Position numbers and translations under genes: made by a program
Shown: piece by piece, positions 1 to 64,000 of the stretch
Layout: every line of letters begins with the position of its first letter
How positions within the stretch are numbered: position 1 is the stretch's first letter
Source of the DNA: Bacteroidia bacterium
GTDB taxonomy: Bacteria; Bacteroidota; Bacteroidia; UKL13-3
Direction: 5' to 3'
Length of the DNA: 64,000 nt
NCBI GenBank assembly: GCA_019695215.1
Contig: JAIBAK010000016.1
Coordinates: forward strand, 676-64,675
Notes under the pieces: model-generated
The model's input: the letters and a program-made list of their open reading frames with translations, nothing else
What the model was told of the DNA's origin: nothing
Databases searched by the model: none

Positions 1-1359
1 CTTGGAGTTTGTGTATATGATCCCAATAATAGCAAAATTGATCTCTTTAAGTTTGAAACAAGTTCTGGAAAGATTCTCAGTTATATACCAATAAACAATA
101 TCCTTTTACCTTATGGTATAGAATTCTCCAAGAACGTTCGCTATATTTATGCATCAACAAGAATGAACGAACTGGTTACCTATGACATAACATCAGTTAA
201 TTCAAGCGATATTGAACTCTCCAAAATGACGTTGGCAGATTACAATAATAGCCCAATAATAACAGGGGCTTTGCAATTAGGGGTGGATTCTAAAATCCAT
301 GTTATTTTTCCAGACTCTTTATTTCTTGGGGTAATAAATTACCCAGATAGCGGAGGGGCAAAGAGTGGTTATTCTCCTTCCGATATTCAGATGAGTGGCA
401 AAAAAACGAGCCTTGGTTTACCCAACTTCCTCAGCTCCTATTTCTACCGCCCACAATTAGACTTCACTTACATTATTTCATGCACTGAACGTAATAAAGG
501 TGATTTTATACTTAAATCAGACTCTGTAATTAATACAACTAACTGGCAAATTAAACGCATTGCAACTAATACTGCTATTGCAAATTTTTCCTCATTTGCA
601 GTTAGTTATATCTTTCCTGATTCTGGCTTATATGAAGTGCGCTTAATAGCCAATAGTGATACCGTCATTAAAACAATTTTTATTGATGCTCCTATACTGC
701 CGATGACTGATACATTAGGATGTGGAGTTGACTCTGTTGTGTTAATGGTTCCCAATACTTATCGTTGTTTACAATGGGGTGATACTTCTTTTTCTGCTTA
801 CAGCCGCTCAATAAAGGCAAACGGTATTTATTACGTGCAAGGATACGATTCAAGAGGGTGTTTAATTACGGATAGTGTTAAAATTCGCTTCAGTCCATCA
901 CCTTTGCAACCGAACATAACAAAGATAAACGACAGCCTGCAAAGTAGCCCGGCATTCCTTTACCAGTGGTTATTAAATGATACGTTATTGGCCGGGGCAA
1001 ATACCCAAAGCATTAAACCTGCAAAGGCTGGCTTATATAAAGTATTTATTACTGATAGTAATGGGTGCTCCAATATGAGTACTCCCTATTCATCAAATGT
1101 AGGAATATTAAACCCTGTTGTCTCGGATAATATTCGCATTTATCCAAATCCTACAAACGATAAACTGAACGTAGAATCTGACAACAAAATAGCTGAAGTA
1201 AAAATTTATGACGTAACAGGGCGAATGGTGTATGAGCAATCAACCATTTCGGATTCATCTTTACAAATTAATTGTAACAAATTTATTAGGGGGATATACT
1301 TTATAAAAATTAATTCAAACTTAAATACCTATTACTCCCACAAAATAATTATTCAATAA
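1..1359 (+). CDS. T9SS type A C-terminal sorting domain protein, 5'-truncated by the window edge. It is paralogous to the next two genes and contains Ig-like repeats.
   Basis: The reading frame is open from base 1 with no in-frame stop before the listed ATG at 163. It shares the 'GLPNFLSSYFYRP' motif with the downstream paralogs ('GLPNFVSSYFYKD', 'GLPNFMDAKYPSEIE'). It has Cys-containing ~70-aa Ig-like repeats and a C-terminal 'IYPNPTNDKLNVES...IYFIKINS' Por-secretion tail. Confidence 0.75.
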   Translation, partial: LGVCVYDPNNSKIDLFKFETSSGKILSYIPINNILLPYGIEFSKNVRYIYASTRMNELVTYDITSVNSSDIELSKMTLADYNNSPIITGALQLGVDSKIHVIFPDSLFLGVINYPDSGGAKSGYSPSDIQMSGKKTSLGLPNFLSSYFYRPQLDFTYIISCTERNKGDFILKSDSVINTTNWQIKRIATNTAIANFSSFAVSYIFPDSGLYEVRLIANSDTVIKTIFIDAPILPMTDTLGCGVDSVVLMVPNTYRCLQWGDTSFSAYSRSIKANGIYYVQGYDSRGCLITDSVKIRFSPSPLQPNITKINDSLQSSPAFLYQWLLNDTLLAGANTQSIKPAKAGLYKVFITDSNGCSNMSTPYSSNVGILNPVVSDNIRIYPNPTNDKLNVESDNKIAEVKIYDVTGRMVYEQSTISDSSLQINCNKFIRGIYFIKINSNLNTYYSHKIIIQ

Positions 1360-1378
1360 CATTTAAAAAATTAAACCA

Positions 1379-1516
1379 ATGAGGAAGACAGTACAAATTG
1401 TCTTGATGACCTTGCTTTGTCTTTTTGCAACGCAATCACAAGCACAAATCGAACCCTGCGGCACCGACCGCATTATGCAGTATTACCGCAGCCTTGACAG
1501 CATATCTGATAAATAG
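1379..1516 (+). pseudogene. Remnant 45-codon ORF encoding a signal peptide plus the first residues of an M43 peptidase paralog (gene fragment).
   Basis: Its translation, MRKTVQIVLMTLLCLFATQSQAQIEPCGTDRIMQYYRSLDSISDK*, closely parallels the N-terminus of the 4501..10194 protein (MKQKRLFIVMTLLCLLATHARAQVPCAFDTLQQIF...). It stops after 45 aa and is followed by 317 bp of non-coding sequence. Confidence 0.55.
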
Positions 1517-1832
1517 CCAACCAAAACAACGCCAATAAAAAAATGTTTGTTATATTCAAAAAAAGTTGCTTACTTTGTTAAAGACAAAATAAACAGAAAT
1601 AAATAAAATAATATTTAAGCGTTACTAAAGTAGTTCCTCTACAATAAAACCGCGAAATTTTAACACGTAGAGGGCAGTTTGAAGTGATGCACCCTGACAG
1701 GGTGTGTTCTTCTTCTGTTCAGTTCTACGTGGGTGCTTCGCGGTACCTTGTGCAGACTGTCAGTTGGGGTTCACGCCCTTTCTGTTTTTGGGACTTTTTT
1801 CGTATATTGCTATTTACTAAATACAACTAATA

Positions 1833-4481
1833 ATGAAACGGCTGTTCGCTTTTCTTCTTCTTTCTTTAACTTTCCAGGGGTTCGCTCAGGATTATAAGCG
1901 CACCTATAACTGGTATTTTGGAGATAGTGCCGGGGTTGATTTCAATACTGTTTCCCCTACTGTATTAACCAATGGCCAAATGCACGATGATGAAGGCTGT
2001 GCAACAATATCAGATACCAGTGGCAACCTGCTTTTTTATACCAATGGTGAAACAGTATGGAATAAAAACCATCAGGTGATGGATAACGGAACTGGGTTAC
2101 AGGGGTACTTCTCTGCCACACAGGAAGTGATTATTGTACCGCAGCCAGGCAACGATAGCATATTCTACATCTTCACTATAAGTCTATTCAGGTACTCAAT
2201 AATTAATATTAAAGTAAATGGAGGATTAGGAAAGGTCATCCAGAAAAACACCTTGGTTTCTCCTATGGGGGTAACAGAAAAACTGTGCGCGACAAAACAT
2301 CAAAATGGCAAAGATGTTTGGATATTGGTGCATGGCTTTGAAAATAGTAGAGATTTTTATGCTTACCTGCTTACAGCAGATGGATTCAAAGCTTGTCCAG
2401 TCATTACAACTATTGGATCATTACACACAACATTGTCTGCGGCACAAGGGGATATGAAGTTCTCCCAAAGCGGTAAAAAATTAGCGGTATGTATTTATGA
2501 CATGAGTCAGCAATGGATAGATTTGTTTGATTTCAATTCTATGACGGGCACTCTTTCAAACTATCTAAAGGTTCCAAATATAATGTTATCATACAGTGTT
2601 GAGTTTTCCCCAAATGAAAAACTTATTTACGCAACTAACAGAATCAATAAGATATATCAATATGACATTAGTTCGGGTAATAGTACAACCATTGGTGCAA
2701 CACAAAAGGAATTATATTGGTCAGGAAATAATTCATTCAATTACCACAGGGCAATTCAAAGGGCTTCTAATGGAAAAATTTATATAACCATGATTGACTC
2801 CAATTTTCTGTCAACCATAGAGTATCCGGATTCTGCCGGACTTTCTTGTGGATTTAATCTTCATGGATTATCTTTAGGTAGTCCGAATGGAGAATATGGC
2901 CTTCCTAACTTTGTAAGCTCTTACTTCTATAAAGACACTGTTCTTAATTATACCTATGAGTTTCTCTGCCCATCCCAGCAAGCCACATTTAAAGCAAAGA
3001 ACTATACCAACACCCCTCAGTGGCAGATCACCAAACTCAGCGGAGCGGGAAGTTGGAGTTATAATGGCAGCGTAATAAATCACACTTTTGATACAGGGTA
3101 TTTTGCAGTGAAACTCTTGTCAGGAAGCGATTCCATCATTAAAAATATCCGTGTAGGTTCCAATATCCCGCTTGTAAAAACCGATACCATAGCTTGCCAA
3201 AAAGATAGCATCATGCTTGCCACCTCAAGCCCGTTTACCTGTATAAAATGGAATGACACCATTCTCTCTGACATACTTTATGCTAAGGCCAGCAATACCT
3301 ACAAAGTAGAAGTTTGGAACGATCAGGGATGCAGGTTAACCGATAGCATTAAAGTAACCATGTACCCTACCCCGCCAGACCCGCTGATTGCCACTATGCC
3401 TGATACTATCCGGTTTTGCAAGGGTACCAGCATTACCTTACAACCCGATAGCGGCAACAGTTTTATATGGCAGGACGGTTTTACTAACTCTAAAAGGAAA
3501 ATTGATACTACCGGGTTATTCTATACCTCTTTTATAGATACCAATTACTGCCAGCGCAGTGATACCACCCGTTTAATCCTCTATCCGATAGCTCCACTGC
3601 AAAAACCATTGCCTGACACGGTAAAATTCTGCAAGGGAACATGGATAAACCTTTCACCTGATAGCGGTGCAAATTTTCACTGGCAAGACGGCTATCCGTT
3701 AGCATCCCGCAGCATTGATACTACCGGACTCTTTTATACAAGCTGGGCTGACAGCTTTAGTTGCCCTCGTGGTGATACCACGCAGCTTATATTTTATCCG
3801 GTTACTCCATTACAAAAACCGCTACAGGATTCTGTTACTTTTTGTATAGGTAAGATAGTTACCCTTACCCCTGATAGCGGAGCCGGTTTTCACTGGCAGG
3901 ATAATTACCCCAATGCTAAACGGACTATTGACAGCGCGGGCCTGTTTTTCACCAGTTGGTTTGATGTAAACGGGTGTAAAATGGGTGATTCTATTCTTGT
4001 TAAAACATTTGTTGTTCCAAAGCCAACTATACAACGTATAGGCGACAGCCTGTTTGCTTCAGGTAACTTTATCCAATGGCAGTGGTGGCAGAATGGTGGG
4101 CCAAACATCGGTGCTACGGGTAAAAGTTACCGCATGATTGAAAACTCATGGTATCAGGTCTGGGGACGAGATACAGGTTGGTGTTGGGCTTTGTCAGATT
4201 CGATTCACGTTACCAATTTATCTATACCTCGACTACTTTCACCAAATGAAATTACTGTCTTTCCTAATCCGGTAAATGGGGTGCTGCATATCCGCTTGCA
4301 AACAGCGGAAAAACTCAGCGAGGTGCAATTATTCAGCGGCACCGGACAACTCGTTTATTGTGAAACCTCAACCAGCCCTTCTGAAGCTGAGATTAACTGT
4401 TCAGCATTGCCGAAAGGACTTTATCTGCTATCTCTCACTGTAACCAACAAAACCTACTACCAGAGAATCATCATCCAGTAA
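1833..4481 (+). CDS. Large T9SS-secreted protein with an N-terminal NWYFG...GLPNF domain shared with the flanking paralogs, five Ig-like repeats (three near-identical ~71-73-aa tandem copies) and a type A T9SS C-terminal domain.
   Basis: Signal peptide MKRLFAFLLLSLTFQGFAQ. The 'NWYFGDSAGVDF' and 'GLPNFVSSYFY' motifs match the middle region of the 1897-aa neighbour. Tandem repeats run YPTPPDPL.../YPIAPLQKPL.../YPVTPLQKPL... at 3363-4007. The C-terminus 'ITVFPNPVNGVLHIRL...LYLLSLTVTNKTYYQRIIIQ' is a Por_Secre_tail. Confidence 0.8.
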   Translation: MKRLFAFLLLSLTFQGFAQDYKRTYNWYFGDSAGVDFNTVSPTVLTNGQMHDDEGCATISDTSGNLLFYTNGETVWNKNHQVMDNGTGLQGYFSATQEVIIVPQPGNDSIFYIFTISLFRYSIINIKVNGGLGKVIQKNTLVSPMGVTEKLCATKHQNGKDVWILVHGFENSRDFYAYLLTADGFKACPVITTIGSLHTTLSAAQGDMKFSQSGKKLAVCIYDMSQQWIDLFDFNSMTGTLSNYLKVPNIMLSYSVEFSPNEKLIYATNRINKIYQYDISSGNSTTIGATQKELYWSGNNSFNYHRAIQRASNGKIYITMIDSNFLSTIEYPDSAGLSCGFNLHGLSLGSPNGEYGLPNFVSSYFYKDTVLNYTYEFLCPSQQATFKAKNYTNTPQWQITKLSGAGSWSYNGSVINHTFDTGYFAVKLLSGSDSIIKNIRVGSNIPLVKTDTIACQKDSIMLATSSPFTCIKWNDTILSDILYAKASNTYKVEVWNDQGCRLTDSIKVTMYPTPPDPLIATMPDTIRFCKGTSITLQPDSGNSFIWQDGFTNSKRKIDTTGLFYTSFIDTNYCQRSDTTRLILYPIAPLQKPLPDTVKFCKGTWINLSPDSGANFHWQDGYPLASRSIDTTGLFYTSWADSFSCPRGDTTQLIFYPVTPLQKPLQDSVTFCIGKIVTLTPDSGAGFHWQDNYPNAKRTIDSAGLFFTSWFDVNGCKMGDSILVKTFVVPKPTIQRIGDSLFASGNFIQWQWWQNGGPNIGATGKSYRMIENSWYQVWGRDTGWCWALSDSIHVTNLSIPRLLSPNEITVFPNPVNGVLHIRLQTAEKLSEVQLFSGTGQLVYCETSTSPSEAEINCSALPKGLYLLSLTVTNKTYYQRIIIQ

Positions 4482-4500
4482 TCCTTTAAACATATTTTCT

Positions 4501-7500
4501 ATGAAACAAAAACGACTTTTCATCGTAATGACTTTGCTTTGCCTTTTGGCAACCCATGCGCGGGCACAGGTGCCCTGCGCTTTTGACACCCTCCAACAGA
4601 TTTTCAGTACCCAACCCGGTTATTGGCCCTTGCATAAGGGACATGAAAACCGGATTGATTACTATCGTAACCATCCTTCGGAAATTAACGAACAATACCG
4701 GCCGGGGCCAAACTCAGAAGCATCCACCTGTTTTAAGACAAGGTTTATGATTCCTGTAGTGGTGCATATTGATAGCAGCGGAGGAACCGTAAACGTAACC
4801 AGCACCCAGGTACAAGACCAGTTGGATGCTGTAAATACCATCATGAAGAATTATGGCATTCAATTATGTCTTGCCCAGAAGAAACCAAACGGAACCAGCT
4901 TTAGCGGCATCAACTATTTTAACGGGGCTTCGGTTGATAACCGCATCAGTTATCAATTGCCGTCTCTTACCAATATCCTTTACTACAATCCTAAAAAATA
5001 CCTGAACATTTATATCGTGCCTACCATTCTGAATGATAATTACAGCACAAGTACCTATGGGGGATACAATAATATTTTTCCCGGACAAAAAGGATTGGAC
5101 GGCATTGTGATACTGCATACCCGTTTTGGAAATTACCAAACCTGTTCAGGTTGTAATTTGGATGCAAATGCAAGGGGATTGGTGCTGGTTCATGAGCTGG
5201 GGCATTACCTTGGCTTGTGGCATACTTTTGAGGGAGGTTGTTCGGGAGGTAATACGGCAGGCACCTGTTCAACTCAGGGTGACCATTGTTGCGATACCCG
5301 CCCGGTAGCTACACAAAACTTTCTTTGCCCTTTACCTACCCCATCTTTAAGTTGTAGCAACACGGCTTATTACACAAGCAGCTTTGCGGAAAACCGGAGC
5401 AATTACATGGACTATGCCGAAGAACCCTGTAAAACCAATTTTACCTCTGACCAACAATCAATCATGTACAGTTCCTTGCTGGGGCCACGGAGTGAACTGG
5501 TGAGCGGAGAAAATCTTGACACATTGGGGCTGGCCTGCTGCTTTAAAACGGCTTGGTTTACGACTAACACCAATTTTTATTGCACAAGTGATATGGACAG
5601 CATCAGGCTAACGGCCTATCAAGGTGCATCTACCTACAGATGGCAAATTAAGGACAGCGTGAGCGGACGAACTGTTTTTGATACCGTTACCACCTCTAAA
5701 ATTTTCACTTACATGCCTGATAGTGCAGGTAAATATAATATCACCCTGCGTACCATTTACAGTAGTGGCGACACAGTGGAAATGAAACGAATCATGTATA
5801 TTGAGATATCTGATTGCAATACTCCGATAGCATCTACAAAAGGTAATTGGTATTTTGGGCAATGGGCTGGATTGAGATTCACTACCAACGGAGTCTTCAG
5901 GGATATGGGGCCTTGGATTAATCAGCTTCCTGATAACATTTTCACGGGTGAAGGCAGTGTAAGTATCAGTAACCCGCAGGGGCAACTATTGTTTTACGCA
6001 GGGGGAGATTTGTATGCCCCGGGTTATATGAATGTGTACAACAAAAAATATAAGCAGTTTCATACAAGCCCGGTGAAGGGGGATATGAGCAGTGCGCAAA
6101 CTGGAATCATATTACCCTCACCTAAGAATAAACAACGGTATTATCTTTTTACGGTGTCCGGTCTTGATGCTAATGTAACTTTATCTTTGAACAATAGTGG
6201 ATTCAGGTATTCCATCGTTGATACAACCGTAATAGACCTGAGCGATCCAAACGATCCAATTTATTGTGAGATTGACACACCAAATTTCAAAGATGTTCCG
6301 ATTAAAGCTCCGTCAGGGTCGCAATTCCACCCGGTAGACAGTTCCCTCATCTGCGGGGAGATGATTACCGCTGTTTCCAAGTGTAACGGGCGCGATTATT
6401 GGATTATTGTTGTAGATCGTTCGGCCAATGATTCGTTATATGCCAATTACCACAAACTACTTGTCTATTCATTAGATTCGGCAACGGGAGTTACGTTTAG
6501 CCATGTAAGCAGTTTCCGGTTAAGTATTGATGGTGGGAACGGAAATTATGCCTATGGTCAATTAAAGGCTTCGCCTGACGGAACCAAACTGGCTGCTCCG
6601 GGGTATGTGATGGAGTTTAACCGAATTACCGGAGCCATCACTATTATAGATTCTATGAGCGCTCCGGCACCAGATATATGGGCCTGTTCGTTCAGCCCTA
6701 ATTCAAAACGGTTATTCTATCTGGTCAATATTGACGCTTACACATCGGGTTTTCATCAATACAACCTGGAGGATTCAAGTGATGTTGTTATAGACACACT
6801 GCCCGAGTTTTTCGGCAATGCGATGCAACTCGGGCCTGACAATAAAATTTATATGGCGCAGATTGGACTTTCTCAATTAGGTATGATTAGCAACCCGGAT
6901 GAAGTGTATGACCCTAATAATCCTTCTTCGATTGATTACACAGCTGAAGGCCCTAAAATTGGAAGCAATGGAATTGGAGGAATGTGCCTGACGGGGCTGC
7001 CCAATTTTATGGATGCTAAATATCCTTCCGAAATAGAAAAGAAAATAGAATATGCACAGACAGGTTGTTTTAATTTCAAATTCACCAACACCGTATGCTG
7101 TACAGAAACTTTTAAATGGTATTTTGGTGACGGAGACAGTGCCAGCGGAAAAACCGTCAACCACACTTATGATTCGCTAAAATATTACTACGTGATGCTT
7201 ATTGCAGGCAGTGACACGCTAAGGGATACCATCAGGGTAGGAATAGATCAACCGATTATTGCAGGAAGCACCAATGCTATTTGTGATACCGTACATTTTA
7301 ATACGTATTCGGTTGGCAACAGGGTAACTGATTTAGTTTACCAATGGTTGGTGGATGCACCAAACCAAATGTACGTAGATAATTACGGAGGAGCCAATGT
7401 GAGCTGGAAGCAGGATAGTTCTTATATCCGGCTTAAAGCAACCAGCCCCGGTGGATGTAAGGATTCAAGCGAGGTAATGATTACCATCAGGCCACCTTTA

Positions 7501-10194
7501 ACCAACTATAACATTTCCCCAAGCCAGATCATTTGCTATGGTACACAGCCGGACACTATTGTTGGAGATACACCTACAGGTGGTACGCCTCCATACCGTT
7601 ACCAGTGGTTCATGAGTACCGACACTTCGCTAATCAAAGTCTGGACTAAACTTACTAACGATACGTTGATCCACTACCTGCCGGGGGGTCTGTATCAGAC
7701 AACTTATTTTACCCGGGTGACTGGCTCTGGTGAATGTCCCGGTGAAAGCAACGTAGTCGAAGTAAAAATATCACGGGTATTAAATGACAGTATCTGGAAG
7801 GACACCTCCGATTGTGATGACATATTGGGTTCTACTCCAGTTAGTATTTCAGGCATTCAATCCTATTTCTGGGAAAGAAGCTCCAACGGCACAAGTTGGG
7901 AAACGATTTCCGGTGAAACACAAAAAGATTTAAAATATCCGGTGTTCTTTGATACAACCCATGTAAGACGGATAGTAACCGATAGCAATGCCTGTTCATC
8001 TACCAGCAATGTGGTTATTCCTGCCATTTTCGCGGGTGATATTACTTATTCAGGTGATACCCTTTGTACAGGAAATGCTTTGTATGTTTCCGGTAATGCT
8101 CCGTGTAGCGGTAATAAAACCATAAGTTATCAATGGCAATACCGGAAGTTAGGCACAACTAATTATGTCAATCTGGGTGGTACAGGAACGTTACAAAATT
8201 ATTCTCACAGTAGTTGGACAGACAGTTGTTATATCATAAGGGAAATGACCTCGTTTGGAAAATTTTCTTATAGCGATTCGGTACTGATCCCGATGCGTCC
8301 GTTATTAATAAATTACCTTCTGGAAAATGGAGATACTACGTGTCCGGGAAGAAATCTTCATACTATTGATGGAAGTTTCTCCTGCATAAGTACAAAATAC
8401 TTTTTCAGGTGGCAAACCACTACAGACACCACCGGAACATGGGATGATATTTGGGGGGCTACAGCATATGATTACAGCCCACCTCCTGCAAGTGTGACAA
8501 CATACTATCGCAGGCGGATGGTTTACAGTGTAACAAGTGATACCACCTACACAAATGTATATACTATTTCGGTGATGGCCCCTGCAATTAGTTCCCAGCC
8601 TTCCAATGTCACCGTAAATGATGGCGGTGCGGCCAGTTTCTCCATTAGTATGACCGATATGACCCTGTTGCGATGGGAAAAAAGAACAGGCACTTCCCCA
8701 TTTTATACTTGGGTAACCGTTGCTCCCGGCACAAGCCCATATAGTTTTGTTACTGATTTATGCATGAATGGTGGGGTTTACAGGGCAGTGGTATTTAACC
8801 ATTGTACTAATGCTGCGGAATACAGCTCGGAAGCGGTACTCACTGTTAATTCTCTAAATTATGACTTATGGGCAAAGGATAATGAGTCCGATATTTTTGC
8901 ATCAGAACCTTCGACCGGATTTATATGGAACAGCCCGGATATATGGAACAGAAAAAACAACGACACTTCATCTGTTCATGAAAATCCTGAGTACAGATGG
9001 ACTGCTCCTAATTACCTCAGAGCAATTGTGCGCAACACGAATAACGCAACCAGTGTTCCTGCCAAATTATTTGTATATTGGACCTTTGCCAGTACCGGTG
9101 AACGATGGGACAGGAACTGGCTTAGTAATACCTCAAACAACGATTCGGTAAGTGGCAATTGGAAAACCTATTATGGTACAAGAAAAGGGCTTGGCGGATT
9201 AATAGGTGAATACAATATTCCGGCACTTGCACCCAGCGAAGTATATAAGGTAAGTACAAGTTGGATAGTACCCGATCCGGGTATTGTGGTTGGAGATTCC
9301 AACGCGAGTAATCAGGCCGATATTTGTTTCCTGAGCCGAATTGTAACCTGTACGAATCCAAATTATGGAATGCACGTATCGGAAACAATGAGTATAGGTG
9401 ATAATGTAAGGAAGAACAATAATATCATCACTAAGAATTTTGTGGTATATGATGCACTACCCGGTAATGGAAGGGTAAGTTGGGGTGGTAATGGAAATCC
9501 TAATGATGGTGCTTCGGCAACAGGTGTACTACGTCTTAGGGCAGGAAACTGTGATTTCTTCCGATACGGGTATGTTATTTTACATCTCGACCCAACACTG
9601 CAAAACATCTGGACAAATACGGATGGTTCGGGATATACAGTAGTCGATGATTCAACACTTATGGTAGATACCTGCGTTGAGGTGGTGATGGAAAATATTG
9701 CTTACGAAGCAGGTCAGTATGGATTGTTGGGGGTGGAATTTGTGATGCGTAATGATTACACTACCCTGTCCACTTTTGATGCTTTCTACGAATTTGACCT
9801 TGAGGAAATGCTGAATGAGGATACAGTTTCCATTGGAGGAATTCACTATGGTGTTCCAATGCACATTGAACCGCTGCCGGAAAGTGGAATGCAAAGACGC
9901 ATACCTTCGGATAATAAACAGGCTATTGTAGGAAAAACCAGTTTCCATGCTTACCCTAATCCGTTTACTGACCAGCTCACAATAAATTATCATATCCCTA
10001 AAGAGGAGCAAGTGAATATTGTAATCACAAATCTGCTTGGGCAAAAGGTTGCAATTATTGAAAACAATACCTTTAAGCAATCAGGCATACATAAATTTAC
10101 TTTTAATTCTGCTGCGCTTAAAGAAGGAATTTATTTCATTAACTTCACCGCTGGTTCATACACCCAAACACAAAAGGTTGTATTGATAAGATAA
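4501..10194 (+). CDS. Secreted multidomain M43 (pappalysin/cytophagalysin-like) zinc metallopeptidase, 1897 aa, with the shared NWYFG/GLPNF domain, multiple Ig-like (SprB/HYR-like) repeats and a T9SS type A C-terminal domain.
   Basis: Signal peptide, then the zinc-binding motif 'LVLVHELGHYLGLWHTFEGG' (HExxHxxGxxH typical of M43B pappalysin-type metzincins). Downstream are 'NWYFGQWAGLRF' and 'GLPNFMDAKYP', many Cys-bracketed ~80-aa repeats ('PPYRYQWF', 'YQWQYRK', 'FFRWQTT'), and the C-terminus 'FHAYPNPFTDQLTINYHI...GIYFINFTAGSYTQTQKVVLIR'. Only 19 bp separate it from the upstream paralog, so the two are probably co-transcribed. Confidence 0.85.
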   Translation: MKQKRLFIVMTLLCLLATHARAQVPCAFDTLQQIFSTQPGYWPLHKGHENRIDYYRNHPSEINEQYRPGPNSEASTCFKTRFMIPVVVHIDSSGGTVNVTSTQVQDQLDAVNTIMKNYGIQLCLAQKKPNGTSFSGINYFNGASVDNRISYQLPSLTNILYYNPKKYLNIYIVPTILNDNYSTSTYGGYNNIFPGQKGLDGIVILHTRFGNYQTCSGCNLDANARGLVLVHELGHYLGLWHTFEGGCSGGNTAGTCSTQGDHCCDTRPVATQNFLCPLPTPSLSCSNTAYYTSSFAENRSNYMDYAEEPCKTNFTSDQQSIMYSSLLGPRSELVSGENLDTLGLACCFKTAWFTTNTNFYCTSDMDSIRLTAYQGASTYRWQIKDSVSGRTVFDTVTTSKIFTYMPDSAGKYNITLRTIYSSGDTVEMKRIMYIEISDCNTPIASTKGNWYFGQWAGLRFTTNGVFRDMGPWINQLPDNIFTGEGSVSISNPQGQLLFYAGGDLYAPGYMNVYNKKYKQFHTSPVKGDMSSAQTGIILPSPKNKQRYYLFTVSGLDANVTLSLNNSGFRYSIVDTTVIDLSDPNDPIYCEIDTPNFKDVPIKAPSGSQFHPVDSSLICGEMITAVSKCNGRDYWIIVVDRSANDSLYANYHKLLVYSLDSATGVTFSHVSSFRLSIDGGNGNYAYGQLKASPDGTKLAAPGYVMEFNRITGAITIIDSMSAPAPDIWACSFSPNSKRLFYLVNIDAYTSGFHQYNLEDSSDVVIDTLPEFFGNAMQLGPDNKIYMAQIGLSQLGMISNPDEVYDPNNPSSIDYTAEGPKIGSNGIGGMCLTGLPNFMDAKYPSEIEKKIEYAQTGCFNFKFTNTVCCTETFKWYFGDGDSASGKTVNHTYDSLKYYYVMLIAGSDTLRDTIRVGIDQPIIAGSTNAICDTVHFNTYSVGNRVTDLVYQWLVDAPNQMYVDNYGGANVSWKQDSSYIRLKATSPGGCKDSSEVMITIRPPLTNYNISPSQIICYGTQPDTIVGDTPTGGTPPYRYQWFMSTDTSLIKVWTKLTNDTLIHYLPGGLYQTTYFTRVTGSGECPGESNVVEVKISRVLNDSIWKDTSDCDDILGSTPVSISGIQSYFWERSSNGTSWETISGETQKDLKYPVFFDTTHVRRIVTDSNACSSTSNVVIPAIFAGDITYSGDTLCTGNALYVSGNAPCSGNKTISYQWQYRKLGTTNYVNLGGTGTLQNYSHSSWTDSCYIIREMTSFGKFSYSDSVLIPMRPLLINYLLENGDTTCPGRNLHTIDGSFSCISTKYFFRWQTTTDTTGTWDDIWGATAYDYSPPPASVTTYYRRRMVYSVTSDTTYTNVYTISVMAPAISSQPSNVTVNDGGAASFSISMTDMTLLRWEKRTGTSPFYTWVTVAPGTSPYSFVTDLCMNGGVYRAVVFNHCTNAAEYSSEAVLTVNSLNYDLWAKDNESDIFASEPSTGFIWNSPDIWNRKNNDTSSVHENPEYRWTAPNYLRAIVRNTNNATSVPAKLFVYWTFASTGERWDRNWLSNTSNNDSVSGNWKTYYGTRKGLGGLIGEYNIPALAPSEVYKVSTSWIVPDPGIVVGDSNASNQADICFLSRIVTCTNPNYGMHVSETMSIGDNVRKNNNIITKNFVVYDALPGNGRVSWGGNGNPNDGASATGVLRLRAGNCDFFRYGYVILHLDPTLQNIWTNTDGSGYTVVDDSTLMVDTCVEVVMENIAYEAGQYGLLGVEFVMRNDYTTLSTFDAFYEFDLEEMLNEDTVSIGGIHYGVPMHIEPLPESGMQRRIPSDNKQAIVGKTSFHAYPNPFTDQLTINYHIPKEEQVNIVITNLLGQKVAIIENNTFKQSGIHKFTFNSAALKEGIYFINFTAGSYTQTQKVVLIR

Positions 10195-10251
10195 GGGGCT
10201 CTCAAACAGAAATACCGGGTGTCCTGACGTTACAGTTAGGATACTCGGTTT

Positions 10252-11013
10252 TTAATCCACCGAATCATATTTCTCAAGTAATTTGAGAAACACTTCGAAG
10301 TCTTTAGGGTAAGGAGCGGTGAATAATTTTTCTTCCCCTTTTAATTCAAAATGTATCTGGTAAGCATGCAATGCCACCCGTTTCATCATGGGTTCCTCGT
10401 TGCTCCATTTACCTGTTTTAAACTTTCGTTTCACCGATGACAGCATGGGCTTTTTTCCACCGTACAACTCGTCTCCCACTATCGGAAAATTTTGAGATGC
10501 AAGGTGCACACGTATCTGGTGTAAACGCCCCGTGAGCGGCTGGCATCCTACCAGCGTAAAATGCCCGAAATATTTTAAGGAATGAAATATAGTAACCGCC
10601 TCTTTTCCCCTTCCGTAATCAATAACGGCAATGCCTTTTGAGTTGGTATGCAGGGGAAGTTTCACTTCTGTCTCGTTAAATTCGGCATGATCGGCTACCA
10701 CGGCATGGTACAATTTCCCAACATTTCTGTTTTCTAACTGTATGGCAATTTCCCTATAGGTTTCCTGATTTTTTGCAATGATGAGTACCCCGCTGGTTTC
10801 TTTATCGAGCCGGTGACAAAGACTTGCCGTAGCGCAATATTTTTTTGCCATTGAAACTATGCTCGGGCCTTCTCCGGTGCGTTCGTCCAATGAAGAGATA
10901 TGCGGTGGCTTGTTCAGGATAATCAGGTCGTCATCTTCATGTATGATGAGTTCCGGAAAACGGGGAAATTTAATCTGCTTTGCTTCCATATAATGAAGCC
11001 GCAAATTAAACAT
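10252..11013 (-). CDS. RluA-family 23S rRNA/tRNA pseudouridine synthase.
   Basis: Catalytic motif 'HRLDKETSGVLIIAKN' (conserved Asp in the HRLD box) and 'GRLHQIRVHLAS'. It overlaps the histidine kinase stop by 1 nt. Confidence 0.8.
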   Translation of the reverse strand: MFNLRLHYMEAKQIKFPRFPELIIHEDDDLIILNKPPHISSLDERTGEGPSIVSMAKKYCATASLCHRLDKETSGVLIIAKNQETYREIAIQLENRNVGKLYHAVVADHAEFNETEVKLPLHTNSKGIAVIDYGRGKEAVTIFHSLKYFGHFTLVGCQPLTGRLHQIRVHLASQNFPIVGDELYGGKKPMLSSVKRKFKTGKWSNEEPMMKRVALHAYQIHFELKGEEKLFTAPYPKDFEVFLKLLEKYDSVD

Positions 11014-12092
11014 TAAAACATAAACGTAGCGATTTTATCGGCCGGTTGAGCCTTTTTAAGTGTAAAAGCAAACGTAGAACCTACGCCCACTGTGCTTCGT
11101 ACATTAATGGTTTGCTGATGTGCTTCGATAATATGTTTTACAATGGCCAAACCTAAACCTGTTCCTCCGGCATCGCGCGAGCGGCTTTTATCTACCCGGT
11201 AAAAACGCTCAAACAGGCGGGGTAAATGTTCCTGTTCAATTCCGTCACCGTTGTCGGTAATTTCAATCAGGATATTTTCGTCCATATCGTAATATGCAGC
11301 GGTAGTTGCCCCCATTTCCTTTCCGTACTTCACTGAATTTACCACCAGATTTACGATTACCTGCCTGATGCGGTATTTATCGGCATATACATAAAACGAC
11401 TGGTTACATCCGTCTTTTATAGTAAGGGTAATCCCGCGTTCTTTTGAGCGGTACTCCAATTGGTCGTACACATCTTTTACTAATGCATTAATATCAAAAC
11501 GCTCGTACTCCATGTGCAATTCTCCCGCCTCTAACTGCGAAATAGAAATTAAGTCTTCTACCAAATCGCACAACCTGTCGGCACTGCGGGCGGCTTTTTT
11601 CAAAAACTTCATATTTACTTCAGGGTCTTCCAGTGCACCGTCAATCAGTGTATGTATATATCCCTGAATATTAAAAATGGGGGTTTTTAATTCGTGCGAA
11701 ACATTTCCGATAAATTCTTTTCTGAAATCGGCCAGCTTTTTCAACTGGTCTATCTCATCTTTTTTATCCCTGGCCCAGGTAATTACTTCCTGATTCACCT
11801 CCTCAATAGGATCCGAATCCCGGTTAGATTCTTTAAAGATAGCATTTACACCGGTGTATTTCTGTGTTTTTAAACTATGAATGGTTTTATATATGAGTTT
11901 TATTTTGCGGTAAATAAAAAACTCGAGTGCATAAAATATAAGAAGGTATGAAAGGACTAAGCTCGAAATAAAAATCAGTATTGAATCGCCCCAGTTAAAA
12001 TTTGTTGCCACCAAAGCAAACACTCCGATACAAACCGATAGCAATGCCGAGGTGATAAGTGAAACTATACGGGGCGTGGGGTTTCTAATCAT
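11013..12092 (-). CDS. Two-component sensor histidine kinase (HisKA + HATPase_c) with two N-terminal transmembrane segments.
   Basis: H-box 'VSHELKTPIFNIQGYIHTL', and 'NLVVNSVKYG', 'DNGDGI', 'GGTGLGLAIVKHI' (N, G1, G2 boxes). It overlaps the response regulator by 4 nt. Confidence 0.85.
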   Translation of the reverse strand: MIRNPTPRIVSLITSALLSVCIGVFALVATNFNWGDSILIFISSLVLSYLLIFYALEFFIYRKIKLIYKTIHSLKTQKYTGVNAIFKESNRDSDPIEEVNQEVITWARDKKDEIDQLKKLADFRKEFIGNVSHELKTPIFNIQGYIHTLIDGALEDPEVNMKFLKKAARSADRLCDLVEDLISISQLEAGELHMEYERFDINALVKDVYDQLEYRSKERGITLTIKDGCNQSFYVYADKYRIRQVIVNLVVNSVKYGKEMGATTAAYYDMDENILIEITDNGDGIEQEHLPRLFERFYRVDKSRSRDAGGTGLGLAIVKHIIEAHQQTINVRSTVGVGSTFAFTLKKAQPADKIATFMF

Positions 12093-12769
12093 ATCTCAAA
12101 TTTATAGCCCACTCCTTTTACGGTACTAATGTATTCTTCGCCCAGCTTTTCGCGTATTTTCCGAATGTGCACATCAATGGTGCGGTCAACTACCAGCACA
12201 TCCTGTCCCCATATTTTTTCGAGGATAGCTTCGCGGGTAAATACCTTTCCGGGTTTACCGGCTAATAAAAAAAGCAACTCAAATTCTTTGCGGGCCAATT
12301 GAATTTTTTCCTGCCCCCGGTACACCAAAAAACTCTCTCTGTCAATTACCAGATTACCTACCACCAGATGCTCATCCGCTTTATCCTTTTCCTTTCTGCG
12401 AATAATGGCATTGATTCTACTCAGTAATACTCTTGGTTTAATTGGTTTGGCAATATAATCATCGGCACCAGCGCTAAAACCCGCCAGCTCGGAGTACTCT
12501 TCGCTGCGGGCAGTGAGAAATACGATAAAAATTTGTTTTAGTTCGGGAATAGTGCGCATAAGTTTGCAGGTTTCTATTCCGTCTAATACAGGCATCATCA
12601 CATCAAGCAAAACCAAATCGGGTTTCTCCTTGCGCGATTTTTCAATTGCTTCCTGCCCGTTGGTTGCCAAAATAACTTTATATCCCTCCTTTTTGAGGTT
12701 ATACTCTATAAACTCGAGAATATCCGGTTCATCATCCGCCACTAAAATCTTGTACCTGTTATTTTCCAT
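12089..12769 (-). CDS. OmpR-family response regulator (receiver domain plus winged-helix DNA-binding domain).
   Basis: 'ILVADDEPDILEFI', 'DLVLLDVMMP', and the C-terminal winged helix 'VDRTIDVHIRKIREKL...GVGYKFEI'. Confidence 0.9.
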   Translation of the reverse strand: MENNRYKILVADDEPDILEFIEYNLKKEGYKVILATNGQEAIEKSRKEKPDLVLLDVMMPVLDGIETCKLMRTIPELKQIFIVFLTARSEEYSELAGFSAGADDYIAKPIKPRVLLSRINAIIRRKEKDKADEHLVVGNLVIDRESFLVYRGQEKIQLARKEFELLFLLAGKPGKVFTREAILEKIWGQDVLVVDRTIDVHIRKIREKLGEEYISTVKGVGYKFEI

Positions 12770-12837
12770 ATTCCGTTTTTTATTGCAAGATTATGATGGT
12801 ATGATAACTTCAAAATTAACGAATTGTTAAGTTAAGG

Positions 12838-13974
12838 TTAATGAAACAACTCATCTAACTTATTTTCAAGATCTTTTCCCCTCAAATTTTTAGCGATAAT
12901 TTTTCCTTCTTTATCCAGTAAAATAGTGGTGGGAATTGCGTCAATATTATATTTGGTTATAACAGGAGAATTCCATTTGAGCAAATCGCTTACGTGAATC
13001 CATGTGAGCTGATCGTCAGAAACCGCCTTTAACCAGCTCTCTTTATCCGAATCGAGCGACACCCCGTAAATCTCCAACCCGTCCTTTTTATATTTGTTGT
13101 ACAACTTCACCGTGTTCGGATTTTCATCGCGGCAAGGGCGGCACCATGAAGCCCAGAAATCAATGAGTACATATTTACCACGAAGTGATGACAGCGGAAC
13201 GGGAATTCCTTCGGGATTATTCAAAACAATTTCGGGAGCATACCGGCCTTCTTCTGTTTTACGTAAATCCTCTACCCTGCGGTGATTGGCCTGTACGTAT
13301 TTAGATTCGGTCATTATTGGAAAATACTTTTTATCCATACGGTCCCACATATCATATTTAACCGTTGGCTCCTGTTCATCCACCAAAAAATCCATTGCAA
13401 AAAAAGCCACAATCGAATTTGGCACCGAATCCATAAAACGTACAACAGCTGTTTTCTGACGCATACTTAAATCATAATACTCGGCACTTATTTGCTTTTG
13501 AATGGAATCGGGCATTGTTTCGGCATTGGTATATTTGTCATACTTAGCTTTCATGTCATTTAACTCTCCCAGAAAACTATCGTTGGTTTTAATCAGTTCA
13601 CGCAATACCCTGTTATCTTCAGAACCCGATACTTTGTAATCTACCAGATTATTCAAATCAATTTCAACAACAATTTTACTTGCGGTATCCAGCACCACCG
13701 GTATAGAGAAATCGGCTCCTTTAATGGAGTAAAAAGTTTTTTCTTTGTTAGTACCTTTCAGCGTAAACTCTCCTTTTTCATTCACCTCGGCTGAGTCTAT
13801 AAAGATGAGTCCGCCTGAGGTGAGCTCCATTAATGAAACACTTCCGTTGCCATAATTCTTTACTACCCCTGTTACCTCAAATCCTTTTTTATCATCCTCG
13901 GTAGTTTTAGATTTACATGAGGCCAGCAAAGCTGCGCAGCATACTATATATATATAGGTGTAAACTTTTTTCAT
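12838..13974 (-). CDS. TlpA/ResA-like thiol-disulfide oxidoreductase lipoprotein (AhpC/TSA-thioredoxin fold) with an N-terminal DUF4369-like domain.
   Basis: Lipoprotein signal 'AALLASCKS'. Thioredoxin active site 'IDFWASWCRPCR'. Typical TlpA spacing to 'GVSLD' and 'IPTTILLDKEGKII'. Confidence 0.8.
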   Translation of the reverse strand: MKKVYTYIYIVCCAALLASCKSKTTEDDKKGFEVTGVVKNYGNGSVSLMELTSGGLIFIDSAEVNEKGEFTLKGTNKEKTFYSIKGADFSIPVVLDTASKIVVEIDLNNLVDYKVSGSEDNRVLRELIKTNDSFLGELNDMKAKYDKYTNAETMPDSIQKQISAEYYDLSMRQKTAVVRFMDSVPNSIVAFFAMDFLVDEQEPTVKYDMWDRMDKKYFPIMTESKYVQANHRRVEDLRKTEEGRYAPEIVLNNPEGIPVPLSSLRGKYVLIDFWASWCRPCRDENPNTVKLYNKYKKDGLEIYGVSLDSDKESWLKAVSDDQLTWIHVSDLLKWNSPVITKYNIDAIPTTILLDKEGKIIAKNLRGKDLENKLDELFH

Positions 13975-13986
13975 TTCTTTATATGA

Positions 13987-15456
13987 TTATTTTTCGAGTT
14001 CGTCTCTCAGCAACTGGTTGGCTAATTTCGGATCGGCTTTCCCTTTTGATAGTTTCATTACTTCTCCCATAAACAAACCTACAAGCGATTTTTTTCCTGC
14101 CTTGTACTCGGCCACTTTTTCAGGATACAGTTCAAGGGCCTGTTTAATGAAGGGCAGTAAAGAATCGGAATTACTTTCCTGAAGCAGATTTAATCCCTCG
14201 GCAATTTCAAGTGCCGACTTATGATGCTCGTGCAGCATGGCCGGAAATATTTTTTGAGAAGCAACCGAGTTACTTACTTTACCTCCGTCAATCAAATTGA
14301 TCAACTCGGCAATTTTGGCCGGCTGCAAAATAAAATCCTTAATCTCGATGGCCTGTTCATTAAGATATCCTTTTACACTTACCATAATCCAGTTGGCAGC
14401 GGCTTTAATATTCCCGGTATGCTTTAGCACCTGCTCAAAATATTCGGCCACTTCTTTATTTTCCGTAAGCACCGAAGCATCGTAATCGTTCAGCTTATAT
14501 ATATGTGTAAACTTCTCATAAAGTTCTTTGGGTAAAGCGGGCATTTGCGCTTTTACTCCGTCAATAAATTCGCTGGTAATATGTAAAGGCGGTAAATCGG
14601 GCTCGGGGAAATACCGGTAGTCGGTAGCATCTTCTTTGCTGCGCATTACAATGGTTATTCCCTTTACGGCTTCAAAAGTTCGGGTTTCTTTATAAATTTT
14701 TCCTCCGTTTTCCAGTTCATCAATCTGCCGTTTAATTTCAAAATCAATAGCCCGCTGCACATTGCGGATGGAGTTCATATTTTTCACTTCCACCCGGGTA
14801 CCATATTCTTTACTGCCTTTTAGCATAACCGAAATATTGGCATCACAACGCAGAGAACCTTCTTCCATATTTCCATCACATATATCAAGGTAGCGAACCA
14901 ATTTTCGCACTTCGGTAAGGTATTGATAAGCCTCTTCTCCGGTTTTAATATCGGGCATTGAAACCATTTCTACCAATGCCATACCGGCCCTGTTTAAATC
15001 AATTAACGAATCAAACACATCCTGATCGTGCATACTTTTTCCGGAGTCTTCTTCCATGTGAATCCGTTGCAGCCTGATGTTTTTTTCAGTTCCGTCTTTC
15101 AGTTTTATATGAATAGCTCCTCCGGTGCAAACAGGTGTTTTGTCCTGTGTAATTTGGTATCCTTTGGGAAGGTCGGCATAGAAATAATTTTTACGGGCAT
15201 AATAATTATGTTCGGTAATATCACTTCCGCAGGCAATGCCTAACCGGATGGCGTAACGAATGGCTTCGCGGTTGTGAACAGGTAACGTACCCGGATGACC
15301 CAGGCTTATCGGGCTCACCTGCGAATTGGGCAACGCGCCATACAAAGTAGAGTCGGAACAGAAGGCTTTACTTTGAGTAAGCATTTGTGCATGCACCTCC
15401 AATCCTATCACCGCTTCGTATTTTGAGTAATCCGTTTCTTTTGTGGTAGCTGACAT
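13987..15456 (-). CDS. gatB: Asp-tRNA(Asn)/Glu-tRNA(Gln) amidotransferase subunit B.
   Basis: N-terminus 'YEAVIGLEVHAQMLTQSKAFC', 'CDANISV', 'GTRVEVKNMNS', and the C-terminal GatB/YqeY domain. Length is 489 aa. Confidence 0.95.
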   Translation of the reverse strand: MSATTKETDYSKYEAVIGLEVHAQMLTQSKAFCSDSTLYGALPNSQVSPISLGHPGTLPVHNREAIRYAIRLGIACGSDITEHNYYARKNYFYADLPKGYQITQDKTPVCTGGAIHIKLKDGTEKNIRLQRIHMEEDSGKSMHDQDVFDSLIDLNRAGMALVEMVSMPDIKTGEEAYQYLTEVRKLVRYLDICDGNMEEGSLRCDANISVMLKGSKEYGTRVEVKNMNSIRNVQRAIDFEIKRQIDELENGGKIYKETRTFEAVKGITIVMRSKEDATDYRYFPEPDLPPLHITSEFIDGVKAQMPALPKELYEKFTHIYKLNDYDASVLTENKEVAEYFEQVLKHTGNIKAAANWIMVSVKGYLNEQAIEIKDFILQPAKIAELINLIDGGKVSNSVASQKIFPAMLHEHHKSALEIAEGLNLLQESNSDSLLPFIKQALELYPEKVAEYKAGKKSLVGLFMGEVMKLSKGKADPKLANQLLRDELEK

Positions 15457-16139
15457 ATGTCTGATTAATTAAGCAGGCAAATTTAGTTATTTCTGCCGTT
15501 ATCCTGAAAGTAAATTGCAAGGACTTAAAATGTGCTTTTCATAGGGAAAACTGCCAAAAAACAGGAAAAGTGAAATTGCGAAAAATAAAACAACTCCCGC
15601 TTTTCCGAACAGATCCGTTTGGTTTTTGCCGGCCCGTTTTTAACTTCAAATTACAAATCCCAAATCCAAAAAAGCAGTTTTAAAACATGCTGCATTTTCT
15701 GTTGAAATGGAATTTTAGCAGGAGAAAACGCTTTTAAAATTTCCTGAATTAAAGATTGGATAAATAAATTCAATTGGTATATTTGAAACATCAACAAGCG
15801 AAGTTACCAGTGTTTTCAAGTGTTTCAGCAGATGCAAAAAACAGTGCAACATCATTTTTTATCAGTAAAAAAATCACTTCAACACGCGTATCATCATTTT
15901 TATTTCGCGACTTTTCCACATTATTCACAACAAAAAAAATATTCATTCATGATAATAGACATTCGCGAAAATAGTAGATTTACCAAGCGTTTCAGAAGAT
16001 CACACACTATTTCACACAATGATAAAATTGACTCAAACAGGGTTTTCAACACTTTCGATTTTAAAACACCTATTGCATAAAAATAAAAATCATATCAACT
16101 TTACATTAGAATTCATCAACACCCAAACACTTAAAAGCT

Positions 16140-16349
16140 ATGGCTAAAGCAACAAAAAAAGCAGCTCCAAAAAAAGCTGCTAAAAAAGCAACCGCTAAGA
16201 AAGCAGCTCCTAAAAAAGCCGCTAAGAAAACAGCGAAAAAAGCAACTGCTAAAAAAGCTGCTCCTAAAAAAGCTGCTAAAAAAGCAACTGCTAAGAAAGC
16301 AGCTCCTAAAAAAGCCGCTAAAAAAGCTGCTCCTAAAAAGAAAAAGTAA
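16140..16349 (+). CDS. Histone H1-like lysine/alanine-rich nucleoid protein, 69 aa, built almost entirely of KKA(A/T)(A/P)KK repeats.
   Basis: MAKATKKAAPKKAAKKATAKKAAPKKAAKKTAKKATAKKAAPKKAAKKATAKKAAPKKAAKKAAPKKKK. It is encoded by about four 51-bp tandem DNA repeats and is followed by a strong intrinsic terminator. Confidence 0.7.
   Translation: MAKATKKAAPKKAAKKATAKKAAPKKAAKKTAKKATAKKAAPKKAAKKATAKKAAPKKAAKKAAPKKKK
16165..16343 (+). repeat. Tandem 51-bp coding repeats (17-aa AKKAAPKKAAKKATAKK units) inside the histone-like gene.
   Basis: Direct repeats 'gctaaaaaagcaac(c/t)gctaagaaagcagctcctaaaaaagc(c/t)gct' are visible in the sequence. Confidence 0.7.
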
Positions 16350-16386
16350 TTTATTACTGATTCAAAAAGGAGTTACAACGCTCTTG

Positions 16387-16427
16387 CTAAATCGGGGTTA
16401 TGCAAATAGCTCCGATTTAGTTTTTTT
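16387..16427 (+). terminator. Rho-independent terminator for the histone-like gene. It overlaps the stop of the convergent dehydrogenase gene.
   Basis: Perfect 9-bp stem ctaaatcgg / ccgatttag (16387-16395 / 16412-16420), a 16-nt loop, then TTTTTTT. Confidence 0.7.
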
Positions 16428-17427
16428 ATAGGGGTATGCTTAAAACAATCTTCCCGAATTGCTCCCCTTTACCCATATGCTCTATAGCCTCCTGAGCCTT
16501 ATCCAAACCCCAGACACTATCAACTACCGGTTTAATCTGATGATGCTTTATAAAGTTTACCATTTCGTAAAACTCGGCATCGTTGCCCATGGTTGACCCC
16601 AGAATATCCAATTGTTTCCAGAATATTTTTGCCGGCACCCCGCTATTAAATGCTCCCAGGGTAGCTCCATAAAATGCAATTCTCCCGGAAGGTTTTGCTA
16701 TATCCACCAACCGGGCAAAATTATCACCGCAGGCACTGTCAACAATTGCATCAAATCCTCCGCTTAGTTGTTGCAGTTCCTTATGCCAGTTTTCTTTTTT
16801 ATAGTTCACCCCTCCCTTTGCACCAAGCGCTATGGCTTTCGATATTTTTTCATCCGACCCGGAAGTAATATACACTTCACATCCGGCCGCAATAGCAAAC
16901 TGAATCGCAAATAACGCCACCCCGCCACCGGCACCCGTCACCAGAATTTTTTCTCCTTTTCGTGCACGCGCTCTTGTAAACAATGCTCTGAAGGCAGTAA
17001 GTCCGGCTAAGGGAATAGCTGCGGCTTCTTCAAAACTCAGATGCGCGGGTTTTTCACTTAGTAGCCTGCTTTCAATTTTTAAGTATTGCGCAAAAGTTCC
17101 GTGATGAGGCAAACCCAAAATCACGTAATCCTTAGCCTGAACTGCAGGATTTGTTCCCCAGTTCATAGATGGATTAACGATCACTTCTTTTCCAATCCAC
17201 TTTTTATCTTCGGGTGAAGCGGCTTGCTCCACCACTCCGCAACCATCCGATCCGGGAATCATTGGAAACACAATGCCGGCATACTGGCCTTTCTGAATCC
17301 ACAGGTCGCGATGATTAAATGCCGCGGTATGCATCCTGATTAAAACTTCTCCCGATAAAATTTCCGGGGTGGCTACTTCCTTTACCTGCAACGGCTGGTG
17401 CAGGGCTTCTAATAAAATTGCTTTCAT
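16426..17427 (-). CDS. Zinc-binding alcohol dehydrogenase / quinone oxidoreductase family (MDR superfamily) protein.
   Basis: 'MKAILLEALHQPLQV' is the typical N-terminus. The ATG at 17427 is preferred over the listed 17475, whose extra 16 aa look non-native. Rossmann motif 'ILVTGAGGGVALFAIQFA'. Confidence 0.85.
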   Translation of the reverse strand: MKAILLEALHQPLQVKEVATPEILSGEVLIRMHTAAFNHRDLWIQKGQYAGIVFPMIPGSDGCGVVEQAASPEDKKWIGKEVIVNPSMNWGTNPAVQAKDYVILGLPHHGTFAQYLKIESRLLSEKPAHLSFEEAAAIPLAGLTAFRALFTRARARKGEKILVTGAGGGVALFAIQFAIAAGCEVYITSGSDEKISKAIALGAKGGVNYKKENWHKELQQLSGGFDAIVDSACGDNFARLVDIAKPSGRIAFYGATLGAFNSGVPAKIFWKQLDILGSTMGNDAEFYEMVNFIKHHQIKPVVDSVWGLDKAQEAIEHMGKGEQFGKIVLSIPL

Positions 17428-17475
17428 GAAAACTGTTTGGGACGAAATTACAAACGGAAGGCGGTAATGCAACAA

Positions 17476-19332
17476 TTACCTTAATAATGTTACCGAGCCG
17501 GTATATTTTTTTGCATGATGTTCGAGCACATAATAATATACCCCCTCACTCAACGGGCTCCCTTTAAAATTTCCGTTAAAGCAGGTTCCGTCTTTGTCCG
17601 AATCAAAAATCAATTCCCCCCAGCGGTTGTATATAAATATTCGCGAACAACCCTGCTCTAAGGTAAGCCCTCGAAGAGCGAGGCATTCATTCAATCCGTC
17701 TTTGTTCGGAGTAAAAACATTATAAACCATCACCAGCGAATCGCTGCTATACGGAGTAATTGTTTTGGAAGCCGTATCCGCACATCCGCTGTCGGTAACA
17801 ATAAATTGTAACTCATAGGTTTTATTAAACTCATAAGGTAATTGTACCAGCTCTTCCCTGTTAACTGCAACTCCGTCTAAAAACCATTTACTTTGATTTA
17901 CCACCCCGGGAGAATCAATTTGCAATTTAGCATCTTTACACAAAGGTTTAAACTGATATTTATAATCAGCTTTTACATCAACCACAAAAACATGAACCGT
18001 ATCGGTGTTTACACAAACATCGGTATTTCGGGTAGCAACATACGTAATGGAAAAAGGAGGTTTGGCCGTTGGTTCGCCCGAAGCAGGATTGTCGAGGTAA
18101 TCGGGAGGCGACCATGTATAGGAAAAGCTACCGGTATTTTCTGTACCCAGAACTAAGGAATCTCCCTTACAAATGAGCCGGTCCTCTCCGGCAAACGTGC
18201 CTATATCTTTATCTATCGTTACGCTAACTAATGCAGAGTCGGAGCAATTGCCTTTGTAAGTAACTAACTTTACAATATAAGTTCCGGTTGAAGGATAAAT
18301 ATAAGTTGGCTCAGGTTGTGTGCTTGAATCGGAAGTAATTAATGTGTCGCCAAAATCCCATAAATAAGAAACGGCACCTACACTTTGATTTACAAACTTA
18401 ACGGTGTCGCTGCACAGGTGCATGTCTTTACTGAATGCGCTTACCACATCAAACTGACAGTTCAGCACGTTGAATTGAAAATCGCGAAGGGTTGAATTTA
18501 TAAATTTTCCGTTCCTGAATTCTTTTACCAGAATGCCCACCACATATTGTCCTGTTAACTGTGGCTTTACCTTTAGTAAACCCGTTTGGGGATGAATAGT
18601 AAGTTCCGGCACTCCCTTCATCATACTGTTCACTCCAAAACCATTTACCCAAACCACCTTTGAATAAGGAGGTGGTGATGGCGGGCGTGGAAGGTTATTA
18701 AAAAAATTGGCCCCGATAAACGGCTGGTACAATTCGTACACGAGTGAGTCTCCGTCTGCATCTGTTGCGGCATGACTGTAAATAAAATCACGTCCGGCAC
18801 ATAAAAAATTTGGAGGAAGCGAATTAAATACGGCTGACGAATTATATCCTTTCCCTCCTGTTGTATCCGGTATGTGACACCAGTACGTTGCCCCCACCTG
18901 TCCCGGAGTTTGGATATTGGTGATGGAATTATTTCGGCAACAACGCTGAAATGCCAGAATGTATCCACCGGCAATTTGGGGTAATGTAGTGTAATAGGTG
19001 TAAATGTATTTATCTACACAGGCATTTGGCGGGGGAGCTACGCAATTATAATTAACCGAATTTACTCTGACCGGAGGGGTTCGGTATTCCAGAATATTTT
19101 TCACTAAAGTACCACTGGTATCAAATACCCCAATCATGGCATTTGTGTCAAGTGCAATGGCCTGTTGCGAACCAAAGGCACAGTCGATATACAAAATGAG
19201 TTTTACCTCAAAACTATCATCAGCAATATGACGATACGTGATATCTCCTCCCACAATATGGGTAGCATTTACTTTTGTTGCATAAACCAAAGCAACAAGA
19301 AAAAATAAAATAGGATATAATCGTTTAATCAA
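17476..19332 (-). CDS. Secreted adhesin-like protein with a PKD domain and a T9SS type B (gliding motility-associated, CHU_C) C-terminal domain.
   Basis: Signal peptide. PKD motif 'YLWDFGDT'. C-terminus 'YNVFTPNKDGLNECLALRGL...IYNRWGELIFDS...GVYYYVLE' is characteristic of TIGR04131-type type B sorting domains. Confidence 0.8.
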   Translation of the reverse strand: MIKRLYPILFFLVALVYATKVNATHIVGGDITYRHIADDSFEVKLILYIDCAFGSQQAIALDTNAMIGVFDTSGTLVKNILEYRTPPVRVNSVNYNCVAPPPNACVDKYIYTYYTTLPQIAGGYILAFQRCCRNNSITNIQTPGQVGATYWCHIPDTTGGKGYNSSAVFNSLPPNFLCAGRDFIYSHAATDADGDSLVYELYQPFIGANFFNNLPRPPSPPPYSKVVWVNGFGVNSMMKGVPELTIHPQTGLLKVKPQLTGQYVVGILVKEFRNGKFINSTLRDFQFNVLNCQFDVVSAFSKDMHLCSDTVKFVNQSVGAVSYLWDFGDTLITSDSSTQPEPTYIYPSTGTYIVKLVTYKGNCSDSALVSVTIDKDIGTFAGEDRLICKGDSLVLGTENTGSFSYTWSPPDYLDNPASGEPTAKPPFSITYVATRNTDVCVNTDTVHVFVVDVKADYKYQFKPLCKDAKLQIDSPGVVNQSKWFLDGVAVNREELVQLPYEFNKTYELQFIVTDSGCADTASKTITPYSSDSLVMVYNVFTPNKDGLNECLALRGLTLEQGCSRIFIYNRWGELIFDSDKDGTCFNGNFKGSPLSEGVYYYVLEHHAKKYTGSVTLLR

Positions 19333-19470
19333 TTAAAACCGTCTGATAATGAAGCAAAGTTAAGCATTCTGCAAACGATAAAAAAAAGGAAAAGGTGACT
19401 ATAAAATGAACAACCTACAGGCAGTATTTTACCTTAAGAGCGCCTGAATTTATGTTAACACCTCATAACG

Positions 19471-20124
19471 CTATGCCGTGAGTGCAGGCAACGGAACTTC
19501 ACCCTTAATATCTTCGACCCAGTTTTGAAAAAGCTGCTCTTCAATTAAACAGGCATCGGCTGCCAGCACCTCCCATTGCTCATGAAACTCCTGCAACATG
19601 GAGGTCATTTCTTCCAGATGACCGTCTTCTTCCAGAATAATTGATTTTACATTCACTTTAGAACCTGCTTTATCAAGTTGTTTCTGGTATATACCATAAA
19701 GTACATCCGCTCTTACTTCAATGGCATAAGTAACCAGCAGGTAGGCGCCCTGCCTTAATTGTTCTGCACTAAACTGCCATTGCTTTTTCAGCATCCGGCA
19801 AACTTCGGCATCTAAGCGGTGCAGGTATAAATAGCTGCTCATGGGCGCCAGCAAAAACTCCCTGCTGTAATCTGCACAAAGGCCTGTTCCTAATTTCCCG
19901 ATTTGTTTTTTCAGGTAATAGGCATGGCGCGCTTCCTCGGCCGCATGTTTTAAAATGGTTAAGGTGGTATGAACCGGATGTTCGTTGCGTGCTATTTTCC
20001 GGGCTCCCGTATTTTCCATCATCGAAAGCGTATTCAACCAACGGGCATGCAATAAATGGTCGGCAGTAACCGACTGCATCACCTGCTCAAAAAGTTTTAC
20101 CGATTGCTCATTCATCGTTTTCAT
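19471..20124 (-). CDS. Ferritin-like diiron-carboxylate four-helix-bundle protein of unknown function. It is the last, translationally coupled gene of the biotin operon.
   Basis: All-helical 217-aa protein carrying a canonical diiron ligand pattern: E36 ('MMENTGARK'), E64xxH67 ('AEEARHAYY'), E136 ('YAIEVRAD'), E166xxH169 ('LEEDGHLEEM'). It overlaps the bioA stop by 17 nt on the same strand. Confidence 0.6.
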   Translation of the reverse strand: MKTMNEQSVKLFEQVMQSVTADHLLHARWLNTLSMMENTGARKIARNEHPVHTTLTILKHAAEEARHAYYLKKQIGKLGTGLCADYSREFLLAPMSSYLYLHRLDAEVCRMLKKQWQFSAEQLRQGAYLLVTYAIEVRADVLYGIYQKQLDKAGSKVNVKSIILEEDGHLEEMTSMLQEFHEQWEVLAADACLIEEQLFQNWVEDIKGEVPLPALTA

Positions 20125-21406
20125 TCGCTATTTCACTTAATACCTCTGTTATTTGCCGATGCACGTAAACAAGTTCTTCTTCGGTTATACAATAAGGAGG
20201 AACCATATAAATAATATTTCCGAGCGGCCGCATCAACACCTCCCGGCTTAAAAATTTCTGATATAAAATCTGTTTCAGGTTATTGGTGTACGATGTTTCA
20301 TTCCCCGTTCTAATGGTTAATGCCAGAATGGTTCCGCAACAGCGGGCATCAGCTACCAACGGATGCACAGCCATTTTTTCACAAAATGTTTTCTGCATCC
20401 TGCTTATGTTAACAATTGTTGTTGTGCAACGCTCCTTCGTAAGTAAATCAAAACTGGCATTGGCCGCTGCGCAGGTGAGCGGGTTGGCCGTGTACGAATG
20501 ACCGTGATAAAAAGTAAAATCAGGATGGTGTGAGAGAAAAGCTTCGTAAATTTTTGCGGAGCAAGCCGTGATTCCCATGGCCATAGTGCCACCGGTTAAT
20601 CCCTTAGAGAGGCACATTATATCGGGTTTGTGCTGTATATAATCGGTGGCAAATAATTTTCCGGTACGCCCGAATCCGGTAAATACTTCATCGGCTATAG
20701 CCAGCGTTTCATACTTGTTGCACAGAGCCACATATTGCTCAAGCACCGAAGCTTCATACATTAACATACCAGATGCGCCCAGCACCAATGGCTCAAAAAT
20801 AAAAGCAGCCACATCGCCTTTCGTTAATTCAGTCTCCAGAAATTTGATACTCTCCTCTCCCGAAGACTTATCAGAAAACGGAATAAAGGTTACCTCAAAC
20901 AGGTACTCATTAAATGCCTGTGTAAATAATCCGCGGGCGCTAACGGACATAGCCGCAAACGTGTCGCCATGGTAGGCATGTTCTAAAGCAAGTATTCTTT
21001 TCTTATGCGGGTGCCCGATATTTTGCCAGTACTGCAAAGCCATTTTCAACGCAACTTCCACGGCAGTTGAACCATTATCGGAGTAAAATATCTTTTTGAT
21101 ACCGGCAGGTAAAATACTCAATAAATTTTCAGCAAGCTTTATAGCGGGCTCGTGCGTGAATCCTGCAAAAATGCAATGCTCCAATTCGCGTGCCTGTTCA
21201 GCAATTTTCTCAGCTATATACGGATGCGAATGTCCGTGCAGGTTTACCCACCACGAAGAAATAATATCGAGGTAACGATTGCCCTTTTCATCATACAGCC
21301 AGGCACCTTCTCCTTTCACAATTCCTATTGCATCAGGTGCAAGTTGCATCTGTGTGTACGGATGCCATATATGCTGCTTATCTCTTTCGGTTAATGAGTA
21401 CTCCAT
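20108..21406 (-). CDS. bioA: Adenosylmethionine-8-amino-7-oxononanoate aminotransferase.
   Basis: N-terminus 'DKQHIWHPYTQM' (E. coli 'DQRHIWHPYTSM'). Class III PLP aminotransferase motifs 'DEVFTGFGRTGKLFA', 'LSKGLTGG'. Confidence 0.9.
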   Translation of the reverse strand: MEYSLTERDKQHIWHPYTQMQLAPDAIGIVKGEGAWLYDEKGNRYLDIISSWWVNLHGHSHPYIAEKIAEQARELEHCIFAGFTHEPAIKLAENLLSILPAGIKKIFYSDNGSTAVEVALKMALQYWQNIGHPHKKRILALEHAYHGDTFAAMSVSARGLFTQAFNEYLFEVTFIPFSDKSSGEESIKFLETELTKGDVAAFIFEPLVLGASGMLMYEASVLEQYVALCNKYETLAIADEVFTGFGRTGKLFATDYIQHKPDIMCLSKGLTGGTMAMGITACSAKIYEAFLSHHPDFTFYHGHSYTANPLTCAAANASFDLLTKERCTTTIVNISRMQKTFCEKMAVHPLVADARCCGTILALTIRTGNETSYTNNLKQILYQKFLSREVLMRPLGNIIYMVPPYCITEEELVYVHRQITEVLSEIANENDE

Positions 21407-22017
21407 ATTTCGGTTTCAGGCAATAGCTGTGACGCCTGTTGGGTTATAAATTCTTTGCTTATCGGGTTGACAAACGGAATTCGGGCAATTACCCTGTGCC
21501 GTGTATGTTGCAGAATAAACGCTTCGGATTCTTTATTGGTTTCACCACAAAATACAAGTCCGGCAATTTTAATTTTATGCTGTTTAAGCACCTCTAAGGT
21601 AAGCATACTGTGATTGATGCTTCCGAGATAATTGGCCATTACCACTACTACCGGCAACTGTAAATGTTTTACCAGATCGAGCATGGTAAATTCGTCATTC
21701 ACGGGAGAAAAAAGTCCACCGGCCGTTTCTACCAGTATACTTCTTTGGGAAGATGGCAGTACAAAATCACTAAGCTGAATTTGCACCTGTTCTTTTTTGG
21801 CTGCAGCATGTGGCGATGAGGCTTCATTTAAAAGGTAACGTTCGGGATGAACAAACTGTCCGCTCCATTGCTGCACCATGATGCTATCACTGCTGTCAAG
21901 ACTTCCGGCCTGTATGGGTTTCCAGTAATCCATATTCCACGCTTTGGCCAATACAGCAGAGGCAACTGTTTTGCCTATGCCGGTATGAATACCTACTACT
22001 CCAATGGCTTTAAACAT
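21391..22017 (-). CDS. bioD: Dethiobiotin synthetase.
   Basis: P-loop 'GIHTGIGKTVASAVLAKA' (E. coli 'GTDTEVGKTVASCALLQA'), 'ILVETAGGLFSP'. Confidence 0.9.
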   Translation of the reverse strand: MFKAIGVVGIHTGIGKTVASAVLAKAWNMDYWKPIQAGSLDSSDSIMVQQWSGQFVHPERYLLNEASSPHAAAKKEQVQIQLSDFVLPSSQRSILVETAGGLFSPVNDEFTMLDLVKHLQLPVVVVMANYLGSINHSMLTLEVLKQHKIKIAGLVFCGETNKESEAFILQHTRHRVIARIPFVNPISKEFITQQASQLLPETEIWSTH

Positions 22018-23146
22018 GATTCAACTCCGTTAGTAAATGATCAATTTGCTCCTTTGTATTATAGCTGTGCAAACAAATACGTAAACGCTCTGTTCCTTCT
22101 GGAACCGTAGGAGATAAAATAGCCCGCACATCCAATGCCTGCGCCTGCAACCGGCTGCTCACCATTCGTGTTTTTTCATTCCCTCTAATCTGAATGGATT
22201 GAATGGCACTTTTGCCGCATTGTATTATGTACTCTTCTTTAAGCTGATTGCTTTGCTCTTCGAAATAAGTAATAAGTTGCCACAGTTTTTCGCGCAGCGT
22301 TTCGCTGCTCTTCATAAGTTGATGCGCACAATGGATAGCCGCCAGACTATGCAGTGGCAATGCAGTGGTATAAATAAAGGAGCGCGAAAAATTAATCAGA
22401 AAATCTCTTAGCACTGCCGGGCCAACAACTACCGCTCCGTGGCAGCCAAGTGCTTTCCCAAAAGTATGAATGCGGGCAAAAACCCGATTCTGTAATTGCT
22501 TACTTTGTACCAGCCCTTCTCCCTGCAAACCAAAAATTCCGCTGGCATGGGCTTCATCAATAATTAAAGCCGCCTGATATTTTTCTGCGAGCTTTGCCAG
22601 TTCTTCCAATGGCACTGTGTCTCCGTCCATCGAATAAACAGACTCGGCTACAATGAAGATGTTTCCATGAGCAAGCCGCATTTTTTTTTCAAGGTCGGTT
22701 AAATCATTGTGCCGGAATGAAAATTTGGTACCGGCCAAACTTAACCGAATGCCATCGTGAATACTTGCATGGCAATGCTGATCATATAAAATGGTATCGT
22801 GCCGGGAAGCGATGCATGACAATAAACCAAGGTTGGCATCGTAACCCGAATTAAAAATAAGAGCAGCTTCCGTATGATAAAAAACGGCCAGTTCTCTTTC
22901 TAATTGTTCGGCATAGGCTGTATTCCCGCTGATGAGACGCGAACCACCGGAACCGCAGCGAGGCAACTCGGTTTTGCCCAGTTCTTCTTCCACCGCTTTA
23001 TCTAACGAACCATTGCGGGCAAGCCCTAAAAAATCGTTGGAACTGAAATCGGCAAAGGTTGAAGGTAACACACGTAATTCCCTGAACAGTTGTTTTGCCT
23101 GTCGTGCCTGTAAGGTTTGTTGCAGAAAACGATCAACCTTATTCAA
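22010..23146 (-). CDS. bioF: 8-amino-7-oxononanoate synthase. It probably starts at the TTG at 23146. The six-frame ORF runs to the ATG at 23281, which would overlap bioB by 125 nt.
   Basis: 'FSSNDFLGLARNG' (E. coli 'FSSNDYLGLSHH'), PLP lysine region 'TFGKALGCHGA'. A TTG start gives the N-terminus LNKVDRFLQQTLQARQAKQLFRELR, which matches the length of the canonical BioF N-terminus and lies 10 nt after the bioB stop. Confidence 0.8.
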   Translation of the reverse strand: MNKVDRFLQQTLQARQAKQLFRELRVLPSTFADFSSNDFLGLARNGSLDKAVEEELGKTELPRCGSGGSRLISGNTAYAEQLERELAVFYHTEAALIFNSGYDANLGLLSCIASRHDTILYDQHCHASIHDGIRLSLAGTKFSFRHNDLTDLEKKMRLAHGNIFIVAESVYSMDGDTVPLEELAKLAEKYQAALIIDEAHASGIFGLQGEGLVQSKQLQNRVFARIHTFGKALGCHGAVVVGPAVLRDFLINFSRSFIYTTALPLHSLAAIHCAHQLMKSSETLREKLWQLITYFEEQSNQLKEEYIIQCGKSAIQSIQIRGNEKTRMVSSRLQAQALDVRAILSPTVPEGTERLRICLHSYNTKEQIDHLLTELNHV

Positions 23147-23156
23147 GTCTGTATAT

Positions 23157-24143
23157 TTAACTTGCGTGAAGTGTTTTTTCTTTCTTAAATGGCTGGCTGG
23201 CACGAAGACCAAGAATCTCAAACATTTGTTTGTCTTCATTGAACTCCGGATTAGGAGTGGTAAGTAATTTATCTCCGGCAAAAATAGAATTGGCTCCGGC
23301 CATAAAACACAAAGCCTGCTCAGCCATGGATAACTCGAGTCTTCCTGCTGATAATCGTACTGCCGATTGCGGCATCACCATGCGTGCAGTAGCTACCATG
23401 CGCACCAGCTCATAAAACGGTACCCGTTGTTGTTCTTCAAGCGGAGTTCCTTTTACAGCTACCAGTGCATTGATGGGAACAGATTCGGGAGGCACCGGTA
23501 AATTTACCAATGTAAGCAACATGCCAATGCGGTCTTCTTCCGTCTCACCCATTCCTATAATTCCACCTGAACAAACCGTGATGCCCGCTTTGCGCACATG
23601 ACTTATCGTATTCAACCTGTCATCATAGGTACGGGTTGAAATAATATTACCGTAATTCTCGGCCGAAGTATCAATATTATGGTTGTAGGCGTACAAACCG
23701 GCATCGGCTAATTTTTGCGCCTGTTGTTCGGTAAGCATTCCCAGGGTACAGCATACTTCAAGTCCCAGTGAGTTCACTTCTTTTACCATATCAAGTACCC
23801 GGTCAAAATCGCGGTTGTCGCGCACTTCTCTCCAGGCTGCTCCCATGCAAAAACGCGAAGCTCCACCGGCTTTGGCATTTTGTGCCGCCTCCAATACTTC
23901 TTCGGTTTTCATCAGTGGCTGAACTTCTACATCGGTATTGTACCGTGCCGCCTGCGGACAATAAGAACAGTCCTCTGAACAGCCTCCGGTTTTAATAGAA
24001 AGCAGGCTGCTTACCTGCACTTCTCCAAAACTGTGGTGTTGCCTGTGCACATTTGCCGCTTCCAGCACCAGTTCTAATAAAGGTTTGTTGTAAATAGTTT
24101 GTAATTCTTCCCGCGTCCAAAAACGTTTTACAGACTCTGACAT
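23157..24143 (-). CDS. bioB: Biotin synthase (radical SAM).
   Basis: Radical-SAM cluster motif '[12 protein letters not shown]', 'VCCTLGML', 'YNHNIDTS'. Length is 328 aa. Confidence 0.95.
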
Positions 24144-24165
24144 AAACTAAAGATATTATTCGAAA

Positions 24166-26886
24166 CTAAATTATTCCTTTTGCTTTTTCAAGGGCAGCTT
24201 TTAACCCTTCGGATTTGGTTCCTCCGGCCGTGGCATAAAACGGCTGACCTCCCCCGCCTCCCTGTATTTCTTTTGCCAGTTCCTTTACAATGTTTCCGGC
24301 ATGAAGATTTTTTTCTTTTACCAAATGCTCACTGATCATTACACTTAGCAAAGGTTTTCCCTCTATCACGGTTCCCAGCACACAAAATAAATTTTCTATA
24401 TCCTGCTTCAACTGGTAACTCAGGTTTTTCAACTGCTCGGCCGATGGGATATCCACCAGTTCTATCAGTTTATTTATCCCGTTTACACCTGAAACTTTTA
24501 ACTTCAAACTCTCCTTCACTTTCACCGTTTTCTCCCCTTCTAACTGCTCTAATTTTTTCTGAAGTTTTTCTTTTTCTTCTACCAGTTGGGAAATGCTTTT
24601 TACAGGGTCTTTTGATTTGAGCAATTCTTTGATATGTGCTACGGTAGCCTGTTGCTCATTTACAAATTGCTCGGCTGCATCGGCTGTGATGGCTTCTATT
24701 CTTCGCACCCCGGCAGCCACCGCACTTTCACTTAGTATTTTAAACAGGCCAATTTGCCCGGTAGCTTTTACATGAGTACCTCCGCACAACTCGCGCGAAT
24801 AGGTTTCGTCAAACGTAATTACCCGTACACTTTCTCCGTATTTTTCGCCAAACAACATCATAGCGCCCATGGTTTGCGCCTCGGCAATAGGTACATTTCT
24901 GCGCTCATCTAAAAGTATGTTCTCGCGTATTTTTCGGTTTACTATTTTTTCTACCTCTGCTACCTCTTCATCGGTCATGGCACTGAAATGGGAGAAATCG
25001 AAACGCAGGTATTCATTATTTACCAGCGATCCCTTTTGCTGCACATGTGTACCCAGTACTTTTCGCAGGGCGGCATGCAATAAATGCGTAGCCGAGTGGT
25101 TGTTCTCGGTAAGGTGACGTTTGCCGGTATCTACAACTGCTGTAAAAACTCCTTCGGTATTTTCGGGCAGTTTGGCTGCGAAATGAATAATGAGGTTATT
25201 TTCTTTTTTGGTATCGGTGATGAATACTTTTTCATTTACATTACTGATGAAACCGGTATCGCCCACCTGACCGCCACCTTCAGGATAAAAAGGTGTTTGG
25301 TCAAATACAAGTTGAAACTGCTCTTTCCCTTTGGCTTTTACCTTGCGGTATTTAATGATAGTAACTTCGCTTTCGGTGGTATCATACCCTAAAAACTGCG
25401 TGGGGTTTTCTTCACCAATTACTACCCAGTCTTCCGTATCTACCTCTGCTGCCTTGCGCGAACGGGCTTTTTGTTTGGCAAGTTCTTCTTCAAATTCTTT
25501 TTGATTAACAGTGAGATTATTTTCTCTTGCTATCAGCATTGTTAGATCAAATGGAAACCCATAGGTGTCAAACAATTTAAAAGCAAATGATGCAGAAATA
25601 GTATTTCCTTTCAAAACATAATATAATTCTTCATCCTCATTTTCTATTTCTGAAGGGACCATGATCCCCTTATTCTCTTTTCTGTTTTCGTATAGTTCAG
25701 CAATAAACCTCAGTTTTATGATGCCTTTCTCTAAAGTTCTTAAAAAAGATTGCTCTTCTTCTCTAATCACCTTCGCTACAAACTCCTTTTGGCTGTATAA
25801 CTCCGGAAAAACATTTTTAAAACTCTCTGCAATCACATCCACCAGTTGGCACAGGAAAGGTTCTTTCAGGTTTAAAAACTGAAACTGGTAACGCACGGCT
25901 CTGCGCAATATTCTGCGCACCACATATCCCGCTCCGCCACTGGCAGGCAATTGTCCATCGGCAATGCACAAACTGATAGCACGTATATGGTCAGCCAGCA
26001 CACGCATGGCAATGTCTCGTCTACGCTCGACATGACCAATGCTTTCATCATCAGCATTGGAAAATCCATATTTAAAGCCGGAATGCTTCTCTATAAACTG
26101 AATGGTGGGTACAAACACATCCGTATCGTAATTGGAACTTTTTCCTTCAATAGCCCTCACCAAACGTTCAAAGCCCATCCCGGTATCTACGTGCTGGGCC
26201 GGTAACTTTTCCAAAGAGCCATCGGCCTTGCGGTTAAACTCCATGAACACGTTGTTCCATATTTCAATTACCTGCGGGTGGTCGTTATTCACCAAAGTTT
26301 TTCCGTCTATGGTATTCCTTTCGGCATCCGGTCTCAGGTCAATATGTATTTCACTGCACGGTCCACAGGGACCGGTATCGCCCATTTCCCAGAAGTTGTC
26401 TTTTTTGTTTCCGTTCAGGATGCGGTCTTTATCAATATATTTTGCCCAGTTATCATAAGCTTCCTGGTCAAAGGCTAATCCTTCTTTTTGGTCGCCTTCA
26501 AACACGGTTACATACAGGCGGTCTTTGGGCAATTTATATACTTCGGTCAACAGTTCCCAGGCCCATTCAATGGCTTCCTTTTTAAAGTAATCGCCAAAAC
26601 TCCAGTTGCCCAGCATTTCAAACATGGTGTGGTGGTAAGTATCCACGCCCACTTCTTCCAGGTCGTTGTGTTTTCCGGAAACGCGCAGGCATTTTTGGGT
26701 ATCGGCCACGCGCTTGTATTTGGCCGGTTCGTTGCCCAAAAACCAGTCTTTAAACTGGTTCATCCCCGCATTGGTAAACATCAGAGTGGGGTCATTCTTC
26801 ACCACAATGGGAGCCGAAGGAACGATTTCGTGTCCCTTGCTTTTAAAAAAATCTAAAAAGGTTTGCCGTATCTCTGCTGCCGTCAT
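24166..26886 (-). CDS. alaS: Alanine--tRNA ligase.
   Basis: 'FTNAGMNQFKD', 'RVADTQKCLRVSGKHNDLEEVG', 'WNNVFMEFNR', and the C-terminal DHHA1 domain 'GGGGGQPFYATAGG'. Length is 906 aa. Confidence 0.95.
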   Translation of the reverse strand: MTAAEIRQTFLDFFKSKGHEIVPSAPIVVKNDPTLMFTNAGMNQFKDWFLGNEPAKYKRVADTQKCLRVSGKHNDLEEVGVDTYHHTMFEMLGNWSFGDYFKKEAIEWAWELLTEVYKLPKDRLYVTVFEGDQKEGLAFDQEAYDNWAKYIDKDRILNGNKKDNFWEMGDTGPCGPCSEIHIDLRPDAERNTIDGKTLVNNDHPQVIEIWNNVFMEFNRKADGSLEKLPAQHVDTGMGFERLVRAIEGKSSNYDTDVFVPTIQFIEKHSGFKYGFSNADDESIGHVERRRDIAMRVLADHIRAISLCIADGQLPASGGAGYVVRRILRRAVRYQFQFLNLKEPFLCQLVDVIAESFKNVFPELYSQKEFVAKVIREEEQSFLRTLEKGIIKLRFIAELYENRKENKGIMVPSEIENEDEELYYVLKGNTISASFAFKLFDTYGFPFDLTMLIARENNLTVNQKEFEEELAKQKARSRKAAEVDTEDWVVIGEENPTQFLGYDTTESEVTIIKYRKVKAKGKEQFQLVFDQTPFYPEGGGQVGDTGFISNVNEKVFITDTKKENNLIIHFAAKLPENTEGVFTAVVDTGKRHLTENNHSATHLLHAALRKVLGTHVQQKGSLVNNEYLRFDFSHFSAMTDEEVAEVEKIVNRKIRENILLDERRNVPIAEAQTMGAMMLFGEKYGESVRVITFDETYSRELCGGTHVKATGQIGLFKILSESAVAAGVRRIEAITADAAEQFVNEQQATVAHIKELLKSKDPVKSISQLVEEKEKLQKKLEQLEGEKTVKVKESLKLKVSGVNGINKLIELVDIPSAEQLKNLSYQLKQDIENLFCVLGTVIEGKPLLSVMISEHLVKEKNLHAGNIVKELAKEIQGGGGGQPFYATAGGTKSEGLKAALEKAKGII

Positions 26887-27016
26887 GTCGTATTTAGCTG
26901 TCTGGTATCCAGTTGTTAGCGATTATTTTATTTTCATTCTAAAGGCGATTGGTTATTTTCGCACACCCTTAGTTTTCAGAGGGCAATATTACAGGAATAA
27001 AGTGAAGAGATAAAGA

Positions 27017-27988
27017 ATGGCTAAAGTAAAATACTTTTATAATCCGCATAAGCTAAAATTTGAAACAGTAAAAATAAGCTGGCTTACCAAAGCGCTGCGT
27101 ATTTTTGGTTTTATATGCGCTTCGGTGGTGGCCGGTTTTCTTTTTCTGGTTGCTGCCTATACTACTATTGATTCGCCTAAAGAAAAACAACTGAAACGCG
27201 AAATAAGAAACTACCAGTTGCAAATGGAACTGATGGATAATAAAGTGTCTCAGCTTTCGGCCGTACTCAATGAATTGCAGGAGAAAGACGCTCATATTTA
27301 CCGGGCTATTTTTGAGGCCGACCCTATTCCGGGAACGGTTCGGCAGGGTGGTTTTGGGGGAGTTGAAAAGTACCGGAATCTGGAAGGATATATTGGTTCT
27401 GACCAAATTATAGCCGTGCAAAAAAAGCTCGATATGCTCAGCAGTCAGGTGTATGTACAATCAAAATCGTTTGACGAGCTGGCAAAAATGGCTGCTAACA
27501 AAACCGACTTTATTGCAAGTATTCCGGCCATTCAACCGGTATCGAACAAAAAACTGCGCAGCATGGCTTCGGGCTTTGGTTACCGCCTGCACCCTATTTA
27601 CAAAACCCATAAAATGCATACGGGCATTGACTTCACCGCCCCATCGGGCACGCCTATCTATGCCACCGGAAATGGTGTAGTGGAAGCAGTGGAACTTGGG
27701 CACCGTGGCTATGGAAATCACGTGGTTATCAATCACGGTTTTGGGTACGAAACCTTATATGCTCACATGAAAAAAGTTGTGGCCAAACCGGGGCACAAAG
27801 TAAAACGCGGAGAATTGATTGGCTATATAGGCAGCACAGGTACTTCTACCGCCCCGCACCTGCATTATGAAGTAATGAAAAACGGCAAAAAAATTAACCC
27901 TATTAATTACTTCTTTAATGACCTTACCCCGGCCGAGTACGATCAGGTAAGGGAAATCGCGTCACAGGCAACTCAATCGTTTGACTAA
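27017..27988 (+). CDS. M23-family peptidoglycan DD-metalloendopeptidase with an N-terminal transmembrane anchor and coiled coil.
   Basis: 'HTGIDFTAPSGTPIYATGNGVV', 'GNHVVINHGFGYETLYAHM', 'GSTGTSTAPHLHYEV' (M23 HxxxD / HxH signature). Confidence 0.85.
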   Translation: MAKVKYFYNPHKLKFETVKISWLTKALRIFGFICASVVAGFLFLVAAYTTIDSPKEKQLKREIRNYQLQMELMDNKVSQLSAVLNELQEKDAHIYRAIFEADPIPGTVRQGGFGGVEKYRNLEGYIGSDQIIAVQKKLDMLSSQVYVQSKSFDELAKMAANKTDFIASIPAIQPVSNKKLRSMASGFGYRLHPIYKTHKMHTGIDFTAPSGTPIYATGNGVVEAVELGHRGYGNHVVINHGFGYETLYAHMKKVVAKPGHKVKRGELIGYIGSTGTSTAPHLHYEVMKNGKKINPINYFFNDLTPAEYDQVREIASQATQSFD

Positions 27989-28006
27989 TTTTAGGGTCTC
28001 AACTAC

Positions 28007-28345
28007 ATGGACCAATCCGATAAACTTTACTACAGCATTGGCGAAGTGGCCGCCCGTTTTAAGGTAAATGTTTCCCTCATCCGTTTCTGGACAAATGAGT
28101 TTTCTGACCACCTGAAACCTAAAACCAACAAGAAAGGAAACCGTTACTACACTGCTGATAACATTCGAACTCTTGAACGTATATATCACTTAGTAAAAGA
28201 GCAAGAATTTACCTTAAGTGGCGCTAAAGAAAAACTATTTAAAAAATCAGAAAATCAAATAGATAAAAAATCAATAATTTCGAAGTTAAACGAATTAAAA
28301 AATTACCTCCAGGAATTAAAAACAGACCTCGATAAAATTACCTAA
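28007..28345 (+). CDS. MerR-family transcriptional regulator (HTH plus C-terminal coiled coil).
   Basis: 'YYSIGEVAARFKVNVSLIRFWTNEF...RYYTADNIRTLERIYHLVKEQEFTLSGAKEKL'. Confidence 0.8.
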   Translation: MDQSDKLYYSIGEVAARFKVNVSLIRFWTNEFSDHLKPKTNKKGNRYYTADNIRTLERIYHLVKEQEFTLSGAKEKLFKKSENQIDKKSIISKLNELKNYLQELKTDLDKIT

Positions 28346-28372
28346 TAAGAATAATTACTATATAAATAACGT

Positions 28373-28735
28373 ATGAGTACAGACGAAATCCAACGCACCT
28401 CCTCCATTAATTTTAAAGTCCATTTAGATAAAGAAAACCTGCCGGTGGCCATCGATTGGACAGCCGATGACAGCGAGTTTGGCGAACCTCAGGCAGCCAA
28501 AGCCATCATGATTGGGTTGTGGGACGGATTGCAAAAAGAAGCCATGCGCATTGACCTTTGGACAAAAGAAATGAGCGTGGAAGAAATGAACCATTTCACT
28601 TTTCAGTTTTTAATGACTATGGCCGATAATTTCGAACGTGCCACCGGAAATGCCGAAGCTGCTAATGTACTTAGGGAAGCTTCGCACGAGTTTGGCCACA
28701 AAGCCGATGTTTTTGGCCCCGACCACCAGCATTGA
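28373..28735 (+). CDS. gldC: Small soluble protein resembling gliding-motility protein GldC (tentative).
   Basis: At ~120 aa, its size and the motifs 'INFKVHLDKENLPVAIDWTADDSE...AKAIMIGLWDG...IDLWTKEMSVEEMNHF' match my recollection of the GldC family. This is not verifiable without a search. Confidence 0.45.
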   Translation: MSTDEIQRTSSINFKVHLDKENLPVAIDWTADDSEFGEPQAAKAIMIGLWDGLQKEAMRIDLWTKEMSVEEMNHFTFQFLMTMADNFERATGNAEAANVLREASHEFGHKADVFGPDHQH

Positions 28736-28824
28736 AATTTTAAATATGGCTATGCATAAAGGCTATTAGGACTTTTTTTAAAGTTCTTCCAGCCCTATAT
28801 TGCGTTTGATAGAAACGACAACCG

Positions 28825-29439
28825 ATGCCTAAAAAACTAAAAATCAGCCTGCTTTTACTAACTCTTGCCTTGCCGTGGGGTGCTCACGCACAAATTGGAA
28901 TTTCTGCAGGCCTCATTAAACCCAGCCTTCAATATGGTTTTGTGTTTAAACCAACCACCGGACTGGAACTATCATTTGCCAATGGCGATATAGACAGCCG
29001 GTTTAAAACAAAACTATCATTGGGATACTATTCACTTACTCCAAGATTTGATACCCTGCACAATGGAGGACTGTTTCACCAGTATAATACAACCACTTTT
29101 ACACCCGGAACTGAAATATGGAAAAGCTTTAAGGCTATCACCGTTGGTTTTCAATTTGAGTTTAAAGTTTTAGATAAACCCCTTTCCCCAACCTTAGGGT
29201 TGGATGTGGTTTATCAGGCAAATTCTTACAAATACGAAATTCATAACAAAATTGAAGATGGTAATTATGAAATGAGTTCTAACGCCATTGGTCTTACCCC
29301 CCGAATAGGATTTAGTTATGAATTAAACGATGCGTGGTTAATCAGCGGGATGGTGGGGAAAAATCTGGTAATGGATTGGGAACTGGCAGGTTATTCCTAT
29401 TGGAAAAGTATGGTAGGTGTAACGTATTATTTTAATTAA
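28825..29439 (+). CDS. Small outer-membrane beta-barrel protein (OmpA-beta-barrel/PorT-like family).
   Basis: Signal peptide 'LLLLTLALPWGAHAQ'. Alternating amphipathic beta-strands. C-terminus ends in aromatic 'VTYYFN'. Confidence 0.5.
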   Translation: MPKKLKISLLLLTLALPWGAHAQIGISAGLIKPSLQYGFVFKPTTGLELSFANGDIDSRFKTKLSLGYYSLTPRFDTLHNGGLFHQYNTTTFTPGTEIWKSFKAITVGFQFEFKVLDKPLSPTLGLDVVYQANSYKYEIHNKIEDGNYEMSSNAIGLTPRIGFSYELNDAWLISGMVGKNLVMDWELAGYSYWKSMVGVTYYFN

Positions 29440-29443
29440 CAGC

Positions 29444-30265
29444 ATGATTTCAATACCTGTAAATAGATTAAATAGGGTCTTACTAATTTGCTTCATAGGG
29501 GCATTAACCCTATTGTTCAATGGTTGTAAAAAAGGGAGTTTTGATTTATTCGAAGACCCAAGTAAAGGCGCGCTTCCTGAAATTGATTTGCTTGGGGCAA
29601 CCGTTGATGTGTATGATGTAACCTTAACGGCAAACGTAAAATCAGAAGGCAAGGCTCCCGTTGATTACATGGGCTTCTTTTACTCTCCGGATAATCCAAT
29701 GCCTGATGATAAAAGTTCTCAGATATTATTGAATGGCTTAAAAGGTATGTTTTCTTATACGATTTACGACCTGGATCCGGACACCGTGTATTATATCAGA
29801 GCTTTTGCCAAAAACGACTATGGATATGTATACAGCAAGCAGACGCTTAAAGTAAGAACCAGCCGCGTGGTAGCTCCGTGTTCATACACTCAAAATACCA
29901 TTATCAACCATACCGGAACACATACGTTTGATGAATTTGATATGAGTACCCATGAAGGATTTGGCTACTGGGAGTTAACTTTGAATGACTATTTCACCGG
30001 ATGGAACTACTATTTTAAATTTAACCGAATTCCACCGGGAACAGGTGAATATACCGTGGTGAATGATGTGTCGGGGTGGACCGATAAATGTGTTGAAGTT
30101 TATTTTGTGTCCAATATGCTTCAATCCTGGAGTATTGATCCGGGAACCAAGGTGTACGTAACCAAAAATGGAGATGGCTCCTTAAAAATTGAATTTTGCG
30201 ATTTACAATATACCAACAATTCGGGCAAGGCAAGTTTTAAAGGACACGTTCTCTTCAAACCTTAG
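29444..30265 (+). CDS. Hypothetical lipoprotein with a fibronectin-III-like N-terminal domain.
   Basis: Lipobox 'LLFNGCKKG'. No recognizable catalytic motifs. Confidence 0.45.
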   Translation: MISIPVNRLNRVLLICFIGALTLLFNGCKKGSFDLFEDPSKGALPEIDLLGATVDVYDVTLTANVKSEGKAPVDYMGFFYSPDNPMPDDKSSQILLNGLKGMFSYTIYDLDPDTVYYIRAFAKNDYGYVYSKQTLKVRTSRVVAPCSYTQNTIINHTGTHTFDEFDMSTHEGFGYWELTLNDYFTGWNYYFKFNRIPPGTGEYTVVNDVSGWTDKCVEVYFVSNMLQSWSIDPGTKVYVTKNGDGSLKIEFCDLQYTNNSGKASFKGHVLFKP

Positions 30266-30362
30266 GTTACTTCAGGTTTTAAAACCCAGCACCAAAATAG
30301 CTATGGTTTGATGCTTAAAAGGTGTAACGAGCAAAACAGACCACAATACCCCAATTTACCAA

Positions 30363-30866
30363 ATGAAACAAACAGCCGCATACTGGATAAAAAAACTAAA
30401 CCTTACAGAGCATATTGAAGGAGGTGCCTTTAGCGAAACCTACCGTTCCAAACAAATCCTCGCTCAGGCACATTTACCTGATACTTTTCATGGAGACAGA
30501 GCCTGCTCAACGGCTATTTATTTTTTGTTACAGAAAGGGCAGTTCAGCGCCCTGCACCGTATTGCATCCGATGAACTATGGCACTTTTATACCGGAGACC
30601 CGCTTGAAATTATCGAGATTAAACCTTCGGGCGTATTATCTGTTCACACACTGGGACCCGATGCCGAAGCCGGAGAAATGTTTCAGTGTTTGATAGAAGC
30701 AGGAAGCTGGTTTGGCTCCCGGATTAAAAATGGAGGCGAATATGCTTTGGCCGGTTGCACAGTTGCCCCCGGATTTGATTTTGCCGATTTTGAACTGGCC
30801 GACAGAAATCAATTAGAGGGGTTGTTTCCGCAACATGCAGACATCATCCGTCCGCTTACCCGTTAA
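30363..30866 (+). CDS. Cupin-superfamily protein (DUF985/COG3542-like).
   Basis: 'LNLTEHIEGGAFSETYRS', which fits the conserved HxEGGxF(R/S)ETYRS motif of DUF985 cupins as I recall it. Length is 167 aa. Confidence 0.7.
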   Translation: MKQTAAYWIKKLNLTEHIEGGAFSETYRSKQILAQAHLPDTFHGDRACSTAIYFLLQKGQFSALHRIASDELWHFYTGDPLEIIEIKPSGVLSVHTLGPDAEAGEMFQCLIEAGSWFGSRIKNGGEYALAGCTVAPGFDFADFELADRNQLEGLFPQHADIIRPLTR

Positions 30867-31195
30867 AACTTGCCGAAGAAATTAGAAATATCGAAGTACA
30901 CCGTCTTCTTCTCTCCTTCGCGGGTTATGATATAGAGTAAATCGTAAGGCTTTTTGTTCTCAAAAACCAAAGCCTGCCTCTCTACCTTGCAACCCGGATA
31001 ATGCAGCCGTAGCCATGTATACTCGGCATCCACCCCTTTCGATTCGCTTTTTTCATTTATCACTATCGCTTTGGCATAGGAAGAACCATCCTGCGAGTCA
31101 TTACCACTGATTATATTGGTTGAAGTAGGGCGTGTAGTTTTGCAGGATGCTGCACCAAGCATCAGGCAACAAAGAAATAAGGTGATTTTATGCAT
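30863..31195 (-). CDS. Hypothetical small lipoprotein.
   Basis: Lipobox 'LGAASCKT'. Length is 110 aa. Confidence 0.45.
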   Translation of the reverse strand: MHKITLFLCCLMLGAASCKTTRPTSTNIISGNDSQDGSSYAKAIVINEKSESKGVDAEYTWLRLHYPGCKVERQALVFENKKPYDLLYIITREGEKKTVYFDISNFFGKF

Positions 31196-31270
31196 ATACT
31201 TAATTAAATGGATATAAGGTAAAGCTACTGAAATTTTATTTCCCCCGCTATTTATTTGTAATTTTGACGT

Positions 31271-31750
31271 ATGAAAAAGAAAATATTTTGGACTATTGGC
31301 GGTTTGCTGATTGTTTTACAATTAGTGCGCCCTACCCGCAATGAAGGAACTGCTTACTCAACCAATGATATTACCCATGCGGTAAATGTACCTGCCGAAG
31401 TGAAACAAATACTCGAAACATCATGCTTTGATTGCCACTCCAACCATACCAATTATCCGTGGTACACCAATATCCAGCCCATTGGCCTATGGATGCAAAA
31501 CCATGTGAATGAAGGAAAGGAAGAACTGAATTTTTCGGATTTTGCCACCTATTCTCAAAAGAGAAAAATGAAAAAATTAAAAGAGCTGGCCGAAGAAGTC
31601 AAAGAGCATGAAATGCCACTTGAATCTTATTTATGGATACATAAGGAAGCTGCCTTAAGTGAAACACAAATTCAAACCATTGCCAACTGGTTAAAATCGG
31701 GAGGCATTGCTCCGGATGCCACCGAAGGCGAAACGGAGGAAGATGACTGA
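31271..31750 (+). CDS. Haem-binding domain protein (Haem_bd family, cytochrome-like CxxCH).
   Basis: N-terminal transmembrane segment. 'CFDCHSNHTNYPWYTNIQPIGLWMQNHVNEGKEELNFSDF'. Confidence 0.7.
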   Translation: MKKKIFWTIGGLLIVLQLVRPTRNEGTAYSTNDITHAVNVPAEVKQILETSCFDCHSNHTNYPWYTNIQPIGLWMQNHVNEGKEELNFSDFATYSQKRKMKKLKELAEEVKEHEMPLESYLWIHKEAALSETQIQTIANWLKSGGIAPDATEGETEEDD

Positions 31751-31767
31751 TACAAAAGCATGAGCAT

Positions 31768-31803
31768 AAAAAAATCCCCGGCTGAATAACCGGGGATTTT
31801 TTA
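31768..31803. terminator. Bidirectional intrinsic terminator between the convergent genes 31271..31750 (+) and 31820..33877 (-).
   Basis: aaaaaa-atccccgg-ctgaataa-ccggggat-tttttt: an 8-bp GC-rich stem flanked by an A-run and a T-run. Confidence 0.7.
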
Positions 31804-31819
31804 TGTATTGAAAACACGA

Positions 31820-33877
31820 TTAACGGCTGATAATGAATTTTTGAGTCGAAGTAAATCCGTTGGCTCCTTTAATGGTTACAAAATACACCCCGTTAGATAA
31901 ATCGGATGTACTGAATACCATGCTCTGATCGCCTGAAGTTAATTCGCCTTTATTTTCTGATAAAATAACACGCCCGGTAATGTCCATTATTTCCATAGTG
32001 ATATTGTCATTATTCACTAGGTTAAAATCAACCATTACATAGTTATTGGCAGGGTTTGGATAAACATTAACTGCATTTACGTTTGCCGGTTGTTTTACCG
32101 AAAGATTTCCGTTTAAAACTGACCAGTTAGAGTTATATACTTCTTTGGTAGTAGCATGCTGCAAAAACACCACTACTTCCAGATCGCTGAACTCTTCAAC
32201 CGAATGTTCTGTGCTCAGGTTAATTCTATTAGCTGATTGACCATCAATAGGCAGACGGAAAGTTCCCGGGAAGGTATAAGTTTGTGTAAATGTTTTGGTA
32301 CTTCCGGCTGTCATTGCAGTAACGGTAGTACCGCCAATAGCAGGGAGCATTTTCTTTAACACATGGTGAAATACGGTTTCGCCATTAGTCTTCTTATTCT
32401 GGTAGGTGTCTTTTTCAAGCACCGCAATATATAACTTGGTTGAGTTACTGATATCGGCATACGGTTTAATCATTACGTCAACTTTAATGGTTTGTCCGGT
32501 TATGGTATGTACGGCATAGATATCCAAAATAGCGGGTTTGCTCTGATACTGATCAAACAATGCCGAAGTATAACTTCCAGCATTTCCATCCCATCCGCCA
32601 TCTAATTCCATGCGTGGAATACTGTTAATAGCATAGGTAGATGACCTGCGGGTTACGCTCTCCGAAGTGCAATAAGGGTCGCCTGTGCCCGGAAAATCCT
32701 GCTGGTATTTTATTACAGTATAATCATTGATACTTTTTGAATTAACAATATTGGTCATGTTCACATTACCCGGTGCACATGGTCCGCAGGTTGACGAACT
32801 GAATACCTCATGCAATAACCTGCGATGCCCCAGTTGCGAAACCACAATGGTTGTAGCCCCAAGTGTATCATTTGATGTGTTCACATCGGCATTTGCCCCG
32901 TTAAGGTTGCTAGCCCATACTTTTATACTTTTAGCACCTACCGTAGTGCCTTTGTAAGGAGTAGTGTGCGCAAATGCATAAGTTCCTCCGCTTGCATTAA
33001 TGTTTACCCCTGTTACGTTCTGCGACACAACTGCTCCTCCGTCAACTGCATAGTTCAGTTTAAATGAGGTAATGGCAGTAGCACCCGGATTACTGATGGT
33101 TCCGGCTATTACCACATTCACATTTAACGCTGCGTAGGGAGCAATATTCAATTTGGTTACGCTCAAATCAAAGGCAGGCTGTGTTCCGTAAATAAACTTG
33201 TACACTTTGTCATTGGCATTCCCGGATGAACCTACCCGATTTGGAAAATCTGCAGAAGGACCTCCAATCATGGTTCCTGTGATTCCGGCTGAATTCTGGC
33301 ATCCCATAGTTCCGGTAAACGCTGCGCTGTTTGGCGAAGCATCATTGTACACAATATCAAAATTACCGGCTTCGAATAAACGAACGGCAAAATAAGAATA
33401 GTTGGATGATCCGGCAGCTACCCCTTCCTGTGAAGCGGTGAACCATTGTATAACATGAACCCGGTTTGGTGCAGTTCCATAGGTAAAATTCCTCACCTCT
33501 GTTTTTACCGAACTTCCTGAAATGGCTTTCATTTCCAAAGCATCCCAAAAGGCAAAAATGGCATTTTTAGGGGCCGATGCCGAAGGAATGGAAACGTTAG
33601 CCGATATACTGCTTGTTTCGGCATTATCAAAAGTAATATACCCGTTATCGCTGGCCTTGTATTGGGTAACAGCACTTCCGTAGTAATTAAAAGCAAACGG
33701 AATAGTTTGAGCTGTTGAAAGTACGTCATTGCTTCCCTGAGCCAGAATGACAGTTCCCGTGTTCAGCATGTTGTAATCGGTGGTGGTACCCGACTGCATC
33801 AGGTAATAATAGTTTTGCGCATAAGCGCCCATGCCTGCAAAAGCGGCAAAAACCAAACTGAGTATTTTTTTCTTCAT
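31820..33877 (-). CDS. T9SS type A C-terminal domain cargo protein with a thioredoxin-like CGPC-containing segment.
   Basis: Signal peptide. 'RRLLHEVFSSSTCGPCAPGN'. C-terminus 'VNVYPNPANNYVMVDF...GVYFVTIKGANGFTSTQKFIISR'. Confidence 0.75.
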   Translation of the reverse strand: MKKKILSLVFAAFAGMGAYAQNYYYLMQSGTTTDYNMLNTGTVILAQGSNDVLSTAQTIPFAFNYYGSAVTQYKASDNGYITFDNAETSSISANVSIPSASAPKNAIFAFWDALEMKAISGSSVKTEVRNFTYGTAPNRVHVIQWFTASQEGVAAGSSNYSYFAVRLFEAGNFDIVYNDASPNSAAFTGTMGCQNSAGITGTMIGGPSADFPNRVGSSGNANDKVYKFIYGTQPAFDLSVTKLNIAPYAALNVNVVIAGTISNPGATAITSFKLNYAVDGGAVVSQNVTGVNINASGGTYAFAHTTPYKGTTVGAKSIKVWASNLNGANADVNTSNDTLGATTIVVSQLGHRRLLHEVFSSSTCGPCAPGNVNMTNIVNSKSINDYTVIKYQQDFPGTGDPYCTSESVTRRSSTYAINSIPRMELDGGWDGNAGSYTSALFDQYQSKPAILDIYAVHTITGQTIKVDVMIKPYADISNSTKLYIAVLEKDTYQNKKTNGETVFHHVLKKMLPAIGGTTVTAMTAGSTKTFTQTYTFPGTFRLPIDGQSANRINLSTEHSVEEFSDLEVVVFLQHATTKEVYNSNWSVLNGNLSVKQPANVNAVNVYPNPANNYVMVDFNLVNNDNITMEIMDITGRVILSENKGELTSGDQSMVFSTSDLSNGVYFVTIKGANGFTSTQKFIISR

Positions 33878-34046
33878 AAGTATAAATTGGATTATTCTGT
33901 TGAATTTTAAGGTAAAACTAATGCTTTAATACCGAAAAAAACAACCCTGTTCAAAATATTTTCGGTTTATTAACCTTATCAGCCTACCTTTTATCGAAAA
34001 AATGGTCCTTTATACCGACATATAGTGTTTTATAAGCAGATGCGAA

Positions 34047-34054
34047 TATTTTTG
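34047..34054 (+). promoter_or_regulatory. Bacteroidetes sigma-A -7 box (TAnnTTTG) for the outer-membrane receptor gene.
   Basis: TATTTTTG lies 17 nt upstream of the ATG at 34072, giving a short leader as is typical in Bacteroidota. Confidence 0.35.
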
Positions 34055-34071
34055 CACCTTTCTATTAAAAA

Positions 34072-36561
34072 TTGAAATACGCATTATTCATTATCACCCT
34101 GCTGCTTTGCATTGGCTCAAAAGCACAAACCCCGCCTGCCGCAAGGCCCGTAGCCGGTAAGACTCCTGCAATTGGCAGGTTATATGGTAAAGTGATTGAT
34201 TCTACATCAAAAGAACCGGTTGAATACGCGGCTATCACCTTACTTTCAATGGGCAAGGACAGCATTATCACAGGAGCCTTAAGCAAAGCCAACGGAGATT
34301 TTCTAATGGAAAAAATACCGTTCGGAGCTTACCGCCTGCGCATACAATCCATCGGATTTAATGTTAAAATGATTCGGGTACAGATTTCACCCGTATTAAT
34401 TGATCAGGATTTGGGAAATATCCGTATCAGTACATCAAATACGGCATTAAAACAGGTAACCGTTCAGGGAGAGAAAAATTCGGTTAACATGAATATTGAC
34501 CGTAAAGTATACAACGTTGAAAAAGACATTTCGGTAAAAGGCGGCACCGCGCTTGACGTAATGAAAAATGTTCCGGGGGTAACCGTTGATGCCGATGGAA
34601 ATGTAGCCTTGCGTAACTCCTCTCCTACCATTTTTGTAGATGGAAGGCCAACTACCCTTACGCTTGAACAAATTCCGGCTGACCAGATTGAGCGGGTGGA
34701 GGTTATTACCAACCCATCGGCTAAGTTTGATGCCAGCGCATCGGGTGGAATTCTCAACGTAATAATGAAGAAAAATACCAAACCCGGATACAATGGAGTC
34801 GTGGGTGCAAATATGGGAACCAATAACCGCTATGGTATAAACACCAACCTCAATATAAAAGAAAAAAAGTTCAACTTCTCCTTATCGTACAACCTTAATA
34901 CCCGAGGCAATAAAAATAACGGATATACATACCGCACAAATCTTTTCGAAGGGAAAACAACCGGTTATTTCAACCAAAAAAATATTAATCAGGTAAATAA
35001 TGCCTTTCATAATGGCCGTTTAGGTATTGATTACAATGTAACCAACCGCACTACCATTACCCTTGCACAAAGCGTAACAAATGGTGTTTTCAAAATGGAT
35101 GATGGACAGCGTTTCGATATTCGTGATTCGGCAAACCAAATGCTTATTTACGGCAACCGGATTAACAGGCAGGATAACGGTTTTCAGAATGCTACCTCGC
35201 AAATAACCCTGCGTCACAGTTACCCGAAAAAAGGAAAGGAATTTATTGCTGACGTGAGCTATAATTTTTCGAAAAACCATAATAATTCTACCTTTACTAC
35301 CTACAACTACCTGTATGGCGGAGGTTTGCTGCCCGATAATCCGCAGGTGCAGGAAAACACCGGAGCCGGCAACGGCAATATGGCTACCTTTCAGTTTGAT
35401 TTTACAAACCCTGTAAATGATTCAACAAAACTGGAATGGGGATTTAAAAGCAACTATAAACTCAATAACTCCAAATTAGATGCCTCTTTGCTCAACTATG
35501 CACTTGGGGAATATATTCGCGACAGCGCCCTCTCTAATAACTACAAAGTAACCGATATGGTAAATGCAGCTTATGTAAACTACAGCGGTATTTACCGGAA
35601 AATAGGATTTCAAACCGGATTGCGTTTTGAGCAAACCTATTTTATTGCCAAACTGATTGACAAAAACCAGCAGTTTGATTACTTCTATCCCGATGGTGGC
35701 AAAAACCTCTGGAACGCCATTTTCCCGAGTATATACCTGTCGAAAAAAGTAAACCCAACCAATGAATTTCAACTGAATTTCTCGAGAAAAATAAACCGCC
35801 CCAATTACATGCAGATGATGCCGTTTATTATGTTCAGCGACCGGCAGAGTTACCGTATAGGAAATCCGGCACTGGGGCCTGAGTTTATCAATATAGCCGA
35901 AGCCAACTATTTCAGGCTGTTTAAAAACGGAAGCTGGCTTTCTTCGGCCTATGCCAAATACCTTGACCATGCCATTACCAGCTACGTGTATCCCTTGCCT
36001 ACAGATACCTCCATATTGGTGAGCACCTTTACCAACGGCAAAAGCAGCTGGAACTATGGCTGGGAAAACACAGTTAAATTTTCGTTCGCCAAAAAATTAG
36101 ACCTTACTTTCAATGCCAACGTGTACTATACAACCATTACTGCTTCACCTGCTACCGGAACTACCGGAACGCTTCAAAACAGCGGCTACAGCTGGAATGG
36201 AAAAGCTACGGTGAGTTACAAATTCCCTAAGGCATTCACCCTGCAGTGGAATGGTTCGTACGAAGCCCCTAAAATTATTCCGCAGGGCACTACCAAAGAA
36301 GTGTATTTTATGGATTTATCCCTCAATAAAGATATCGGCAAACGCCTGTCATTTAATGCCACCCTTAGCGATGTGTTTAACACCAAACGCTGGGGAGCCT
36401 TTTATGAAAGCAGTACGTTTACACAAAACTTTTCGCGCAGATGGGATACCCGCTTTTTCCGTGTGGGATTAACCTGGCGTTTTGGCGAAACCGATGTATC
36501 CATCTTTCGCAAAAAACCACAGCGCAGAGACGGACAGGGCGGAATGGAAATGGAGTATTAA
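34072..36561 (+). CDS. TonB-dependent receptor-like outer-membrane protein (CarboxypepD_reg-like N-domain, plug, and OMP beta-barrel).
   Basis: Signal peptide. 'GKVIDSTSKEPVEYAAITLL' (carboxypeptidase regulatory-like fold). Plug region 'VERVEVITNPSAKFDASASGGILNVIMK'. Long beta-barrel ending 'GLTWRFGE'. Confidence 0.8.
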   Translation: MKYALFIITLLLCIGSKAQTPPAARPVAGKTPAIGRLYGKVIDSTSKEPVEYAAITLLSMGKDSIITGALSKANGDFLMEKIPFGAYRLRIQSIGFNVKMIRVQISPVLIDQDLGNIRISTSNTALKQVTVQGEKNSVNMNIDRKVYNVEKDISVKGGTALDVMKNVPGVTVDADGNVALRNSSPTIFVDGRPTTLTLEQIPADQIERVEVITNPSAKFDASASGGILNVIMKKNTKPGYNGVVGANMGTNNRYGINTNLNIKEKKFNFSLSYNLNTRGNKNNGYTYRTNLFEGKTTGYFNQKNINQVNNAFHNGRLGIDYNVTNRTTITLAQSVTNGVFKMDDGQRFDIRDSANQMLIYGNRINRQDNGFQNATSQITLRHSYPKKGKEFIADVSYNFSKNHNNSTFTTYNYLYGGGLLPDNPQVQENTGAGNGNMATFQFDFTNPVNDSTKLEWGFKSNYKLNNSKLDASLLNYALGEYIRDSALSNNYKVTDMVNAAYVNYSGIYRKIGFQTGLRFEQTYFIAKLIDKNQQFDYFYPDGGKNLWNAIFPSIYLSKKVNPTNEFQLNFSRKINRPNYMQMMPFIMFSDRQSYRIGNPALGPEFINIAEANYFRLFKNGSWLSSAYAKYLDHAITSYVYPLPTDTSILVSTFTNGKSSWNYGWENTVKFSFAKKLDLTFNANVYYTTITASPATGTTGTLQNSGYSWNGKATVSYKFPKAFTLQWNGSYEAPKIIPQGTTKEVYFMDLSLNKDIGKRLSFNATLSDVFNTKRWGAFYESSTFTQNFSRRWDTRFFRVGLTWRFGETDVSIFRKKPQRRDGQGGMEMEY

Positions 36562-37568
36562 AACCCGCTAAATCGTGCATAAGGTGCAATAGTTTGCCCG
36601 GCAAAATCATGGTTAAGAAATTTAAAATACGCTGTAATGGCAATCATAGCCGCATTGTCAGTACAATACTCAAAGGCCGGAATAAAAGTAGTCCACCCCG
36701 AATCTGCCCCTTCTGTTTCTATAGCCTTGCGTAAACCGTTGTTGGCCGAAACTCCTCCGGCTATGGCAATATGCCTGATGCCAGTATCGGCCGATGCCTT
36801 TTTGAGTTTTTTCATTAAATGCATGATGATGGCTTTTTGAACCGAGGCACATACATCGGGTAAATGAGCTGATAAAAAATCAGGATTTTGCTTTTGTAAA
36901 AAATACATCACCGAGGTTTTAAGTCCGCTGAAACTGTAATCGTAATCCGGTGTTTGCGGTACAGGAAATTTAAATGCATCGGGGTTTCCCTGTGCGGCAT
37001 ATTGATCTATAAGCGGCCCGCCAGGATATGGAAGTCCCAGTAATTTTGCCGTTTTATCAAAGGCCTCTCCGGCAGCATCGTCAATGGTTTCGCCCAAAAT
37101 TTTCATTTCAACCGGACCATTCACCTGAACAATTTGGGTGTGCCCGCCCGATACCGTGAGACACAAAAAAGGAAACGGTGGTTTTGGCTCGTCAATAAAA
37201 TGAGCAAGTATGTGCGCATGCATATGATTCACCTCAATAAGCGGAATGGACAAGGCCAGCGCAAGTGATTTGGCAAACGAAACACCTACAAGTAACGAAC
37301 CCAGCAAACCGGGCCCGCGGGTAAATGCCACCGCGCTTAATTGCTCTAACGAAATGCCGGCCTGCCTAACTGCCGCATCAACTACCGGCACAATATGCTG
37401 TTGATGAGCACGCGAAGCAAGTTCGGGCACAACACCTCCCCAAAGACGGTGTACCTCTTGTCCGGCCACCACGTTGGCAAGTATTTTGCCATTGTGCAGC
37501 ACCGCAGCCGAAGTATCATCGCACGATGATTCAATGGCTAAAATGTAAATATTGTTCTCTTTAGTCAA
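36558..37568 (-). CDS. tsaD: tRNA N6-adenosine threonylcarbamoyltransferase.
   Basis: 'ILAIESSCDDTSAAV', 'HMHAHIL', 'TVSGGHTQIV', 'IAIAGGVSAN' (Kae1/Gcp/TsaD signatures). It overlaps the convergent receptor gene by 4 nt. Confidence 0.95.
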   Translation of the reverse strand: MTKENNIYILAIESSCDDTSAAVLHNGKILANVVAGQEVHRLWGGVVPELASRAHQQHIVPVVDAAVRQAGISLEQLSAVAFTRGPGLLGSLLVGVSFAKSLALALSIPLIEVNHMHAHILAHFIDEPKPPFPFLCLTVSGGHTQIVQVNGPVEMKILGETIDDAAGEAFDKTAKLLGLPYPGGPLIDQYAAQGNPDAFKFPVPQTPDYDYSFSGLKTSVMYFLQKQNPDFLSAHLPDVCASVQKAIIMHLMKKLKKASADTGIRHIAIAGGVSANNGLRKAIETEGADSGWTTFIPAFEYCTDNAAMIAITAYFKFLNHDFAGQTIAPYARFSGF

Positions 37569-37611
37569 TCCGATTTTTTAAGTCACCCAACCTGTTGTAA
37601 TTTCGCACACT

Positions 37612-40600
37612 TTGAAAGTTAAACGTACCATACTCCGAATATCCGCAATTCTTGGCACTTTGGTGCTTCTCGGAAGTATTACCGTGTTTGTTCTTATCAA
37701 CAGTGCTCCGTTTCAGCAATGGCTGGTGGGCAAAGCTACCAATTATCTTTCAGAGCAACTTCATACCCCTGTTAAGATTGATAAAATCAGGTTTAAACTG
37801 CTGCATACGCTTAGCATTGAAGGATTATTGATTGGAGATCAAAAAAAAGATACTCTGCTGTATGTGGCCAGCCTTGATGCCAATTTGCAGGAACTGGATT
37901 TGGACAAAAATCTTTTGGTGATTAATAAAGTTACCTTAACTAAAGCCAATGTGGCTTTGAAAAAATATCCTGGAATAAGGGGAATCAATCTTGATTATAT
38001 TCTGGATTTTTTTGCCTCTTCAGATACCACACATAATCCCAATCGCAAAATATTTACTCTGCAGGTAAATAAACTTGCTCTTAAGGATTCGCGCTTCTCT
38101 TATTTTGATTTGCGCTTTAATCGTAAAGAAAAAGGATTTGACGAATCCTATATCGACCTGTACCACCTGAATATTGATGCCGATAATTTCAGGTTGATTG
38201 ATGATTCCATGTTGTTTCATATCAACCAGTTTTCGGCTGTTGACCAGTGCGGATTTAAAATTGATAAATGTACCGCTGATGCAACCATTTCAGCTAAAGA
38301 ACTTGGTTTCCGAAACCTGCATATTGTAACTCCCTACAGCGATTTGTCGGATGAATTTATTATGAGCTACGACCACTGGCGCGACTTTAATGAGTTTAAT
38401 GACGATGTAATCATGAGCGGGAGTTTTTCCAAATCGAAAGTCAATTTAAAAGACATCGCTTTTTTTGCTCCGCAACTGGAAGGATATGATTTACTACTCA
38501 ATATTGCCGGAAATGTAAGAGGCCCATTGAGCAACCTGAAAGGGAAGCACCTGATGATGACCTTTGGGCAACACAGCATTTTTGACGGAGATTTAAGTAT
38601 GCGGGGCCTGCCTAATATTGACGAAACTTTTATTGACCTGAAAGCAAACCGGGTGCAAACAGTTGAATCGGATTTATACCTGCTGCTGAAAAAAATAAAA
38701 CTTCCGCGCAATTTTGCACAGCTTGGCACCACCTCTTTCACCGGAAAATTCACCGGATTTATCAATGACTTTGTTGCGTACGGAACTTTAAAGTCTGAAT
38801 TAGGAACCGTACAATCGGATATAAATTTAAAACTGGCAGATGATATGGCTGCGAGTGAATATTCAGGAAATTTATCGTTGAATAATTTCGATATCGGAGC
38901 ACTTCTTAATGAAGAAAAATTACTCAGAAAAGTAACATTAAATGGGGAGGTAAAAGGAAAGGGATTAACCCTTAAATCGGTGAATGCCGTTTTAAAAACA
39001 AATGTCCAAAAACTGGAATTATACAACTACCCCTATACCGGTATCAATGTAAGCGGTCATATACAAAATAGTTTTTTTACCGGTGCTATTGCCTGCAACG
39101 ACCCCAACCTTATTTTTGATTTCAACGGCTCGGTCGACCTTCGCCCGGTAGAACATATTTATAAGTTTAACCTGAACCTGGAACATGCCAATTTGCTGGC
39201 ACTTCACCTCGATACGCAGAAAACGATTTTGCGTACTAAAGCCTTTATGGATGCACGTGCCGATAAAAAGTTCCAGCGGGTGAATGGTTCATTGAATTTA
39301 ACCGATGCTTTCATTCTGCGAAAAGATTCGCTTTATCCCGTTGGCAACTTAACAGTCACTTCATCGCGCAAGGACAACCAGTCGCATTTAACCGTAAACT
39401 CATCAATGGTTGATTTGGATATAACCGGGGTTTACAGTTTTAACGATTTGCCAAACTCGGTATATAATTTACTCCATTTACAAGCCCCCGATTTTTTTAA
39501 TAAGCCCCGGCAAAATGTCCCCGAACAACACTGTGATTTTTCAGTAAAGCTTAAAACCTCTTACCCGGTCTGCAACCTCTACTTACCCGATTTATATTTT
39601 AACAATGGAAATCTGAAAGGAAGCTTTTCAAGTAAAAGTTCAAGATTGCAGGTTCAGGGTTATATTGACAGCGCGTCCTATCAGATATATCATGCCTCCA
39701 AACTTTTTGTCAATATAATCAAGGCCGGTTCGCCTGATATGAATTACGAAGTAAAAGCTGCGTTAATTACCTCTGACAATTCTCTTAAAATTCCGCAACT
39801 GTCTACCAGCGGAAACCTCAGGAACAATATACTTAAAAACAGAATTCAATTTAACGATACCGCCTTAAAAAACACAGTTGATGTGAGTTCGAATGTGAGT
39901 TTTGGTAAAACCAATACACTGGTTTCGGTTCAATCTTCTAAAATTGTAATCAGGCAAAAACCATTTATTCTTAAAGATAACGGAACAATAAACCTGACAG
40001 ATAGCGGAATTGTTTTTGACGGAGTAGAACTTACGGAAGAAAATCAGGTGCTCAAAATTCAGGGGATTTATTCAAAAAAAGAAAACCAGAACCTGAGTGT
40101 TGACATTAAAGACCTGAAACTGGATTTAATCAGTTATTTTTTAAATGACTCCAACAGTCAGTTTAACGGAATTGCTAACGGGAAAGCCGTATTTAAAACA
40201 CTGAACGGAACACCGGTGGTATTGGGAAATATTAAAGTGAAGGACGCCTCTTACCTTAACGATACCATTGGTGATATCATTATCAATTCAACCTTCGAAA
40301 GTACTTCTTCGCGCCTGCTGCTGGATATAAAAGCAGATGGAAAAACCGTTAAAAATATGTTTGTGAAAGGCTCTATTGGGATGTCGGGACAAAATGACCT
40401 GGATCTGGATATTCACTTCGATTTTGTAAATGTTGATTTGTTTGAAGAGCACCTGGAAGTAATTTTTAGCGGGATGACCGGGAATGTAAAAAAAGGGAAT
40501 TTTACCTTAACAGGAACCTTAAAACAACCTGTTTTAGAAGGAAGATTAATGATGGATACGCTGGCCGTGCAGGTGGATTATCTTAAAACCATTTATTTTC

Positions 40601-42105
40601 TAACAGCCGAAATTGAATCAAAAGAAAATCTCTTTATTCTTAAAAAATTTAACCTCCTTGACGGAAGAGCTAAAACCTGCGAAACCAATGGTTGGATGAC
40701 TCACGATTATTTTGACGATTTTAAATACTCGTTCGATTTTAAAAAGCTAAAAGATTTTTGGGTTTTAAATACCAAACTTAAAGACAATGAACTTTTTTTT
40801 GGTACCGGTTATGCAAATGGTTCTGTAAATATTTCGGGTAATTTTAATCAGGCCAATATTGATGCGAATTTAAAATCGGCCCCCGGTACAAAAGTATTTT
40901 TGCCCTTAAACACCGCTGAAGTTGCCGAAGAATCGGATTTTGTGAGGTTCATCAATTACAAAGACTGGAAAGTACAACGCAAAACGGCTGTTTTCAAACC
41001 AAAATCATCGGCTCTTACCATGAATTTTAACCTCGACCTTACGCCCGATGCTGAAGTGCAGCTGATATTTAATTCTCAAACAGGTGATATTATAAAAGGA
41101 CGAGGAAAAGCTAACCTGAAAATGGAACTCAATAAGCAAAACGACTTTTTGATGTATGGCACTTATACCATTGTGGAAGGTGATTATTTATATACCGCTT
41201 TAAATGTTTTTAATAAAAAATTTGTGATGAAGCCCGGAGGAACCATTTTATGGAATGGCGACCCGCTGAAAGCACAAATAAATATGACAGCGATTTACTC
41301 GGTTAAAACACCGCTTTATCCAATGGTTTCGGGCGATGAGGCCTTCAAATCAAGAATATTTAATGTTGAATGTAAACTTACCTTAAAGGGCCTATTGTTT
41401 CCGCAGCCGGAAATAGTTTTTGATATTGATTTCCCTGATTTAAATGTGCTGGGAGGTGCTCAAAGTGTAAGCGTACTGAGCGCGGTACAACAGATAAAAA
41501 ACAATCCCGATCAGTTGCAAATGCAGTTTTTTAGTTTGCTCATCACCAAAAGTTTTATGCGCACCGATAATGCCTCGTCTAATTATACCGGAGCAGGAAA
41601 ATCGGCAGGAACGCAAAGTCTGAGTGAATTTGCATCCAATCAGTTGAGTAACATGCTTTCACAAATTGACCCTAACTGGGAAATAAACCTCAATTACAGG
41701 GCTAATGATGCAAACTCGGCACAAACTCAGCAAGCCATTGTTTCGGTTATTCATCGTTTTTTAAACGGAAGATTAGAAGTTCAAACCAGTACTGACATTT
41801 ACAGGGCGGAGGCGGTAAATTTTCAGGCCAAATACAATATCAATGAAGACGGTTCGCTTAAACTAAAAGCATTCAATACCAACACGTCTAATCCCGTTTA
41901 TTCACAAAGTGTCATCACTCAGGGCATGGGACTTTATTATACCCGGCAGTTTAATAAACTTTCGGATTTAAAACGAAAGGGTAAAAAATCGAAAGCCAAA
42001 AAAGAAGCAACCCCGGTCAATCAGCAATCGGACGACAGCCCTTATTTAGAAACTCCTCAGGGGCAGCCACCGGGCAAGATGCTTCCTCCGGCAAAAGAAG
42101 ACTAA
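37612..42105 (+). CDS. tamB: Translocation and assembly module protein TamB-like (AsmA/DUF490 family), 1497 aa, with an N-terminal membrane anchor.
   Basis: N-terminal transmembrane helix, a very long beta-rich body, and a C-terminal DUF490-like region. The tsaD-tamB divergent arrangement is conserved in Bacteroidota. Confidence 0.75.
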   Translation: MKVKRTILRISAILGTLVLLGSITVFVLINSAPFQQWLVGKATNYLSEQLHTPVKIDKIRFKLLHTLSIEGLLIGDQKKDTLLYVASLDANLQELDLDKNLLVINKVTLTKANVALKKYPGIRGINLDYILDFFASSDTTHNPNRKIFTLQVNKLALKDSRFSYFDLRFNRKEKGFDESYIDLYHLNIDADNFRLIDDSMLFHINQFSAVDQCGFKIDKCTADATISAKELGFRNLHIVTPYSDLSDEFIMSYDHWRDFNEFNDDVIMSGSFSKSKVNLKDIAFFAPQLEGYDLLLNIAGNVRGPLSNLKGKHLMMTFGQHSIFDGDLSMRGLPNIDETFIDLKANRVQTVESDLYLLLKKIKLPRNFAQLGTTSFTGKFTGFINDFVAYGTLKSELGTVQSDINLKLADDMAASEYSGNLSLNNFDIGALLNEEKLLRKVTLNGEVKGKGLTLKSVNAVLKTNVQKLELYNYPYTGINVSGHIQNSFFTGAIACNDPNLIFDFNGSVDLRPVEHIYKFNLNLEHANLLALHLDTQKTILRTKAFMDARADKKFQRVNGSLNLTDAFILRKDSLYPVGNLTVTSSRKDNQSHLTVNSSMVDLDITGVYSFNDLPNSVYNLLHLQAPDFFNKPRQNVPEQHCDFSVKLKTSYPVCNLYLPDLYFNNGNLKGSFSSKSSRLQVQGYIDSASYQIYHASKLFVNIIKAGSPDMNYEVKAALITSDNSLKIPQLSTSGNLRNNILKNRIQFNDTALKNTVDVSSNVSFGKTNTLVSVQSSKIVIRQKPFILKDNGTINLTDSGIVFDGVELTEENQVLKIQGIYSKKENQNLSVDIKDLKLDLISYFLNDSNSQFNGIANGKAVFKTLNGTPVVLGNIKVKDASYLNDTIGDIIINSTFESTSSRLLLDIKADGKTVKNMFVKGSIGMSGQNDLDLDIHFDFVNVDLFEEHLEVIFSGMTGNVKKGNFTLTGTLKQPVLEGRLMMDTLAVQVDYLKTIYFLTAEIESKENLFILKKFNLLDGRAKTCETNGWMTHDYFDDFKYSFDFKKLKDFWVLNTKLKDNELFFGTGYANGSVNISGNFNQANIDANLKSAPGTKVFLPLNTAEVAEESDFVRFINYKDWKVQRKTAVFKPKSSALTMNFNLDLTPDAEVQLIFNSQTGDIIKGRGKANLKMELNKQNDFLMYGTYTIVEGDYLYTALNVFNKKFVMKPGGTILWNGDPLKAQINMTAIYSVKTPLYPMVSGDEAFKSRIFNVECKLTLKGLLFPQPEIVFDIDFPDLNVLGGAQSVSVLSAVQQIKNNPDQLQMQFFSLLITKSFMRTDNASSNYTGAGKSAGTQSLSEFASNQLSNMLSQIDPNWEINLNYRANDANSAQTQQAIVSVIHRFLNGRLEVQTSTDIYRAEAVNFQAKYNINEDGSLKLKAFNTNTSNPVYSQSVITQGMGLYYTRQFNKLSDLKRKGKKSKAKKEATPVNQQSDDSPYLETPQGQPPGKMLPPAKED

Positions 42106-42153
42106 GTTTATTTCACAAATCTTTCTAATTTCGCAAATTCAAAACAAGCAGAT

Positions 42154-42966
42154 ATGTCACACAACTTATTAAAAGGGAAAAAAGGAATTATTTTCGGTGC
42201 ACTCGACTCCAACTCCATTGCATGGAAAGTGGCTGAACGGTGTCATGAAGAAGGTGCAGTATTCACACTTACCAATGCCCCCATTGCCATGCGCATGGGA
42301 GCCATTAATGCCCTTGCCGAAAAATGCAATGCCCAAATTATCCCTGCTGATGTTACCTCTGATTCAGATATGGAAAATCTGATTGATAAATCAATGGAAA
42401 TTCTGGGAGGGAAAATTGACTTTATCCTGCATTCAGTAGGAATGTCGCTCAATATCAGAAAAGGTAAACACTATACCGATTTGGATTACGAGTTCATGAA
42501 AAAAACACTGGATATATCTGCCATTTCATATCACCGGTTACTAAAAATTTGTTACCAGAAAGATGCCATCAGCGAGTGGGGATCAACCGTAGCTCTTACC
42601 TATATTGCTGCTCAACGCGTATTTCCTGATTATAACGAAATGGCCGATGCAAAATCCTTGCTTGAGTCAATTACCCGCAGTTGGGGATTTCATTACGGAA
42701 AAGCAAAAAAGGTGCGCGTAAATACCATTTCCCAGTCACCAACAAAAACCACAGCCGGATCCGGAGTTAAAGGATTTGATGGCTTCTTTAATTATGCCGA
42801 TAGCATGTCGCCATTGGGCAATGCAACCTCCGACAGTTGTGCCGATTATTGCGTGCTCATGTTCTCCGATCTTTCTAAAATGGTTACTATGCAAAATCTT
42901 TTTCATGACGGAGGATTTTCATTTACCGGTGTGAGTCAGGAAACGGTTGAAAAATTCAATAGTTAA
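42154..42966 (+). CDS. fabI: Enoyl-[acyl-carrier-protein] reductase (NADH), FabI-type SDR.
   Basis: 'LKGKKGIIFGALDSNSIAW' (FabI glycine-rich motif). Catalytic 'Y...K' region. Length is 270 aa. Confidence 0.85.
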   Translation: MSHNLLKGKKGIIFGALDSNSIAWKVAERCHEEGAVFTLTNAPIAMRMGAINALAEKCNAQIIPADVTSDSDMENLIDKSMEILGGKIDFILHSVGMSLNIRKGKHYTDLDYEFMKKTLDISAISYHRLLKICYQKDAISEWGSTVALTYIAAQRVFPDYNEMADAKSLLESITRSWGFHYGKAKKVRVNTISQSPTKTTAGSGVKGFDGFFNYADSMSPLGNATSDSCADYCVLMFSDLSKMVTMQNLFHDGGFSFTGVSQETVEKFNS

Positions 42967-43673
42967 TGGATACTCATTTGCATCATAACCACGAAGAAAA
43001 ACACTTTACCGGATCTGAAATTGTAAGGGATGTTGTTATTGGAATGAGTGACGGACTCACGGTTCCCTTTGCCCTTGCAGCCGGATTAAGCGGTGCCGTT
43101 GATTCAAACGGAATTATTATCACAGCAGGTATTGCCGAAATTATTGCCGGCTCTATTGCTATGGGACTTGGCGGGTATCTTGCCGGTAAAACAGAAGTGG
43201 AACATTATGATGCCGAATTAAAAAGAGAATATTACGAGGTAGATGTTTTTCCCGAAAAAGAAAAACAGGAAGTGCGTGATGTATTTCAGGAATATGGTAT
43301 AAGCAAAACCATTCAGGACGAGGTGGCCGATGATTTGGCAAAAGACAAAAAGCGCTGGGTTGATTTTATGATGAAATTTGAACTGGGATTAGAAAAACCC
43401 AGTTTAAACCGTGCCCGCCAGAGTGCCCTTACCATTGGAGTTTCCTATGTGGTTGGAGGCTTAGTACCTTTATTGGCCTATTTCTTTTCCGACACACCTG
43501 AATCGGGATTAATTTACTCATCGGCAATTACCCTTATCTGCCTTTTTATTTTTGGATATTTTAAAAGCAAACTCATAGGGCAGCACGCGCTGAAAGGCGG
43601 TTTTCGGATTATGGCCATTGGGGCAATGGCAGCCGCAGCAGCATTTTTTGTAGCCAAACTTTTCGGCTCTTGA
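42966..43673 (+). CDS. VIT1/CCC1-family iron/manganese transporter.
   Basis: 'RDVVIGMSDGLTVPFALAAGLSGA', a central cytoplasmic acidic/metal-binding helix region, and five transmembrane helices. Confidence 0.85.
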   Translation: MDTHLHHNHEEKHFTGSEIVRDVVIGMSDGLTVPFALAAGLSGAVDSNGIIITAGIAEIIAGSIAMGLGGYLAGKTEVEHYDAELKREYYEVDVFPEKEKQEVRDVFQEYGISKTIQDEVADDLAKDKKRWVDFMMKFELGLEKPSLNRARQSALTIGVSYVVGGLVPLLAYFFSDTPESGLIYSSAITLICLFIFGYFKSKLIGQHALKGGFRIMAIGAMAAAAAFFVAKLFGS

Positions 43674-44086
43674 TGAATAAATTTCAGCCAGTAAATTTTA
43701 CCGGACTTGACGACTTATTCGCTTTCCTCCCAAAGAACGAATTAGATATACTGAAAGCGCTGAGGTCGCTCATTTTGGAGTGTATGCCTAACGTAAAAGA
43801 AAAACTCAGCTACAATGTCCCGTATTATTCCATAAACAAACGTATTTGTTTTATATGGCCGGGGTCAGTTCCATGGGGCGGAACACGGGAAGGGGTATTG
43901 TTTGGTTTTACCAACGCCAAACAACTTACCGATGAATGGAATTACTTAGAATGGGGAGAACGAAAAACAGTGGGCACAAAAACCTACCTGAATGCCGTTC
44001 AGGTATTAAATGATACTGACATTATTAAAACACTCCTGTTTGAAGCTGCTGAAGCAGATGCCCGTTCAAAAAAAAGAAAAGTCTGA
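43670..44086 (+). CDS. DUF1801 (YdhG-like) domain protein.
   Basis: Size and motif pattern 'ILKALRSLILECMPNVKEKLSYNVPYY'. It overlaps the preceding gene by 4 nt. Confidence 0.55.
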   Translation: MMNKFQPVNFTGLDDLFAFLPKNELDILKALRSLILECMPNVKEKLSYNVPYYSINKRICFIWPGSVPWGGTREGVLFGFTNAKQLTDEWNYLEWGERKTVGTKTYLNAVQVLNDTDIIKTLLFEAAEADARSKKRKV

Positions 44087-44134
44087 TTCGACCAATAATT
44101 TAAACTACCCGCTTTTGACATCCATATTTGCACT

Positions 44135-45991
44135 GTGCTAAAACATAGATTTTTATTTTTCGCATTATCATTCGCTCTTATCTCACAGGCAGATGGGCAG
44201 GAATTTTATCAGATTTGGAATTTTGATTCACTCAACTTTAAGGGAACATACAACAGTTTTCAGCAACAGCCTTCCTCAGCCTCTGTTTATTTAAACGACA
44301 GTGTTTATTCAGGATATGGCGGTAGATCTTTTCAACTGAATGCATTCAAAAATGAAGAAGGCTATTGTGGTGCCTGGATAAATTTTTTCTCCTCGAAAAA
44401 CGGAAAAACTCAGTACCTGAATGCAGCGGAGTATAAGTTTATTTCACTTCGGATAAAAGGTGCATCCGGTGGAGAAAAAATACAAATTCAACTTTCAGAC
44501 AAGATAATGATGCAGAGGGAAGACTCCAGACCATGCAAACCACTTACCTCCTATTTATCGAAAGGAATAACCACCGACTGGCAGGAATTAATAATACCGC
44601 TTACCGATTTTGGAGGTATTGATTTTACCCAGCTTACAGGCATTACATTCAATTTTACGGTTGCGGGCAATTTCACTGTTTTTATTGATGATTTGTACTT
44701 GAAAAAAGAAATTACCACGGCACTGCCGGTAAGCCTTATTCAACATCCCAAATCGGGCAACCGTCTTCTGGAGAACGCCATGTGGGTTTGGCAAACATAT
44801 AAACTATTCAACGATTTAGCTTACCGGGATACCCTGATAAGTATATGCAGGCAGCTTCAGGTAAGTCATGTTTTTATGCAAATGTTTTATGATGACAACC
44901 TCACCGAACTCTCTTTTTCCGACTCGCTCAGAAGTATCATCCGTTTATGTAATCAGCATCATATAAATGTGTATGCTCTTGATGGGTCGCCCGAATGGGG
45001 GTGTTACGACAAGCATGAAATTCCGCTTACCATCGTAAAACTCGTTGCCGATTTTAATTCTCGATCATTAGCATCTGAAAAATTAGCCGGAGTGCATTTT
45101 GATATTGAGCCTTACCTCCTGCTTGGATTTTCTATTCCAGATTTGCGCAAGCAGATTATTTATGAAAATCTGGAACTAAAAAAGAAATTAAGTCTGTTGT
45201 GCCATTCTCATAACCTAACCTTGGGCATTGATATTCCTTTTTGGTACGAAGATCCCGATTCAAGCGGAGTACCATTGACCAATATTGAATTCAATCAGTC
45301 GACCAGAGCTGCCAGTTTTCATATGATAGATTTAGCCGATCATATCGCAATTATGGGGTATCGTAATTTTGCTTACGGATCTGACGGGATGATTAATAAA
45401 GACATTGCAGAACTTGAATACGCCAGCAGTACTAAAGGAAAGGAAATATGGGCCGGAGTGGAAACAATTATTGAAACCCCTATGCCTTACGTTCTATTTA
45501 GTGGCATCCCTAAGGAGCGATTAACTAAATTTCTTTCGGGTAACGCAGCTGCCATCGGACGAAAAAGCCGCTTTATGGGTTACCGACTTCTTATGTTTGA
45601 ACATGGTAGTTACGTTCATTTCGGACTCGAACAAACTATTAGCAAAAAGAGAAATGAAAAACGAAGAAACCGGCAAGCTGTAATGGAGTTTAAAAAACTA
45701 CTCACTTCCTACGCGGATACATTAAACAAAGGTCTCTCTTATCATTCGCTGAATGAGTATCTGGTAAATTCACCAAAGGAGTTCCAAATAGTGAGGAAAG
45801 GAAAAAATAAAGACCAAACAAGCCTGTGGAAAGTAATTATTTATCCAACTGACGTAAAAATAAGTTTCGCAAAAAAATCATTAGATGAAATGTTGATTGA
45901 GCTGTACAAAGCATCGGTGGTTTTCTATGACTATCCCTCCTTCAGGGGATTTGCCTTTCATTGCTATGAAACCATTTTGGATATGAAATAG
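44135..45991 (+). CDS. Secreted hypothetical protein with an N-terminal carbohydrate-binding-module-like domain and a putative TIM-barrel glycoside-hydrolase-like domain (DUF4015-like).
   Basis: Signal peptide. N-terminal beta-sandwich-like region. 'VHFDIEPY' is a candidate catalytic acid region. Confidence 0.4.
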   Translation: MLKHRFLFFALSFALISQADGQEFYQIWNFDSLNFKGTYNSFQQQPSSASVYLNDSVYSGYGGRSFQLNAFKNEEGYCGAWINFFSSKNGKTQYLNAAEYKFISLRIKGASGGEKIQIQLSDKIMMQREDSRPCKPLTSYLSKGITTDWQELIIPLTDFGGIDFTQLTGITFNFTVAGNFTVFIDDLYLKKEITTALPVSLIQHPKSGNRLLENAMWVWQTYKLFNDLAYRDTLISICRQLQVSHVFMQMFYDDNLTELSFSDSLRSIIRLCNQHHINVYALDGSPEWGCYDKHEIPLTIVKLVADFNSRSLASEKLAGVHFDIEPYLLLGFSIPDLRKQIIYENLELKKKLSLLCHSHNLTLGIDIPFWYEDPDSSGVPLTNIEFNQSTRAASFHMIDLADHIAIMGYRNFAYGSDGMINKDIAELEYASSTKGKEIWAGVETIIETPMPYVLFSGIPKERLTKFLSGNAAAIGRKSRFMGYRLLMFEHGSYVHFGLEQTISKKRNEKRRNRQAVMEFKKLLTSYADTLNKGLSYHSLNEYLVNSPKEFQIVRKGKNKDQTSLWKVIIYPTDVKISFAKKSLDEMLIELYKASVVFYDYPSFRGFAFHCYETILDMK

Positions 45992-46035
45992 TAAAAACAA
46001 CTTTTATAAAGTATACTTGCTAAAAATAATTTGCC

Positions 46036-46569
46036 GTGGATCCGTTAATTGAAACCAGACTTCGTTCAGCCATAAGGGATGTTCCAGATTTTCCTAAACC
46101 CGGAATAATGTTCAAGGACATAACCCCCGTTTTTTTAGATGCCCGCCTGTGTGATGAACTGGCTGATGCATTCATTGAAAAACTTCCCGGCCCTATTGAT
46201 GCGATTTGCGCCATTGAAAGCAGGGGATTTTTTTTCGGAATTATGATTGCCAATAAACTTCAAATTCCTTTGTTCCCGGTGCGAAAGGCCGGAAAATTAC
46301 CTGCCAAAACAATCAGTTATTCCTATGATTTGGAATATGGATCAGCTACATTAGAAATGCATACAGGAATAATTAAACCCGGATGGCGTGTAATGATTCA
46401 TGATGATTTACTGGCAACCGGTGGTACGGCAATGGCTGCAGCCGAACTCATTCGGGCAGAGGGTGGAAATGTGGCAGCATTCTCGTTTCTTGTTGAATTA
46501 TCCTTTTTGGGCGGAAGGAATAAAATTTTGCCCTATTCAAACACAATTTTGCCTTTAACGACCTTCTAG
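46036..46569 (+). CDS. apt: Adenine phosphoribosyltransferase.
   Basis: 'FKDITPVF', PRPP-binding 'VMIHDDLLATGGTAMAA'. Confidence 0.9.
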   Translation: MDPLIETRLRSAIRDVPDFPKPGIMFKDITPVFLDARLCDELADAFIEKLPGPIDAICAIESRGFFFGIMIANKLQIPLFPVRKAGKLPAKTISYSYDLEYGSATLEMHTGIIKPGWRVMIHDDLLATGGTAMAAAELIRAEGGNVAAFSFLVELSFLGGRNKILPYSNTILPLTTF

Positions 46570-46830
46570 TATTAAAGGGGAAATGCAGCAACCGAACAGT
46601 CGTTAGTGTCAGTATTTTAGCTAACAAACGTGCTGTAAAAAATTTAGACATTTTCTAAACTAAATTTATTACGCTCATTTACAAATATAAATTGGCGATG
46701 TATATAACTAAGTGTAAAAAATTAGTAAAATCCTCTGTGATTCACAAGACCATAATGTATTATTGCACCTCCGAATAGGATGCGTAAACCCTTTAAAACA
46801 CACACATTTACCATGATTTCAAACTTTTGT

Positions 46831-48309
46831 ATGAGCTTGAATCCGAAGAGAAAATTAACGTTTTTAATCGCTTCGCTTTTCTTATTTCTCTCAGCATCAG
46901 CACAAAATGCCGCTGAAGGAGAGAAACTATTTAAAGACAATTGTCAGTCGTGCCACGCCATCAACGATAAAGTAGTTGGTCCCGCATTGAAAGACGTTCA
47001 CAAACGCAGAGATGAAGCCTGGCTTATCAAGTGGGTAAAAAACTCACAGAAAGTTGTTGCCAGTGGTGATGCTTATGCCGTAGAAATTTTCAAAAAGTAC
47101 GGATCAGTAATGACCGCTTTCGAAAGCCTTTCAGACGGACAGGTTAAGAGTATTTTAGCTTATGTGAAGCAGGAAAGTGAAAAGGCTCCGGTTGCAGTTA
47201 CTGCCTCGGCAAGTACTTCATCCACTGCTTCTGCCAATCAGGCTACAAATGATTCAATGAAATCCAATATCAATTGGCTACTTATAATTGTGGTAGGCCT
47301 GTTGTTTGTGGTAATTTTCCTTGTATTCAATATTTTGGAAACTGTTGGACGCATTCAGGGACACGATGTCGTTAACTGGTCTTCCATAAATGGATTTCTT
47401 ATGCTTGCGATTGGACTTGGCGGTGTGGCACTTTCCATATGGGAATTCATGATTCATGCCCCGCTCACCGTTTCAGCACAAAAGCCTGCTTCGGAGCATG
47501 GCCCCGGGATAGACAGCATGTTTAATATTACCCTGCTTTTTACCGGAATTGTATTCATTATAACTCAGGTTGCCCTGTTTTATTTTGCATGGAAGTACAG
47601 GGCAAAGAAAAATACCAAAGCGTACTTCTATTCACATAATGATAAACTGGAGTATGCGTGGACCATTGTTCCAGCTATAGTTTTAACCATTCTTGTTATT
47701 AATGGTTTAAAGAATTGGAATAAAATATTCTCTAAACCTGCTCCGGGTACTGCGAATGTGGAAGTATTTGCCTACCAGTTTGGGTGGACAGCCCGCTATC
47801 CGGGTGCTGATAATACCTTAGGTAAGCATGATTTCAGAGAAATTGGTAAAGCCAATGCCCTTGGAGTTTTAACCGATGACCCTAAATCAGCTGATGACTT
47901 CACCAGTTCCGAAATTCACCTTCCGGTAAATAAACCGGTTACTTTTAAATTCCGCGCCAAAGATGTAATCCATAGTGCTTATTTACCTCATTTCCGTGTA
48001 CAGATGAATGTGGTTCCCGGCCTTCCAACCGAGTTTACATTTACTCCTACTGTTACCACCGCAGAAATGAGAACACAATTAAACAACCCGAAATTTGACT
48101 ATGCTCTTCTTTGTAATAAAATATGCGGAGCTGCTCACTACCGGATGAAAGTAACTGTGGTTATCGATTCTCAGTCCGAGTATGACAAGTGGGTTTCTGA
48201 ACAAAAGCCGGCCTTCACCAAATCGGCTACCATAGAAACACCTGCTGCCGAAACTCAGACTGCTGATGCAGGTCACCCCGTTTCAAACAAGCCTTTAGCA
48301 GTTAAATAA
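46831..48309 (+). CDS. coxB: Cytochrome c oxidase subunit II with a fused N-terminal cytochrome c domain (caa3-type). The listed ORF begins at 46780, but the signal peptide supports the ATG at 46831.
   Basis: Cytochrome c motif 'CQSCHAI'. Two transmembrane helices. CuA site 'CNKICGAAHYRM'. Confidence 0.88.
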   Translation: MSLNPKRKLTFLIASLFLFLSASAQNAAEGEKLFKDNCQSCHAINDKVVGPALKDVHKRRDEAWLIKWVKNSQKVVASGDAYAVEIFKKYGSVMTAFESLSDGQVKSILAYVKQESEKAPVAVTASASTSSTASANQATNDSMKSNINWLLIIVVGLLFVVIFLVFNILETVGRIQGHDVVNWSSINGFLMLAIGLGGVALSIWEFMIHAPLTVSAQKPASEHGPGIDSMFNITLLFTGIVFIITQVALFYFAWKYRAKKNTKAYFYSHNDKLEYAWTIVPAIVLTILVINGLKNWNKIFSKPAPGTANVEVFAYQFGWTARYPGADNTLGKHDFREIGKANALGVLTDDPKSADDFTSSEIHLPVNKPVTFKFRAKDVIHSAYLPHFRVQMNVVPGLPTEFTFTPTVTTAEMRTQLNNPKFDYALLCNKICGAAHYRMKVTVVIDSQSEYDKWVSEQKPAFTKSATIETPAAETQTADAGHPVSNKPLAVK

Positions 48310-48340
48310 ATTACCAACCGAAAAAATTGAAATAGACGAT

Positions 48341-50179
48341 ATGAGTCACGATCACAGTCACGAAGCACACGGTCACGCTCACGTGCACCACCACGAAGAG
48401 AATTTCATAACCAAGTATGTCTTCAGTCAGGATCATAAAATGATCGCCAAACAATTCCTCATTACAGGTATTGTAATGGGAGTATTAGGTATGCTGATGT
48501 CAATGGTTTTCCGTTTGCAATTAGGTTTCCCTGATATGGATATGGCTTTTTTAAAACCATTCCTTGGCAAATGGATCAGTGTGGATGAAACAACCGGATT
48601 TGGTAAACTTGACCCCAATTTTTATTTGGCACTCATTACCATTCACGGTACCATCATGGTATTTTTTGTACTTACCGCAGGACTAAGCGGAACTTTTAGT
48701 AACCTCCTTATTCCGTTGCAGTGCGGAGCCCGTGATATGGCTTCTCCATTTTTAAATATGCTTTCTTATTGGTTCTTCTTCCTTTCATCTTTGGTAATGT
48801 TTTGCTCCCTGTTTGTTGAAGACGGGCCTGCCTCACCGGGATGGACGGTTTATCCTCCGTTAAGTGCGCTTCCGAAAGCCTTACCCGGATCAGGAACGGG
48901 TATGACCTTGTGGCTTATCTCCATGATTTTCTTTATTGTTTCCGCCTTGTTGGGTGGTATGAACTATATCACCACTGTGCTTAATATGCGTACCAAAGGA
49001 ATGAAAATGTCGCGTATGCCGCTTACCATATGGGCATTTTTGTTAACCGCAGTATTAGGACTTCTTTCTTTCCCTGTGTTATTTGGTGGTTCGTTACTTC
49101 TTGTAATGGACAGAAGTTTTGGTACCAGTTTTTACCTTTCAGATATTCCTGTTGAATTAACAGGAGGAATTGAAAGAACCGGAGGTAGCCCTGTATTGTT
49201 CCAGCACTTGTTCTGGTTCCTTGGTCACCCCGAAGTATATATTATTTTGATGCCTGCTTTGGGTATTACTTCCGAAGTAATTGCTACCAACTCACGTAAA
49301 CCAATCTTCGGTTACCGTGCCATGATTATTTCATTGCTTGGTATTGCCTTCCTTTCATTTATTGTTTGGGCGCACCATATGTTTATTACCGGTATGAATC
49401 CGTTCCTCGGTTCGGTATTTATGGTTACTACGTTAATTATTGCTGTACCATCTGCCGTAAAAACATTTAACTACCTCACCACATTATGGAGAGGGAATAT
49501 TCAGTTCACTCCTGCCATGATGTTTGCAATCGGATTGGTATCATTTTTTATTGCCGGTGGTTTAACGGGTATTTTCCTTGGAAATGCCGCCCTCGACATT
49601 AACCTGCACGATACTTATTTTGTGGTTGCCCACTTCCATATTGTAATGGGTAGTGCTGCTATTTTTGGAATGTTCTCGGGTATTTATCACTGGTTCCCTA
49701 AACTATTCAGACGCCATATGAATAAAGCTGCCGGTTATGTACATTTCTGGCTTACCTTTATTTCGGCCTACGGAGTATTTTTCCCAATGCACTTCATTGG
49801 TTTGGCCGGTGTACCAAGAAGGTATTATGCCAATACCGCTTACGAATCATTTGATGTGTGGATGGACGTAAATCAGTTCATCACTATTTGCGCTTTATTG
49901 GGCGGACTTGCTCAGGTTATATTCCTCATCAACTTCTTTTACAGCATTCGTAAAGGAAGAAAGTCGGAACAAAATCCATGGAAATCAAACACACTTGAGT
50001 GGACTGCACCTGTGGAACATTTACACGGAAACTGGCCCGGAGAAATTCCTACCGTTTACCGTTGGCCTTACGATTACAGCAATCCGAATTATACCGAAGA
50101 TTTTGTTCCGCAAAATGTTCCACATGAGGGACAGACTGATGAGAATCAAGAATTCGAACATCCGCATCCAACCACCTGA
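48341..50179 (+). CDS. coxA: Cytochrome c oxidase subunit I.
   Basis: 'GHPEVYILILP', 'WAHHMF', 'HFHIVM' (haem/CuB histidines). Length is 612 aa. Confidence 0.95.
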   Translation: MSHDHSHEAHGHAHVHHHEENFITKYVFSQDHKMIAKQFLITGIVMGVLGMLMSMVFRLQLGFPDMDMAFLKPFLGKWISVDETTGFGKLDPNFYLALITIHGTIMVFFVLTAGLSGTFSNLLIPLQCGARDMASPFLNMLSYWFFFLSSLVMFCSLFVEDGPASPGWTVYPPLSALPKALPGSGTGMTLWLISMIFFIVSALLGGMNYITTVLNMRTKGMKMSRMPLTIWAFLLTAVLGLLSFPVLFGGSLLLVMDRSFGTSFYLSDIPVELTGGIERTGGSPVLFQHLFWFLGHPEVYIILMPALGITSEVIATNSRKPIFGYRAMIISLLGIAFLSFIVWAHHMFITGMNPFLGSVFMVTTLIIAVPSAVKTFNYLTTLWRGNIQFTPAMMFAIGLVSFFIAGGLTGIFLGNAALDINLHDTYFVVAHFHIVMGSAAIFGMFSGIYHWFPKLFRRHMNKAAGYVHFWLTFISAYGVFFPMHFIGLAGVPRRYYANTAYESFDVWMDVNQFITICALLGGLAQVIFLINFFYSIRKGRKSEQNPWKSNTLEWTAPVEHLHGNWPGEIPTVYRWPYDYSNPNYTEDFVPQNVPHEGQTDENQEFEHPHPTT

Positions 50180-50198
50180 TTTAGTTACTTAAGAAATA

Positions 50199-51095
50199 AT
50201 GATCGCTGAACAAATAGATATCACCCCTGCCGCAAACTGGTCGCAAAAGTTAAAAGACTATAGCGAACTGGTAAAACTGCGCCTGAACTTACTGGTGGTG
50301 TTTTCATCCGCAATCAGCTATGCTATGGCTGCAGCCGGAAATATTAACTGGCTTCAGTTAGGAATGCTTTCACTTGGCGGCTTTCTGGTAGTTGGTGCTT
50401 CCAATGGCATCAATCAAATTATTGAAAAAGATTTTGATAAACTGATGATTCGGACTGCCAATCGCCCTATTGCAACCCAGCGTATGAGCGTAATGGAAGC
50501 AGCCATTGCTTCAGCACTTATGGGAATTGCAGGTGTATTGATTCTGGGATTATTTCTGAATCAGATGAGCGCCATTCTTGCTTTTGCGGCACTTCTCTCC
50601 TACGCATTCCTGTATACTCCGCTTAAAAGAATTTCTCCGATTTCTGTTTTTGTCGGTGCGTTTCCGGGAGCCATTCCTCCAATGCTTGGATGGGTAGCCG
50701 TTACCGGAACCATTGGAGTAGAAGCAGTCATTTTATTTCTTATTCAGTTCTTCTGGCAGTTTCCGCACTTTTGGTCAATTGCCTGGGTATTGGATGATGA
50801 TTATAAAAGAGCCGGATTTAAAATGCTGCCTTCAAAAGAGGGACGTGATAAAAAAAGTGCCCTGCAAAATCTTTCTTTCACACTTGTTTTGATTCCACTC
50901 TCATTTATTCCGTTAATGTATAACATGACCGGAACTATTTCCGCCTACATTTTGCTGGCTTCAGGTTTAGTACTGCTTTATCAGTCGTACCGCTTATTTA
51001 AAACATGCAGCATTGCCGATGCAAAGAAGCTTATGTTTGCTTCCTTCCTATATCTTCCTGTTGTGCAGCTTTCTTTATTTTTTGATAAGATATGA
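50199..51095 (+). CDS. ctaB: Protohaem IX farnesyltransferase (haem O synthase).
   Basis: UbiA-fold motifs 'NQIIEKDFDKLMIRTANRP', 'YTPLKR'. Confidence 0.9.
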   Translation: MIAEQIDITPAANWSQKLKDYSELVKLRLNLLVVFSSAISYAMAAAGNINWLQLGMLSLGGFLVVGASNGINQIIEKDFDKLMIRTANRPIATQRMSVMEAAIASALMGIAGVLILGLFLNQMSAILAFAALLSYAFLYTPLKRISPISVFVGAFPGAIPPMLGWVAVTGTIGVEAVILFLIQFFWQFPHFWSIAWVLDDDYKRAGFKMLPSKEGRDKKSALQNLSFTLVLIPLSFIPLMYNMTGTISAYILLASGLVLLYQSYRLFKTCSIADAKKLMFASFLYLPVVQLSLFFDKI

Positions 51096-51691
51096 GTACC
51101 ACGAGTGCACAAAATGTTATCGATACTCCTAACCAGCAGGAATCAACTTCGGGGGTTAATCCGAAGAAGTTTTTGCTGTGGCTTTTTATTGTAGCCATTA
51201 TTATGCTTTTTGCCGCTTTTACCAGCGGATACATTGTTCGCAGAGCTGAAGGAAACTGGATGAAATTTCCGTTGCCCGCCAGCATGTGGATTAATACTAT
51301 AATCATTCTTGTAAGCAGCATTCCGATGATTTGGGCTTACCGTGCTGCTAAACGTAATGAACTGTCGAAGGTAAAAACCGGACTGATTGTGACATTCATT
51401 CTCGGATTGCTTTTTATGGGCGGCCAATTAGTTACGTTTTATGATTTAGTGGATATGGGAGTTTATTTCTCAGGTTCAAATGTGGCCGGATCATTTTTAA
51501 TTATCATCGCTTTTGCGCATGCGGTACACATTATTGGCGGCCTCATCTGGTTGCTGATTGTGCTTGCCCAATCGTATCAGGGAAAAGTGAACAGCACCCG
51601 TATTTTAAATATAAACCTGTGTAATACCTACTGGCATTTCATAGGCATTCTATGGGTTTATTTAATTTTGTTTTTCTATTTATACCGTTAA
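51092..51691 (+). CDS. Cytochrome c oxidase subunit III-like protein (short first half of split subunit III).
   Basis: Five transmembrane helices. C-terminus 'NTYWHFIGILWVYLILFFYL' matches the conserved CoxIII 'HFVDVVWLFLF' block. Confidence 0.75.
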   Translation: MSTTSAQNVIDTPNQQESTSGVNPKKFLLWLFIVAIIMLFAAFTSGYIVRRAEGNWMKFPLPASMWINTIIILVSSIPMIWAYRAAKRNELSKVKTGLIVTFILGLLFMGGQLVTFYDLVDMGVYFSGSNVAGSFLIIIAFAHAVHIIGGLIWLLIVLAQSYQGKVNSTRILNINLCNTYWHFIGILWVYLILFFYLYR

Positions 51692-51712
51692 AAAACTGAA
51701 ACAAGTAGTAAT

Positions 51713-52504
51713 ATGTCAACAGAAACAACTGCATTGAAAAAGACTAAATCAATTTGGGCGGGCGGCTTCTCCCCGTTTAATGTAAGTTATGGTAAACTGA
51801 TGATGTGGATTTTCCTTTTATCAGATGCATTTACCTTTTCTTCATTGCTGGTAGCCTACGGCACCATCCGTTTCTCTCACCCCTCGCCCCCGCACGGAAA
51901 TGTGGTGATTGAAGGACAAACCATCAAACCTTTGGGACATGTGCCCGAGAATTTTGTTGAACTGCTTGGCGAAACAAAAAATGCTGAAGGTGTAGCTTAT
52001 TTCTCTAAACAGCACTGGCCTTCACCCGAGCTGGTGTTTAACCACTTTCCCGGATTACATGGATTGCACCTTCCGTTATTCTTTGTGAGTTTAATGACCT
52101 TTATCCTCATTTTTAGTTCGGTTACCATGGTACTGGCTGTAGAAGCAGGCCACCGAATGGACCAAAACTCGGTGAGAAAATACATGTTTTATACTATCCT
52201 TGGCGGACTCGCATTCTTGGGTTGTCAGGCCTGGGAGTGGACACAGTTTATTACAGAAGGCGCTTCTTTACACGGAAATCCTTTCGGGCCAACTGCATTT
52301 GCTGCGTTATTCTTTATTGTAACCGGTTTTCACGGATTCCACGTTTTTAGCGGAGTAGTACTTAACTTTATTATTTACCTCAATGCCATCAATGGTACCT
52401 ATGCCAAACGAGGCCATTACGAAATGATTGAGAAAGTGGGATTGTACTGGCACTTTGTAGACCTTGTTTGGGTATTTGTATTTACCTTTTTCTATTTAAT
52501 TTAA
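51713..52504 (+). CDS. coxC: Cytochrome c oxidase subunit III.
   Basis: 'GFHGFHVFSGV', C-terminal 'YWHFVDLVWVFVFTFFYL'. Confidence 0.85.
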   Translation: MSTETTALKKTKSIWAGGFSPFNVSYGKLMMWIFLLSDAFTFSSLLVAYGTIRFSHPSPPHGNVVIEGQTIKPLGHVPENFVELLGETKNAEGVAYFSKQHWPSPELVFNHFPGLHGLHLPLFFVSLMTFILIFSSVTMVLAVEAGHRMDQNSVRKYMFYTILGGLAFLGCQAWEWTQFITEGASLHGNPFGPTAFAALFFIVTGFHGFHVFSGVVLNFIIYLNAINGTYAKRGHYEMIEKVGLYWHFVDLVWVFVFTFFYLI

Positions 52505-52544
52505 TTTAATCCGATAAGTTTAACCTCTATTAACAAAATAGTAT

Positions 52545-52898
52545 ATGAGCGAATCACACGAACAACATATTAATATTGGCGAAGGTGCCGGAGTAAATCC
52601 TGAGCAACCGCACGGAACAGCCGCCATATGGAAAACATTTTGGATTCTTTTAGCACTTACCATTGTTGATATTGCCCTGTATTTTATGCTGTCGCCTACC
52701 GGCATCAGAAACGGCCTGTTCATCATTTTGGGTATTGTTAAAGCTTATTACATCGTTGGCGTTTTCATGCACATGAAGTATGAGCGCGTAAATCTTATTA
52801 TGACCATAATTCTTCCTATTCTTTTTGTATTAGGTTTAATTATGGGTTGCCTGTATGAAGCCCATTACTGGGACGGTATCGGAATTAATATTGATTAA
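52545..52898 (+). CDS. Cytochrome c oxidase subunit IV (prokaryotic caa3 CoxD family).
   Basis: Three transmembrane helices. 'VKAYYIVGVFMHMKYE' is the typical HxK motif. Confidence 0.7.
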   Translation: MSESHEQHINIGEGAGVNPEQPHGTAAIWKTFWILLALTIVDIALYFMLSPTGIRNGLFIILGIVKAYYIVGVFMHMKYERVNLIMTIILPILFVLGLIMGCLYEAHYWDGIGINID

Positions 52899-53560
52899 TG
52901 CGGAAACACAAAGAGGTAATCATCATCCTCTCCATTATTGGATTACCCGTACTGTTTTACGCCATACTTAAAACCGGACATACTAACTTCGTAAAACTTC
53001 CGATATACGGAGAAAGAGTTTATGATGAACAGTTGAAAGATACTGTTTACCACACTCTGCCTGATTTTAGTTTTACCGACCAAACAGGTTCAGCCATTTC
53101 ACTCAAAGATTTTGACACAAGCATTATTGTTGCTGATTTCTTTTTTGCAACCTGCCGCGATGTGTGCCCTAAACTAAATAAAAACATGGAGCAGGTGTAC
53201 TACAGCACTCGGAGTATGCCCAATGTGAAGTTTATTTCTCACACAGTTGACCCCGACTATGATTCGGTTTCGGTACTGGCAGCTTATGCCAAACGATTTA
53301 ATGCCGACCCTCATCGCTGGCATTTTGTTACCGGAAGCAAACAGGCCTTATTTGATATTGCAATGAATGGTTATCTGGTGCCTGTAACAAAAGAGGATAC
53401 AACCATAGATCACAGTCAAAACATGATTCTGATAGACCCGTGGAGAAGAATACGCGGCTATTATGACGGATTGAAAGAAGAGGACGTGAAAAAACTGATG
53501 GACGAGATTAAAGTTTTACAGGTGGAAATTTATGAGCGAAGCAAAAACAGCCCAAGATAA
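52898..53560 (+). CDS. SCO1/SenC copper chaperone (thioredoxin-like).
   Basis: 'FFFATCRDVCP' (CxxxC copper site) and conserved distal 'H' in 'TIDHSQNMILIDP'. N-terminal transmembrane anchor. Confidence 0.85.
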   Translation: MRKHKEVIIILSIIGLPVLFYAILKTGHTNFVKLPIYGERVYDEQLKDTVYHTLPDFSFTDQTGSAISLKDFDTSIIVADFFFATCRDVCPKLNKNMEQVYYSTRSMPNVKFISHTVDPDYDSVSVLAAYAKRFNADPHRWHFVTGSKQALFDIAMNGYLVPVTKEDTTIDHSQNMILIDPWRRIRGYYDGLKEEDVKKLMDEIKVLQVEIYERSKNSPR

Positions 53561-54080
53561 AAAGGTTTTTTACTTTGTACTGGCTTTGTCGGTGGTGGTA
53601 TTTGCTGTGGTTTTGGTATTGAACCGCAAACTCATTACCCCTCCCGAAAAAATCCCTACCATTGTTTATTACCTTCCCGCCTTTAATGCATTTTTAAATG
53701 GCACCTGTAGTGTATTATTAATTACTTCCTTTGCATTTATTCGCAGAAAACAGGTGGCTATTCATAAAAAACTAAACCTTACCGCCTTTGTTCTCTCAGC
53801 CTTGTTTCTCATCTCGTACATCACTTTCCATTTTTTTGCCCCCGAAACAAAGTTTCCGGAAACAAATTCCCTCAGGCCTGTTTACCTGATTATTCTTGCT
53901 TCACATATTGTGCTGGCCGCTTTGGTACTTCCGCTGGTATTGCTTTCTTTTTACCACGGATTACAAAACAATGTAGACAAACATCGTAAACTGGTACGTT
54001 TTAGCTTTCCTGTATGGCTTTATGTTACTGTTACCGGGGTTATAGTTTACCTTATGATTTCGCCCTATTATTCTTTTTAG
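53532..54080 (+). CDS. DUF420 membrane protein (commonly linked to haem-copper oxidase clusters).
   Basis: Four transmembrane helices. 'HRKLVRFSFPVWLYVTVTGVIVYLMISPYY'. Confidence 0.7.
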   Translation: MSEAKTAQDKKVFYFVLALSVVVFAVVLVLNRKLITPPEKIPTIVYYLPAFNAFLNGTCSVLLITSFAFIRRKQVAIHKKLNLTAFVLSALFLISYITFHFFAPETKFPETNSLRPVYLIILASHIVLAALVLPLVLLSFYHGLQNNVDKHRKLVRFSFPVWLYVTVTGVIVYLMISPYYSF

Positions 54081-54101
54081 TTTCATACCTTTGTACCCTT
54101 A

Positions 54102-54350
54102 ATGAAACGCTGGTGGTTATTTCTTTTGGTTGTGCTTTCGCTTTTTACAGCTAACCAAACCGGTTTTGCCCAGTGCCCCAATTGCAGGGCAGCCGTTCAA
54201 TCGGGATTAAACAGTGGTGCCACCAATGTGGGAAAAGGACTTAATCAGGGCATTTTGTACCTGCTGGCACTGCCTTACCTCATTGTTGGTATTATTGGTT
54301 TTATGTGGTACAAAAGCAACAAAGCCAAAAAGGCTCAATCTCATTCTTAA
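54102..54350 (+). CDS. Small exported single-pass membrane protein with a CPNC motif.
   Basis: Signal peptide 'LFLLVVLSLFTANQTGFAQ', followed by 'CPNCRAA' and a C-terminal transmembrane helix plus basic tail 'KSNKAKKAQSHS'. Confidence 0.4.
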   Translation: MKRWWLFLLVVLSLFTANQTGFAQCPNCRAAVQSGLNSGATNVGKGLNQGILYLLALPYLIVGIIGFMWYKSNKAKKAQSHS

Positions 54351-54362
54351 ATTCCCTTTCCT

Positions 54363-54764
54363 ATGAGTAACAGGTTTACAGAAAACAAGGCACAAGCAAT
54401 TATGCAGGCCAAATGTCCGCGTTGCCGCAGCGGCAAAATGTTTTCTCACAAGGCTTATGATTTGAAGAATTTTACGCTCATGAATAAAACCTGTCCGGTA
54501 TGCGGACTGGAATTTGAAATTGAACCCGGATTTTTTTGGGGAGCCATGTATGTGAGCTATTTTGTATCGGTGGGTATTGCCATTGTATCGGCTGTAGCCT
54601 TGTACTTTTTGTTTAACGACCCCGATGCCTGGTTTTATGTGTCCACCATTATTGCGCTTATCATTCTGCTTTCTCCCCTTTCCTACCGCTATTCGCGTGT
54701 GTGGATGCTTTACATGTTTTCCCCTATTAAGTTTGATAAAAAATTAGCGGGCCAGTCTAAATAA
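54363..54764 (+). CDS. DUF983 protein (N-terminal zinc ribbon plus two transmembrane helices).
   Basis: 'CPRCRSGKMF...CPVCGLEFE' four-Cys ribbon followed by two hydrophobic helices. Confidence 0.65.
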   Translation: MSNRFTENKAQAIMQAKCPRCRSGKMFSHKAYDLKNFTLMNKTCPVCGLEFEIEPGFFWGAMYVSYFVSVGIAIVSAVALYFLFNDPDAWFYVSTIIALIILLSPLSYRYSRVWMLYMFSPIKFDKKLAGQSK

Positions 54765-54821
54765 AAAAGCCCCCCTGAACAATCAGGAAGGCTTTTTTAC
54801 GAATATAACACCGCTAAATAC

Positions 54822-55850
54822 TTAGTCTATTTCTGTTTTGGCACGCTGGCCAATACCGGTTGAGGCTTTCTCCCGAATCTTGTTTTCGATCTCCTCACTT
54901 AATTCCGGATTATCAAGCAACATTTGTTTCACCGCATCGCGTCCCTGCCCTATTTTAGTATCGTTGTAGCTAAACCATGAGCCCGACTTTTTGATAATTT
55001 CATAATCTACACCCAAATCAACAATTTCGCCTACTTTAGAAATACCTTCGCCATACATAATATCAAACTCCACTACACGGAAAGGAGGAGCCACCTTGTT
55101 TTTGGCAATTTTTACCTTAGTGCGGTTACCCACCATATCATTGCCATCTTTCAACTGGCCAATTCTACGAATATCCAAACGTACCGATGCATAAAACTTC
55201 AATGCATTACCGCCCGTAGTAGTTTCAGGGTTACCAAACATTACTCCTATTTTCTCGCGCAACTGGTTAATGAAAATACACACGCATTTGGTTTTATTAA
55301 TAGTACCGGTAAGTTTACGCAGTGCCTGCGACATTAAACGGGCCTGTAAACCCATTTTAGATTCACCCATATCGCCTTCAATTTCGGCTTTCGGAACTAA
55401 TGCCGCTACCGAGTCAATCACGATGATATCAATAGCACCTGAACGAATAAGGTTATCGGCAATCTCTAATGCCTGCTCCCCGTCATCGGGTTGGGCAATT
55501 AAAAGATTTTCGGTATCCACGCCCAATTTCTCAGCGTAAAAACGGTCAAAAGCATGTTCTGCATCAATAAAAGCAGCCATACCACCTTTTTTCTGTGCCT
55601 GTGCAATGGCATGAATGGCCAATGTGGTTTTTCCTGACGATTCAGGACCATAAATTTCTATAATACGGCCAATGGGAAATCCTCCAATTCCCAAGGCAAT
55701 GTCTAATCCAAGCGAACCGGTTGACAGAGCCTCTACTCCTTCTACCTTCTCGTCACTCATCTTCATCACCACGCCTTTTCCATACGTCTTCTCCAACTTC
55801 TCTACAGTAAGCTGAAGGGCTTTCAGTTTTTCTTTGTTGTTATCGCTCAT
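54822..55850 (-). CDS. recA: Recombinase A.
   Basis: '[13 protein letters not shown]' (Walker A), '[10 protein letters not shown]', '[10 protein letters not shown]', '[16 protein letters not shown]'. Confidence 0.97.
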
Positions 55851-56020
55851 ACTTTTTCAGATAATTTGAACATCAAAATTACAAAGCAATCACCCGCCTT
55901 TAGTTAACAACCCTGCCCAAGTTATACGAAGAATATCCACATCTAAGCCTGCGGATAAGTTAAAGATAATTTTTAATTAACAGGAATTATTATCATAACA
56001 TTGGCCCATACTAATTATTT

Positions 56021-56674
56021 TCATTTCAATGATTTAATAAAAATTTTCTCGTAGTATAAACAAAAGTTTTTCAGTTCACATTCTCCACACTTTGGGGTAC
56101 GGGCAAGGCAAACATAACGGCCATGCAAAATAAGCCAGTGATGAGCTCTGGAGATGAACTGCTCCGGGATATATTTAACCAATTGCTTTTCGGCCTCGAG
56201 CGGGGTTTTGGCACTTTTGGTGAGGCCTAGCCTTTCGGATACACGAAACACATGTGTATCAACTGCCATGGCCGGCATATTAAAAATAACCGAGGCAATT
56301 ACATTGGCGGTTTTGCGCCCTACTCCCGGAAGTTTTACCAATTCCTCAATAGTGGCCGGTACTTCGCTGTTAAAATCCTTTACCAGCATTTGCGCCATTC
56401 CTATTAAATGTTTCGTTTTATTATTCGGGTAACTCACCGTTTTGATATAAGGAAACAGGGTATCAAAATCGGTTGCAGCCAAATCTTCGGGTTCAGGAAA
56501 ATCATGAAAAATGGCAGGTGTTACCAGATTGATGCGTTTATCAGTGCACTGAGCAGAAAGGATGACGGCAATCAATAACTGAAAGGGCGAATCATAATGC
56601 AACTCCGTTTGTGCTTCGGGGTGGTTGCGCACATGATAATCAATAAAACGGTCGAAACGTTCTTTACGGGTCAT
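56021..56674 (-). CDS. nth: Endonuclease III (DNA glycosylase/AP lyase).
   Basis: 'SPFQLLIAVILSAQCTD', 'LPGVGRKTANV', [4Fe-4S] cluster 'CLARTPKCGECELKNFC'. Confidence 0.93.
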   Translation of the reverse strand: MTRKERFDRFIDYHVRNHPEAQTELHYDSPFQLLIAVILSAQCTDKRINLVTPAIFHDFPEPEDLAATDFDTLFPYIKTVSYPNNKTKHLIGMAQMLVKDFNSEVPATIEELVKLPGVGRKTANVIASVIFNMPAMAVDTHVFRVSERLGLTKSAKTPLEAEKQLVKYIPEQFISRAHHWLILHGRYVCLARTPKCGECELKNFCLYYEKIFIKSLK

Positions 56675-56684
56675 AACAGAAAGG

Positions 56685-56692
56685 CAAAAATA
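56685..56692 (-). promoter_or_regulatory. TAnnTTTG -7 box of the nth promoter, which is part of the triplicated module.
   Basis: The minus strand reads TATTTTTG 10 nt upstream of the nth ATG. The same spacing is conserved in the copy at 62458-62465. Confidence 0.35.
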
Positions 56693-56825
56693 ATCAATCC
56701 AGAATTCAGCCCAGCCATTTTTTACTTGAGTTGCTTCTCACAAAAAACCATTGTTCTGTTATATATTTAAATAAACAATAAAAAAATTCATTGAAAGCAT
56801 ACTCATACATAACTTCAATTATTAT

Positions 56826-59800
56826 CTATCCTTTAATTATCAGTTTCTTTTTTTGAACCAATATCCCATCTTTAAATATAACTAACATGTAAACGCCCGG
56901 TGTTAATTGTGATATTTCACAGGATATAGTATTCACCCCTTCCTGCTTTATTGTACGCAACTCAATAATTCTTCCGGTTACATCTACAGCTTTAATATCA
57001 AAATTCCCTATGTTTTCTTTCGTTATAAAATCACTCGAAATATTAACTATTTGCTTTGCCGGATTTGGATAAATACGGTATTCTTTATTTTCTATTATCA
57101 TTTGGTTGGAATTAGGTTCTTCCCGTTTGCCATAAAACACTTCATTATTCACATCCGTTTCAGTAATTGCACCGCAGGAATAGGAAATAGAGCTACTGCG
57201 CTCTGACCCTGTGGTGCCTACAAGTGTTACATCGAAATATAAACTATACATACCTGATGGAATAGAGTAAGTGGGACTGTACCCGTAAAAATACCAGTAA
57301 TTAGATGTGAGATGAAGGGCGTGGTAACTGCTATTGGTTACATTACCTCCAATACTGTATGATGCCGGACTTGAAGAATAGTTTGGATAATAAAACGTAT
57401 TGTTTCCGTCTAAGGTTAATAAATCAAAAGCGTCACTAAGACCAATATCATAATCGGCAACATTAGTAAACCGGTTGTTGCCGCCTGCCACATTTGTAGT
57501 ACCCGCTGCATTTGAGCCGTTAGTGGCTGTACTAAGGTTCAACGTTACACCACTTCCTGCAAGTACAGAGGCGTTGTTATCTTCAAATTCGCTACAGGAA
57601 ATGGTTGCTTGCAGCGTACCAAATACTTCTACAGCCGAACCATTCTCAGAAAATAACGACTGTTCTATTAACAGGTGTGCATTGGTGCCTCCACTATAGT
57701 AAATGCCCTTTTGAGATGAGCCTAAAATACGACCTTTAAACTGACTCAGCCCTTCCATTTCGGTGGCGTACCAGGCATAATCGCAATTGGTAAACTGGTT
57801 ATTGTTCAGATAAGCCCGGTAACCTTCGGTAACAATGGCTTTTTCACAATCGGTAAATTTGCACCCGCGTATTTCAAACAAGGTCACATCGGATGACGAT
57901 AGTTTATTTAAGGCAATTTTTGCCTTACCGAATTCACAAAATTTTACAGTAAGACTGCTTCCATTTTGACCATCAAAAGTTATTCCCTGAAATTTATCTG
58001 AAGTAGCCCATGGCAATGGAGCAAACTTCACACTTTCTAAATGAGTGGAAGATGAAGTTTTTATCTCCGCATCTTCTCCCATTTCTACCAATCCATTTTT
58101 TAGTTCCACCCCGTTGTAACCTGATGCATTAATTCCTCCTCCTATCACACGTAACATCAGGTCAGTTTTGTTACTACCCTCTAATGTTATAGAGCAACTG
58201 CCTGTTTTACTAATAGAAGCGTAGCCGCTGCTTTGCGAAATAATTGTGATAAAACCACTTCCTGTAAAAGTGAGATCATAATTATCCAACTCTAGGTAAC
58301 CGCCCATTTCAAGATTTGATCCGTCATCCTGGAGGGTTATGGTTCCTCCGTTTAACTCAAGAGTAGCCCCAGGCTTAATGGTGAGCTTGGAGTTTTTATA
58401 AATTTTTAAACTGGCACCGGGATTCAATATTAAACGGGAACCCGAATTAATGGTAAGCCCTGCGTGGTGGTCGGTGCCGGCATCGCCAAGTTGCAACTCG
58501 CCATTTACAGTAATGGTAACGGGGTCAGATGTGCAGTTGTTGTCGTGTATAAAGGTTTCTACAAAATAGGTAGAGCCCACCGGAGGTTCATCGTTATTGT
58601 AATTATCATCGGTGTACCCGGCTTTTACATTTTTATTTATGGCCAAAGTACCGTTCACAGTTACATCGCCCACCCAATCACTTACAGGCGCCCCATAGTT
58701 GTAGGTTTTACCAGAGGGTATAGTGGCCGGAGCGGTGTTGAGCATTTCGTTTTCGAAAATTTTAACGGAATGGGAAGTGAAAGCTGTATGTCCACCATTA
58801 CGCAGACTATCGGGTGGAGGAGTGGCAAGGTCATCCTGCGTAATGTATCTTTTGGCTCTTACCTTTGAATAAGGATCTGTATTTACCAAATAATTAAAGT
58901 CCTTTTCCGATGTATCAACTGCCGATGCGCTGATGGTGGGGACAAAACACAAAAAAGGAAATGCTCTATTTATTTTTTTCTTCCCCAAACCTTCTGTGAT
59001 GCTCGCACCTGCAATGGCATCCAAACCACCTACACTGCCGGGCTTATTATCCACACCATTCCACATACTCGATGGAGCTATAGTGCGGGCATAATACGGA
59101 TATACAATGGTTTTATTAATTTTATTTACGATGGCTCCGTTAAAAACAACCTTGCTCGGTGTACCGGATTCAGGCATGGCCCATATACTAAATACTAATC
59201 CGTGTAATGCCTTTTTATTATGTAAATGAAAACTCTCATCATAGCCTGCCAGTAAGTCACCTGCATTCATTGGTACCCAGGTAGCGCCTACTTTAACCCC
59301 TTGGCTAAAAGCGGTACCCGAGCCGTTGGCAATGGTTACCATTTTACAACCCAGTCCGTCAACCGGGGCAATAGTATTTAGTTCCTGATAAAATGAATCG
59401 TGCAATCCGGAATAAGTGGTATTGTATTTAAAAACGTAATTAATGAGTAACTGGCGAACTGCCGGGCAGGTTAATGTTTTATAATCCCACCACACATCGG
59501 CTGCTTCAACACGGGGTATGTATTGCCCGTATGTAAAATAATACCTGTACATGGCATTGATAAAACCCTGCATACCCAGCGAAGCATTGGCTCCGCGATG
59601 GGGCGAATCGTGGGTAATGAGCAAACGGGTATCGTGGTCGGCCGAATCATTGTCAAGGTACTGCTTATGCATTTTACCCAATGCATAACGCGAAATGATA
59701 CCGCCCAGGCTGTTGCCAAACACCACATTTTGCGCATGCGAACCATTCACCTCTTTTTCATGATTTACCCATTTAATAATATCCTCAAATACCAGTGCAT

Positions 59801-60932
59801 TGCGCTGTATATAATCGGTGGGGTCATAAAAATCAACAAAAATGAGGTCGTACTCTTGCTTCAGTACTTCTGGGACAATTGTATTTGAATTAAAAACATC
59901 TTGCTTGCCGACCTTACTCCAAAAATTATCTCCCATAATTGGTCCGTAAAATTTAGATGCACCCGTAAGGCTTATGGGGGTATGAAACCCGCCCGCCACT
60001 ATAAACGGCCTGCGTATTTTATGATCGGGGTTGCACTTAGCATAATTAATAGAAATATAGGCCTTGCCCGGAGCACCCTGATAATTGCCTGACGACTGTA
60101 CCAGCAACCATTCATCACAAAAATGCCAATTCCCTTCAGCATCTTTAAAAGCACCGTTCGGGTGTCGCTCTATAATAAAAGAAGAACTTAATGTAGTAAG
60201 GTCGCTCAGGTAAACCATGCACTTTACCTCGTACATACCAGCCGTATCATATTCCACCAACACGGCTTCGTCAAACTGCACCGCCTGCCAGCCCTGCCCG
60301 TCTCCAAAATCCACCTTTATCGAATCTACCTCCCGTTCATCGTTGCTCACATACAGGTGTTGGGGAAAAATAAATTGAACCAGGGTATCTCGTGTACCCA
60401 GCACACCGGCAGCAGCCACAAAACAGGTATGGTTTTCATAAGGGCTTTCGCTGCGCCCGTCCACATCATATATTTCAATGCCATCCATGCTCAGCAGGCT
60501 ATCGGCAAAGGCACTGTCTTTAATGCTGCTGTAGCGGTAATTGAGAATGGAAACGGGTACAAATCCGCTATCTATATAGCTTTGCATGGTATCCACTATA
60601 TGCAACAAGGCCAGGGTATCATTGGCTATGGCTGTATCTACATGCGCCCGCCTTAGGGTTCCAAAGGCTTTGCGCCACAAAAACAGGTTGGCCTGGTTGC
60701 TATCTTCACTTATGCCATCAAACATAAACACATTGGTGGTGGCCATGGCTTTTTCAATTAAAATACCTGTAGGTACCTGCCCTAAGTCAACATGTTTAAA
60801 ACAGGAATCCATCATTTCCAGGTAGGAATATGCTATGGTAGAATCTGTAAATAACGAATCGTCCTGAGCGAAACTTATTTGAGGGAAACAGAAATACCAA
60901 AAGGTGAACAACAGCAAAATGATTTTTTTCAT
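56826..60932 (-). CDS. Giant T9SS cargo protein (1368 aa) with an N-terminal alpha/beta-hydrolase (lipase/esterase, GxSxG) region, a right-handed beta-helix (pectate-lyase-like) repeat region and a type A T9SS C-terminal domain.
   Basis: Signal peptide. Nucleophile elbow 'VFGNSLGGIISRYALG' with downstream 'THDSPHRG'. Repeated 'NGG.I.L...S.L' beta-helix rungs. C-terminus 'YRIYPNPAKQIVNISSD...GVYMLVIFKDGILVQKKKLIIKG'. Confidence 0.8.
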   Translation of the reverse strand: MKKIILLLFTFWYFCFPQISFAQDDSLFTDSTIAYSYLEMMDSCFKHVDLGQVPTGILIEKAMATTNVFMFDGISEDSNQANLFLWRKAFGTLRRAHVDTAIANDTLALLHIVDTMQSYIDSGFVPVSILNYRYSSIKDSAFADSLLSMDGIEIYDVDGRSESPYENHTCFVAAAGVLGTRDTLVQFIFPQHLYVSNDEREVDSIKVDFGDGQGWQAVQFDEAVLVEYDTAGMYEVKCMVYLSDLTTLSSSFIIERHPNGAFKDAEGNWHFCDEWLLVQSSGNYQGAPGKAYISINYAKCNPDHKIRRPFIVAGGFHTPISLTGASKFYGPIMGDNFWSKVGKQDVFNSNTIVPEVLKQEYDLIFVDFYDPTDYIQRNALVFEDIIKWVNHEKEVNGSHAQNVVFGNSLGGIISRYALGKMHKQYLDNDSADHDTRLLITHDSPHRGANASLGMQGFINAMYRYYFTYGQYIPRVEAADVWWDYKTLTCPAVRQLLINYVFKYNTTYSGLHDSFYQELNTIAPVDGLGCKMVTIANGSGTAFSQGVKVGATWVPMNAGDLLAGYDESFHLHNKKALHGLVFSIWAMPESGTPSKVVFNGAIVNKINKTIVYPYYARTIAPSSMWNGVDNKPGSVGGLDAIAGASITEGLGKKKINRAFPFLCFVPTISASAVDTSEKDFNYLVNTDPYSKVRAKRYITQDDLATPPPDSLRNGGHTAFTSHSVKIFENEMLNTAPATIPSGKTYNYGAPVSDWVGDVTVNGTLAINKNVKAGYTDDNYNNDEPPVGSTYFVETFIHDNNCTSDPVTITVNGELQLGDAGTDHHAGLTINSGSRLILNPGASLKIYKNSKLTIKPGATLELNGGTITLQDDGSNLEMGGYLELDNYDLTFTGSGFITIISQSSGYASISKTGSCSITLEGSNKTDLMLRVIGGGINASGYNGVELKNGLVEMGEDAEIKTSSSTHLESVKFAPLPWATSDKFQGITFDGQNGSSLTVKFCEFGKAKIALNKLSSSDVTLFEIRGCKFTDCEKAIVTEGYRAYLNNNQFTNCDYAWYATEMEGLSQFKGRILGSSQKGIYYSGGTNAHLLIEQSLFSENGSAVEVFGTLQATISCSEFEDNNASVLAGSGVTLNLSTATNGSNAAGTTNVAGGNNRFTNVADYDIGLSDAFDLLTLDGNNTFYYPNYSSSPASYSIGGNVTNSSYHALHLTSNYWYFYGYSPTYSIPSGMYSLYFDVTLVGTTGSERSSSISYSCGAITETDVNNEVFYGKREEPNSNQMIIENKEYRIYPNPAKQIVNISSDFITKENIGNFDIKAVDVTGRIIELRTIKQEGVNTISCEISQLTPGVYMLVIFKDGILVQKKKLIIKG

Positions 60933-60949
60933 AAGTAAAAATTAATTAG

Positions 60950-61486
60950 TTAATAACTTATATCAAAACGGCCTGATTCTACCTTTACAGAAGTAAGTCC
61001 ATTATCATCTAATAAGGTGAAACCGAACATACCTGCGGCAAATCCGTTTACTGTATCAAGCCGGGTAATATTTATCCAGGCAAAACCGCCTGCATTGATG
61101 GGATGATGGGAATCATATGTGTTATTAATAATTTCTACGGAACATGATCCAAGATAATCATTATTAGTGTCGAACCAGGCAATATAATTACCCGGTTTTG
61201 TTATATTTTTAGTTGAAATCCGAACCCATTGCGAATCAAAAAAACTCAGCTCAGAGGCTTTTATATAATAGCCAACACTTAGCACTCCATTTTCATAAAA
61301 TGTCTGTATATAATGATACCCCTTCTCATAAACAGGCCAGGCCTTCCCATTAATAAGGCACCCAAACGTACCCAGACCACTGGCAGTGGCAGGGGGGAGT
61401 TTATCAATTTCTTCTTCTTTTTTGCATCCGGCATACAAGAGTGGGATGCAACAAAACAGAACAAAAACTTTATGCAGTTTATTCAT
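60950..61486 (-). CDS. Hypothetical lipoprotein. It ends 17 nt upstream of the giant T9SS gene start, so the two are probably co-transcribed.
   Basis: Lipobox 'LLYAGCKKEEE'. Confidence 0.5.
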   Translation of the reverse strand: MNKLHKVFVLFCCIPLLYAGCKKEEEIDKLPPATASGLGTFGCLINGKAWPVYEKGYHYIQTFYENGVLSVGYYIKASELSFFDSQWVRISTKNITKPGNYIAWFDTNNDYLGSCSVEIINNTYDSHHPINAGGFAWINITRLDTVNGFAAGMFGFTLLDDNGLTSVKVESGRFDISY

Positions 61487-61595
61487 TTGAGTTTTATTTT
61501 ATTAATTACAAAATTAAATGGTTTTATGTGGTATTTGCAAGAAAAAAATCCTTAGCGGCATACAAACAGAAATTGAATGAAAAGATTGATGAAAA

Positions 61596-61765
61596 TTAAA
61601 GATGAGTAAAAGAAAAAGAAACAAAATGATTTTTTAAAAAATCTTCTTTTAGCTCACCGAAGTTCAACCAGGTCTTTGCTCCCGAATGGTTGCGTACATG
61701 GTAATCTATAAAACGGTCAAAACGTTCTTTGCGGGTCATGTTGCAATATCAGGCAAATCACTTTG
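61596..61765 (-). repeat. Copy 2 of the nth 5'-end module, comprising an upstream box, the ATG and the first 17 nth-like codons. It forms a 47-codon uORF (MTRKERFDRFIDYHVRNHSGAKTWLNFGELK...) upstream of the lipoprotein gene 60950..61486.
   Basis: The reverse complement of 61684-61739 matches nth 56620-56674 at about 50 of 56 nt. It shares the downstream 'GGGAGCAAA...GGTGAG...AAGATT' extension with copy 3. Confidence 0.7.
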
Positions 61766-61806
61766 ATATTAAAAGCCTTTAAGAAACTCCAATAAAAAAG
61801 TGGTGG

Positions 61807-62286
61807 CTACCAAACCCTCTTCCCTTTGTATATTTTATCCCAACCGTTTGGAATTGGCTGATTTGTCTCGGAGGTCACTACAAAAGAGATGCTATCCATC
61901 ACGTGGTATTCTAATTTTAGTCCGCTTATGTACCGGCAATGGGAACATCCGGCTGCTTTATTGTAGTACCGGCTAAACGAGTTTGAATCGGATAAATCAA
62001 CCTCAAATGATTCAAATACTCCTGTAGTAGTATCCGGTCCCAAATTAGCCACTACCAGAGTAGCCCAAACATCCTGTTTTTGTACAATTCTTAAATACGC
62101 ATACCCGGTATCCTGAGGTGTACCGGACATCCACATCATATTGTCGTAGCGGCAGTAAAACAATCCGGTGTATCCTGACAAATTCAGTGACTGCACCCCA
62201 GCGTCTTCTTTGCTGCAGGAAATAAAGCATCCTAAAAAAAACACCGGAAGAAGTGTTTTGAAAGCGATATTTTTCATACTAACCAA
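61807..62286 (-). CDS. Hypothetical lipoprotein.
   Basis: Lipobox 'FFLGCFISCSKED'. Confidence 0.5.
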   Translation of the reverse strand: MVSMKNIAFKTLLPVFFLGCFISCSKEDAGVQSLNLSGYTGLFYCRYDNMMWMSGTPQDTGYAYLRIVQKQDVWATLVVANLGPDTTTGVFESFEVDLSDSNSFSRYYNKAAGCSHCRYISGLKLEYHVMDSISFVVTSETNQPIPNGWDKIYKGKRVW

Positions 62287-62363
62287 ATTTAGGGCAATTT
62301 ACTGAAAAGACATGCTCTAAATTCAATAGGTTGCAAACAAGGATTGCAAATCATATAAGGGAA

Positions 62364-62470
62364 TTAATCTTCACTCACCGGATTTGCTCCCAAATGATGG
62401 TTTACATGGTAATCAATAAACTGATCGAAACGTTCTTTACGCGTCATTACAGAAACGCAAAAATAGGAGG
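62364..62470 (-). repeat. Copy 3 of the nth 5'-end module with a conserved -7 box. It forms a 27-codon uORF (MTRKERFDQFIDYHVNHHLGANPVSED*) upstream of the lipoprotein gene 61807..62286.
   Basis: The reverse complement of 62395-62466 aligns with the nth start and promoter. The TATTTTTG box sits the same 10 nt from the ATG. Confidence 0.7.
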
Positions 62471-62549
62471 ACACGCAAAGTCCGATAGCTATCGAACGCT
62501 AAGGCAACTCTTAATTAACTTTGCGCCTTTGCGGGCTTTGCGTGAAAAA

Positions 62550-62786
62550 TCAAAACACCGTCTTTTCGTGCAGGGCAGCCGAGTATTCCAAAACAATGTT
62601 TACGCTGGTAGGATGAGGTTCTTCCAAACTATCACCAAGGGCGGTGATGGTTTTAACCAATTGGCGGTACTCATTCAGGAATTCCGGGTCGGAGGCTAAC
62701 TGTTCTACAATCCCAAGTTCTTCCTTTTCAGAAGTTTCGCGGTAAATAAAACGAATTAAGTCGTCAGGAGTAAATGTTTTGCGCAT
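62550..62786 (-). CDS. Small acidic hypothetical protein encoded immediately downstream of the ECF sigma factor (possible cognate regulatory partner).
   Basis: 78 aa, no transmembrane helix, 52-bp gap from the sigma factor gene on the same strand. Confidence 0.4.
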   Translation of the reverse strand: MRKTFTPDDLIRFIYRETSEKEELGIVEQLASDPEFLNEYRQLVKTITALGDSLEEPHPTSVNIVLEYSAALHEKTVF

Positions 62787-62838
62787 AGGCGTGTTTTAAA
62801 ATTAACACCTACATAACGGCCAAACATTTCAGATTATT

Positions 62839-63420
62839 TTATCGCAGCACCATTTCTTTTTCCTGCATCATTTTACGCATATTATTCAGCGCATAACGCA
62901 TGCGACCCAAAGCGGTGTTAATGCTTACCCCGGTGGCATCGGCAATTTCTTTAAAACTCATATCCCCGTAATGACGCATAATCAATACCTCGCGCTGCTC
63001 CTCGGGCAATAGCTTTATTAAATCCCGAATGCTGCGTTCATTTTCCTTCCGCATCATCTGGTCTTCCCTCGATTCCTCGGCAATACTGATAAATGACAAT
63101 ACATCGTTTCCGGCCGTATCGGTAATAACAGGGGTGCGTTTGGCCTTACGGAAATAATCAATGGCCAGATTGCGGCCAATGCGCAGTACCCACGGAAGAA
63201 ACTTTCCTTCCTCATTGTACTTATCACTTTTAAAGGTTTGAACCACCTTAATAAAGGTTTCCTGAAACAGGTCTTCAGCCAGATACCTGTCATGGACAAT
63301 CAGGTAAATAGTAGTAAAAACTTTGGATTTGTGGCGCTTGATTAACGTTTCAAGACACATTTCGTTACCGCTGCGATAGGAATCAATCAACTCCTGATCA
63401 CTAATTTTTGCTTTTGTCAT
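62839..63420 (-). CDS. RNA polymerase ECF-type sigma-70 factor.
   Basis: Region 2 'EDLFQETFIKVV', 'RNLAIDYFRK'. Region 4 'EEQREVLIMRHYGDMSFKEIADATGVSINTALGRMRYAL'. Confidence 0.9.
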   Translation of the reverse strand: MTKAKISDQELIDSYRSGNEMCLETLIKRHKSKVFTTIYLIVHDRYLAEDLFQETFIKVVQTFKSDKYNEEGKFLPWVLRIGRNLAIDYFRKAKRTPVITDTAGNDVLSFISIAEESREDQMMRKENERSIRDLIKLLPEEQREVLIMRHYGDMSFKEIADATGVSINTALGRMRYALNNMRKMMQEKEMVLR

Positions 63421-63641
63421 TGGTTTGACCGGTTTAAGTGAAACAAATAAAATTAGTGTAGAAGTTTAATCGATATGCGTGTCTGTTTTTTAGTTAATTA
63501 TTGCGGTTTGAATATGTAAAAATAATACTTCACAAATAAAAAACAAAATATTTTTTCGGGCAAGTCTGTTTTTTTTCTGTTTATGCACAAAAAAGGGGCA
63601 ACATCCGTAAACATATTTCCCCGACATTTGTCCTTCTATTT

Positions 63642-64000
63642 ATGACATCAAAAGCCGTTTTAAAATACAATACTCCAGCCGCCCAATCCGATAAAACCAT
63701 ACTGATTAAAGGGGCCCGCATGCACAACCTCAAAAATGTGGATGTAACCCTGCCACGTAACAAACTGGTGGTAGTAACCGGTGTATCGGGCTCCGGAAAA
63801 TCATCGCTGGTGTTCGATACCCTTTATGCCGAGGGACAGCGCAGGTACGTAGAGAGCCTTTCGGCCTACGCCCGGCAGTTTATGGGGCGCATGAACAAGC
63901 CCGATGTGGATTTTATAAAAGGAATAGCCCCTGCCATTGCCATTGAACAGAAAGTAAATACCCGGAATCCACGAAGCACGGTAGCCACCACCACCGAAAT
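63642..64000 (+). CDS. uvrA: Excinuclease ABC subunit A, 5' part only; it continues beyond the window.
   Basis: '[63 protein letters not shown]' is the canonical UvrA N-terminus. Confidence 0.9.

Follow-up and report, generated by a model that had tools for sequence, protein, structure and literature searches.

A T9SS cargo-gene cluster of an uncultured Bacteroidia with a shared predicted beta-propeller, the stump of an M43-protease gene and a structured leader RNA

At the left end of the window, i.e., the 64,000-nucleotide stretch of DNA analysed here, we find what we read, with a probability of roughly 0.75, as a T9SS cargo-gene cluster of an uncultured member of the Bacteroidia, whose three protein products share a propeller domain and in which the stump of an M43-protease gene (here called M43a) and a structured leader RNA precede the last two genes. 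The gene order is P1, stump, promoter-like box and structured leader RNA, P2, and P3, and the three consecutive ORFs (P1, P2, and P3) are all on the plus strand. P1 is cut by the window edge, its start lying about 675 nt further to the left, and P2 and P3, with 19 nt between them, are probably co-transcribed. On the protein side, the locus is an ordinary example of T9SS cargo-family diversification, as it displays paralog arrays, mosaic recombination, a pappalysin head on a propeller, and a truncated gene copy. It is the RNA that we regard as the interesting part. The features are as follows.

<1..1359, plus strand: P1, 3' two-thirds; full protein of 677 aa (P0017, MBX7205130.1) with, in order, predicted signal peptide and beta-propeller, then PKD-like domain, Cys-bracketed Ig-like modules, and type A T9SS CTD
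1360..1378, plus strand: 19-nt spacer from the P1 stop to the stump ATG
1379..1516, plus strand: stump (M43a 5' end), a 45-codon ORF
1501..1545, plus strand: junction, poorly conserved (58% identity to the related contig L001)
1571..1577, plus strand: promoter-like box TACTTTG, a pattern match to the Bacteroidetes-type -7 element
1619..1810, plus strand: structured leader RNA of ~190 nt (covariance-model core match 1630..1793)
1833..4481, plus strand: P2, 882 aa (MBX7205132.1)
1833-1886, plus strand: P2 predicted signal peptide
1887-2966, plus strand: P2 predicted seven-bladed beta-propeller
about 2967-3167, plus strand: P2 PKD-like domain
about 3168-4232, plus strand: P2 Cys-bracketed Ig-like modules, including three ~71-aa repeats
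4257-4478, plus strand: P2 type A CTD
4482..4500, plus strand: spacer between P2 and P3, with the same 19-nt length as that between P1 and the stump
4501..10194, plus strand: P3, 1897 aa
4501-4740, plus strand: P3 predicted signal peptide and putative Cys26 prosegment
about 4831-5502, plus strand: P3 M43 catalytic domain (HELGHYLGLWH at aa 231; NYMDY at aa 301)
between the M43 catalytic domain and the beta-propeller, plus strand: P3 PKD-like domain
5845-7035, plus strand: P3 beta-propeller
7048-7245, plus strand: P3 PKD domain
between the PKD domain and the CTD, plus strand: P3 Ig-like modules and about 400 aa without an assigned domain
9952-10191, plus strand: P3 type A CTD

Three consecutive same-strand genes with type A T9SS tails had been proposed in the initial annotation, and this was borne out by the ORF calls and by matches of P1, P2, and P3 to PF18962 (60.6, 50.0, and 48.8 bits; cut-off 27) and TIGR04183 (50.6, 45.6, and 44.6 bits; cut-off 23). 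Moreover, n-, h-, and c-regions of a typical signal peptide are visible in all three translations. T9SS cargo proteins cross the inner membrane via Sec and the outer membrane via the T9SS, and are released at the surface or into the medium once the CTD is removed; P1, P2, and P3 are predicted to follow this route and would lose their CTDs on the way. The three had also been called giant paralogs, a term that suits P3 only, since the full P1 and P2 proteins have 677 and 882 aa. Pairwise alignment supports the paralogy strongly for P1 and P2 (35% identity over 317 aa at E 2e-56, plus another segment at E 5e-29) and for P2 and P3 (28% identity over about 500 aa, E 2e-24), but only weakly for P1 and P3 within the window (E 2e-4), and the part of P2 that comes after the propeller is P1-like rather than P3-like. 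As for the Ig-like repeats that had been noted, they hold up as Cys-bracketed modules in the proteins, though those of P2 have no counterpart as DNA-level tandem repeats, none being detected by Tandem Repeats Finder in 1..10300.

The ~360-aa domain shared by the three proteins is, according to structure prediction (pLDDT 93.8, pTM 0.92), a seven-bladed beta-propeller, and it is followed by a PKD-like domain. Foldseek gave probabilities of 1.00 to G-beta, the designed seven-bladed 7bid, 1l0q, and 4qrj, with TM-scores of 0.44-0.57, and the blade number of seven is taken from these structural matches rather than counted on the model. In searches of P1-P3, the propeller matched none of the curated models of Pfam or NCBIfam. 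P2 likewise had no match above gathering score to the lactonase/YVTN/WD40 sequence families (PF10282 and others), its sole match of this type being Beta-prop_EML_2 at 16.7 bits, below the cut-off of 90, and weak PF10282 matches occur in some of the propeller homologs. The domain had been considered unassignable, which is correct inasmuch as Pfam offers no model specific to it, but its predicted fold is a common one, a finding that the initial annotation had itself named as counting against its reading, and the sequence family comprises 12,237 cluster representatives (50%-identity clusters) at E<=1e-10. Here, the propeller and PKD-like module together define a very large family of Bacteroidota surface proteins, and because that family exceeds 12,000 such clusters, the domain is not locus-specific, contrary to what had been supposed. 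Its most likely role is that of a binding module. So large a family is still without a curated model or a functional study, and we found no experimentally studied member of the NWYFG-propeller proteins.

In P3, Peptidase_M43 (PF05572) matched aa 162-324 with 57.4 bits (gathering 23; E 2.1e-15), while no match to this family was returned by Pfam for P1, P2, or the stump. The earlier view that P3 alone carries an M43 head thus stands at this locus, but not beyond it, since a second intact M43 giant is probably present on another contig of the same MAG submission. The P3 head is similar to ulilysin (3.6e-18) and mirolysin (3e-11); its zinc motif aligns with HEIGHWLNLYH and its NYMDY segment with NYLDY of ulilysin, and the zinc ligands (H231/E232/H235/H241) are numbered as in cytophagalysin. 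In CPL1, the cysteine switch is Cys24, which comes after a 19-aa signal peptide (PMC11674741), and P3 Cys26, located 4 residues past the predicted cleavage site, would correspond to it by position. We regard P3 as having a putative M43 zymogen head, which has a complete zinc site and, in its prosegment, a cysteine where the switch would be, and which would be latent. Placed as it is before the propeller module, this pappalysin-type head makes P3 best read, on sequence grounds, as a putative protease that is linked to a module for binding.

Between P1 and P2, the 45-codon ORF (annotated by NCBI as hypothetical protein K1X81_06885) is the truncated 5' end of a distinct P3-like gene, M43a. It retains the signal peptide, with AQA just before the predicted cleavage site, and ~23 residues from the start of the prosegment. 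Among these is Cys27, 5 residues past that site, which by position would correspond to the cysteine switch of pappalysins (cf. PMC11674741). An intact parent, P0243, was found among the homologs of the M43 head and their cluster members; it is M43a in full, with 1898 aa, 40% identity to P3 overall, and the same architecture. In fact, 39 of 41 stump residues are identical to residues 1-41 of P0243, with the same count for P0124, so that the identity of the stump is ~95% to M43a, as against ~39% to the start of P3 (15/38 identities). Moreover, the stump and P3 both begin exactly 19 nt past the stop of the preceding paralog, and these preceding genes, P1 and P2, both end in IIIQ*. In contig L003, a comparable arrangement was seen, with '...KIVIQ*' followed by 18 nt, a spacer that resembles the 19-nt one of the window, and then the intact M43a start. 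The intact M43a directly follows a P1-type gene (P0016) and not a P2-type gene.

At the other end of the stump, M43a homology ceases within 1501..1545 at a TAG stop, which comes after codon 45 in the window and after codon 46, at the same aligned position, in L001. The conserved promoter/leader block begins just 3' of this junction, and no further M43a fragment was found in 1300..1900. The truncation is thus present in a second MAG as well, the L001 layout (P1-like gene, 46-codon stump, leader, P2-like gene) being the same. Identity to L001 is mosaic with sharp breakpoints, in agreement with the earlier proposal that duplication and recombination have shaped the locus. In the sequence of events that we envisage, M43a would belong after a P1-type gene and the stump would be its leftover 5' end. 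Either the remainder of M43a was lost by deletion in place, or no more than its 5' end ever arrived at this site, through partial duplication or ectopic recombination. The sequence fits both. Judging by accession numbering, the intact M43a is probably on another contig (35.5 kb, encoding MBX7206042/43) of the same MAG submission. It would come from a relative or possibly from the same MAG; in the latter case, partial duplication would be favoured over deletion in place. P1 and P0016 are only 48% identical, and the stump locus and the M43a locus are therefore not simple orthologs. The truncation event would predate the split from MAG SW_8. On either route, the stump is a case of ordinary gene-family turnover.

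Another origin to consider is the junction of a tandem duplication, in which a unit of leader, propeller gene, and M43 gene was duplicated with its right breakpoint at about codon 46 of the M43 gene, such that the stump was never a complete gene here. Such an event would account for the way that the P1 end, spacer, and stump parallel the P2 end, spacer, and P3 start, both with 19 nt, and for the promoter and leader coming directly after the stump. However, a single duplication predicts that the stump and P3 are about as similar as P1 and P2 (~42%) and that there is no near-perfect match to a third gene, whereas the stump is 95% identical to M43a and ~39% to the start of P3. As it would be viable only with later gene conversion from M43a, we consider this origin unlikely.

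It is quite unlikely, too, that the 45-codon ORF is functional in its present form, whether as a secreted ~23-aa Cys peptide, an upstream ORF, or a DNA element acting on the promoter. The ORF is intact in two MAGs with its signal peptide complete, and at the nucleotide level its identity between the two is 92.6%, as compared with 78-87% for the adjacent P1 coding sequence. Since this is odd for a dead fragment, it suggests either a recent recombination tract or constraint, perhaps acting on a peptide or on DNA 5' of the promoter. Against function, a hand count on the two copies gave about 4 non-synonymous and 3 synonymous differences, with no clear constraint at the protein level, and the C-terminal 5 codons differ, including an indel. 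Moreover, when 5.8 billion clustered proteins were searched with the 45-aa stump as sole query, just two copies were recovered, its own and that of L001.

The initial annotation had favoured a different history, namely that P2 was once M43-headed like P3, lost this head save for the stump, and then gained a new signal peptide in front of its propeller. We judge this to be very improbable, even though the stump is upstream of P2 on the same strand and M43-plus-propeller fusions do exist (P3; P0078). P1, P0016, and more than 100 family members have a signal peptide and first residues homologous to those of P2 (…FQGFAQDYKRTYNWYFG), and the succession of a signal peptide and AQDYKRTxNWYFG in P1, P2, and these homologs makes it the family standard and not an acquisition of P2. 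The 316-nt gap from the stump to P2 consists mostly of the promoter box and the conserved RNA, which are common to other operons of the family, and past its propeller P2 is built like P1. The intact parent-type gene, to which the stump has its 39/41 identity, is a separate one that follows a P1-type gene. P2, as we read it, never had a protease head. Lastly, that the stump resembles an M43-gene start merely by chance, as signal peptides of like composition might (and the stump and P3, compared directly, share only 15/38 residues), is refuted by the 39/41 identity to P0243 and to P0124, and has next to no probability given also the same spacer, the same upstream gene end, and alignment scores of 77 to the P3 N-terminus and 197 to P0124 against a maximum of 35 for 114 propeller-family signal peptides; the parallel drawn earlier between the two starts was well founded.

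The gap between the stump and P2 holds a well-supported structured RNA that has no catalogued family. Its helices, all on the plus strand, are as follows.

1636-1642 / 1667-1673, plus strand: alternative helix A, competing with helices F and D
1640-1644 / 1748-1752, plus strand: helix G, nested
1649-1656 / 1737-1744, plus strand: helix B, nested
1664-1671 / 1724-1731, plus strand: helix F, nested
1672-1677 / 1715-1720 and 1681-1684 / 1709-1712, plus strand: helix D, nested
1687-1707, plus strand: helix C, a hairpin, nested
1766-1779, plus strand: terminator-like hairpin E, followed by a U-run to 1789

The structure was derived by hand and with a covariance model and per-sequence folds; RNAalifold, applied to diverged leaders that had been aligned with plain MAFFT, yielded no consistent structure, and the hand-derived model was used instead. 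Altogether, 88 distinct homologs with strong covariation were found. In the alignment of these sequences (A8), which was fitted to the structure model, 87.3% of cells are paired as compared with 66.7% after shuffling, the covariation score is 0.487 versus 0.161 for shuffled alignments (reached in 0 of 500 shuffles) and at most 0.10 when slid, and double changes are found in 38 of 42 pairs. Helix G, which is absent from the model, is 94.2% paired versus 54.6 +/- 1.5% when its arms are permuted. By its G-U pairs, the structure belongs to the plus strand, and conservation is 96-100% in the RNA as compared with 55-87% in the flanking genes. The internal loops around helix B are conserved in sequence, and the G-rich loop before this helix is generally complementary to the 3' arm of the terminator, though we treat their pairing as hypothetical because no convincing covariation between the two was found.

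A promoter-like box is located 49-86 nt upstream of the RNA in 8 of 8 Bacteroidia copies by pattern match, the Bacteroidetes -7 promoter consensus being TAnnTTTG. The leader of P2 is common to other operons of the propeller family, and the arrangement of leader RNA, propeller gene(s), and M43 giant recurs in related MAGs, as in L005 and L006, where the leader and propeller gene(s) are followed by an M43 giant of 1685 or 1690 aa with 36-38% identity to P3. Several contigs carry more than one copy of the RNA, with two within 8 kb in L001 and two each in L084, L103, L142, and L153. Downstream, 81 ORFs match 44 different Pfam families, the commonest being XRE-type HTH with 6 ORFs.

Searches of Rfam 15 gave 0 matches for the whole window at gathering score, only chance-level matches to unrelated families for 1500-1900 at E<=10, no match at the motif for 15 homolog-bearing loci at gathering score, and 0 matches for 8 loci at E<=1. 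Moreover, the RNA had no match in 2.9 million viral contigs, its sequence strings had none in the literature, and no RT or recombinase is consistently adjacent to its copies. Various known classes were set aside: a metabolite riboswitch, for want of a consistent single-pathway association among the 44 families of those 81 ORFs; 6S RNA, a single-copy housekeeping gene, with no Rfam match (RF00013, RF01685) and with several copies on some contigs; and T-box, retron ncRNA, integron attC, a phage put-like element, and an IS200/IS605-type element, which, given the lack of a match in Rfam or in these viral contigs, the lack of a consistently adjacent RT or recombinase, and the plus-strand structure, have no support.

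Tentatively, and with odds that we place somewhat short of even, the RNA at 1619..1810 may represent an undescribed but widespread class of structured RNA that acts as a switch or attenuator before diverse genes and gates the T9SS operon at this locus. Such a class would be defined by a covarying rod of five stacked helices, by internal loops of conserved sequence around helix B, by a competing helix on the 5' side, and by a terminator, and it would serve as a conformational switch or attenuator before diverse genes, often ones for secreted proteins. In this clade of Bacteroidia, a protein or ligand would be the signal by which it controls whether the long T9SS propeller/M43-protease operon is transcribed. 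If true, many environmental lineages would share a new class of RNA, which, should it be a regulatory switch, would join the few cis-acting RNA controls that are known for the expression of T9SS cargo.

Among known systems, the closest to P3 are CPL1 and mirolysin, unicellular pappalysins of MEROPS M43B (PMC11674741, PMC6949598, PMC8259862). P3 and CPL1 both have the HExxHxxGxxH motif at residues 231-241, P3 has a predicted signal peptide and a short putative prosegment with a cysteine, and a YMDY segment in P3 is found at the place of the CPL1 Met-turn and Tyr switch. Like this group, P3 also has many cysteines, a multi-domain C-terminal extension, and a T9SS-type CTD. While the extension comprises eight Ig-like domains in CPL1 and is almost absent from mirolysin, P3, larger at 1897 aa, instead has the predicted seven-bladed beta-propeller, PKD domains, and ~400 aa without assignment inserted.

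With 1l0q, a Methanosarcina surface-layer protein with a YVTN propeller and PKD, the shared domain has in common its fold and the order of propeller then PKD, and its predicted fold also matches the lactonase-like seven-bladed propellers (4qrj / PF10282). At 13-14% sequence identity to 1l0q and 4qrj, this likeness is one of fold, and no family membership is claimed. P1 and P2 are ordinary members of the gliding motility-associated CTD / T9SS sorting-domain proteins of Bacteroidota, with which they share the signal peptide, N-terminal NWYFG propeller, PKD/Ig-like modules, and type A or B CTD.

For the RNA, the nearest comparisons are riboswitch-like or attenuator leaders with an intrinsic terminator and the processive-antitermination leaders EAR and put. 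It differs from both groups in having no Rfam 15 match and several copies on some contigs, and from metabolite riboswitches in the great diversity of its downstream genes. By analogy with riboswitch-like or attenuator, EAR, and put leaders, it has a promoter-like box on its 5' side and, on its 3' side, the gene that opens a long operon, and it combines a conserved multi-helix fold and sequence-conserved internal loops with the alternative helix A and a hairpin followed by a U-run.

At its left end the window, which is a portion of a 66.5-kb contig, carries three same-strand genes for T9SS cargo proteins (here P1, P2 and P3), together with a 45-codon ORF (the stump) and a structured RNA element that precedes P2. 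Elsewhere in the 64 kb there are three further T9SS cargo genes, all on the minus strand. The features are as follows.

1..1359, plus strand: 3' end (1359 nt) of P1, whose start lies outside the window (ORF calls)
1379..1516, plus strand: stump, 45 codons, K1X81_06885 (ORF call)
1619-1810, plus strand: leader RNA of ~190 nt in the stump-P2 gap; its 3' hairpin is terminator-like (covariation)
1833..4481, plus strand: P2, 882 aa (ORF call)
4501..10194, plus strand: P3, 1897 aa (ORF call)
17476-19332, minus strand: T9SS cargo gene, type B CHU_C tail and PKD (domain match)
31820-33877, minus strand: T9SS cargo gene, type A tail and Omp28 domain (domain match)
56826-60932, minus strand: T9SS cargo gene, type A tail, 1368 aa (domain match)

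The stump and P2 are 316 nt apart on the plus strand, and P1, the stump and P2 are deposited in that order as MBX7205130-32 (NCBI accessions), with full-length P1 comprising 677 aa and having its own signal peptide. In a search with the first 445 aa of P3, no match at or near 100% identity was found in the protein collection, where P1, the stump and P2 of the same contig are present; P3 may be annotated otherwise in the source record. Because the genes beyond P3 are on the opposite strand and of a housekeeping kind (pseudouridine synthase, a two-component pair, a thioredoxin-like protein and GatB), we place the end of the cluster at 10194.

The initial annotation had described a trio of same-strand paralogs with type A tails, of which only the third has an M43 (pappalysin-type metalloprotease) head, and in this it was right. 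Type A T9SS sorting domains score above the curated cut-offs in all three proteins, P1 and P2 align with 35% identity over 317 aa (E 2e-56) and again in a second segment (E 5e-29), and, aligned globally at full length, are 42% identical; residues 449-926 of P3 align to residues 26-454 of P2 (28% identity, E 2e-24). A Peptidase_M43 match occurs in P3 only. The label 'giant' suits P3, but not P1 or P2 at 677 and 882 aa. Likewise, the shared NWYFG...GLPNF region (~360 aa) is real and has no model of its own in Pfam or NCBIfam, but it is not specific to this locus. It is present in 120/120 of the best P2 homologs, in most of them directly after the signal peptide, paired with T9SS tails of type A or type B, and sometimes in two copies; moreover, when 1.84 billion cluster representatives were scanned exhaustively with HMMER, 12,237 proteins carried the domain (E<=1e-10), in some cases as many as four times. 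An AlphaFold2 model built from 44 homologs is all-beta (pLDDT 93.8, pTM 0.92), and its Foldseek matches are seven-bladed propellers, namely G-beta, a designed seven-bladed protein, 1l0q (a YVTN propeller-plus-PKD tandem of an archaeal S-layer protein) and 4qrj (a lactonase-like Bacteroides protein). Judged from this model, the shared domain is a seven-bladed beta-propeller, and so a known common fold had been taken as locus-specific, an outcome that the initial annotation had itself named as counting against its view; P1, P2 and P3 are still true paralogs inside this wide propeller family.

The initial annotation had also noted that the stump parallels the start of the M43 gene, and this likeness proved sound. 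The stump shares 15/38 identities with the P3 start. That this is mere signal-peptide composition is ruled out by the spacer from stop codon to ATG (19 nt for both stump and P3), by the IIIQ* ends of both preceding paralogs, and by an alignment score with the P3 N-terminus of 77, against a maximum of 35 for propeller-family signal peptides (n=114). An even closer relative is the M43 homolog P0124, whose first 46 residues are nearly the same as the stump (score 197), and on whose contig (L003) the order is '...KIVIQ*', 18 nt, ATG and then a full catalytic domain. At ~905-915 of L003 there is a one-base shift, at which the called gene ends at 321 aa and past which the homologous frame runs to the contig end; the contig is metagenomic and of low coverage, and the shift is probably an error of its assembly. 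In the 90% cluster of P0124, P0243 is complete (1898 aa) and has the P3 architecture. Its identity to P3 is 40% over the whole protein and 75% over the final ~100 aa. Its residues 1-41 match the stump at 39/41 positions, and no other P0243-like sequence was found in 1300..1900. P0243 and P0016, the latter a P1-type protein of 675 aa with a C-terminal KIVIQ, have consecutive accessions (MBX7206042/43) and are encoded on a 35.5-kb contig. The 39/41 match, the L003 layout and the P0016/P0243 adjacency identify the stump as the opening segment, with the signal peptide and the start of a cysteine-bearing prosegment, of another P3-like gene, M43a, whose place is behind a P1-type gene.

It had been proposed that P2 once had an M43 head and later acquired a new signal peptide. 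This is not borne out, as MKRLFAFLLLSLTFQGFAQDYKRTYNWYFG at the P2 N-terminus is the family-standard start, and the conserved module upstream of P2 is common to other operons; P2 is no protease that has lost its head, and the central inference about it is wrong. On contig L001 of the separately assembled MAG SW_8, a P1-like gene, a 46-codon stump (beginning 18 nt past the P1-like stop), a leader and a P2-like gene follow in the same order, and the two stumps share their stop, a TAG at one aligned position, so the truncation is common to both MAGs and older than their split. Deletion of the M43a body in place and copying of only its 5' end, never the full gene, could each explain this layout. 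Since the P0016/P0243 accession numbers are only ~910 above those of the window proteins, the intact M43a may belong to a different contig within this MAG submission, and this genome would then keep two M43-headed giants. P1 and P0016 are only 48% identical.

The proposal that the locus was remodelled by recombination did survive. Identity to L001 breaks sharply near window positions 600 and 1900, and the 3' part of P2 (~3000-3600) aligns at 67-71% with the 3' termini of other L001 paralogs, which shows that the genes are mosaics; near 3000, the GC content inside P2 rises from about 0.37 to 0.44. Window 1379-1832 corresponds to L001 17630-18088. Identity to L001 is 92.6% for the stump in this stretch, against 78-87% for the P1 coding sequence next to it and 76% falling to 55% for P2. 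With about 4 non-synonymous and 3 synonymous differences (hand count), the stump has no clear protein-level constraint; either its DNA is itself under constraint, perhaps because it lies just upstream of a promoter, or the stump-to-leader segment is a recent recombination tract. The high conservation of the promoter/leader block (1546..1832, 96-100% identical) may be due to selection on the RNA.

This uncatalogued structured RNA, absent from the initial annotation, is the most notable content of the interval, whereas the protein side is real but ordinary T9SS cargo family evolution. The leader recurs upstream of a second L001 paralog, in diverged versions on contigs of other relatives, and at metagenome loci, as found by sequence or covariance model.

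L001 9801-9962 and 17888-18051: leader RNA homologs
L002 9803-9968: leader RNA homolog
L005 9786-9947: leader RNA homolog
L006 6451-6615: leader RNA homolog
L073-L162: metagenome loci with the RNA motif
L001 12502-12732, minus strand: small XRE-type HTH gene between propeller paralogs
L006 9080-9392, minus strand: small XRE-type HTH gene between propeller paralogs

The window copy folds at -70.5 kcal/mol (z = -4.4 against shuffled controls), and the diverged copies, folded singly, form the same nested rod of helices G>B>F>D>C (z -6 to -8 against mononucleotide shuffles). A hairpin and U-run (1766..1789) lie 3' of the rod, and in 8/8 Bacteroidia copies the RNA is preceded, at a distance of 49-86 nt, by a -7-like box of the Bacteroidetes type. 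In all, 90 metagenome contigs matched a degenerate pattern built around helix B and the terminator, two elements whose sequence conservation is partly imposed by the search, and the covariance model then gave 102 matches (88 distinct, GC content 34-65%). In the alignment fitted to that model, 87.3% of cells are paired against 66.7% when shuffled, the covariation score is 0.487 against 0.161 (reached in 0/500 shuffles; at most 0.10 with slid partners), and 38/42 base pairs have double changes; from the many G-U pairs, the structure belongs to the plus strand. Helix G, outside the model, keeps a fixed register in which 94.2% is paired; with the arms permuted, the value is 54.6 +/- 1.5% (60 distinct arm sequences). 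The 15 nt just before helix G show complementarity to the rod's 5' strand (mean z -2.2; below -1.5 in 73%), a pairing that competes with helices F and D.

No Rfam 15 family matched the leader RNA, even at lax thresholds, nor did IMG/VR viral contigs or a literature search with motif sequence strings. A same-strand ORF begins <=60 nt past the RNA end in 49/81 cases (median 52 nt), and in our reading the element is a leader acting in cis, with a terminator and a fold that can switch; a conceivable alternative is a stand-alone sRNA. The downstream products span 44 Pfam families, of which XRE-type HTH is the most frequent (6), and signal-peptide-like starts are modestly enriched by a crude heuristic (24/81 against 39/225 in the background). 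XRE-type HTH genes, possibly regulators, recur near the motif, divergently upstream or directly downstream, at 15 metagenome loci. Several contigs carry two RNA copies. In L084 (1-3476) and L103 (9534-11082), a unit of RNA motif and ~95-120-aa ORF is tandemly duplicated, with a group II intron-type reverse transcriptase ORF between the two copies in L084. In L077, a DUF805 RNA (RF03081; 3287-3352, minus strand) lies on the same strand ~315 nt downstream of the motif.

In L005 and L006, the leader is followed by one or two propeller genes (662-666 aa) and, 4-11 nt behind, by an M43-headed gene (1685 or 1690 aa) with HExxH at about residue 233 and 36-38% identity to P3 over >1000 aa; in L002, leader and P2-like gene are followed 19 nt on by an M43 gene start. 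As this arrangement repeats, leader, propeller gene(s) and M43 giant form a conserved unit of the clade, and the spacing suggests that propeller gene(s) and giant are co-transcribed.

The P3 head resembles ulilysin (3.6e-18), mirolysin (3e-11) and human pappalysins in sequence, and has >1,100 homologs, the best-scoring being mostly ~700-aa M43-PKD-CTD proteins. A propeller and M43 fusion also occurs outside the locus, in P0078. P3 is a new, larger architecture in a known family. About 400 aa preceding its C-terminal domain (residues ~1440-1800, window ~8820-9900) have no Pfam match, and their conservation extends to P0243 and to the orthologs of L005 and L006. For cytophagalysin, PMC11674741 describes a signal peptide of 19 aa and a prosegment of 47 aa in which C24 is the putative switch cysteine; H231/H235/H241 are the zinc ligands, and E232 is the general base. 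In P3, C26 lies four residues past the predicted cleavage site, and the zinc motif, HELGHYLGLWH, begins at residue 231 and spans the same positions, 231-241.

Follow-up and report, generated by a model that had tools for sequence, protein, structure and literature searches.

The locus analyzed here raises the question of how a biotin operon is supplied with the pimeloyl thioester that BioF consumes, and of whether the last gene of that operon, a 217-aa ORF, might provide it. ORF listing and Pfam/NCBIfam searches of the window (the whole 64,000-nucleotide stretch of DNA that was analyzed) confirm that the ORF closes a bioB-bioF-bioD-bioA operon on the minus strand (Table 1), as had originally been read from the letters alone. 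The bioB product carries Radical_SAM and BATS domains (Pfam), and its ATG lies 22 nt past the alaS stop. For bioF, TIGR00858 is the best NCBIfam match, though its score is below the 426-bit cut-off of the model, and the product also matches Aminotran_1_2 in Pfam (E 1.5e-44).

Table 1. Genes of the biotin operon, with coordinates in the window and the matches on which the calls are based.
Gene	Coordinates	Strand	Product and remarks	Evidence
bioB	23157..24143	-	biotin synthase of the radical SAM type; opens the operon	TIGR00433, E 1e-121, 406 bits (cut-off 225)
bioF	22010..23146	-	8-amino-7-oxononanoate synthase; longest ORF reaches 23281	TIGR00858, E 2e-102, 342.5 bits
bioD	21391..22017	-	dethiobiotin synthase	TIGR00347, E 5e-33; AAA_26, E 8e-50
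bioA	20108..21406	-	adenosylmethionine-8-amino-7-oxononanoate transaminase	TIGR00508, E 7e-163, 542 bits (cut-off 405)
bioE orthologue	19471..20124	-	predicted ferritin-like non-haem diiron oxygenase	217 aa, last gene

The original prediction described these genes as contiguous and overlapping, and inspection of the junctions upholds this for bioF/bioD (8 nt), bioD/bioA (16 nt) and bioA/bioE but not for bioB/bioF. The 125-nt overlap of the latter pair is an artefact of the longest-ORF rule; homology to BioF in relatives begins at the TTG at 23146, just past bioB, and this codon, 10 nt past the bioB stop, is the likely start. Similarly, the overlap of 17 nt claimed between the ORF and the bioA stop is correct if translation begins at the ATG at 20124, but homologues of the protein start at the residue aligned with M4, and the ATG at 20115 is therefore probably the true start, giving a protein of 214 aa and an overlap of 8 nt with the bioA stop, ATGAATGA. 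Because the start of this last gene overlaps the stop of bioA, translational coupling is suggested, by which the protein would be made in step with the late biotin enzymes.

The 217-aa protein contains a complete set of diiron ligands, E37, E64xxH67, E136 and E166xxH169, which differs from the set first proposed only in that the initial glutamate is residue 37 rather than 36. H67 and E166 are invariant in 52 family members that extend down to ~30% identity, and E37, E64, E136 and H169 are each conserved in at least 90% of them; judged by this conservation, the ligand set is not a product of chance. The protein had also been expected to be all-helical, and the AlphaFold2 model is indeed so, with seven helices and a mean pLDDT of 92.5. 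Its nearest folds are ADO/MiaE-like diiron oxygenases, and a ferritin-like helical bundle with cADO-type proteins as nearest solved relatives is likewise characteristic of BioE. The HMM searches that had been proposed alongside this structural comparison give no Pfam family above threshold and no NCBIfam match, the only Pfam match being to Rubrerythrin (PF02915; 17.3 bits against a cut-off of 22.8), which covers residues 129-185 only. MiaE (PF06175) has no Pfam match to the protein even at E 1 and none in NCBIfam, Aldehyde-decarbonylase and p450 have no Pfam match to it, and a PDB sequence-profile search with the family alignment returns nothing even at E 10. The closest solved MiaE/ADO-like structure, PDB 8fhc, is 15% identical in sequence. 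Identity as a CADD/HDO protein was considered and rejected, as was membership of the BioI family (P450 CYP107H1), given the lack of a p450 match in Pfam and the all-helical diiron bundle fold.

Two studies have shown experimentally that BioE, a ferritin-like diiron oxygenase, constitutes a fourth pimeloyl route (PMC12704756, PNAS, 4 December 2025; PMC12915131, Adv Sci, 12 December 2025). With O2, BioE cuts C14-C18 acyl-CoA/ACP at C7-C8 to give pimeloyl-CoA/ACP, and mutagenesis shows that each of the six iron ligands (E26/E53/H56/E125/E155/H158 in EmBioE, from Elizabethkingia meningoseptica; E41/E68/H71/E140/E170/H173 in CpBioE, from Chlamydia psittaci) is essential (PMC12704756, PMC12915131). 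BLASTP aligns the window protein without gaps over 196 aa with protein P0382 of E. meningoseptica (54% identity, E 4e-75), all six ligands being in register with those of EmBioE, and gives 51% identity to Chryseobacterium indologenes P0380. Residue numbering and the bioL / bioEFD / bioBA locus identify P0382 as EmBioE. Thus, F24, E26, R31, K32, E53, H56, R87, E125, E155 and H158 are all found at the published EmBioE positions, and the locus comprises a divergent MocR-type GntR/aminotransferase gene, a 209-aa gene followed by bioF and bioD, and then bioB and bioA, which is the published arrangement. P0382 and P0380 are 65% identical to each other, the identity of EmBioE and CiBioE being reported as 63% (PMC12704756). 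Moreover, CpBioE is only ~40% identical to EmBioE and complements E. coli bioC/bioH mutants (PMC12704756, PMC12915131), and the window protein, at 54%, therefore falls by sequence identity inside the experimentally functional range of BioE.

This relationship extends to the detail of the active site. The ligand spacing of 27/3/69/30/3 is the same in the window protein, EmBioE (offset +11) and CpBioE (offset -4). By published numbering and the latter offset, the acyl-pocket residues mutagenised in CpBioE (W33, L37, L40, I48, L105, V135, I139, L146, Y147, Y150 and L205) correspond to W, L, M, I, L, V, I, L, Y, Y and N in the window protein, where 9 of the 11 are identical (W29, L33, I44, L101, V131, I135, L142, Y143 and Y146) and the remaining two represent a conservative leucine-to-methionine exchange and a leucine-to-asparagine exchange. 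A sequence with CpBioE numbering was not found among the best 150 family representatives searched. Among the residues with which EmBioE contacts its carrier (F24, R31, K32 and R87), the equivalents of R31 and K32 are kept as R42 and K43. F24 and R87, at which substitution impairs the function of EmBioE (PMC12704756), are replaced by M35 and Y98, of which M35 is nearly invariant within the clade of the window protein.

Support for a role in biotin synthesis is also provided by gene context. A genome scan kept 80 related loci, all from close relatives and with Elizabethkingia not among them. In 51 of 76 related loci (67%) the gene immediately upstream, in the same orientation, is bioA, and the other 25 have no adjacent bioA, so that the linkage is strong although not universal, and at 12 loci bioB, bioF, bioD and bioA all precede bioE in the order seen in the window. 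Recurrent neighbors in the 80 loci are bioA and genes for a CDF transporter, a NUDIX protein, an aminotransferase, a sulfatase-family protein, MerR and ComEC; no conserved reductase or ferredoxin neighbor is found in them. The closest named homologues come from Chitinophagaceae and Sphingobacteriaceae, both of which are included in the published distribution of BioE (PMC12704756, PMC12915131), and among ten representatives of clusters at 50% identity the only names are those of Sphingobacterium proteins and unclassified Bacteroidota MAGs. Cultured relatives include Taibaiella and Flavipsychrobacter, and some family members are labelled Burkholderiaceae, perhaps through mislabelled MAGs. The identical 217-aa protein is seen only on Logan contigs of 2-3 kb, with runs SRR14610236, SRR14610250 and SRR1027651 among its sources, and the best match in a genome is 76% identical.

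No BioC/BioH/BioG/BioW/BioI/BioZ-type gene is present among 43 window ORFs scanned, which include every ORF of at least 150 aa not nested inside a longer one. The absence of these genes from the surroundings of the operon had already been noted, but the wider statement that no known pimeloyl-pathway gene lies nearby no longer applies, the ORF itself belonging to the now-known fourth route. An aa3-type cytochrome c oxidase cluster is encoded in the window, and the host is therefore predicted to respire O2, as an O2-dependent enzyme requires. With respect to regulation, tblastn with EmBioL reveals no homologue in the window or the 80 related loci, and we find no GntR/MocR ORF in the window. BioL beside bioE is typical of Weeksellaceae but is not universal, Chlamydia being without it, and it does not define the family (PMC12704756, PMC12915131). 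Given that BioL is absent from the window and these loci, the regulation of this bioE differs from that of the BioL-accompanied genes of Weeksellaceae. Scans for sigma-70 promoters and terminators at the operon ends give counts at or near shuffle expectation, Bacteroidota promoters lying outside the models of the scan, and an inverted-repeat search around these ends finds no operator-like palindrome.

Taken together, the sequence homology, the iron ligands, the fold and the surrounding genes make it very probable that the ORF encodes BioE in an uncultured, aerobic bacterium of the Bacteroidota related to Chitinophagaceae, its function being predicted and its mechanism drawn from the characterised orthologues. 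By analogy with these enzymes, the four-helix-bundle core would bind two Fe via E37, E64xxH67, E136 and E166xxH169, and O2 together with an external reductant would support the multistep oxidation of a C14-C18 acyl-ACP or acyl-CoA at C7-C8, with a net transfer of 10 electrons. The predicted products are the pimeloyl thioester and a free Cn-7 fatty acid. BioF would then condense alanine with this thioester, after which BioA, BioD and BioB would complete biotin. The operon would thereby encode the whole path from fatty-acyl thioester to biotin, leaving the BioC/BioH, BioW/BioI and BioZ routes unneeded. More tentatively, this clade may have an operationally distinct form of BioE, expressed without a BioL-type repressor and produced as the translationally coupled last cistron of bioBFDA-E. 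Deregulated EmBioE causes toxic over-consumption of long-chain acyl chains (PMC12704756), and the arrangement seen here might itself prevent this; in addition, M35 and Y98 might accompany a preference for acyl-ACP and the use of an unspecified physiological reductant. We regard this variant as possible but doubtful.

A related view is that the protein is a paralogue within the BioE family whose role has shifted, perhaps to that of a monomer acting on acyl-ACP only, to cleavage at another position, or to formation of another dicarboxylate, while remaining linked to biotin. Identity to EmBioE is 54% and not higher, the two residues replaced by M35 and Y98 are implicated in CoA/ACP handling by EmBioE, and BioL is missing nearby, as in Chlamydia, whose CpBioE is monomeric and ACP-specific (PMC12915131). 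The residues of the chain-positioning pocket, however, are almost all identical to those of CpBioE, both characterised BioE enzymes yield a pimeloyl thioester, and within the operon only BioF, whose substrate is pimeloyl-CoA/ACP, is a plausible consumer of the product. A change of preferred carrier, moreover, would be a detail within BioE function rather than a different function, and we therefore consider a shifted role improbable.

Two further readings place the protein outside the BioE family. The original prediction had allowed for a housekeeping ferritin-like hydroxylase, such as a MiaE-like tRNA hydroxylase or an ADO-like enzyme, that is merely co-transcribed with the bio genes. In Pfam there is neither a MiaE nor an aldehyde-decarbonylase match and the Rubrerythrin match is sub-threshold, identity to 8fhc is 15% versus 54% to a validated BioE, the PDB profile search is empty at E 10, and bioA is adjacent in two thirds of the related loci; this very improbable reading is effectively refuted already. 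The same weak Rubrerythrin match might instead be taken to indicate an iron-storage or peroxide-detoxifying protein of the rubrerythrin/bacterioferritin type that serves BioB by supplying or protecting its Fe-S clusters, and database annotations as "rubrerythrin" and "bacterioferritin (cytochrome b1)" point the same way. That match is under threshold, however, the protein, with its seven helices, exceeds ferritin and Dps in size, its hydrophobic acyl pocket is conserved, and both oxygenase activity and complementation of pimelate-pathway mutants have been demonstrated for its orthologues, making such a function hardly credible.

Identification of the ORF as BioE means that the biology has already been described, the family having been known since December 2025 (PMC12704756, PMC12915131); the gene is not a new discovery, and the suggestion that it might catalyze an undescribed step does not survive. 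The prediction of an O2-dependent acyl-ACP cleavage functionally analogous to that of BioI, on the other hand, is supported by the gapless orthology to EmBioE at 54% identity, the six ligands and the linkage to bio genes. Function was thus deduced correctly from a ligand motif and gene context alone, without tools, which validates the approach. The operon is predicted to encode all the steps that lead from fatty-acyl thioester to biotin via this recently described fourth pathway, and the main practical value of the result is in annotation. There is no BioE model in Pfam (2025) or NCBIfam 20.0 (June 2026), and the family comprises 3664 clusters at 90% identity and occurs in more than 463 species genomes. 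Database labels for its members include "rubrerythrin", "bacterioferritin (cytochrome b1)" and "hypothetical", and thousands of members carry labels of this kind. As a result, metabolic reconstructions are likely to mis-score Chitinophagaceae and Sphingobacteriaceae for biotin prototrophy.

Comparison with known systems places the window protein closest to EmBioE (BBD33_16475) and CiBioE (CEQ15_06550; PMC12704756), with which it has in common gapless full-length homology, the six-ligand set and its spacing, the fold class, linkage to bioF, bioD, bioB and bioA, and an aerobic Bacteroidota host. The layouts differ, however, in that all five genes form one bioB-F-D-A-E unit in the window, ending in bioE, whereas the other two have bioEFD and bioBA, and a divergent bioL (MocR) accompanies EmBioE and CiBioE but not the bioE of the window. 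The lineages (Chitinophagaceae-like versus Weeksellaceae) and the residues equivalent to EmBioE F24 and R87 (methionine and tyrosine) are also different. CpBioE (PMC12915131) resembles the window protein in its ligand spacing, in 9 of 11 pocket residues, as compared by published numbering only, and in the absence of BioL. More distant are the cyanobacterial aldehyde-deformylating oxygenase (cADO) and ADO-active MiaE-like proteins (PDB 5ux2, 8fhc), which show ~15% identity and no Pfam or profile match to the window protein; the cADO reaction is a C1 deformylation of aldehydes, whereas BioE performs mid-chain cleavage of thioesters. A parallel in function outside the family is Bacillus subtilis BioI (CYP107H1), which is encoded in a bio operon and cleaves long-chain acyl-ACP at C7-C8 in an O2-dependent reaction to give pimeloyl-ACP, the role predicted here. 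BioI is a haem-thiolate P450, however, to which the window protein, as a non-haem diiron four-helix bundle, is unrelated in both sequence and fold; it is an analogue of BioI and not a member of its family.

The final gene of the bioBFDA operon encodes a 217-residue protein (hereafter the window protein) that sequence comparison identifies as an orthologue in the BioE family. Characterised members of this family have been in the literature since December 2025, and the finding is therefore already known in kind. BioE was described from Elizabethkingia and Chryseobacterium as a ferritin-like non-haem diiron oxygenase that oxidatively splits C14, C16 and C18 acyl-CoA/ACP into pimeloyl-CoA/ACP and a Cn-7 acid, and its complementation of E. 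coli delta-bioC/H needs O2 (PMC12704756). Function of the Elizabethkingia meningoseptica enzyme (EmBioE) depends on E26, E53, H56, E125, E155 and H158 (PMC12704756), and the ligands of the Chlamydia psittaci enzyme (CpBioE) are E41, E68, H71, E140, E170 and H173 (PMC12915131). In the retrieved E. meningoseptica protein P0382 (209 aa), all the residues published for EmBioE stand at their published numbers, and the locus of P0382, in which a divergent MocR-type GntR/aminotransferase gene is followed by the 209-aa gene, bioF and bioD, and then by bioB and bioA, matches the bioL/bioEFD/bioBA arrangement in the literature. Identity between P0382 and the Chryseobacterium indologenes protein is 65%, the published figure being 63% (PMC12704756). 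BLASTP aligns the window protein with P0382 without gaps at 54% identity (E 4e-75), and its identity to the C. indologenes protein is 51%. All ligands are in register with P0382, as are R31/K32 (R42/K43 here), and 9 of the 11 acyl-pocket residues mutagenised in CpBioE are identical when compared by published numbering. Given that CpBioE is functional at ~40% identity to EmBioE (PMC12915131), the alignment places the window protein well within the functional BioE range.

The window protein contains two ExxH motifs (E64/H67 and E166/H169) and the single glutamates E37 and E136, with the same spacing as in the published enzymes (residue numbers 11 higher than in EmBioE and 4 lower than in CpBioE). 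The original prediction had named these ligands correctly except for the first, which it placed one residue off, at E36. From an alignment of 35 sequences, AlphaFold2 gave a confident seven-helix model (pLDDT 92.5, pTM 0.89), and the structures closest to it are ADO/MiaE-like, with identities of 16% or less. Such low-identity neighbours of a predicted fold agree with the published view that, among ferritin-like diiron oxygenases of solved structure, cADO is closest to BioE (PMC12704756). Foldseek and PDB sequence-profile searches gave no significant match. A MiaE-like housekeeping hydroxylase that is merely co-transcribed, which the original prediction had held out as its alternative, is rejected because no profile matches, identity to the nearest structure of this kind is only 15%, and linkage to the bio genes is strong. 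A rubrerythrin or ferritin role, which some databases assign to family members, was also rejected, the profile match being sub-threshold, the acyl pocket conserved and activity demonstrated in orthologues. The idea of a diiron analogue of BioI has proved correct, given the gapless alignment to EmBioE, the ligands, their spacing and the bio linkage.

The ORF listing shows five closely packed minus-strand ORFs at 19471-24143 and, together with the Pfam/NCBIfam matches, the junctions and the motifs, bears out an operon with a terminal diiron-ligand ORF. No NCBIfam model matched this last ORF. Overlaps are 8 nt for bioF/bioD, 16 nt for bioD/bioA, and 17 nt for bioA and the last ORF when counted from the ATG at 20124. 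Since homologues of the last ORF begin at the residue aligned with M4, the gene itself probably starts at the ATG at 20115, which gives an 8-nt overlap with bioA (ATGAATGA). For bioF, translation probably begins at the TTG at 23146, 10 nt past the bioB stop, and not at 23281, the TTG of the longest possible ORF. The alaS gene ends 22 nt ahead of the bioB start codon (gap 24144-24165), an adjacency also seen in the closest genome (locus L001, 3191-5976). Either the promoter of the bio genes is located within the 3' end of alaS or transcription of the operon continues from alaS. A search around the operon ends found no operator-like palindrome, and the promoter scan used a sigma-70 model, which is uninformative for Bacteroidota.

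Features of the window, with profile matches from Pfam and NCBIfam
Feature	Position	Strand	Match or content
bioB	23157-24143	-	TIGR00433, 406 bits
bioF (ORF)	22010-23281	-	best match TIGR00858, E 2e-102
bioD	21391-22017	-	TIGR00347
bioA	20108-21406	-	TIGR00508, 542 bits
Last ORF, 217 aa	19471-20124	-	sub-threshold Rubrerythrin profile match only (Pfam)
alaS	24166-26886	-	
Oxidase cluster	46780-54080		cytochrome c-COX2 fusion, COX1, haem O synthase (UbiA family), two COX3-like, SCO1/SenC, DUF420
Sorting-domain protein	163-1359		Por_Secre_tail or CHU_C
Sorting-domain protein	1833-4481		Por_Secre_tail or CHU_C
Sorting-domain protein	4501-10194		Por_Secre_tail or CHU_C
Sorting-domain protein	17476-19332		Por_Secre_tail or CHU_C
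Sorting-domain protein	31820-33877		Por_Secre_tail or CHU_C
Sorting-domain protein	56826-60932		Por_Secre_tail or CHU_C
GldC-like gene	28373-28735		
TamB-like gene	37612-42105		
Unmatched ORF	28825-29439		no Pfam match at E 1e-3
Unmatched ORF	29444-30265		no Pfam match at E 1e-3
Unmatched ORF	60950-61486		no Pfam match at E 1e-3
Unmatched ORF	61807-62286		no Pfam match at E 1e-3

Among the 43 ORFs scanned in the window, which include every ORF of at least 150 aa not nested within a longer one, there is no methyltransferase/esterase pair, BioW, P450, KAS III or MocR. The window does have a full gene cluster for an aa3-type cytochrome c oxidase, and the organism therefore respires oxygen, as O2-dependent BioE requires. 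C-terminal sorting domains for type IX secretion occur in six window proteins, including a 1897-aa M43 peptidase and a 618-aa PKD protein directly downstream of bioE, and these domains, with the GldC-like and TamB-like genes, are consistent with a gliding member of the Bacteroidota. The four unmatched ORFs encode 159-273 aa.

The BioE family comprises 3664 clusters at 90% identity and 557 at 50% identity (E up to 1e-3), and is found in >463 species genomes. Its published members include some from the taxonomic neighbourhood of the window protein, Chitinophagaceae and Sphingobacteriaceae being already within the published distribution (PMC12915131). The closest named relatives are from Chitinophagaceae (Taibaiella, Flavipsychrobacter, Nemorincola; ~60-64% identity) and also Sphingobacteriaceae (Mucilaginibacter, Pedobacter). 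The best genome match in the species collection, a 'Bacteroidia bacterium' MAG, is 76% identical and keeps the alaS-bioBFDA-E order, and the exact window protein was found only on short Logan contigs. In 51 of the 76 related loci with sufficient upstream sequence, bioA lies directly upstream on the same strand, and 12 loci have bioB, bioF, bioD and bioA all upstream of bioE in the order of the window. Neither the window nor the 80 related loci contain a homologue of EmBioL, the MocR-type repressor, and no ferredoxin/reductase neighbour of bioE recurs among the 80 loci. A conserved cassette of CDF cation-efflux protein, NUDIX hydrolase, bioA and bioE occurs at 7309-10597 of locus L022 and in 40 other Sphingobacteriaceae loci (Mucilaginibacter, Pedobacter, Daejeonella), with bioB, bioF and bioD usually elsewhere.

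Bacteroidota-type BioE is also encoded in MAGs labelled 'Bordetella parapertussis' (L020, CALQJX020000001.1; 62% identity to the window protein, locus GC 46.6%) and 'Janthinobacterium lividum' (L054, JBPBQV010000028.1; 59%, locus GC 38.2%). Because these GC values are far below those of Bordetella and Janthinobacterium, they suggest that the bins are contaminated or wrongly labelled. Records of this kind might underlie the 'Burkholderiaceae' branch in the published distribution (PMC12915131). In the predicted metagenomic protein P0129 (1911 aa), a BioE-like N-terminal part (residues 15-184, 57% identity) precedes HHH_3 and Peptidase_C25 domains; this probably reflects a frameshift or a read-through in gene calling, and not a genuine fusion. 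Family members (P0024, P0087, P0310, P0314) are labelled 'hypothetical protein', 'rubrerythrin', 'bacterioferritin (cytochrome b1)' and 'Ferritin-like domain-containing protein'. In practical terms, what matters most is that BioE is still missing from curated HMM libraries, there being no model for it in Pfam-A 2025 or NCBIfam 20.0.

Homology, ligands, fold and gene context come directly from this analysis. By analogy with the characterised orthologues, E37, E64, H67, E136, E166 and H169 would hold a diiron centre that activates O2 with an external reductant and oxidises C7-C8 of a long-chain acyl thioester over several cycles before cleavage, and the pimeloyl thioester would pass to BioF, encoded three genes upstream. 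bioE is the terminal gene and its start overlaps the end of bioA, a placement that probably couples production of its protein with production of the late enzymes, and without BioL such coupling may limit the over-expression cost reported for EmBioE (PMC12704756 / PMC12915131). That the window protein is a specificity variant within BioE, perhaps ACP-only or monomeric like CpBioE, is a low-probability alternative, its grounds being the absence of BioL and the presence of M and Y at the positions of EmBioE F24 and R87. In the reading that we prefer, a BioE orthologue, it has an operon layout other than that of Elizabethkingia and no BioL nearby.

Follow-up and report, generated by a model that had tools for sequence, protein, structure and literature searches.

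The locus around nth, the gene for endonuclease III, raises the question of why the start of a housekeeping gene is present three times in direct orientation, each time followed by a different gene. The window, i.e. the whole analysed stretch of 64,000 nt from a Bacteroidia bacterium (GenBank contig JAIBAK010000016.1), contains the three copies on the minus strand, with ATG codons at 56674 (copy A, the live nth), 61739 (copy B), and 62447 (copy C) and start-to-start spacings of 5065 and 708 nt. The initial annotation had left the choice between a recruited promoter, a regulatory leader or upstream open reading frame (uORF), and the scar of repeated insertion or duplication. In our view B and C are probably dead 5′ stubs of nth and A its current start, the array having arisen by two successive Campbell-type insertions. 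The features of the locus are summarized in Table 1.

Table 1. Features of the nth locus, ordered by position in the window.
Feature	Position	Strand	Remarks
nth (endonuclease III), live gene, 217 aa	56021..56674	-	TIGR01083, 244 bits versus a cutoff of 211.7
Copy A, repeat unit R (-18..+53)	56622..56692	-	TATTTTTG box, short leader, ATG, first 18 nth codons
Module 2, ~5 kb	56693..61651	-	Y spacer, two genes, X spacer at 61487-61651; no recombinase
Spacer Y of module 2	56693-56825	-	
1368-aa T9SS-sorted protein	56826-60932	-	Domain searches
178-aa lipoprotein, Riean_0653 family	60950-61486	-	Own TAATTTTG box at 61509-61516
Old stub part of B (+54..+88)	61652..61686	-	nth-derived in register, 46% diverged, C type
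Copy B: B-type promoter region (GTGATTTGCCTGATATTGCAAC), ATG 61739, +1..+53	61687..61765	-	Probable former live nth start
Module 1, 159-aa lipoprotein gene, likely start ATG 62277	61807..62286	-	Own TAAATTTG box at 62284-62291
Copy C	62364..62465	-	TATTTTTG box 62458-62465, ATG 62447, +1..+53 to 62395, then decayed stub
78-aa acidic protein, partner of ECF sigma factor	62550..62786	-	Synteny with the sigma gene across Bacteroidota
ECF-type sigma-70 factor, 193 aa	62839..63420	-	Sigma70_r2 and r4_2 domains; TIGR02937

The core of the repeat comprises ~53 nt from the ATG, with 79–91% identity among the copies. The chance expectation in the window for the 44-nt consensus is 0.00, which confirms the three direct copies that had been annotated. 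Their similarity had been put at ~85–90% over ~75 nt. High identity indeed characterizes a shorter part, i.e. 90.6% for A and B over +1..+53 and 88.7% for A and C over −18..+44, whereas the values over 75 nt from the ATG are 81% (B) and 71% (C) relative to A. The six differences between A and B in positions 1..54 are all synonymous and at third codon positions, as expected if both 5′ ends derive from functional nth alleles. The product of the live gene has both the HhH-GPD and the FeS motif.

The promoter had also been described as threefold. The criterion for sigma-A promoters of Bacteroidota is a −7 box, TAnnTTTG, shortly upstream of the transcription start. Exact matches were found at A (56685-56692) and C as well as in front of the 178-aa and the 159-aa gene. 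They are predicted boxes, and the motif is not enriched in the window (84 found versus 79 expected). The TATTTTTG box and the 18 nt 5′ of the ATG are common only to A and C (76–86%). The upstream sequence of B is different (GTGATTTGCCTGATATTGCAAC) and contains TGATTTG only, so that a “promoter” of that form occurs twice and not three times.

Copies B and C head ORFs of 47 codons (61596-61739) and 27 codons, respectively, both beginning MTRKERFD(R/Q)FIDYHV, and the gaps to the following lipoprotein genes are ~110 nt and ~80 nt, all in agreement with the initial annotation. A protein database query with the B ORF gave two matches and no others, P0037 (this stub in L163) and P0038 (from the C stub of L164). 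The resemblance of B and C past codon 17 is real, but short and weak, with a local alignment z of 2.9 for the two window copies and 4.5 for B of the window and C of L001. It is better backed by shared derived bases (see below) than by alignment. The suggested search for further copies yielded none elsewhere in the 64-kb window. Outside the close clade, no nth-start repeats were found among 160 further nth loci of genomes and metagenomes; the self-comparison used here is too insensitive for decayed stubs and missed C in L001 and L002.

For comparison, the window was analysed together with four related uncultured Bacteroidia genomes. The order ECF sigma gene, gene for the 78-aa partner (p78), nth is widespread and ancestral. 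The 78-aa protein is possibly an anti-sigma factor, to judge from a below-cutoff match (E 0.002). The order is compact in the outgroups, where the p78 stop codon lies 25–260 nt before the nth ATG. Copy C is found ~85 nt past the 78-aa gene, which is where nth began ancestrally, and its TATTTTTGCC box is similar to the nth promoters of outgroups. Module 1 is present between the C stub and nth in five of five close genomes and absent from the outgroups. Module 2 is present only in the window lineage and in one 93.5%-identical relative (L081/L163), between B and A.

Module 2 is missing in L001, L002, L164, and L173-L175, and the breakpoints lie at B +53 and at the ATG of A. The alignment with these block-free sequences stops at B +53 and resumes at the ATG of A, so that 53 nt are counted twice and ~5 kb are extra in the window. 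The 21 nt upstream of B match the upstream region of the native nth in L001 (100%), L002 (95%), and L164 (81%), suggesting that B is a former live nth start. Copy A differs from the C stub of L164 at one position out of 66 nt. In a tree of nth, the five genomes form a clade (100%), in which the window groups with L081 as its sister (93%); this topology is in favour of one gain of module 2. The synteny comparison that had been proposed shows lipoprotein cassettes between the ECF sigma gene and nth, of which module 2 is variably present in close genomes. The block-free L001, L002, and L164 support the third of the initial readings, the scar of site-specific insertion at the nth 5′ end.

Copies A and B are chimeric. 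The 18 nt upstream of A are of the C type and are followed by the live gene. For B, the divergence from nth is 9% in +1..+53 and abruptly 46% in +54..+88, still in register (54% identity); past +88 the identity is at chance level (16–24%). At nine of the 14 sites in +54..+88 where B differs from nth, it has the base found in the C stub of L001 or of L002 (P about 0.009); both genomes lack a B stub. The divergence step and the bases in common with the C stubs suggest that the same kind of junction was made twice.

The proposed history starts with the order ECF sigma gene, 78-aa gene, nth. Incoming DNA would have carried a look-alike of the nth start, comprising a −7 box, a short leader, the first ~18 codons, and a diverged stub. 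This look-alike would have recombined with the resident nth start inside +1..+53. The resident promoter and first codons would stay behind, joined to the incoming stub, and the incoming promoter and first codons would be joined to the rest of nth, so that nth stayed intact. The common ancestor of the five related genomes would have acquired module 1; the acquisition of module 2 would have followed in the ancestor shared by the window and L081/L163. The crossovers might have been made by a site-specific recombinase acting in trans or by homologous recombination. The architecture of the locus, the presence/absence pattern, and the chimeric nature of B and A are seen directly in the sequences, whereas we infer the direction of these events and a circular or recombining donor DNA that carried the look-alike. 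The insertion explanation draws on the non-random occurrence of three direct copies, the block breakpoints, the promoter types, the divergence step in B, the position of C, and the nth tree. The copies are thus likely to be the left and right junction repeats of insertions that entered nth within its promoter-proximal first 53 nt.

A local history would require no imported look-alike. After an insertion, the nth 5′ copies of a single chromosome would have undergone unequal crossing-over or template switching; module 2 could, for instance, have come first and module 1 later, into the stub, with the relatives then losing module 2 when B and A recombined homologously. Recombination of B and A within R would yield exactly the layout of L001, L002, and L164, the B promoter followed by nth. 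Such an order of events explains directly the native C-type promoter of A as well as the derived bases common to the B and C stubs. Tandem duplications tend to occur in this region, as shown by L163 with three 178-like genes interleaved with gene fragments. The nth tree does not resolve the branching of L001, L002, and L164, so that module 2 may have been lost in these lineages by recombination of B and A. However, one to three independent deletions are required instead of one gain, and the B-type promoter would be a working nth promoter by accident. In addition, two insertions in the same ~100 nt, each duplicating more than 70 nt, are still required, and we know of no simple mechanism for such insertion-duplications except recombination with a homologous segment. 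A local history is considered unlikely. The two lipoproteins were also compared as possible paralogues of a tandem duplication unit, which was rejected, as they have no similarity (E 30).

The window belongs to a metagenome-assembled genome, as indicated by P0039 = K1X81_07125, and short-read contigs often break near the 178-like paralogues, which is compatible with a chimeric assembly that joined contigs at a short repeat. In contrast, copies that are 79–91% identical over just 53 nt are too short and too divergent to mislead an assembler. The junctions C-159-B-178 and 1368-A-nth recur in assemblies made from over 12 runs and from two further projects, including the independent assemblies L161, L163, L165-L171, L081, and L178-L182. 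An assembly artefact is thus extremely improbable.

A different view is that the nth promoter and the short ORF were kept for their effect on the lipoprotein and T9SS genes that follow, whose expression they would drive or regulate in the role of a transplanted promoter or uORF. In line with this, the TAnnTTTG box of C is retained in the window and in L164, and no terminator-like site separates the stubs from the lipoprotein genes. The C ORF of L164 has 52 codons and its stop lies 2 nt before the lipoprotein ATG. The B ORFs of the window and L163 differ by five synonymous changes and one conservative change, and the 21 nt upstream of B are unchanged relative to L001. However, three of the five synonymous differences are the states of copy A, suggesting conversion and not selection. 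C is frameshifted in L001 and without its ATG in L002, and the box of C is gone in both genomes, while the downstream lipoprotein gene is intact in both. The C ORFs vary past codon 17 in length (27 versus 52 codons) and in sequence.

Both lipoprotein genes have their own proximal TAnnTTTG-like box, and that of the 159-aa gene is unchanged in L001 and L002. At other loci (L176, L177, L162, and L183), paralogous 178-aa/T9SS modules have no nth-like leader or other nth-like sequence in their readable flanks, which for L177 begin just 31 nt ahead of its first gene. The stubs are unstructured, with single-strand DNA folds of the three copies at z values of −0.32, −0.23, and +0.25 relative to shuffles, and they have no Rfam match above threshold. 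An RNA element was rejected, as the only hit was a sub-threshold Y RNA match (22 bits versus 38, E 0.73) and the folds equalled those of shuffles. The features of a leader-peptide or uORF attenuator, a conserved ORF and a terminator at the copies, were not found. The decay of C in two genomes and the boxes of the lipoprotein genes themselves leave the recruited promoter unsupported, and the broken or different C ORFs speak against the regulatory uORF, so that we regard retention for such a function as quite improbable. Read-through from the stub promoters into the lipoprotein genes may nevertheless take place.

Returning to insertion as the preferred explanation, several signs are those of integrative elements. 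Each module lies between two copies of the repeat (module 2 between B and A, module 1 between C and B), the nth gene is whole, and the presence/absence polymorphism has its breakpoints exactly at the repeats. An integrase inside the element is another such sign; Pfam and NCBIfam searches detected no integrase or transposase in either module. No integrase was found among the ten 300–430-aa ORFs of the window, and the annotated flanks of the relative L172 contain no integrase or transposase. The module spacers are ~130 nt or less, which leaves no room for remnants of mobility genes. This extreme compactness without remnants was counted against insertion, as was the difference between the promoter arms of the modules (B type versus C type). 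Excised or empty-site variants were not found in a population check of 12 short contigs; seven of seven C-159-aa-B contigs and five of five A-junction contigs match the window. A phage or plasmid origin was rejected, as the 5-kb insert has no match in plasmid and phage collections and the repeat pattern is absent from viral contigs.

Pfam and NCBIfam revealed only a T9SS sorting domain, a weak DUF676 match, and the Riean_0653 family in the module proteins, and no family match for the 159-aa lipoprotein. The 178-aa protein has a 94% homologue, P0001. Variable genes lie between p78 and nth in Rufibacter and relatives, with gaps of 25 to 2372 nt. These insertions are without nth repeats and thus give no support for a general mechanism.

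The analysis offers a comparative-genomics account of an odd repeat, with two events in a single uncultured lineage. It suggests that a housekeeping gene can survive repeated insertion at its own start, because each insert supplies a promoter and first codons, and that the stubs left over can be misread as regulatory leaders or uORFs. For SXT at prfC, it is well established that an insert at the 5′ end replaces the promoter; few such cases have been reported in Bacteroidota or with inserts this small and free of a recombinase. If the stubs are active recombination sites, they would be a natural landing pad for genes of surface and secreted proteins.

The modules resemble integron cassettes in being compact, promoter-poor units with one direction, a fixed site, and bounding repeats. 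In contrast to an integron, the locus has no intI, no attI, and no hairpin-forming attC (fold z about 0), and it contains only two units. No integrase is encoded in the modules or among the ten window ORFs, and the unstructured repeats are copies of a coding 5′ end. More speculatively, the first 53 nt of nth with the −7 box could be a reusable docking site for compact, recombinase-less lipoprotein/T9SS cassettes, each with a look-alike as recombination site. The arrays would grow and shrink, swapping the nth promoter each time, in an integron-like manner but on a coding 5′ end, and the mover would be a recombinase encoded elsewhere or homologous recombination. We consider such a docking site rather unlikely.

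Islands at tRNA and tmRNA genes are flanked by direct repeats of the gene end and can be arranged in tandem. For the ssrA islands of Dehalococcoides, one report describes site-specific mobilization by a mechanism that is common in Dehalococcoides (PMC3146451). The nth modules likewise have a single-copy conserved gene as insertion target. In contrast, ssrA-type islands carry integrases, hit the 3′ ends of RNA genes, and need no promoter replacement.

The CIMEs related to ICESt1, at fda of Streptococcus thermophilus, are integrase-less blocks between attL/attR-like direct repeats that copy one end of the target gene, and their arrays grow by a second insertion at the att site adjoining the gene (PMC5704250). 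The nth modules share the retained attL/attR-like ends and the absence of integration and transfer genes. CIMEs are decayed ICEs or IMEs at gene 3′ ends, and a related active element is known. The nth modules differ in that they have no remnant of a mobility gene and that their target is a 5′ end including the promoter; no related active element was found in the 64-kb window.

Hochhut and Waldor are said to have reported in 1999 that SXT gives prfC a new promoter and new first codons. Elements of the SXT/R391 family leave their target gene prfC functional and can be present in tandem (PMC2791158). The nth modules are similar in their insertion at a gene 5′ end with a functional target gene. 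The family is defined by the tyrosine integrase Int, which SXT itself encodes, and SXT comprises ~100 kb with conjugation genes. In contrast, the inserts at nth are 0.7 and 5 kb, without a recombinase, in a Bacteroidota host and with nth as the target, and the repeat is long, with about 71 nt in addition to the old stub. With these differences, the nth array is a fresh example of an already known type of insertion.

The start of the endonuclease III gene (nth) is present three times in direct orientation, as the live start (copy A) and as copies B and C, with spacings of 5065 nt (A to B) and 708 nt (B to C). The 44-nt repeat consensus has a chance expectation of 0.00 occurrences, confirming the core observation of the initial annotation, and no fourth copy was found elsewhere in the 64-kb window. 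Every junction was reproduced in independent assemblies (L161, L163, L165-L171, L081, and L178-L182); the triple repeat is not an assembly artefact.

Features around the three copies of the nth start, listed in gene order
Feature	Position	Strand	Remark
ECF sigma factor	62839-63420	minus
78-aa acidic protein (p78)	62550-62786	minus
Copy C	ATG 62447	minus
159-aa lipoprotein gene	61807-62286	minus
Copy B	ATG 61739	minus
178-aa lipoprotein gene	60950-61486	minus	Riean_0653 family
1368-aa protein	56826-60932	minus	T9SS C-terminal sorting domain
Copy A, true start of nth (endonuclease III)	nth 56021-56674	minus	TIGR01083, 244 bits
recA		minus	after nth

The copies were segmented relative to each ATG, which delimits a repeat unit, R, at roughly -18..+53. 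Between +1 and +53, identity is 79-98% across the three copies and the genuine nth starts of the relatives. At -21..-1, TATTTTTGC(C/G)TTTCTGT(T/A) is common to A and C (76-86%), while B has a different sequence, GTGATTTGCCTGATATTGCAAC. Past +53, A runs on as nth, B stays in the nth register to about +88 with an identity of just 54% before falling to chance level, and C is similar to B over a short stretch, CATT(C/T)GGGAGCAAA, followed by GGTGAG and AAGATT. These segment-by-segment values correct two earlier statements: that identity is 85-90% over 75 nt, and that each of the three copies has a TATTTTTG box, as the upstream sequence of B differs. Between the p78 gene and copy C lies a perfect 9-nt inverted repeat, CACGCAAAG ... 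CTTTGCGTG (arms 62472-62480 and 62536-62544, minus strand, 55 nt apart), which may serve the sigma/p78 operon as a terminator or as a regulatory site; its distal arm CTTTGCGTG is kept in the relatives L001, L002, and L164.

Relatives were gathered by nth scans of genomes and metagenomes and by exact-protein look-ups. These yielded four more lineages from the uncultured Bacteroidia clade of the window: L081/L163 (93.5% nucleotide identity to the window), L001, L002 (with L173-L175), and L164. The contig of L002/L172 (CAZHTC010000004.1) is titled “uncultured Bifidobacteriaceae bacterium”, a label that looks wrong; its locus is 82-90% identical to the window over 13 kb, with the same sigma-p78-nth-recA-cytochrome oxidase order.

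The gene order sigma-p78-nth occurs widely across Bacteroidota, and in compact genomes the nth ATG follows the p78 stop by 25-260 nt, so that copy C occupies the original nth start position. The TATTTTTGCC box of C resembles outgroup nth promoters, e.g. TATATTTGCC. A C stub, presumably a dead nth 5′ remnant, and a 159-aa-type lipoprotein gene (module 1) lie between p78 and nth in all five close genomes. In L001, L002, and L164, nth directly follows this region and is preceded by B-type sequence (81-100% identity over 21 nt). Their alignment to the window reaches B +53 and picks up again at the ATG of A, so that 53 nt align twice; the surplus of the window is a block of about 5 kb bounded by B and A (module 2, the 178-aa and 1368-aa genes). 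The comparison supports an earlier suggestion that the repeats are insertion scars at the nth 5′ end.

This block is also present in L081 and L163, but there has three 178-like genes. In this lineage (L163:2744-3721 and L081:2-673 compared), the large gene after the third paralogue of L163 has 46% identity to the first 328 residues of the 1368-aa protein, and the nth-adjoining C-terminal 224 residues are 95% identical to those of the window, suggesting either a mosaic or more than one large gene in the array.

B and A are chimeric in composition. In B, the resident B-type promoter and R are followed by a stub that is old and has diverged strongly. Over a 40-nt stretch, B shares a base with the C stubs of L001 or L002, genomes devoid of a B stub, at 9 of the 14 positions differing from invariant nth (binomial P ~0.009, with the anchor picked after inspection). 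A combines a C-type promoter, R, and nth. A and the L164 C stub are mismatched at one of 66 positions (-18..+48; window 56611-56692, L164:93-272), with nth 14% diverged between the two genomes; selection, recent conversion, or transfer could underlie this near-identity. All six A/B differences in positions 1-54 are synonymous third positions, which fits a derivation of both starts from functional nth alleles.

Judging from these sequences, every junction is most likely explained by two Campbell-type insertions, one after the other, into the 5′ end of nth. Given the chimeric copies, the inserted unit would behave like a circle that bears the 178-aa and 1368-aa genes together with an entire C-type copy (box, R, and stub) and crosses over with the resident nth inside +1..+53. 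In both insertions, an nth-start look-alike on the incoming DNA would provide the homology or an att site and would swap in a new promoter and first codons of nth; the same junction type would have formed twice at one place. No recombinase was found in modules 1 and 2, among ten window ORFs of candidate size, or in the annotated flanks of L172, and the modules are too compact to hide remnants of one. The crossovers may thus be due either to a trans-acting site-specific enzyme or to homologous recombination within the 53 nt.

In the nth tree, the five genomes group together (100%) and the window pairs with L081 (93%), with the branching of L001, L002, and L164 not resolved. A single gain of module 2 is favoured; a loss through B x A recombination, which would yield the exact block-free arrangement, may have occurred instead. 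A purely local history, with module 2 first, module 1 then inserted into the stub, and deletions thereafter, explains the native promoter type at A, but it needs more events and a B promoter that is a working nth promoter by accident, and is considered unlikely.

Recruitment of a duplicated nth promoter or uORF to drive or regulate the lipoprotein genes, as initially proposed, was not borne out and is very improbable. L001 and L002 have a frameshifted C stub, which in L002 also lacks an ATG, and the TAnnTTTG box is gone from both, with the lipoprotein gene intact. The C ORFs diverge past codon 17 (27 codons in the window versus 52 in L164). Near the ATG of each lipoprotein gene is a TAnnTTTG-like box of its own (61509-61516 and 62284-62291), the latter being invariant in L001 and L002. 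Moreover, the 178-like/T9SS module is multi-copy and occurs elsewhere without nth-like sequence (L162, L176, L177, and L183), and the stubs have no terminator, no Rfam family, and structure no better than chance. A minor role is compatible with the lack of a terminator between stubs and genes, with the unusually well kept C stub of L164, the ORF of which ends 2 nt before the lipoprotein ATG, and with the B ORF, in which L163 and the window differ by five synonymous changes and one conservative one. Three of the five synonymous changes are copy A states, suggesting conversion. A Y RNA match over the B stub (window 61580-61669, minus; 22.1 bits, E 0.73) is below the gathering score of 38 and was taken as chance.

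The 178-aa family forms tandem arrays (L163:478-3724; L176:9610-10765; L177:32-5580; L183:187-2877; L162:3-781), with at least 10 paralogues in MAG K1X81, to which the window corresponds. Behind each paralogue comes an N-terminal fragment of the large T9SS protein, 70-90 codons long, and the full-length large gene is last, so that the unit repeated consists of a lipoprotein gene and the initial ~70 codons of its successor. The L177 large gene (83% identical to that of the window) is apparently split (194 + 1201 aa).

In Rufibacter, Sabulibacter, and Nibribacter (L034, L056, L052, and L038; region upstream of nth at 10001), anywhere from 25 to 2372 nt separate the p78 homologue from nth. The genes in this interval are unrelated and lie on either strand, and no nth repeat was detectable there; in a second family, too, the sigma-p78-nth junction is thus a site of recurrent insertion.

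The locus is not visibly active: an excised or empty state was seen in none of 12 population contigs, the 5-kb block had no plasmid or phage match, and the repeat pattern was absent from viral contigs. A cassette-like docking system with the nth start as recombination site is distinctly unlikely. The repeat is known in kind, i.e. integration at a gene end that leaves the gene restored, plus tandem accretion. Unusual at nth are the length of the look-alike, the very small modules without a recombinase, and the targeting of a 5′ end in Bacteroidota. CIMEs without an integrase persist between att repeats and form tandem arrays by accretion (PMC5704250), and the proposed events at nth resemble them in having integrase-less blocks between repeats and tandem accretion.
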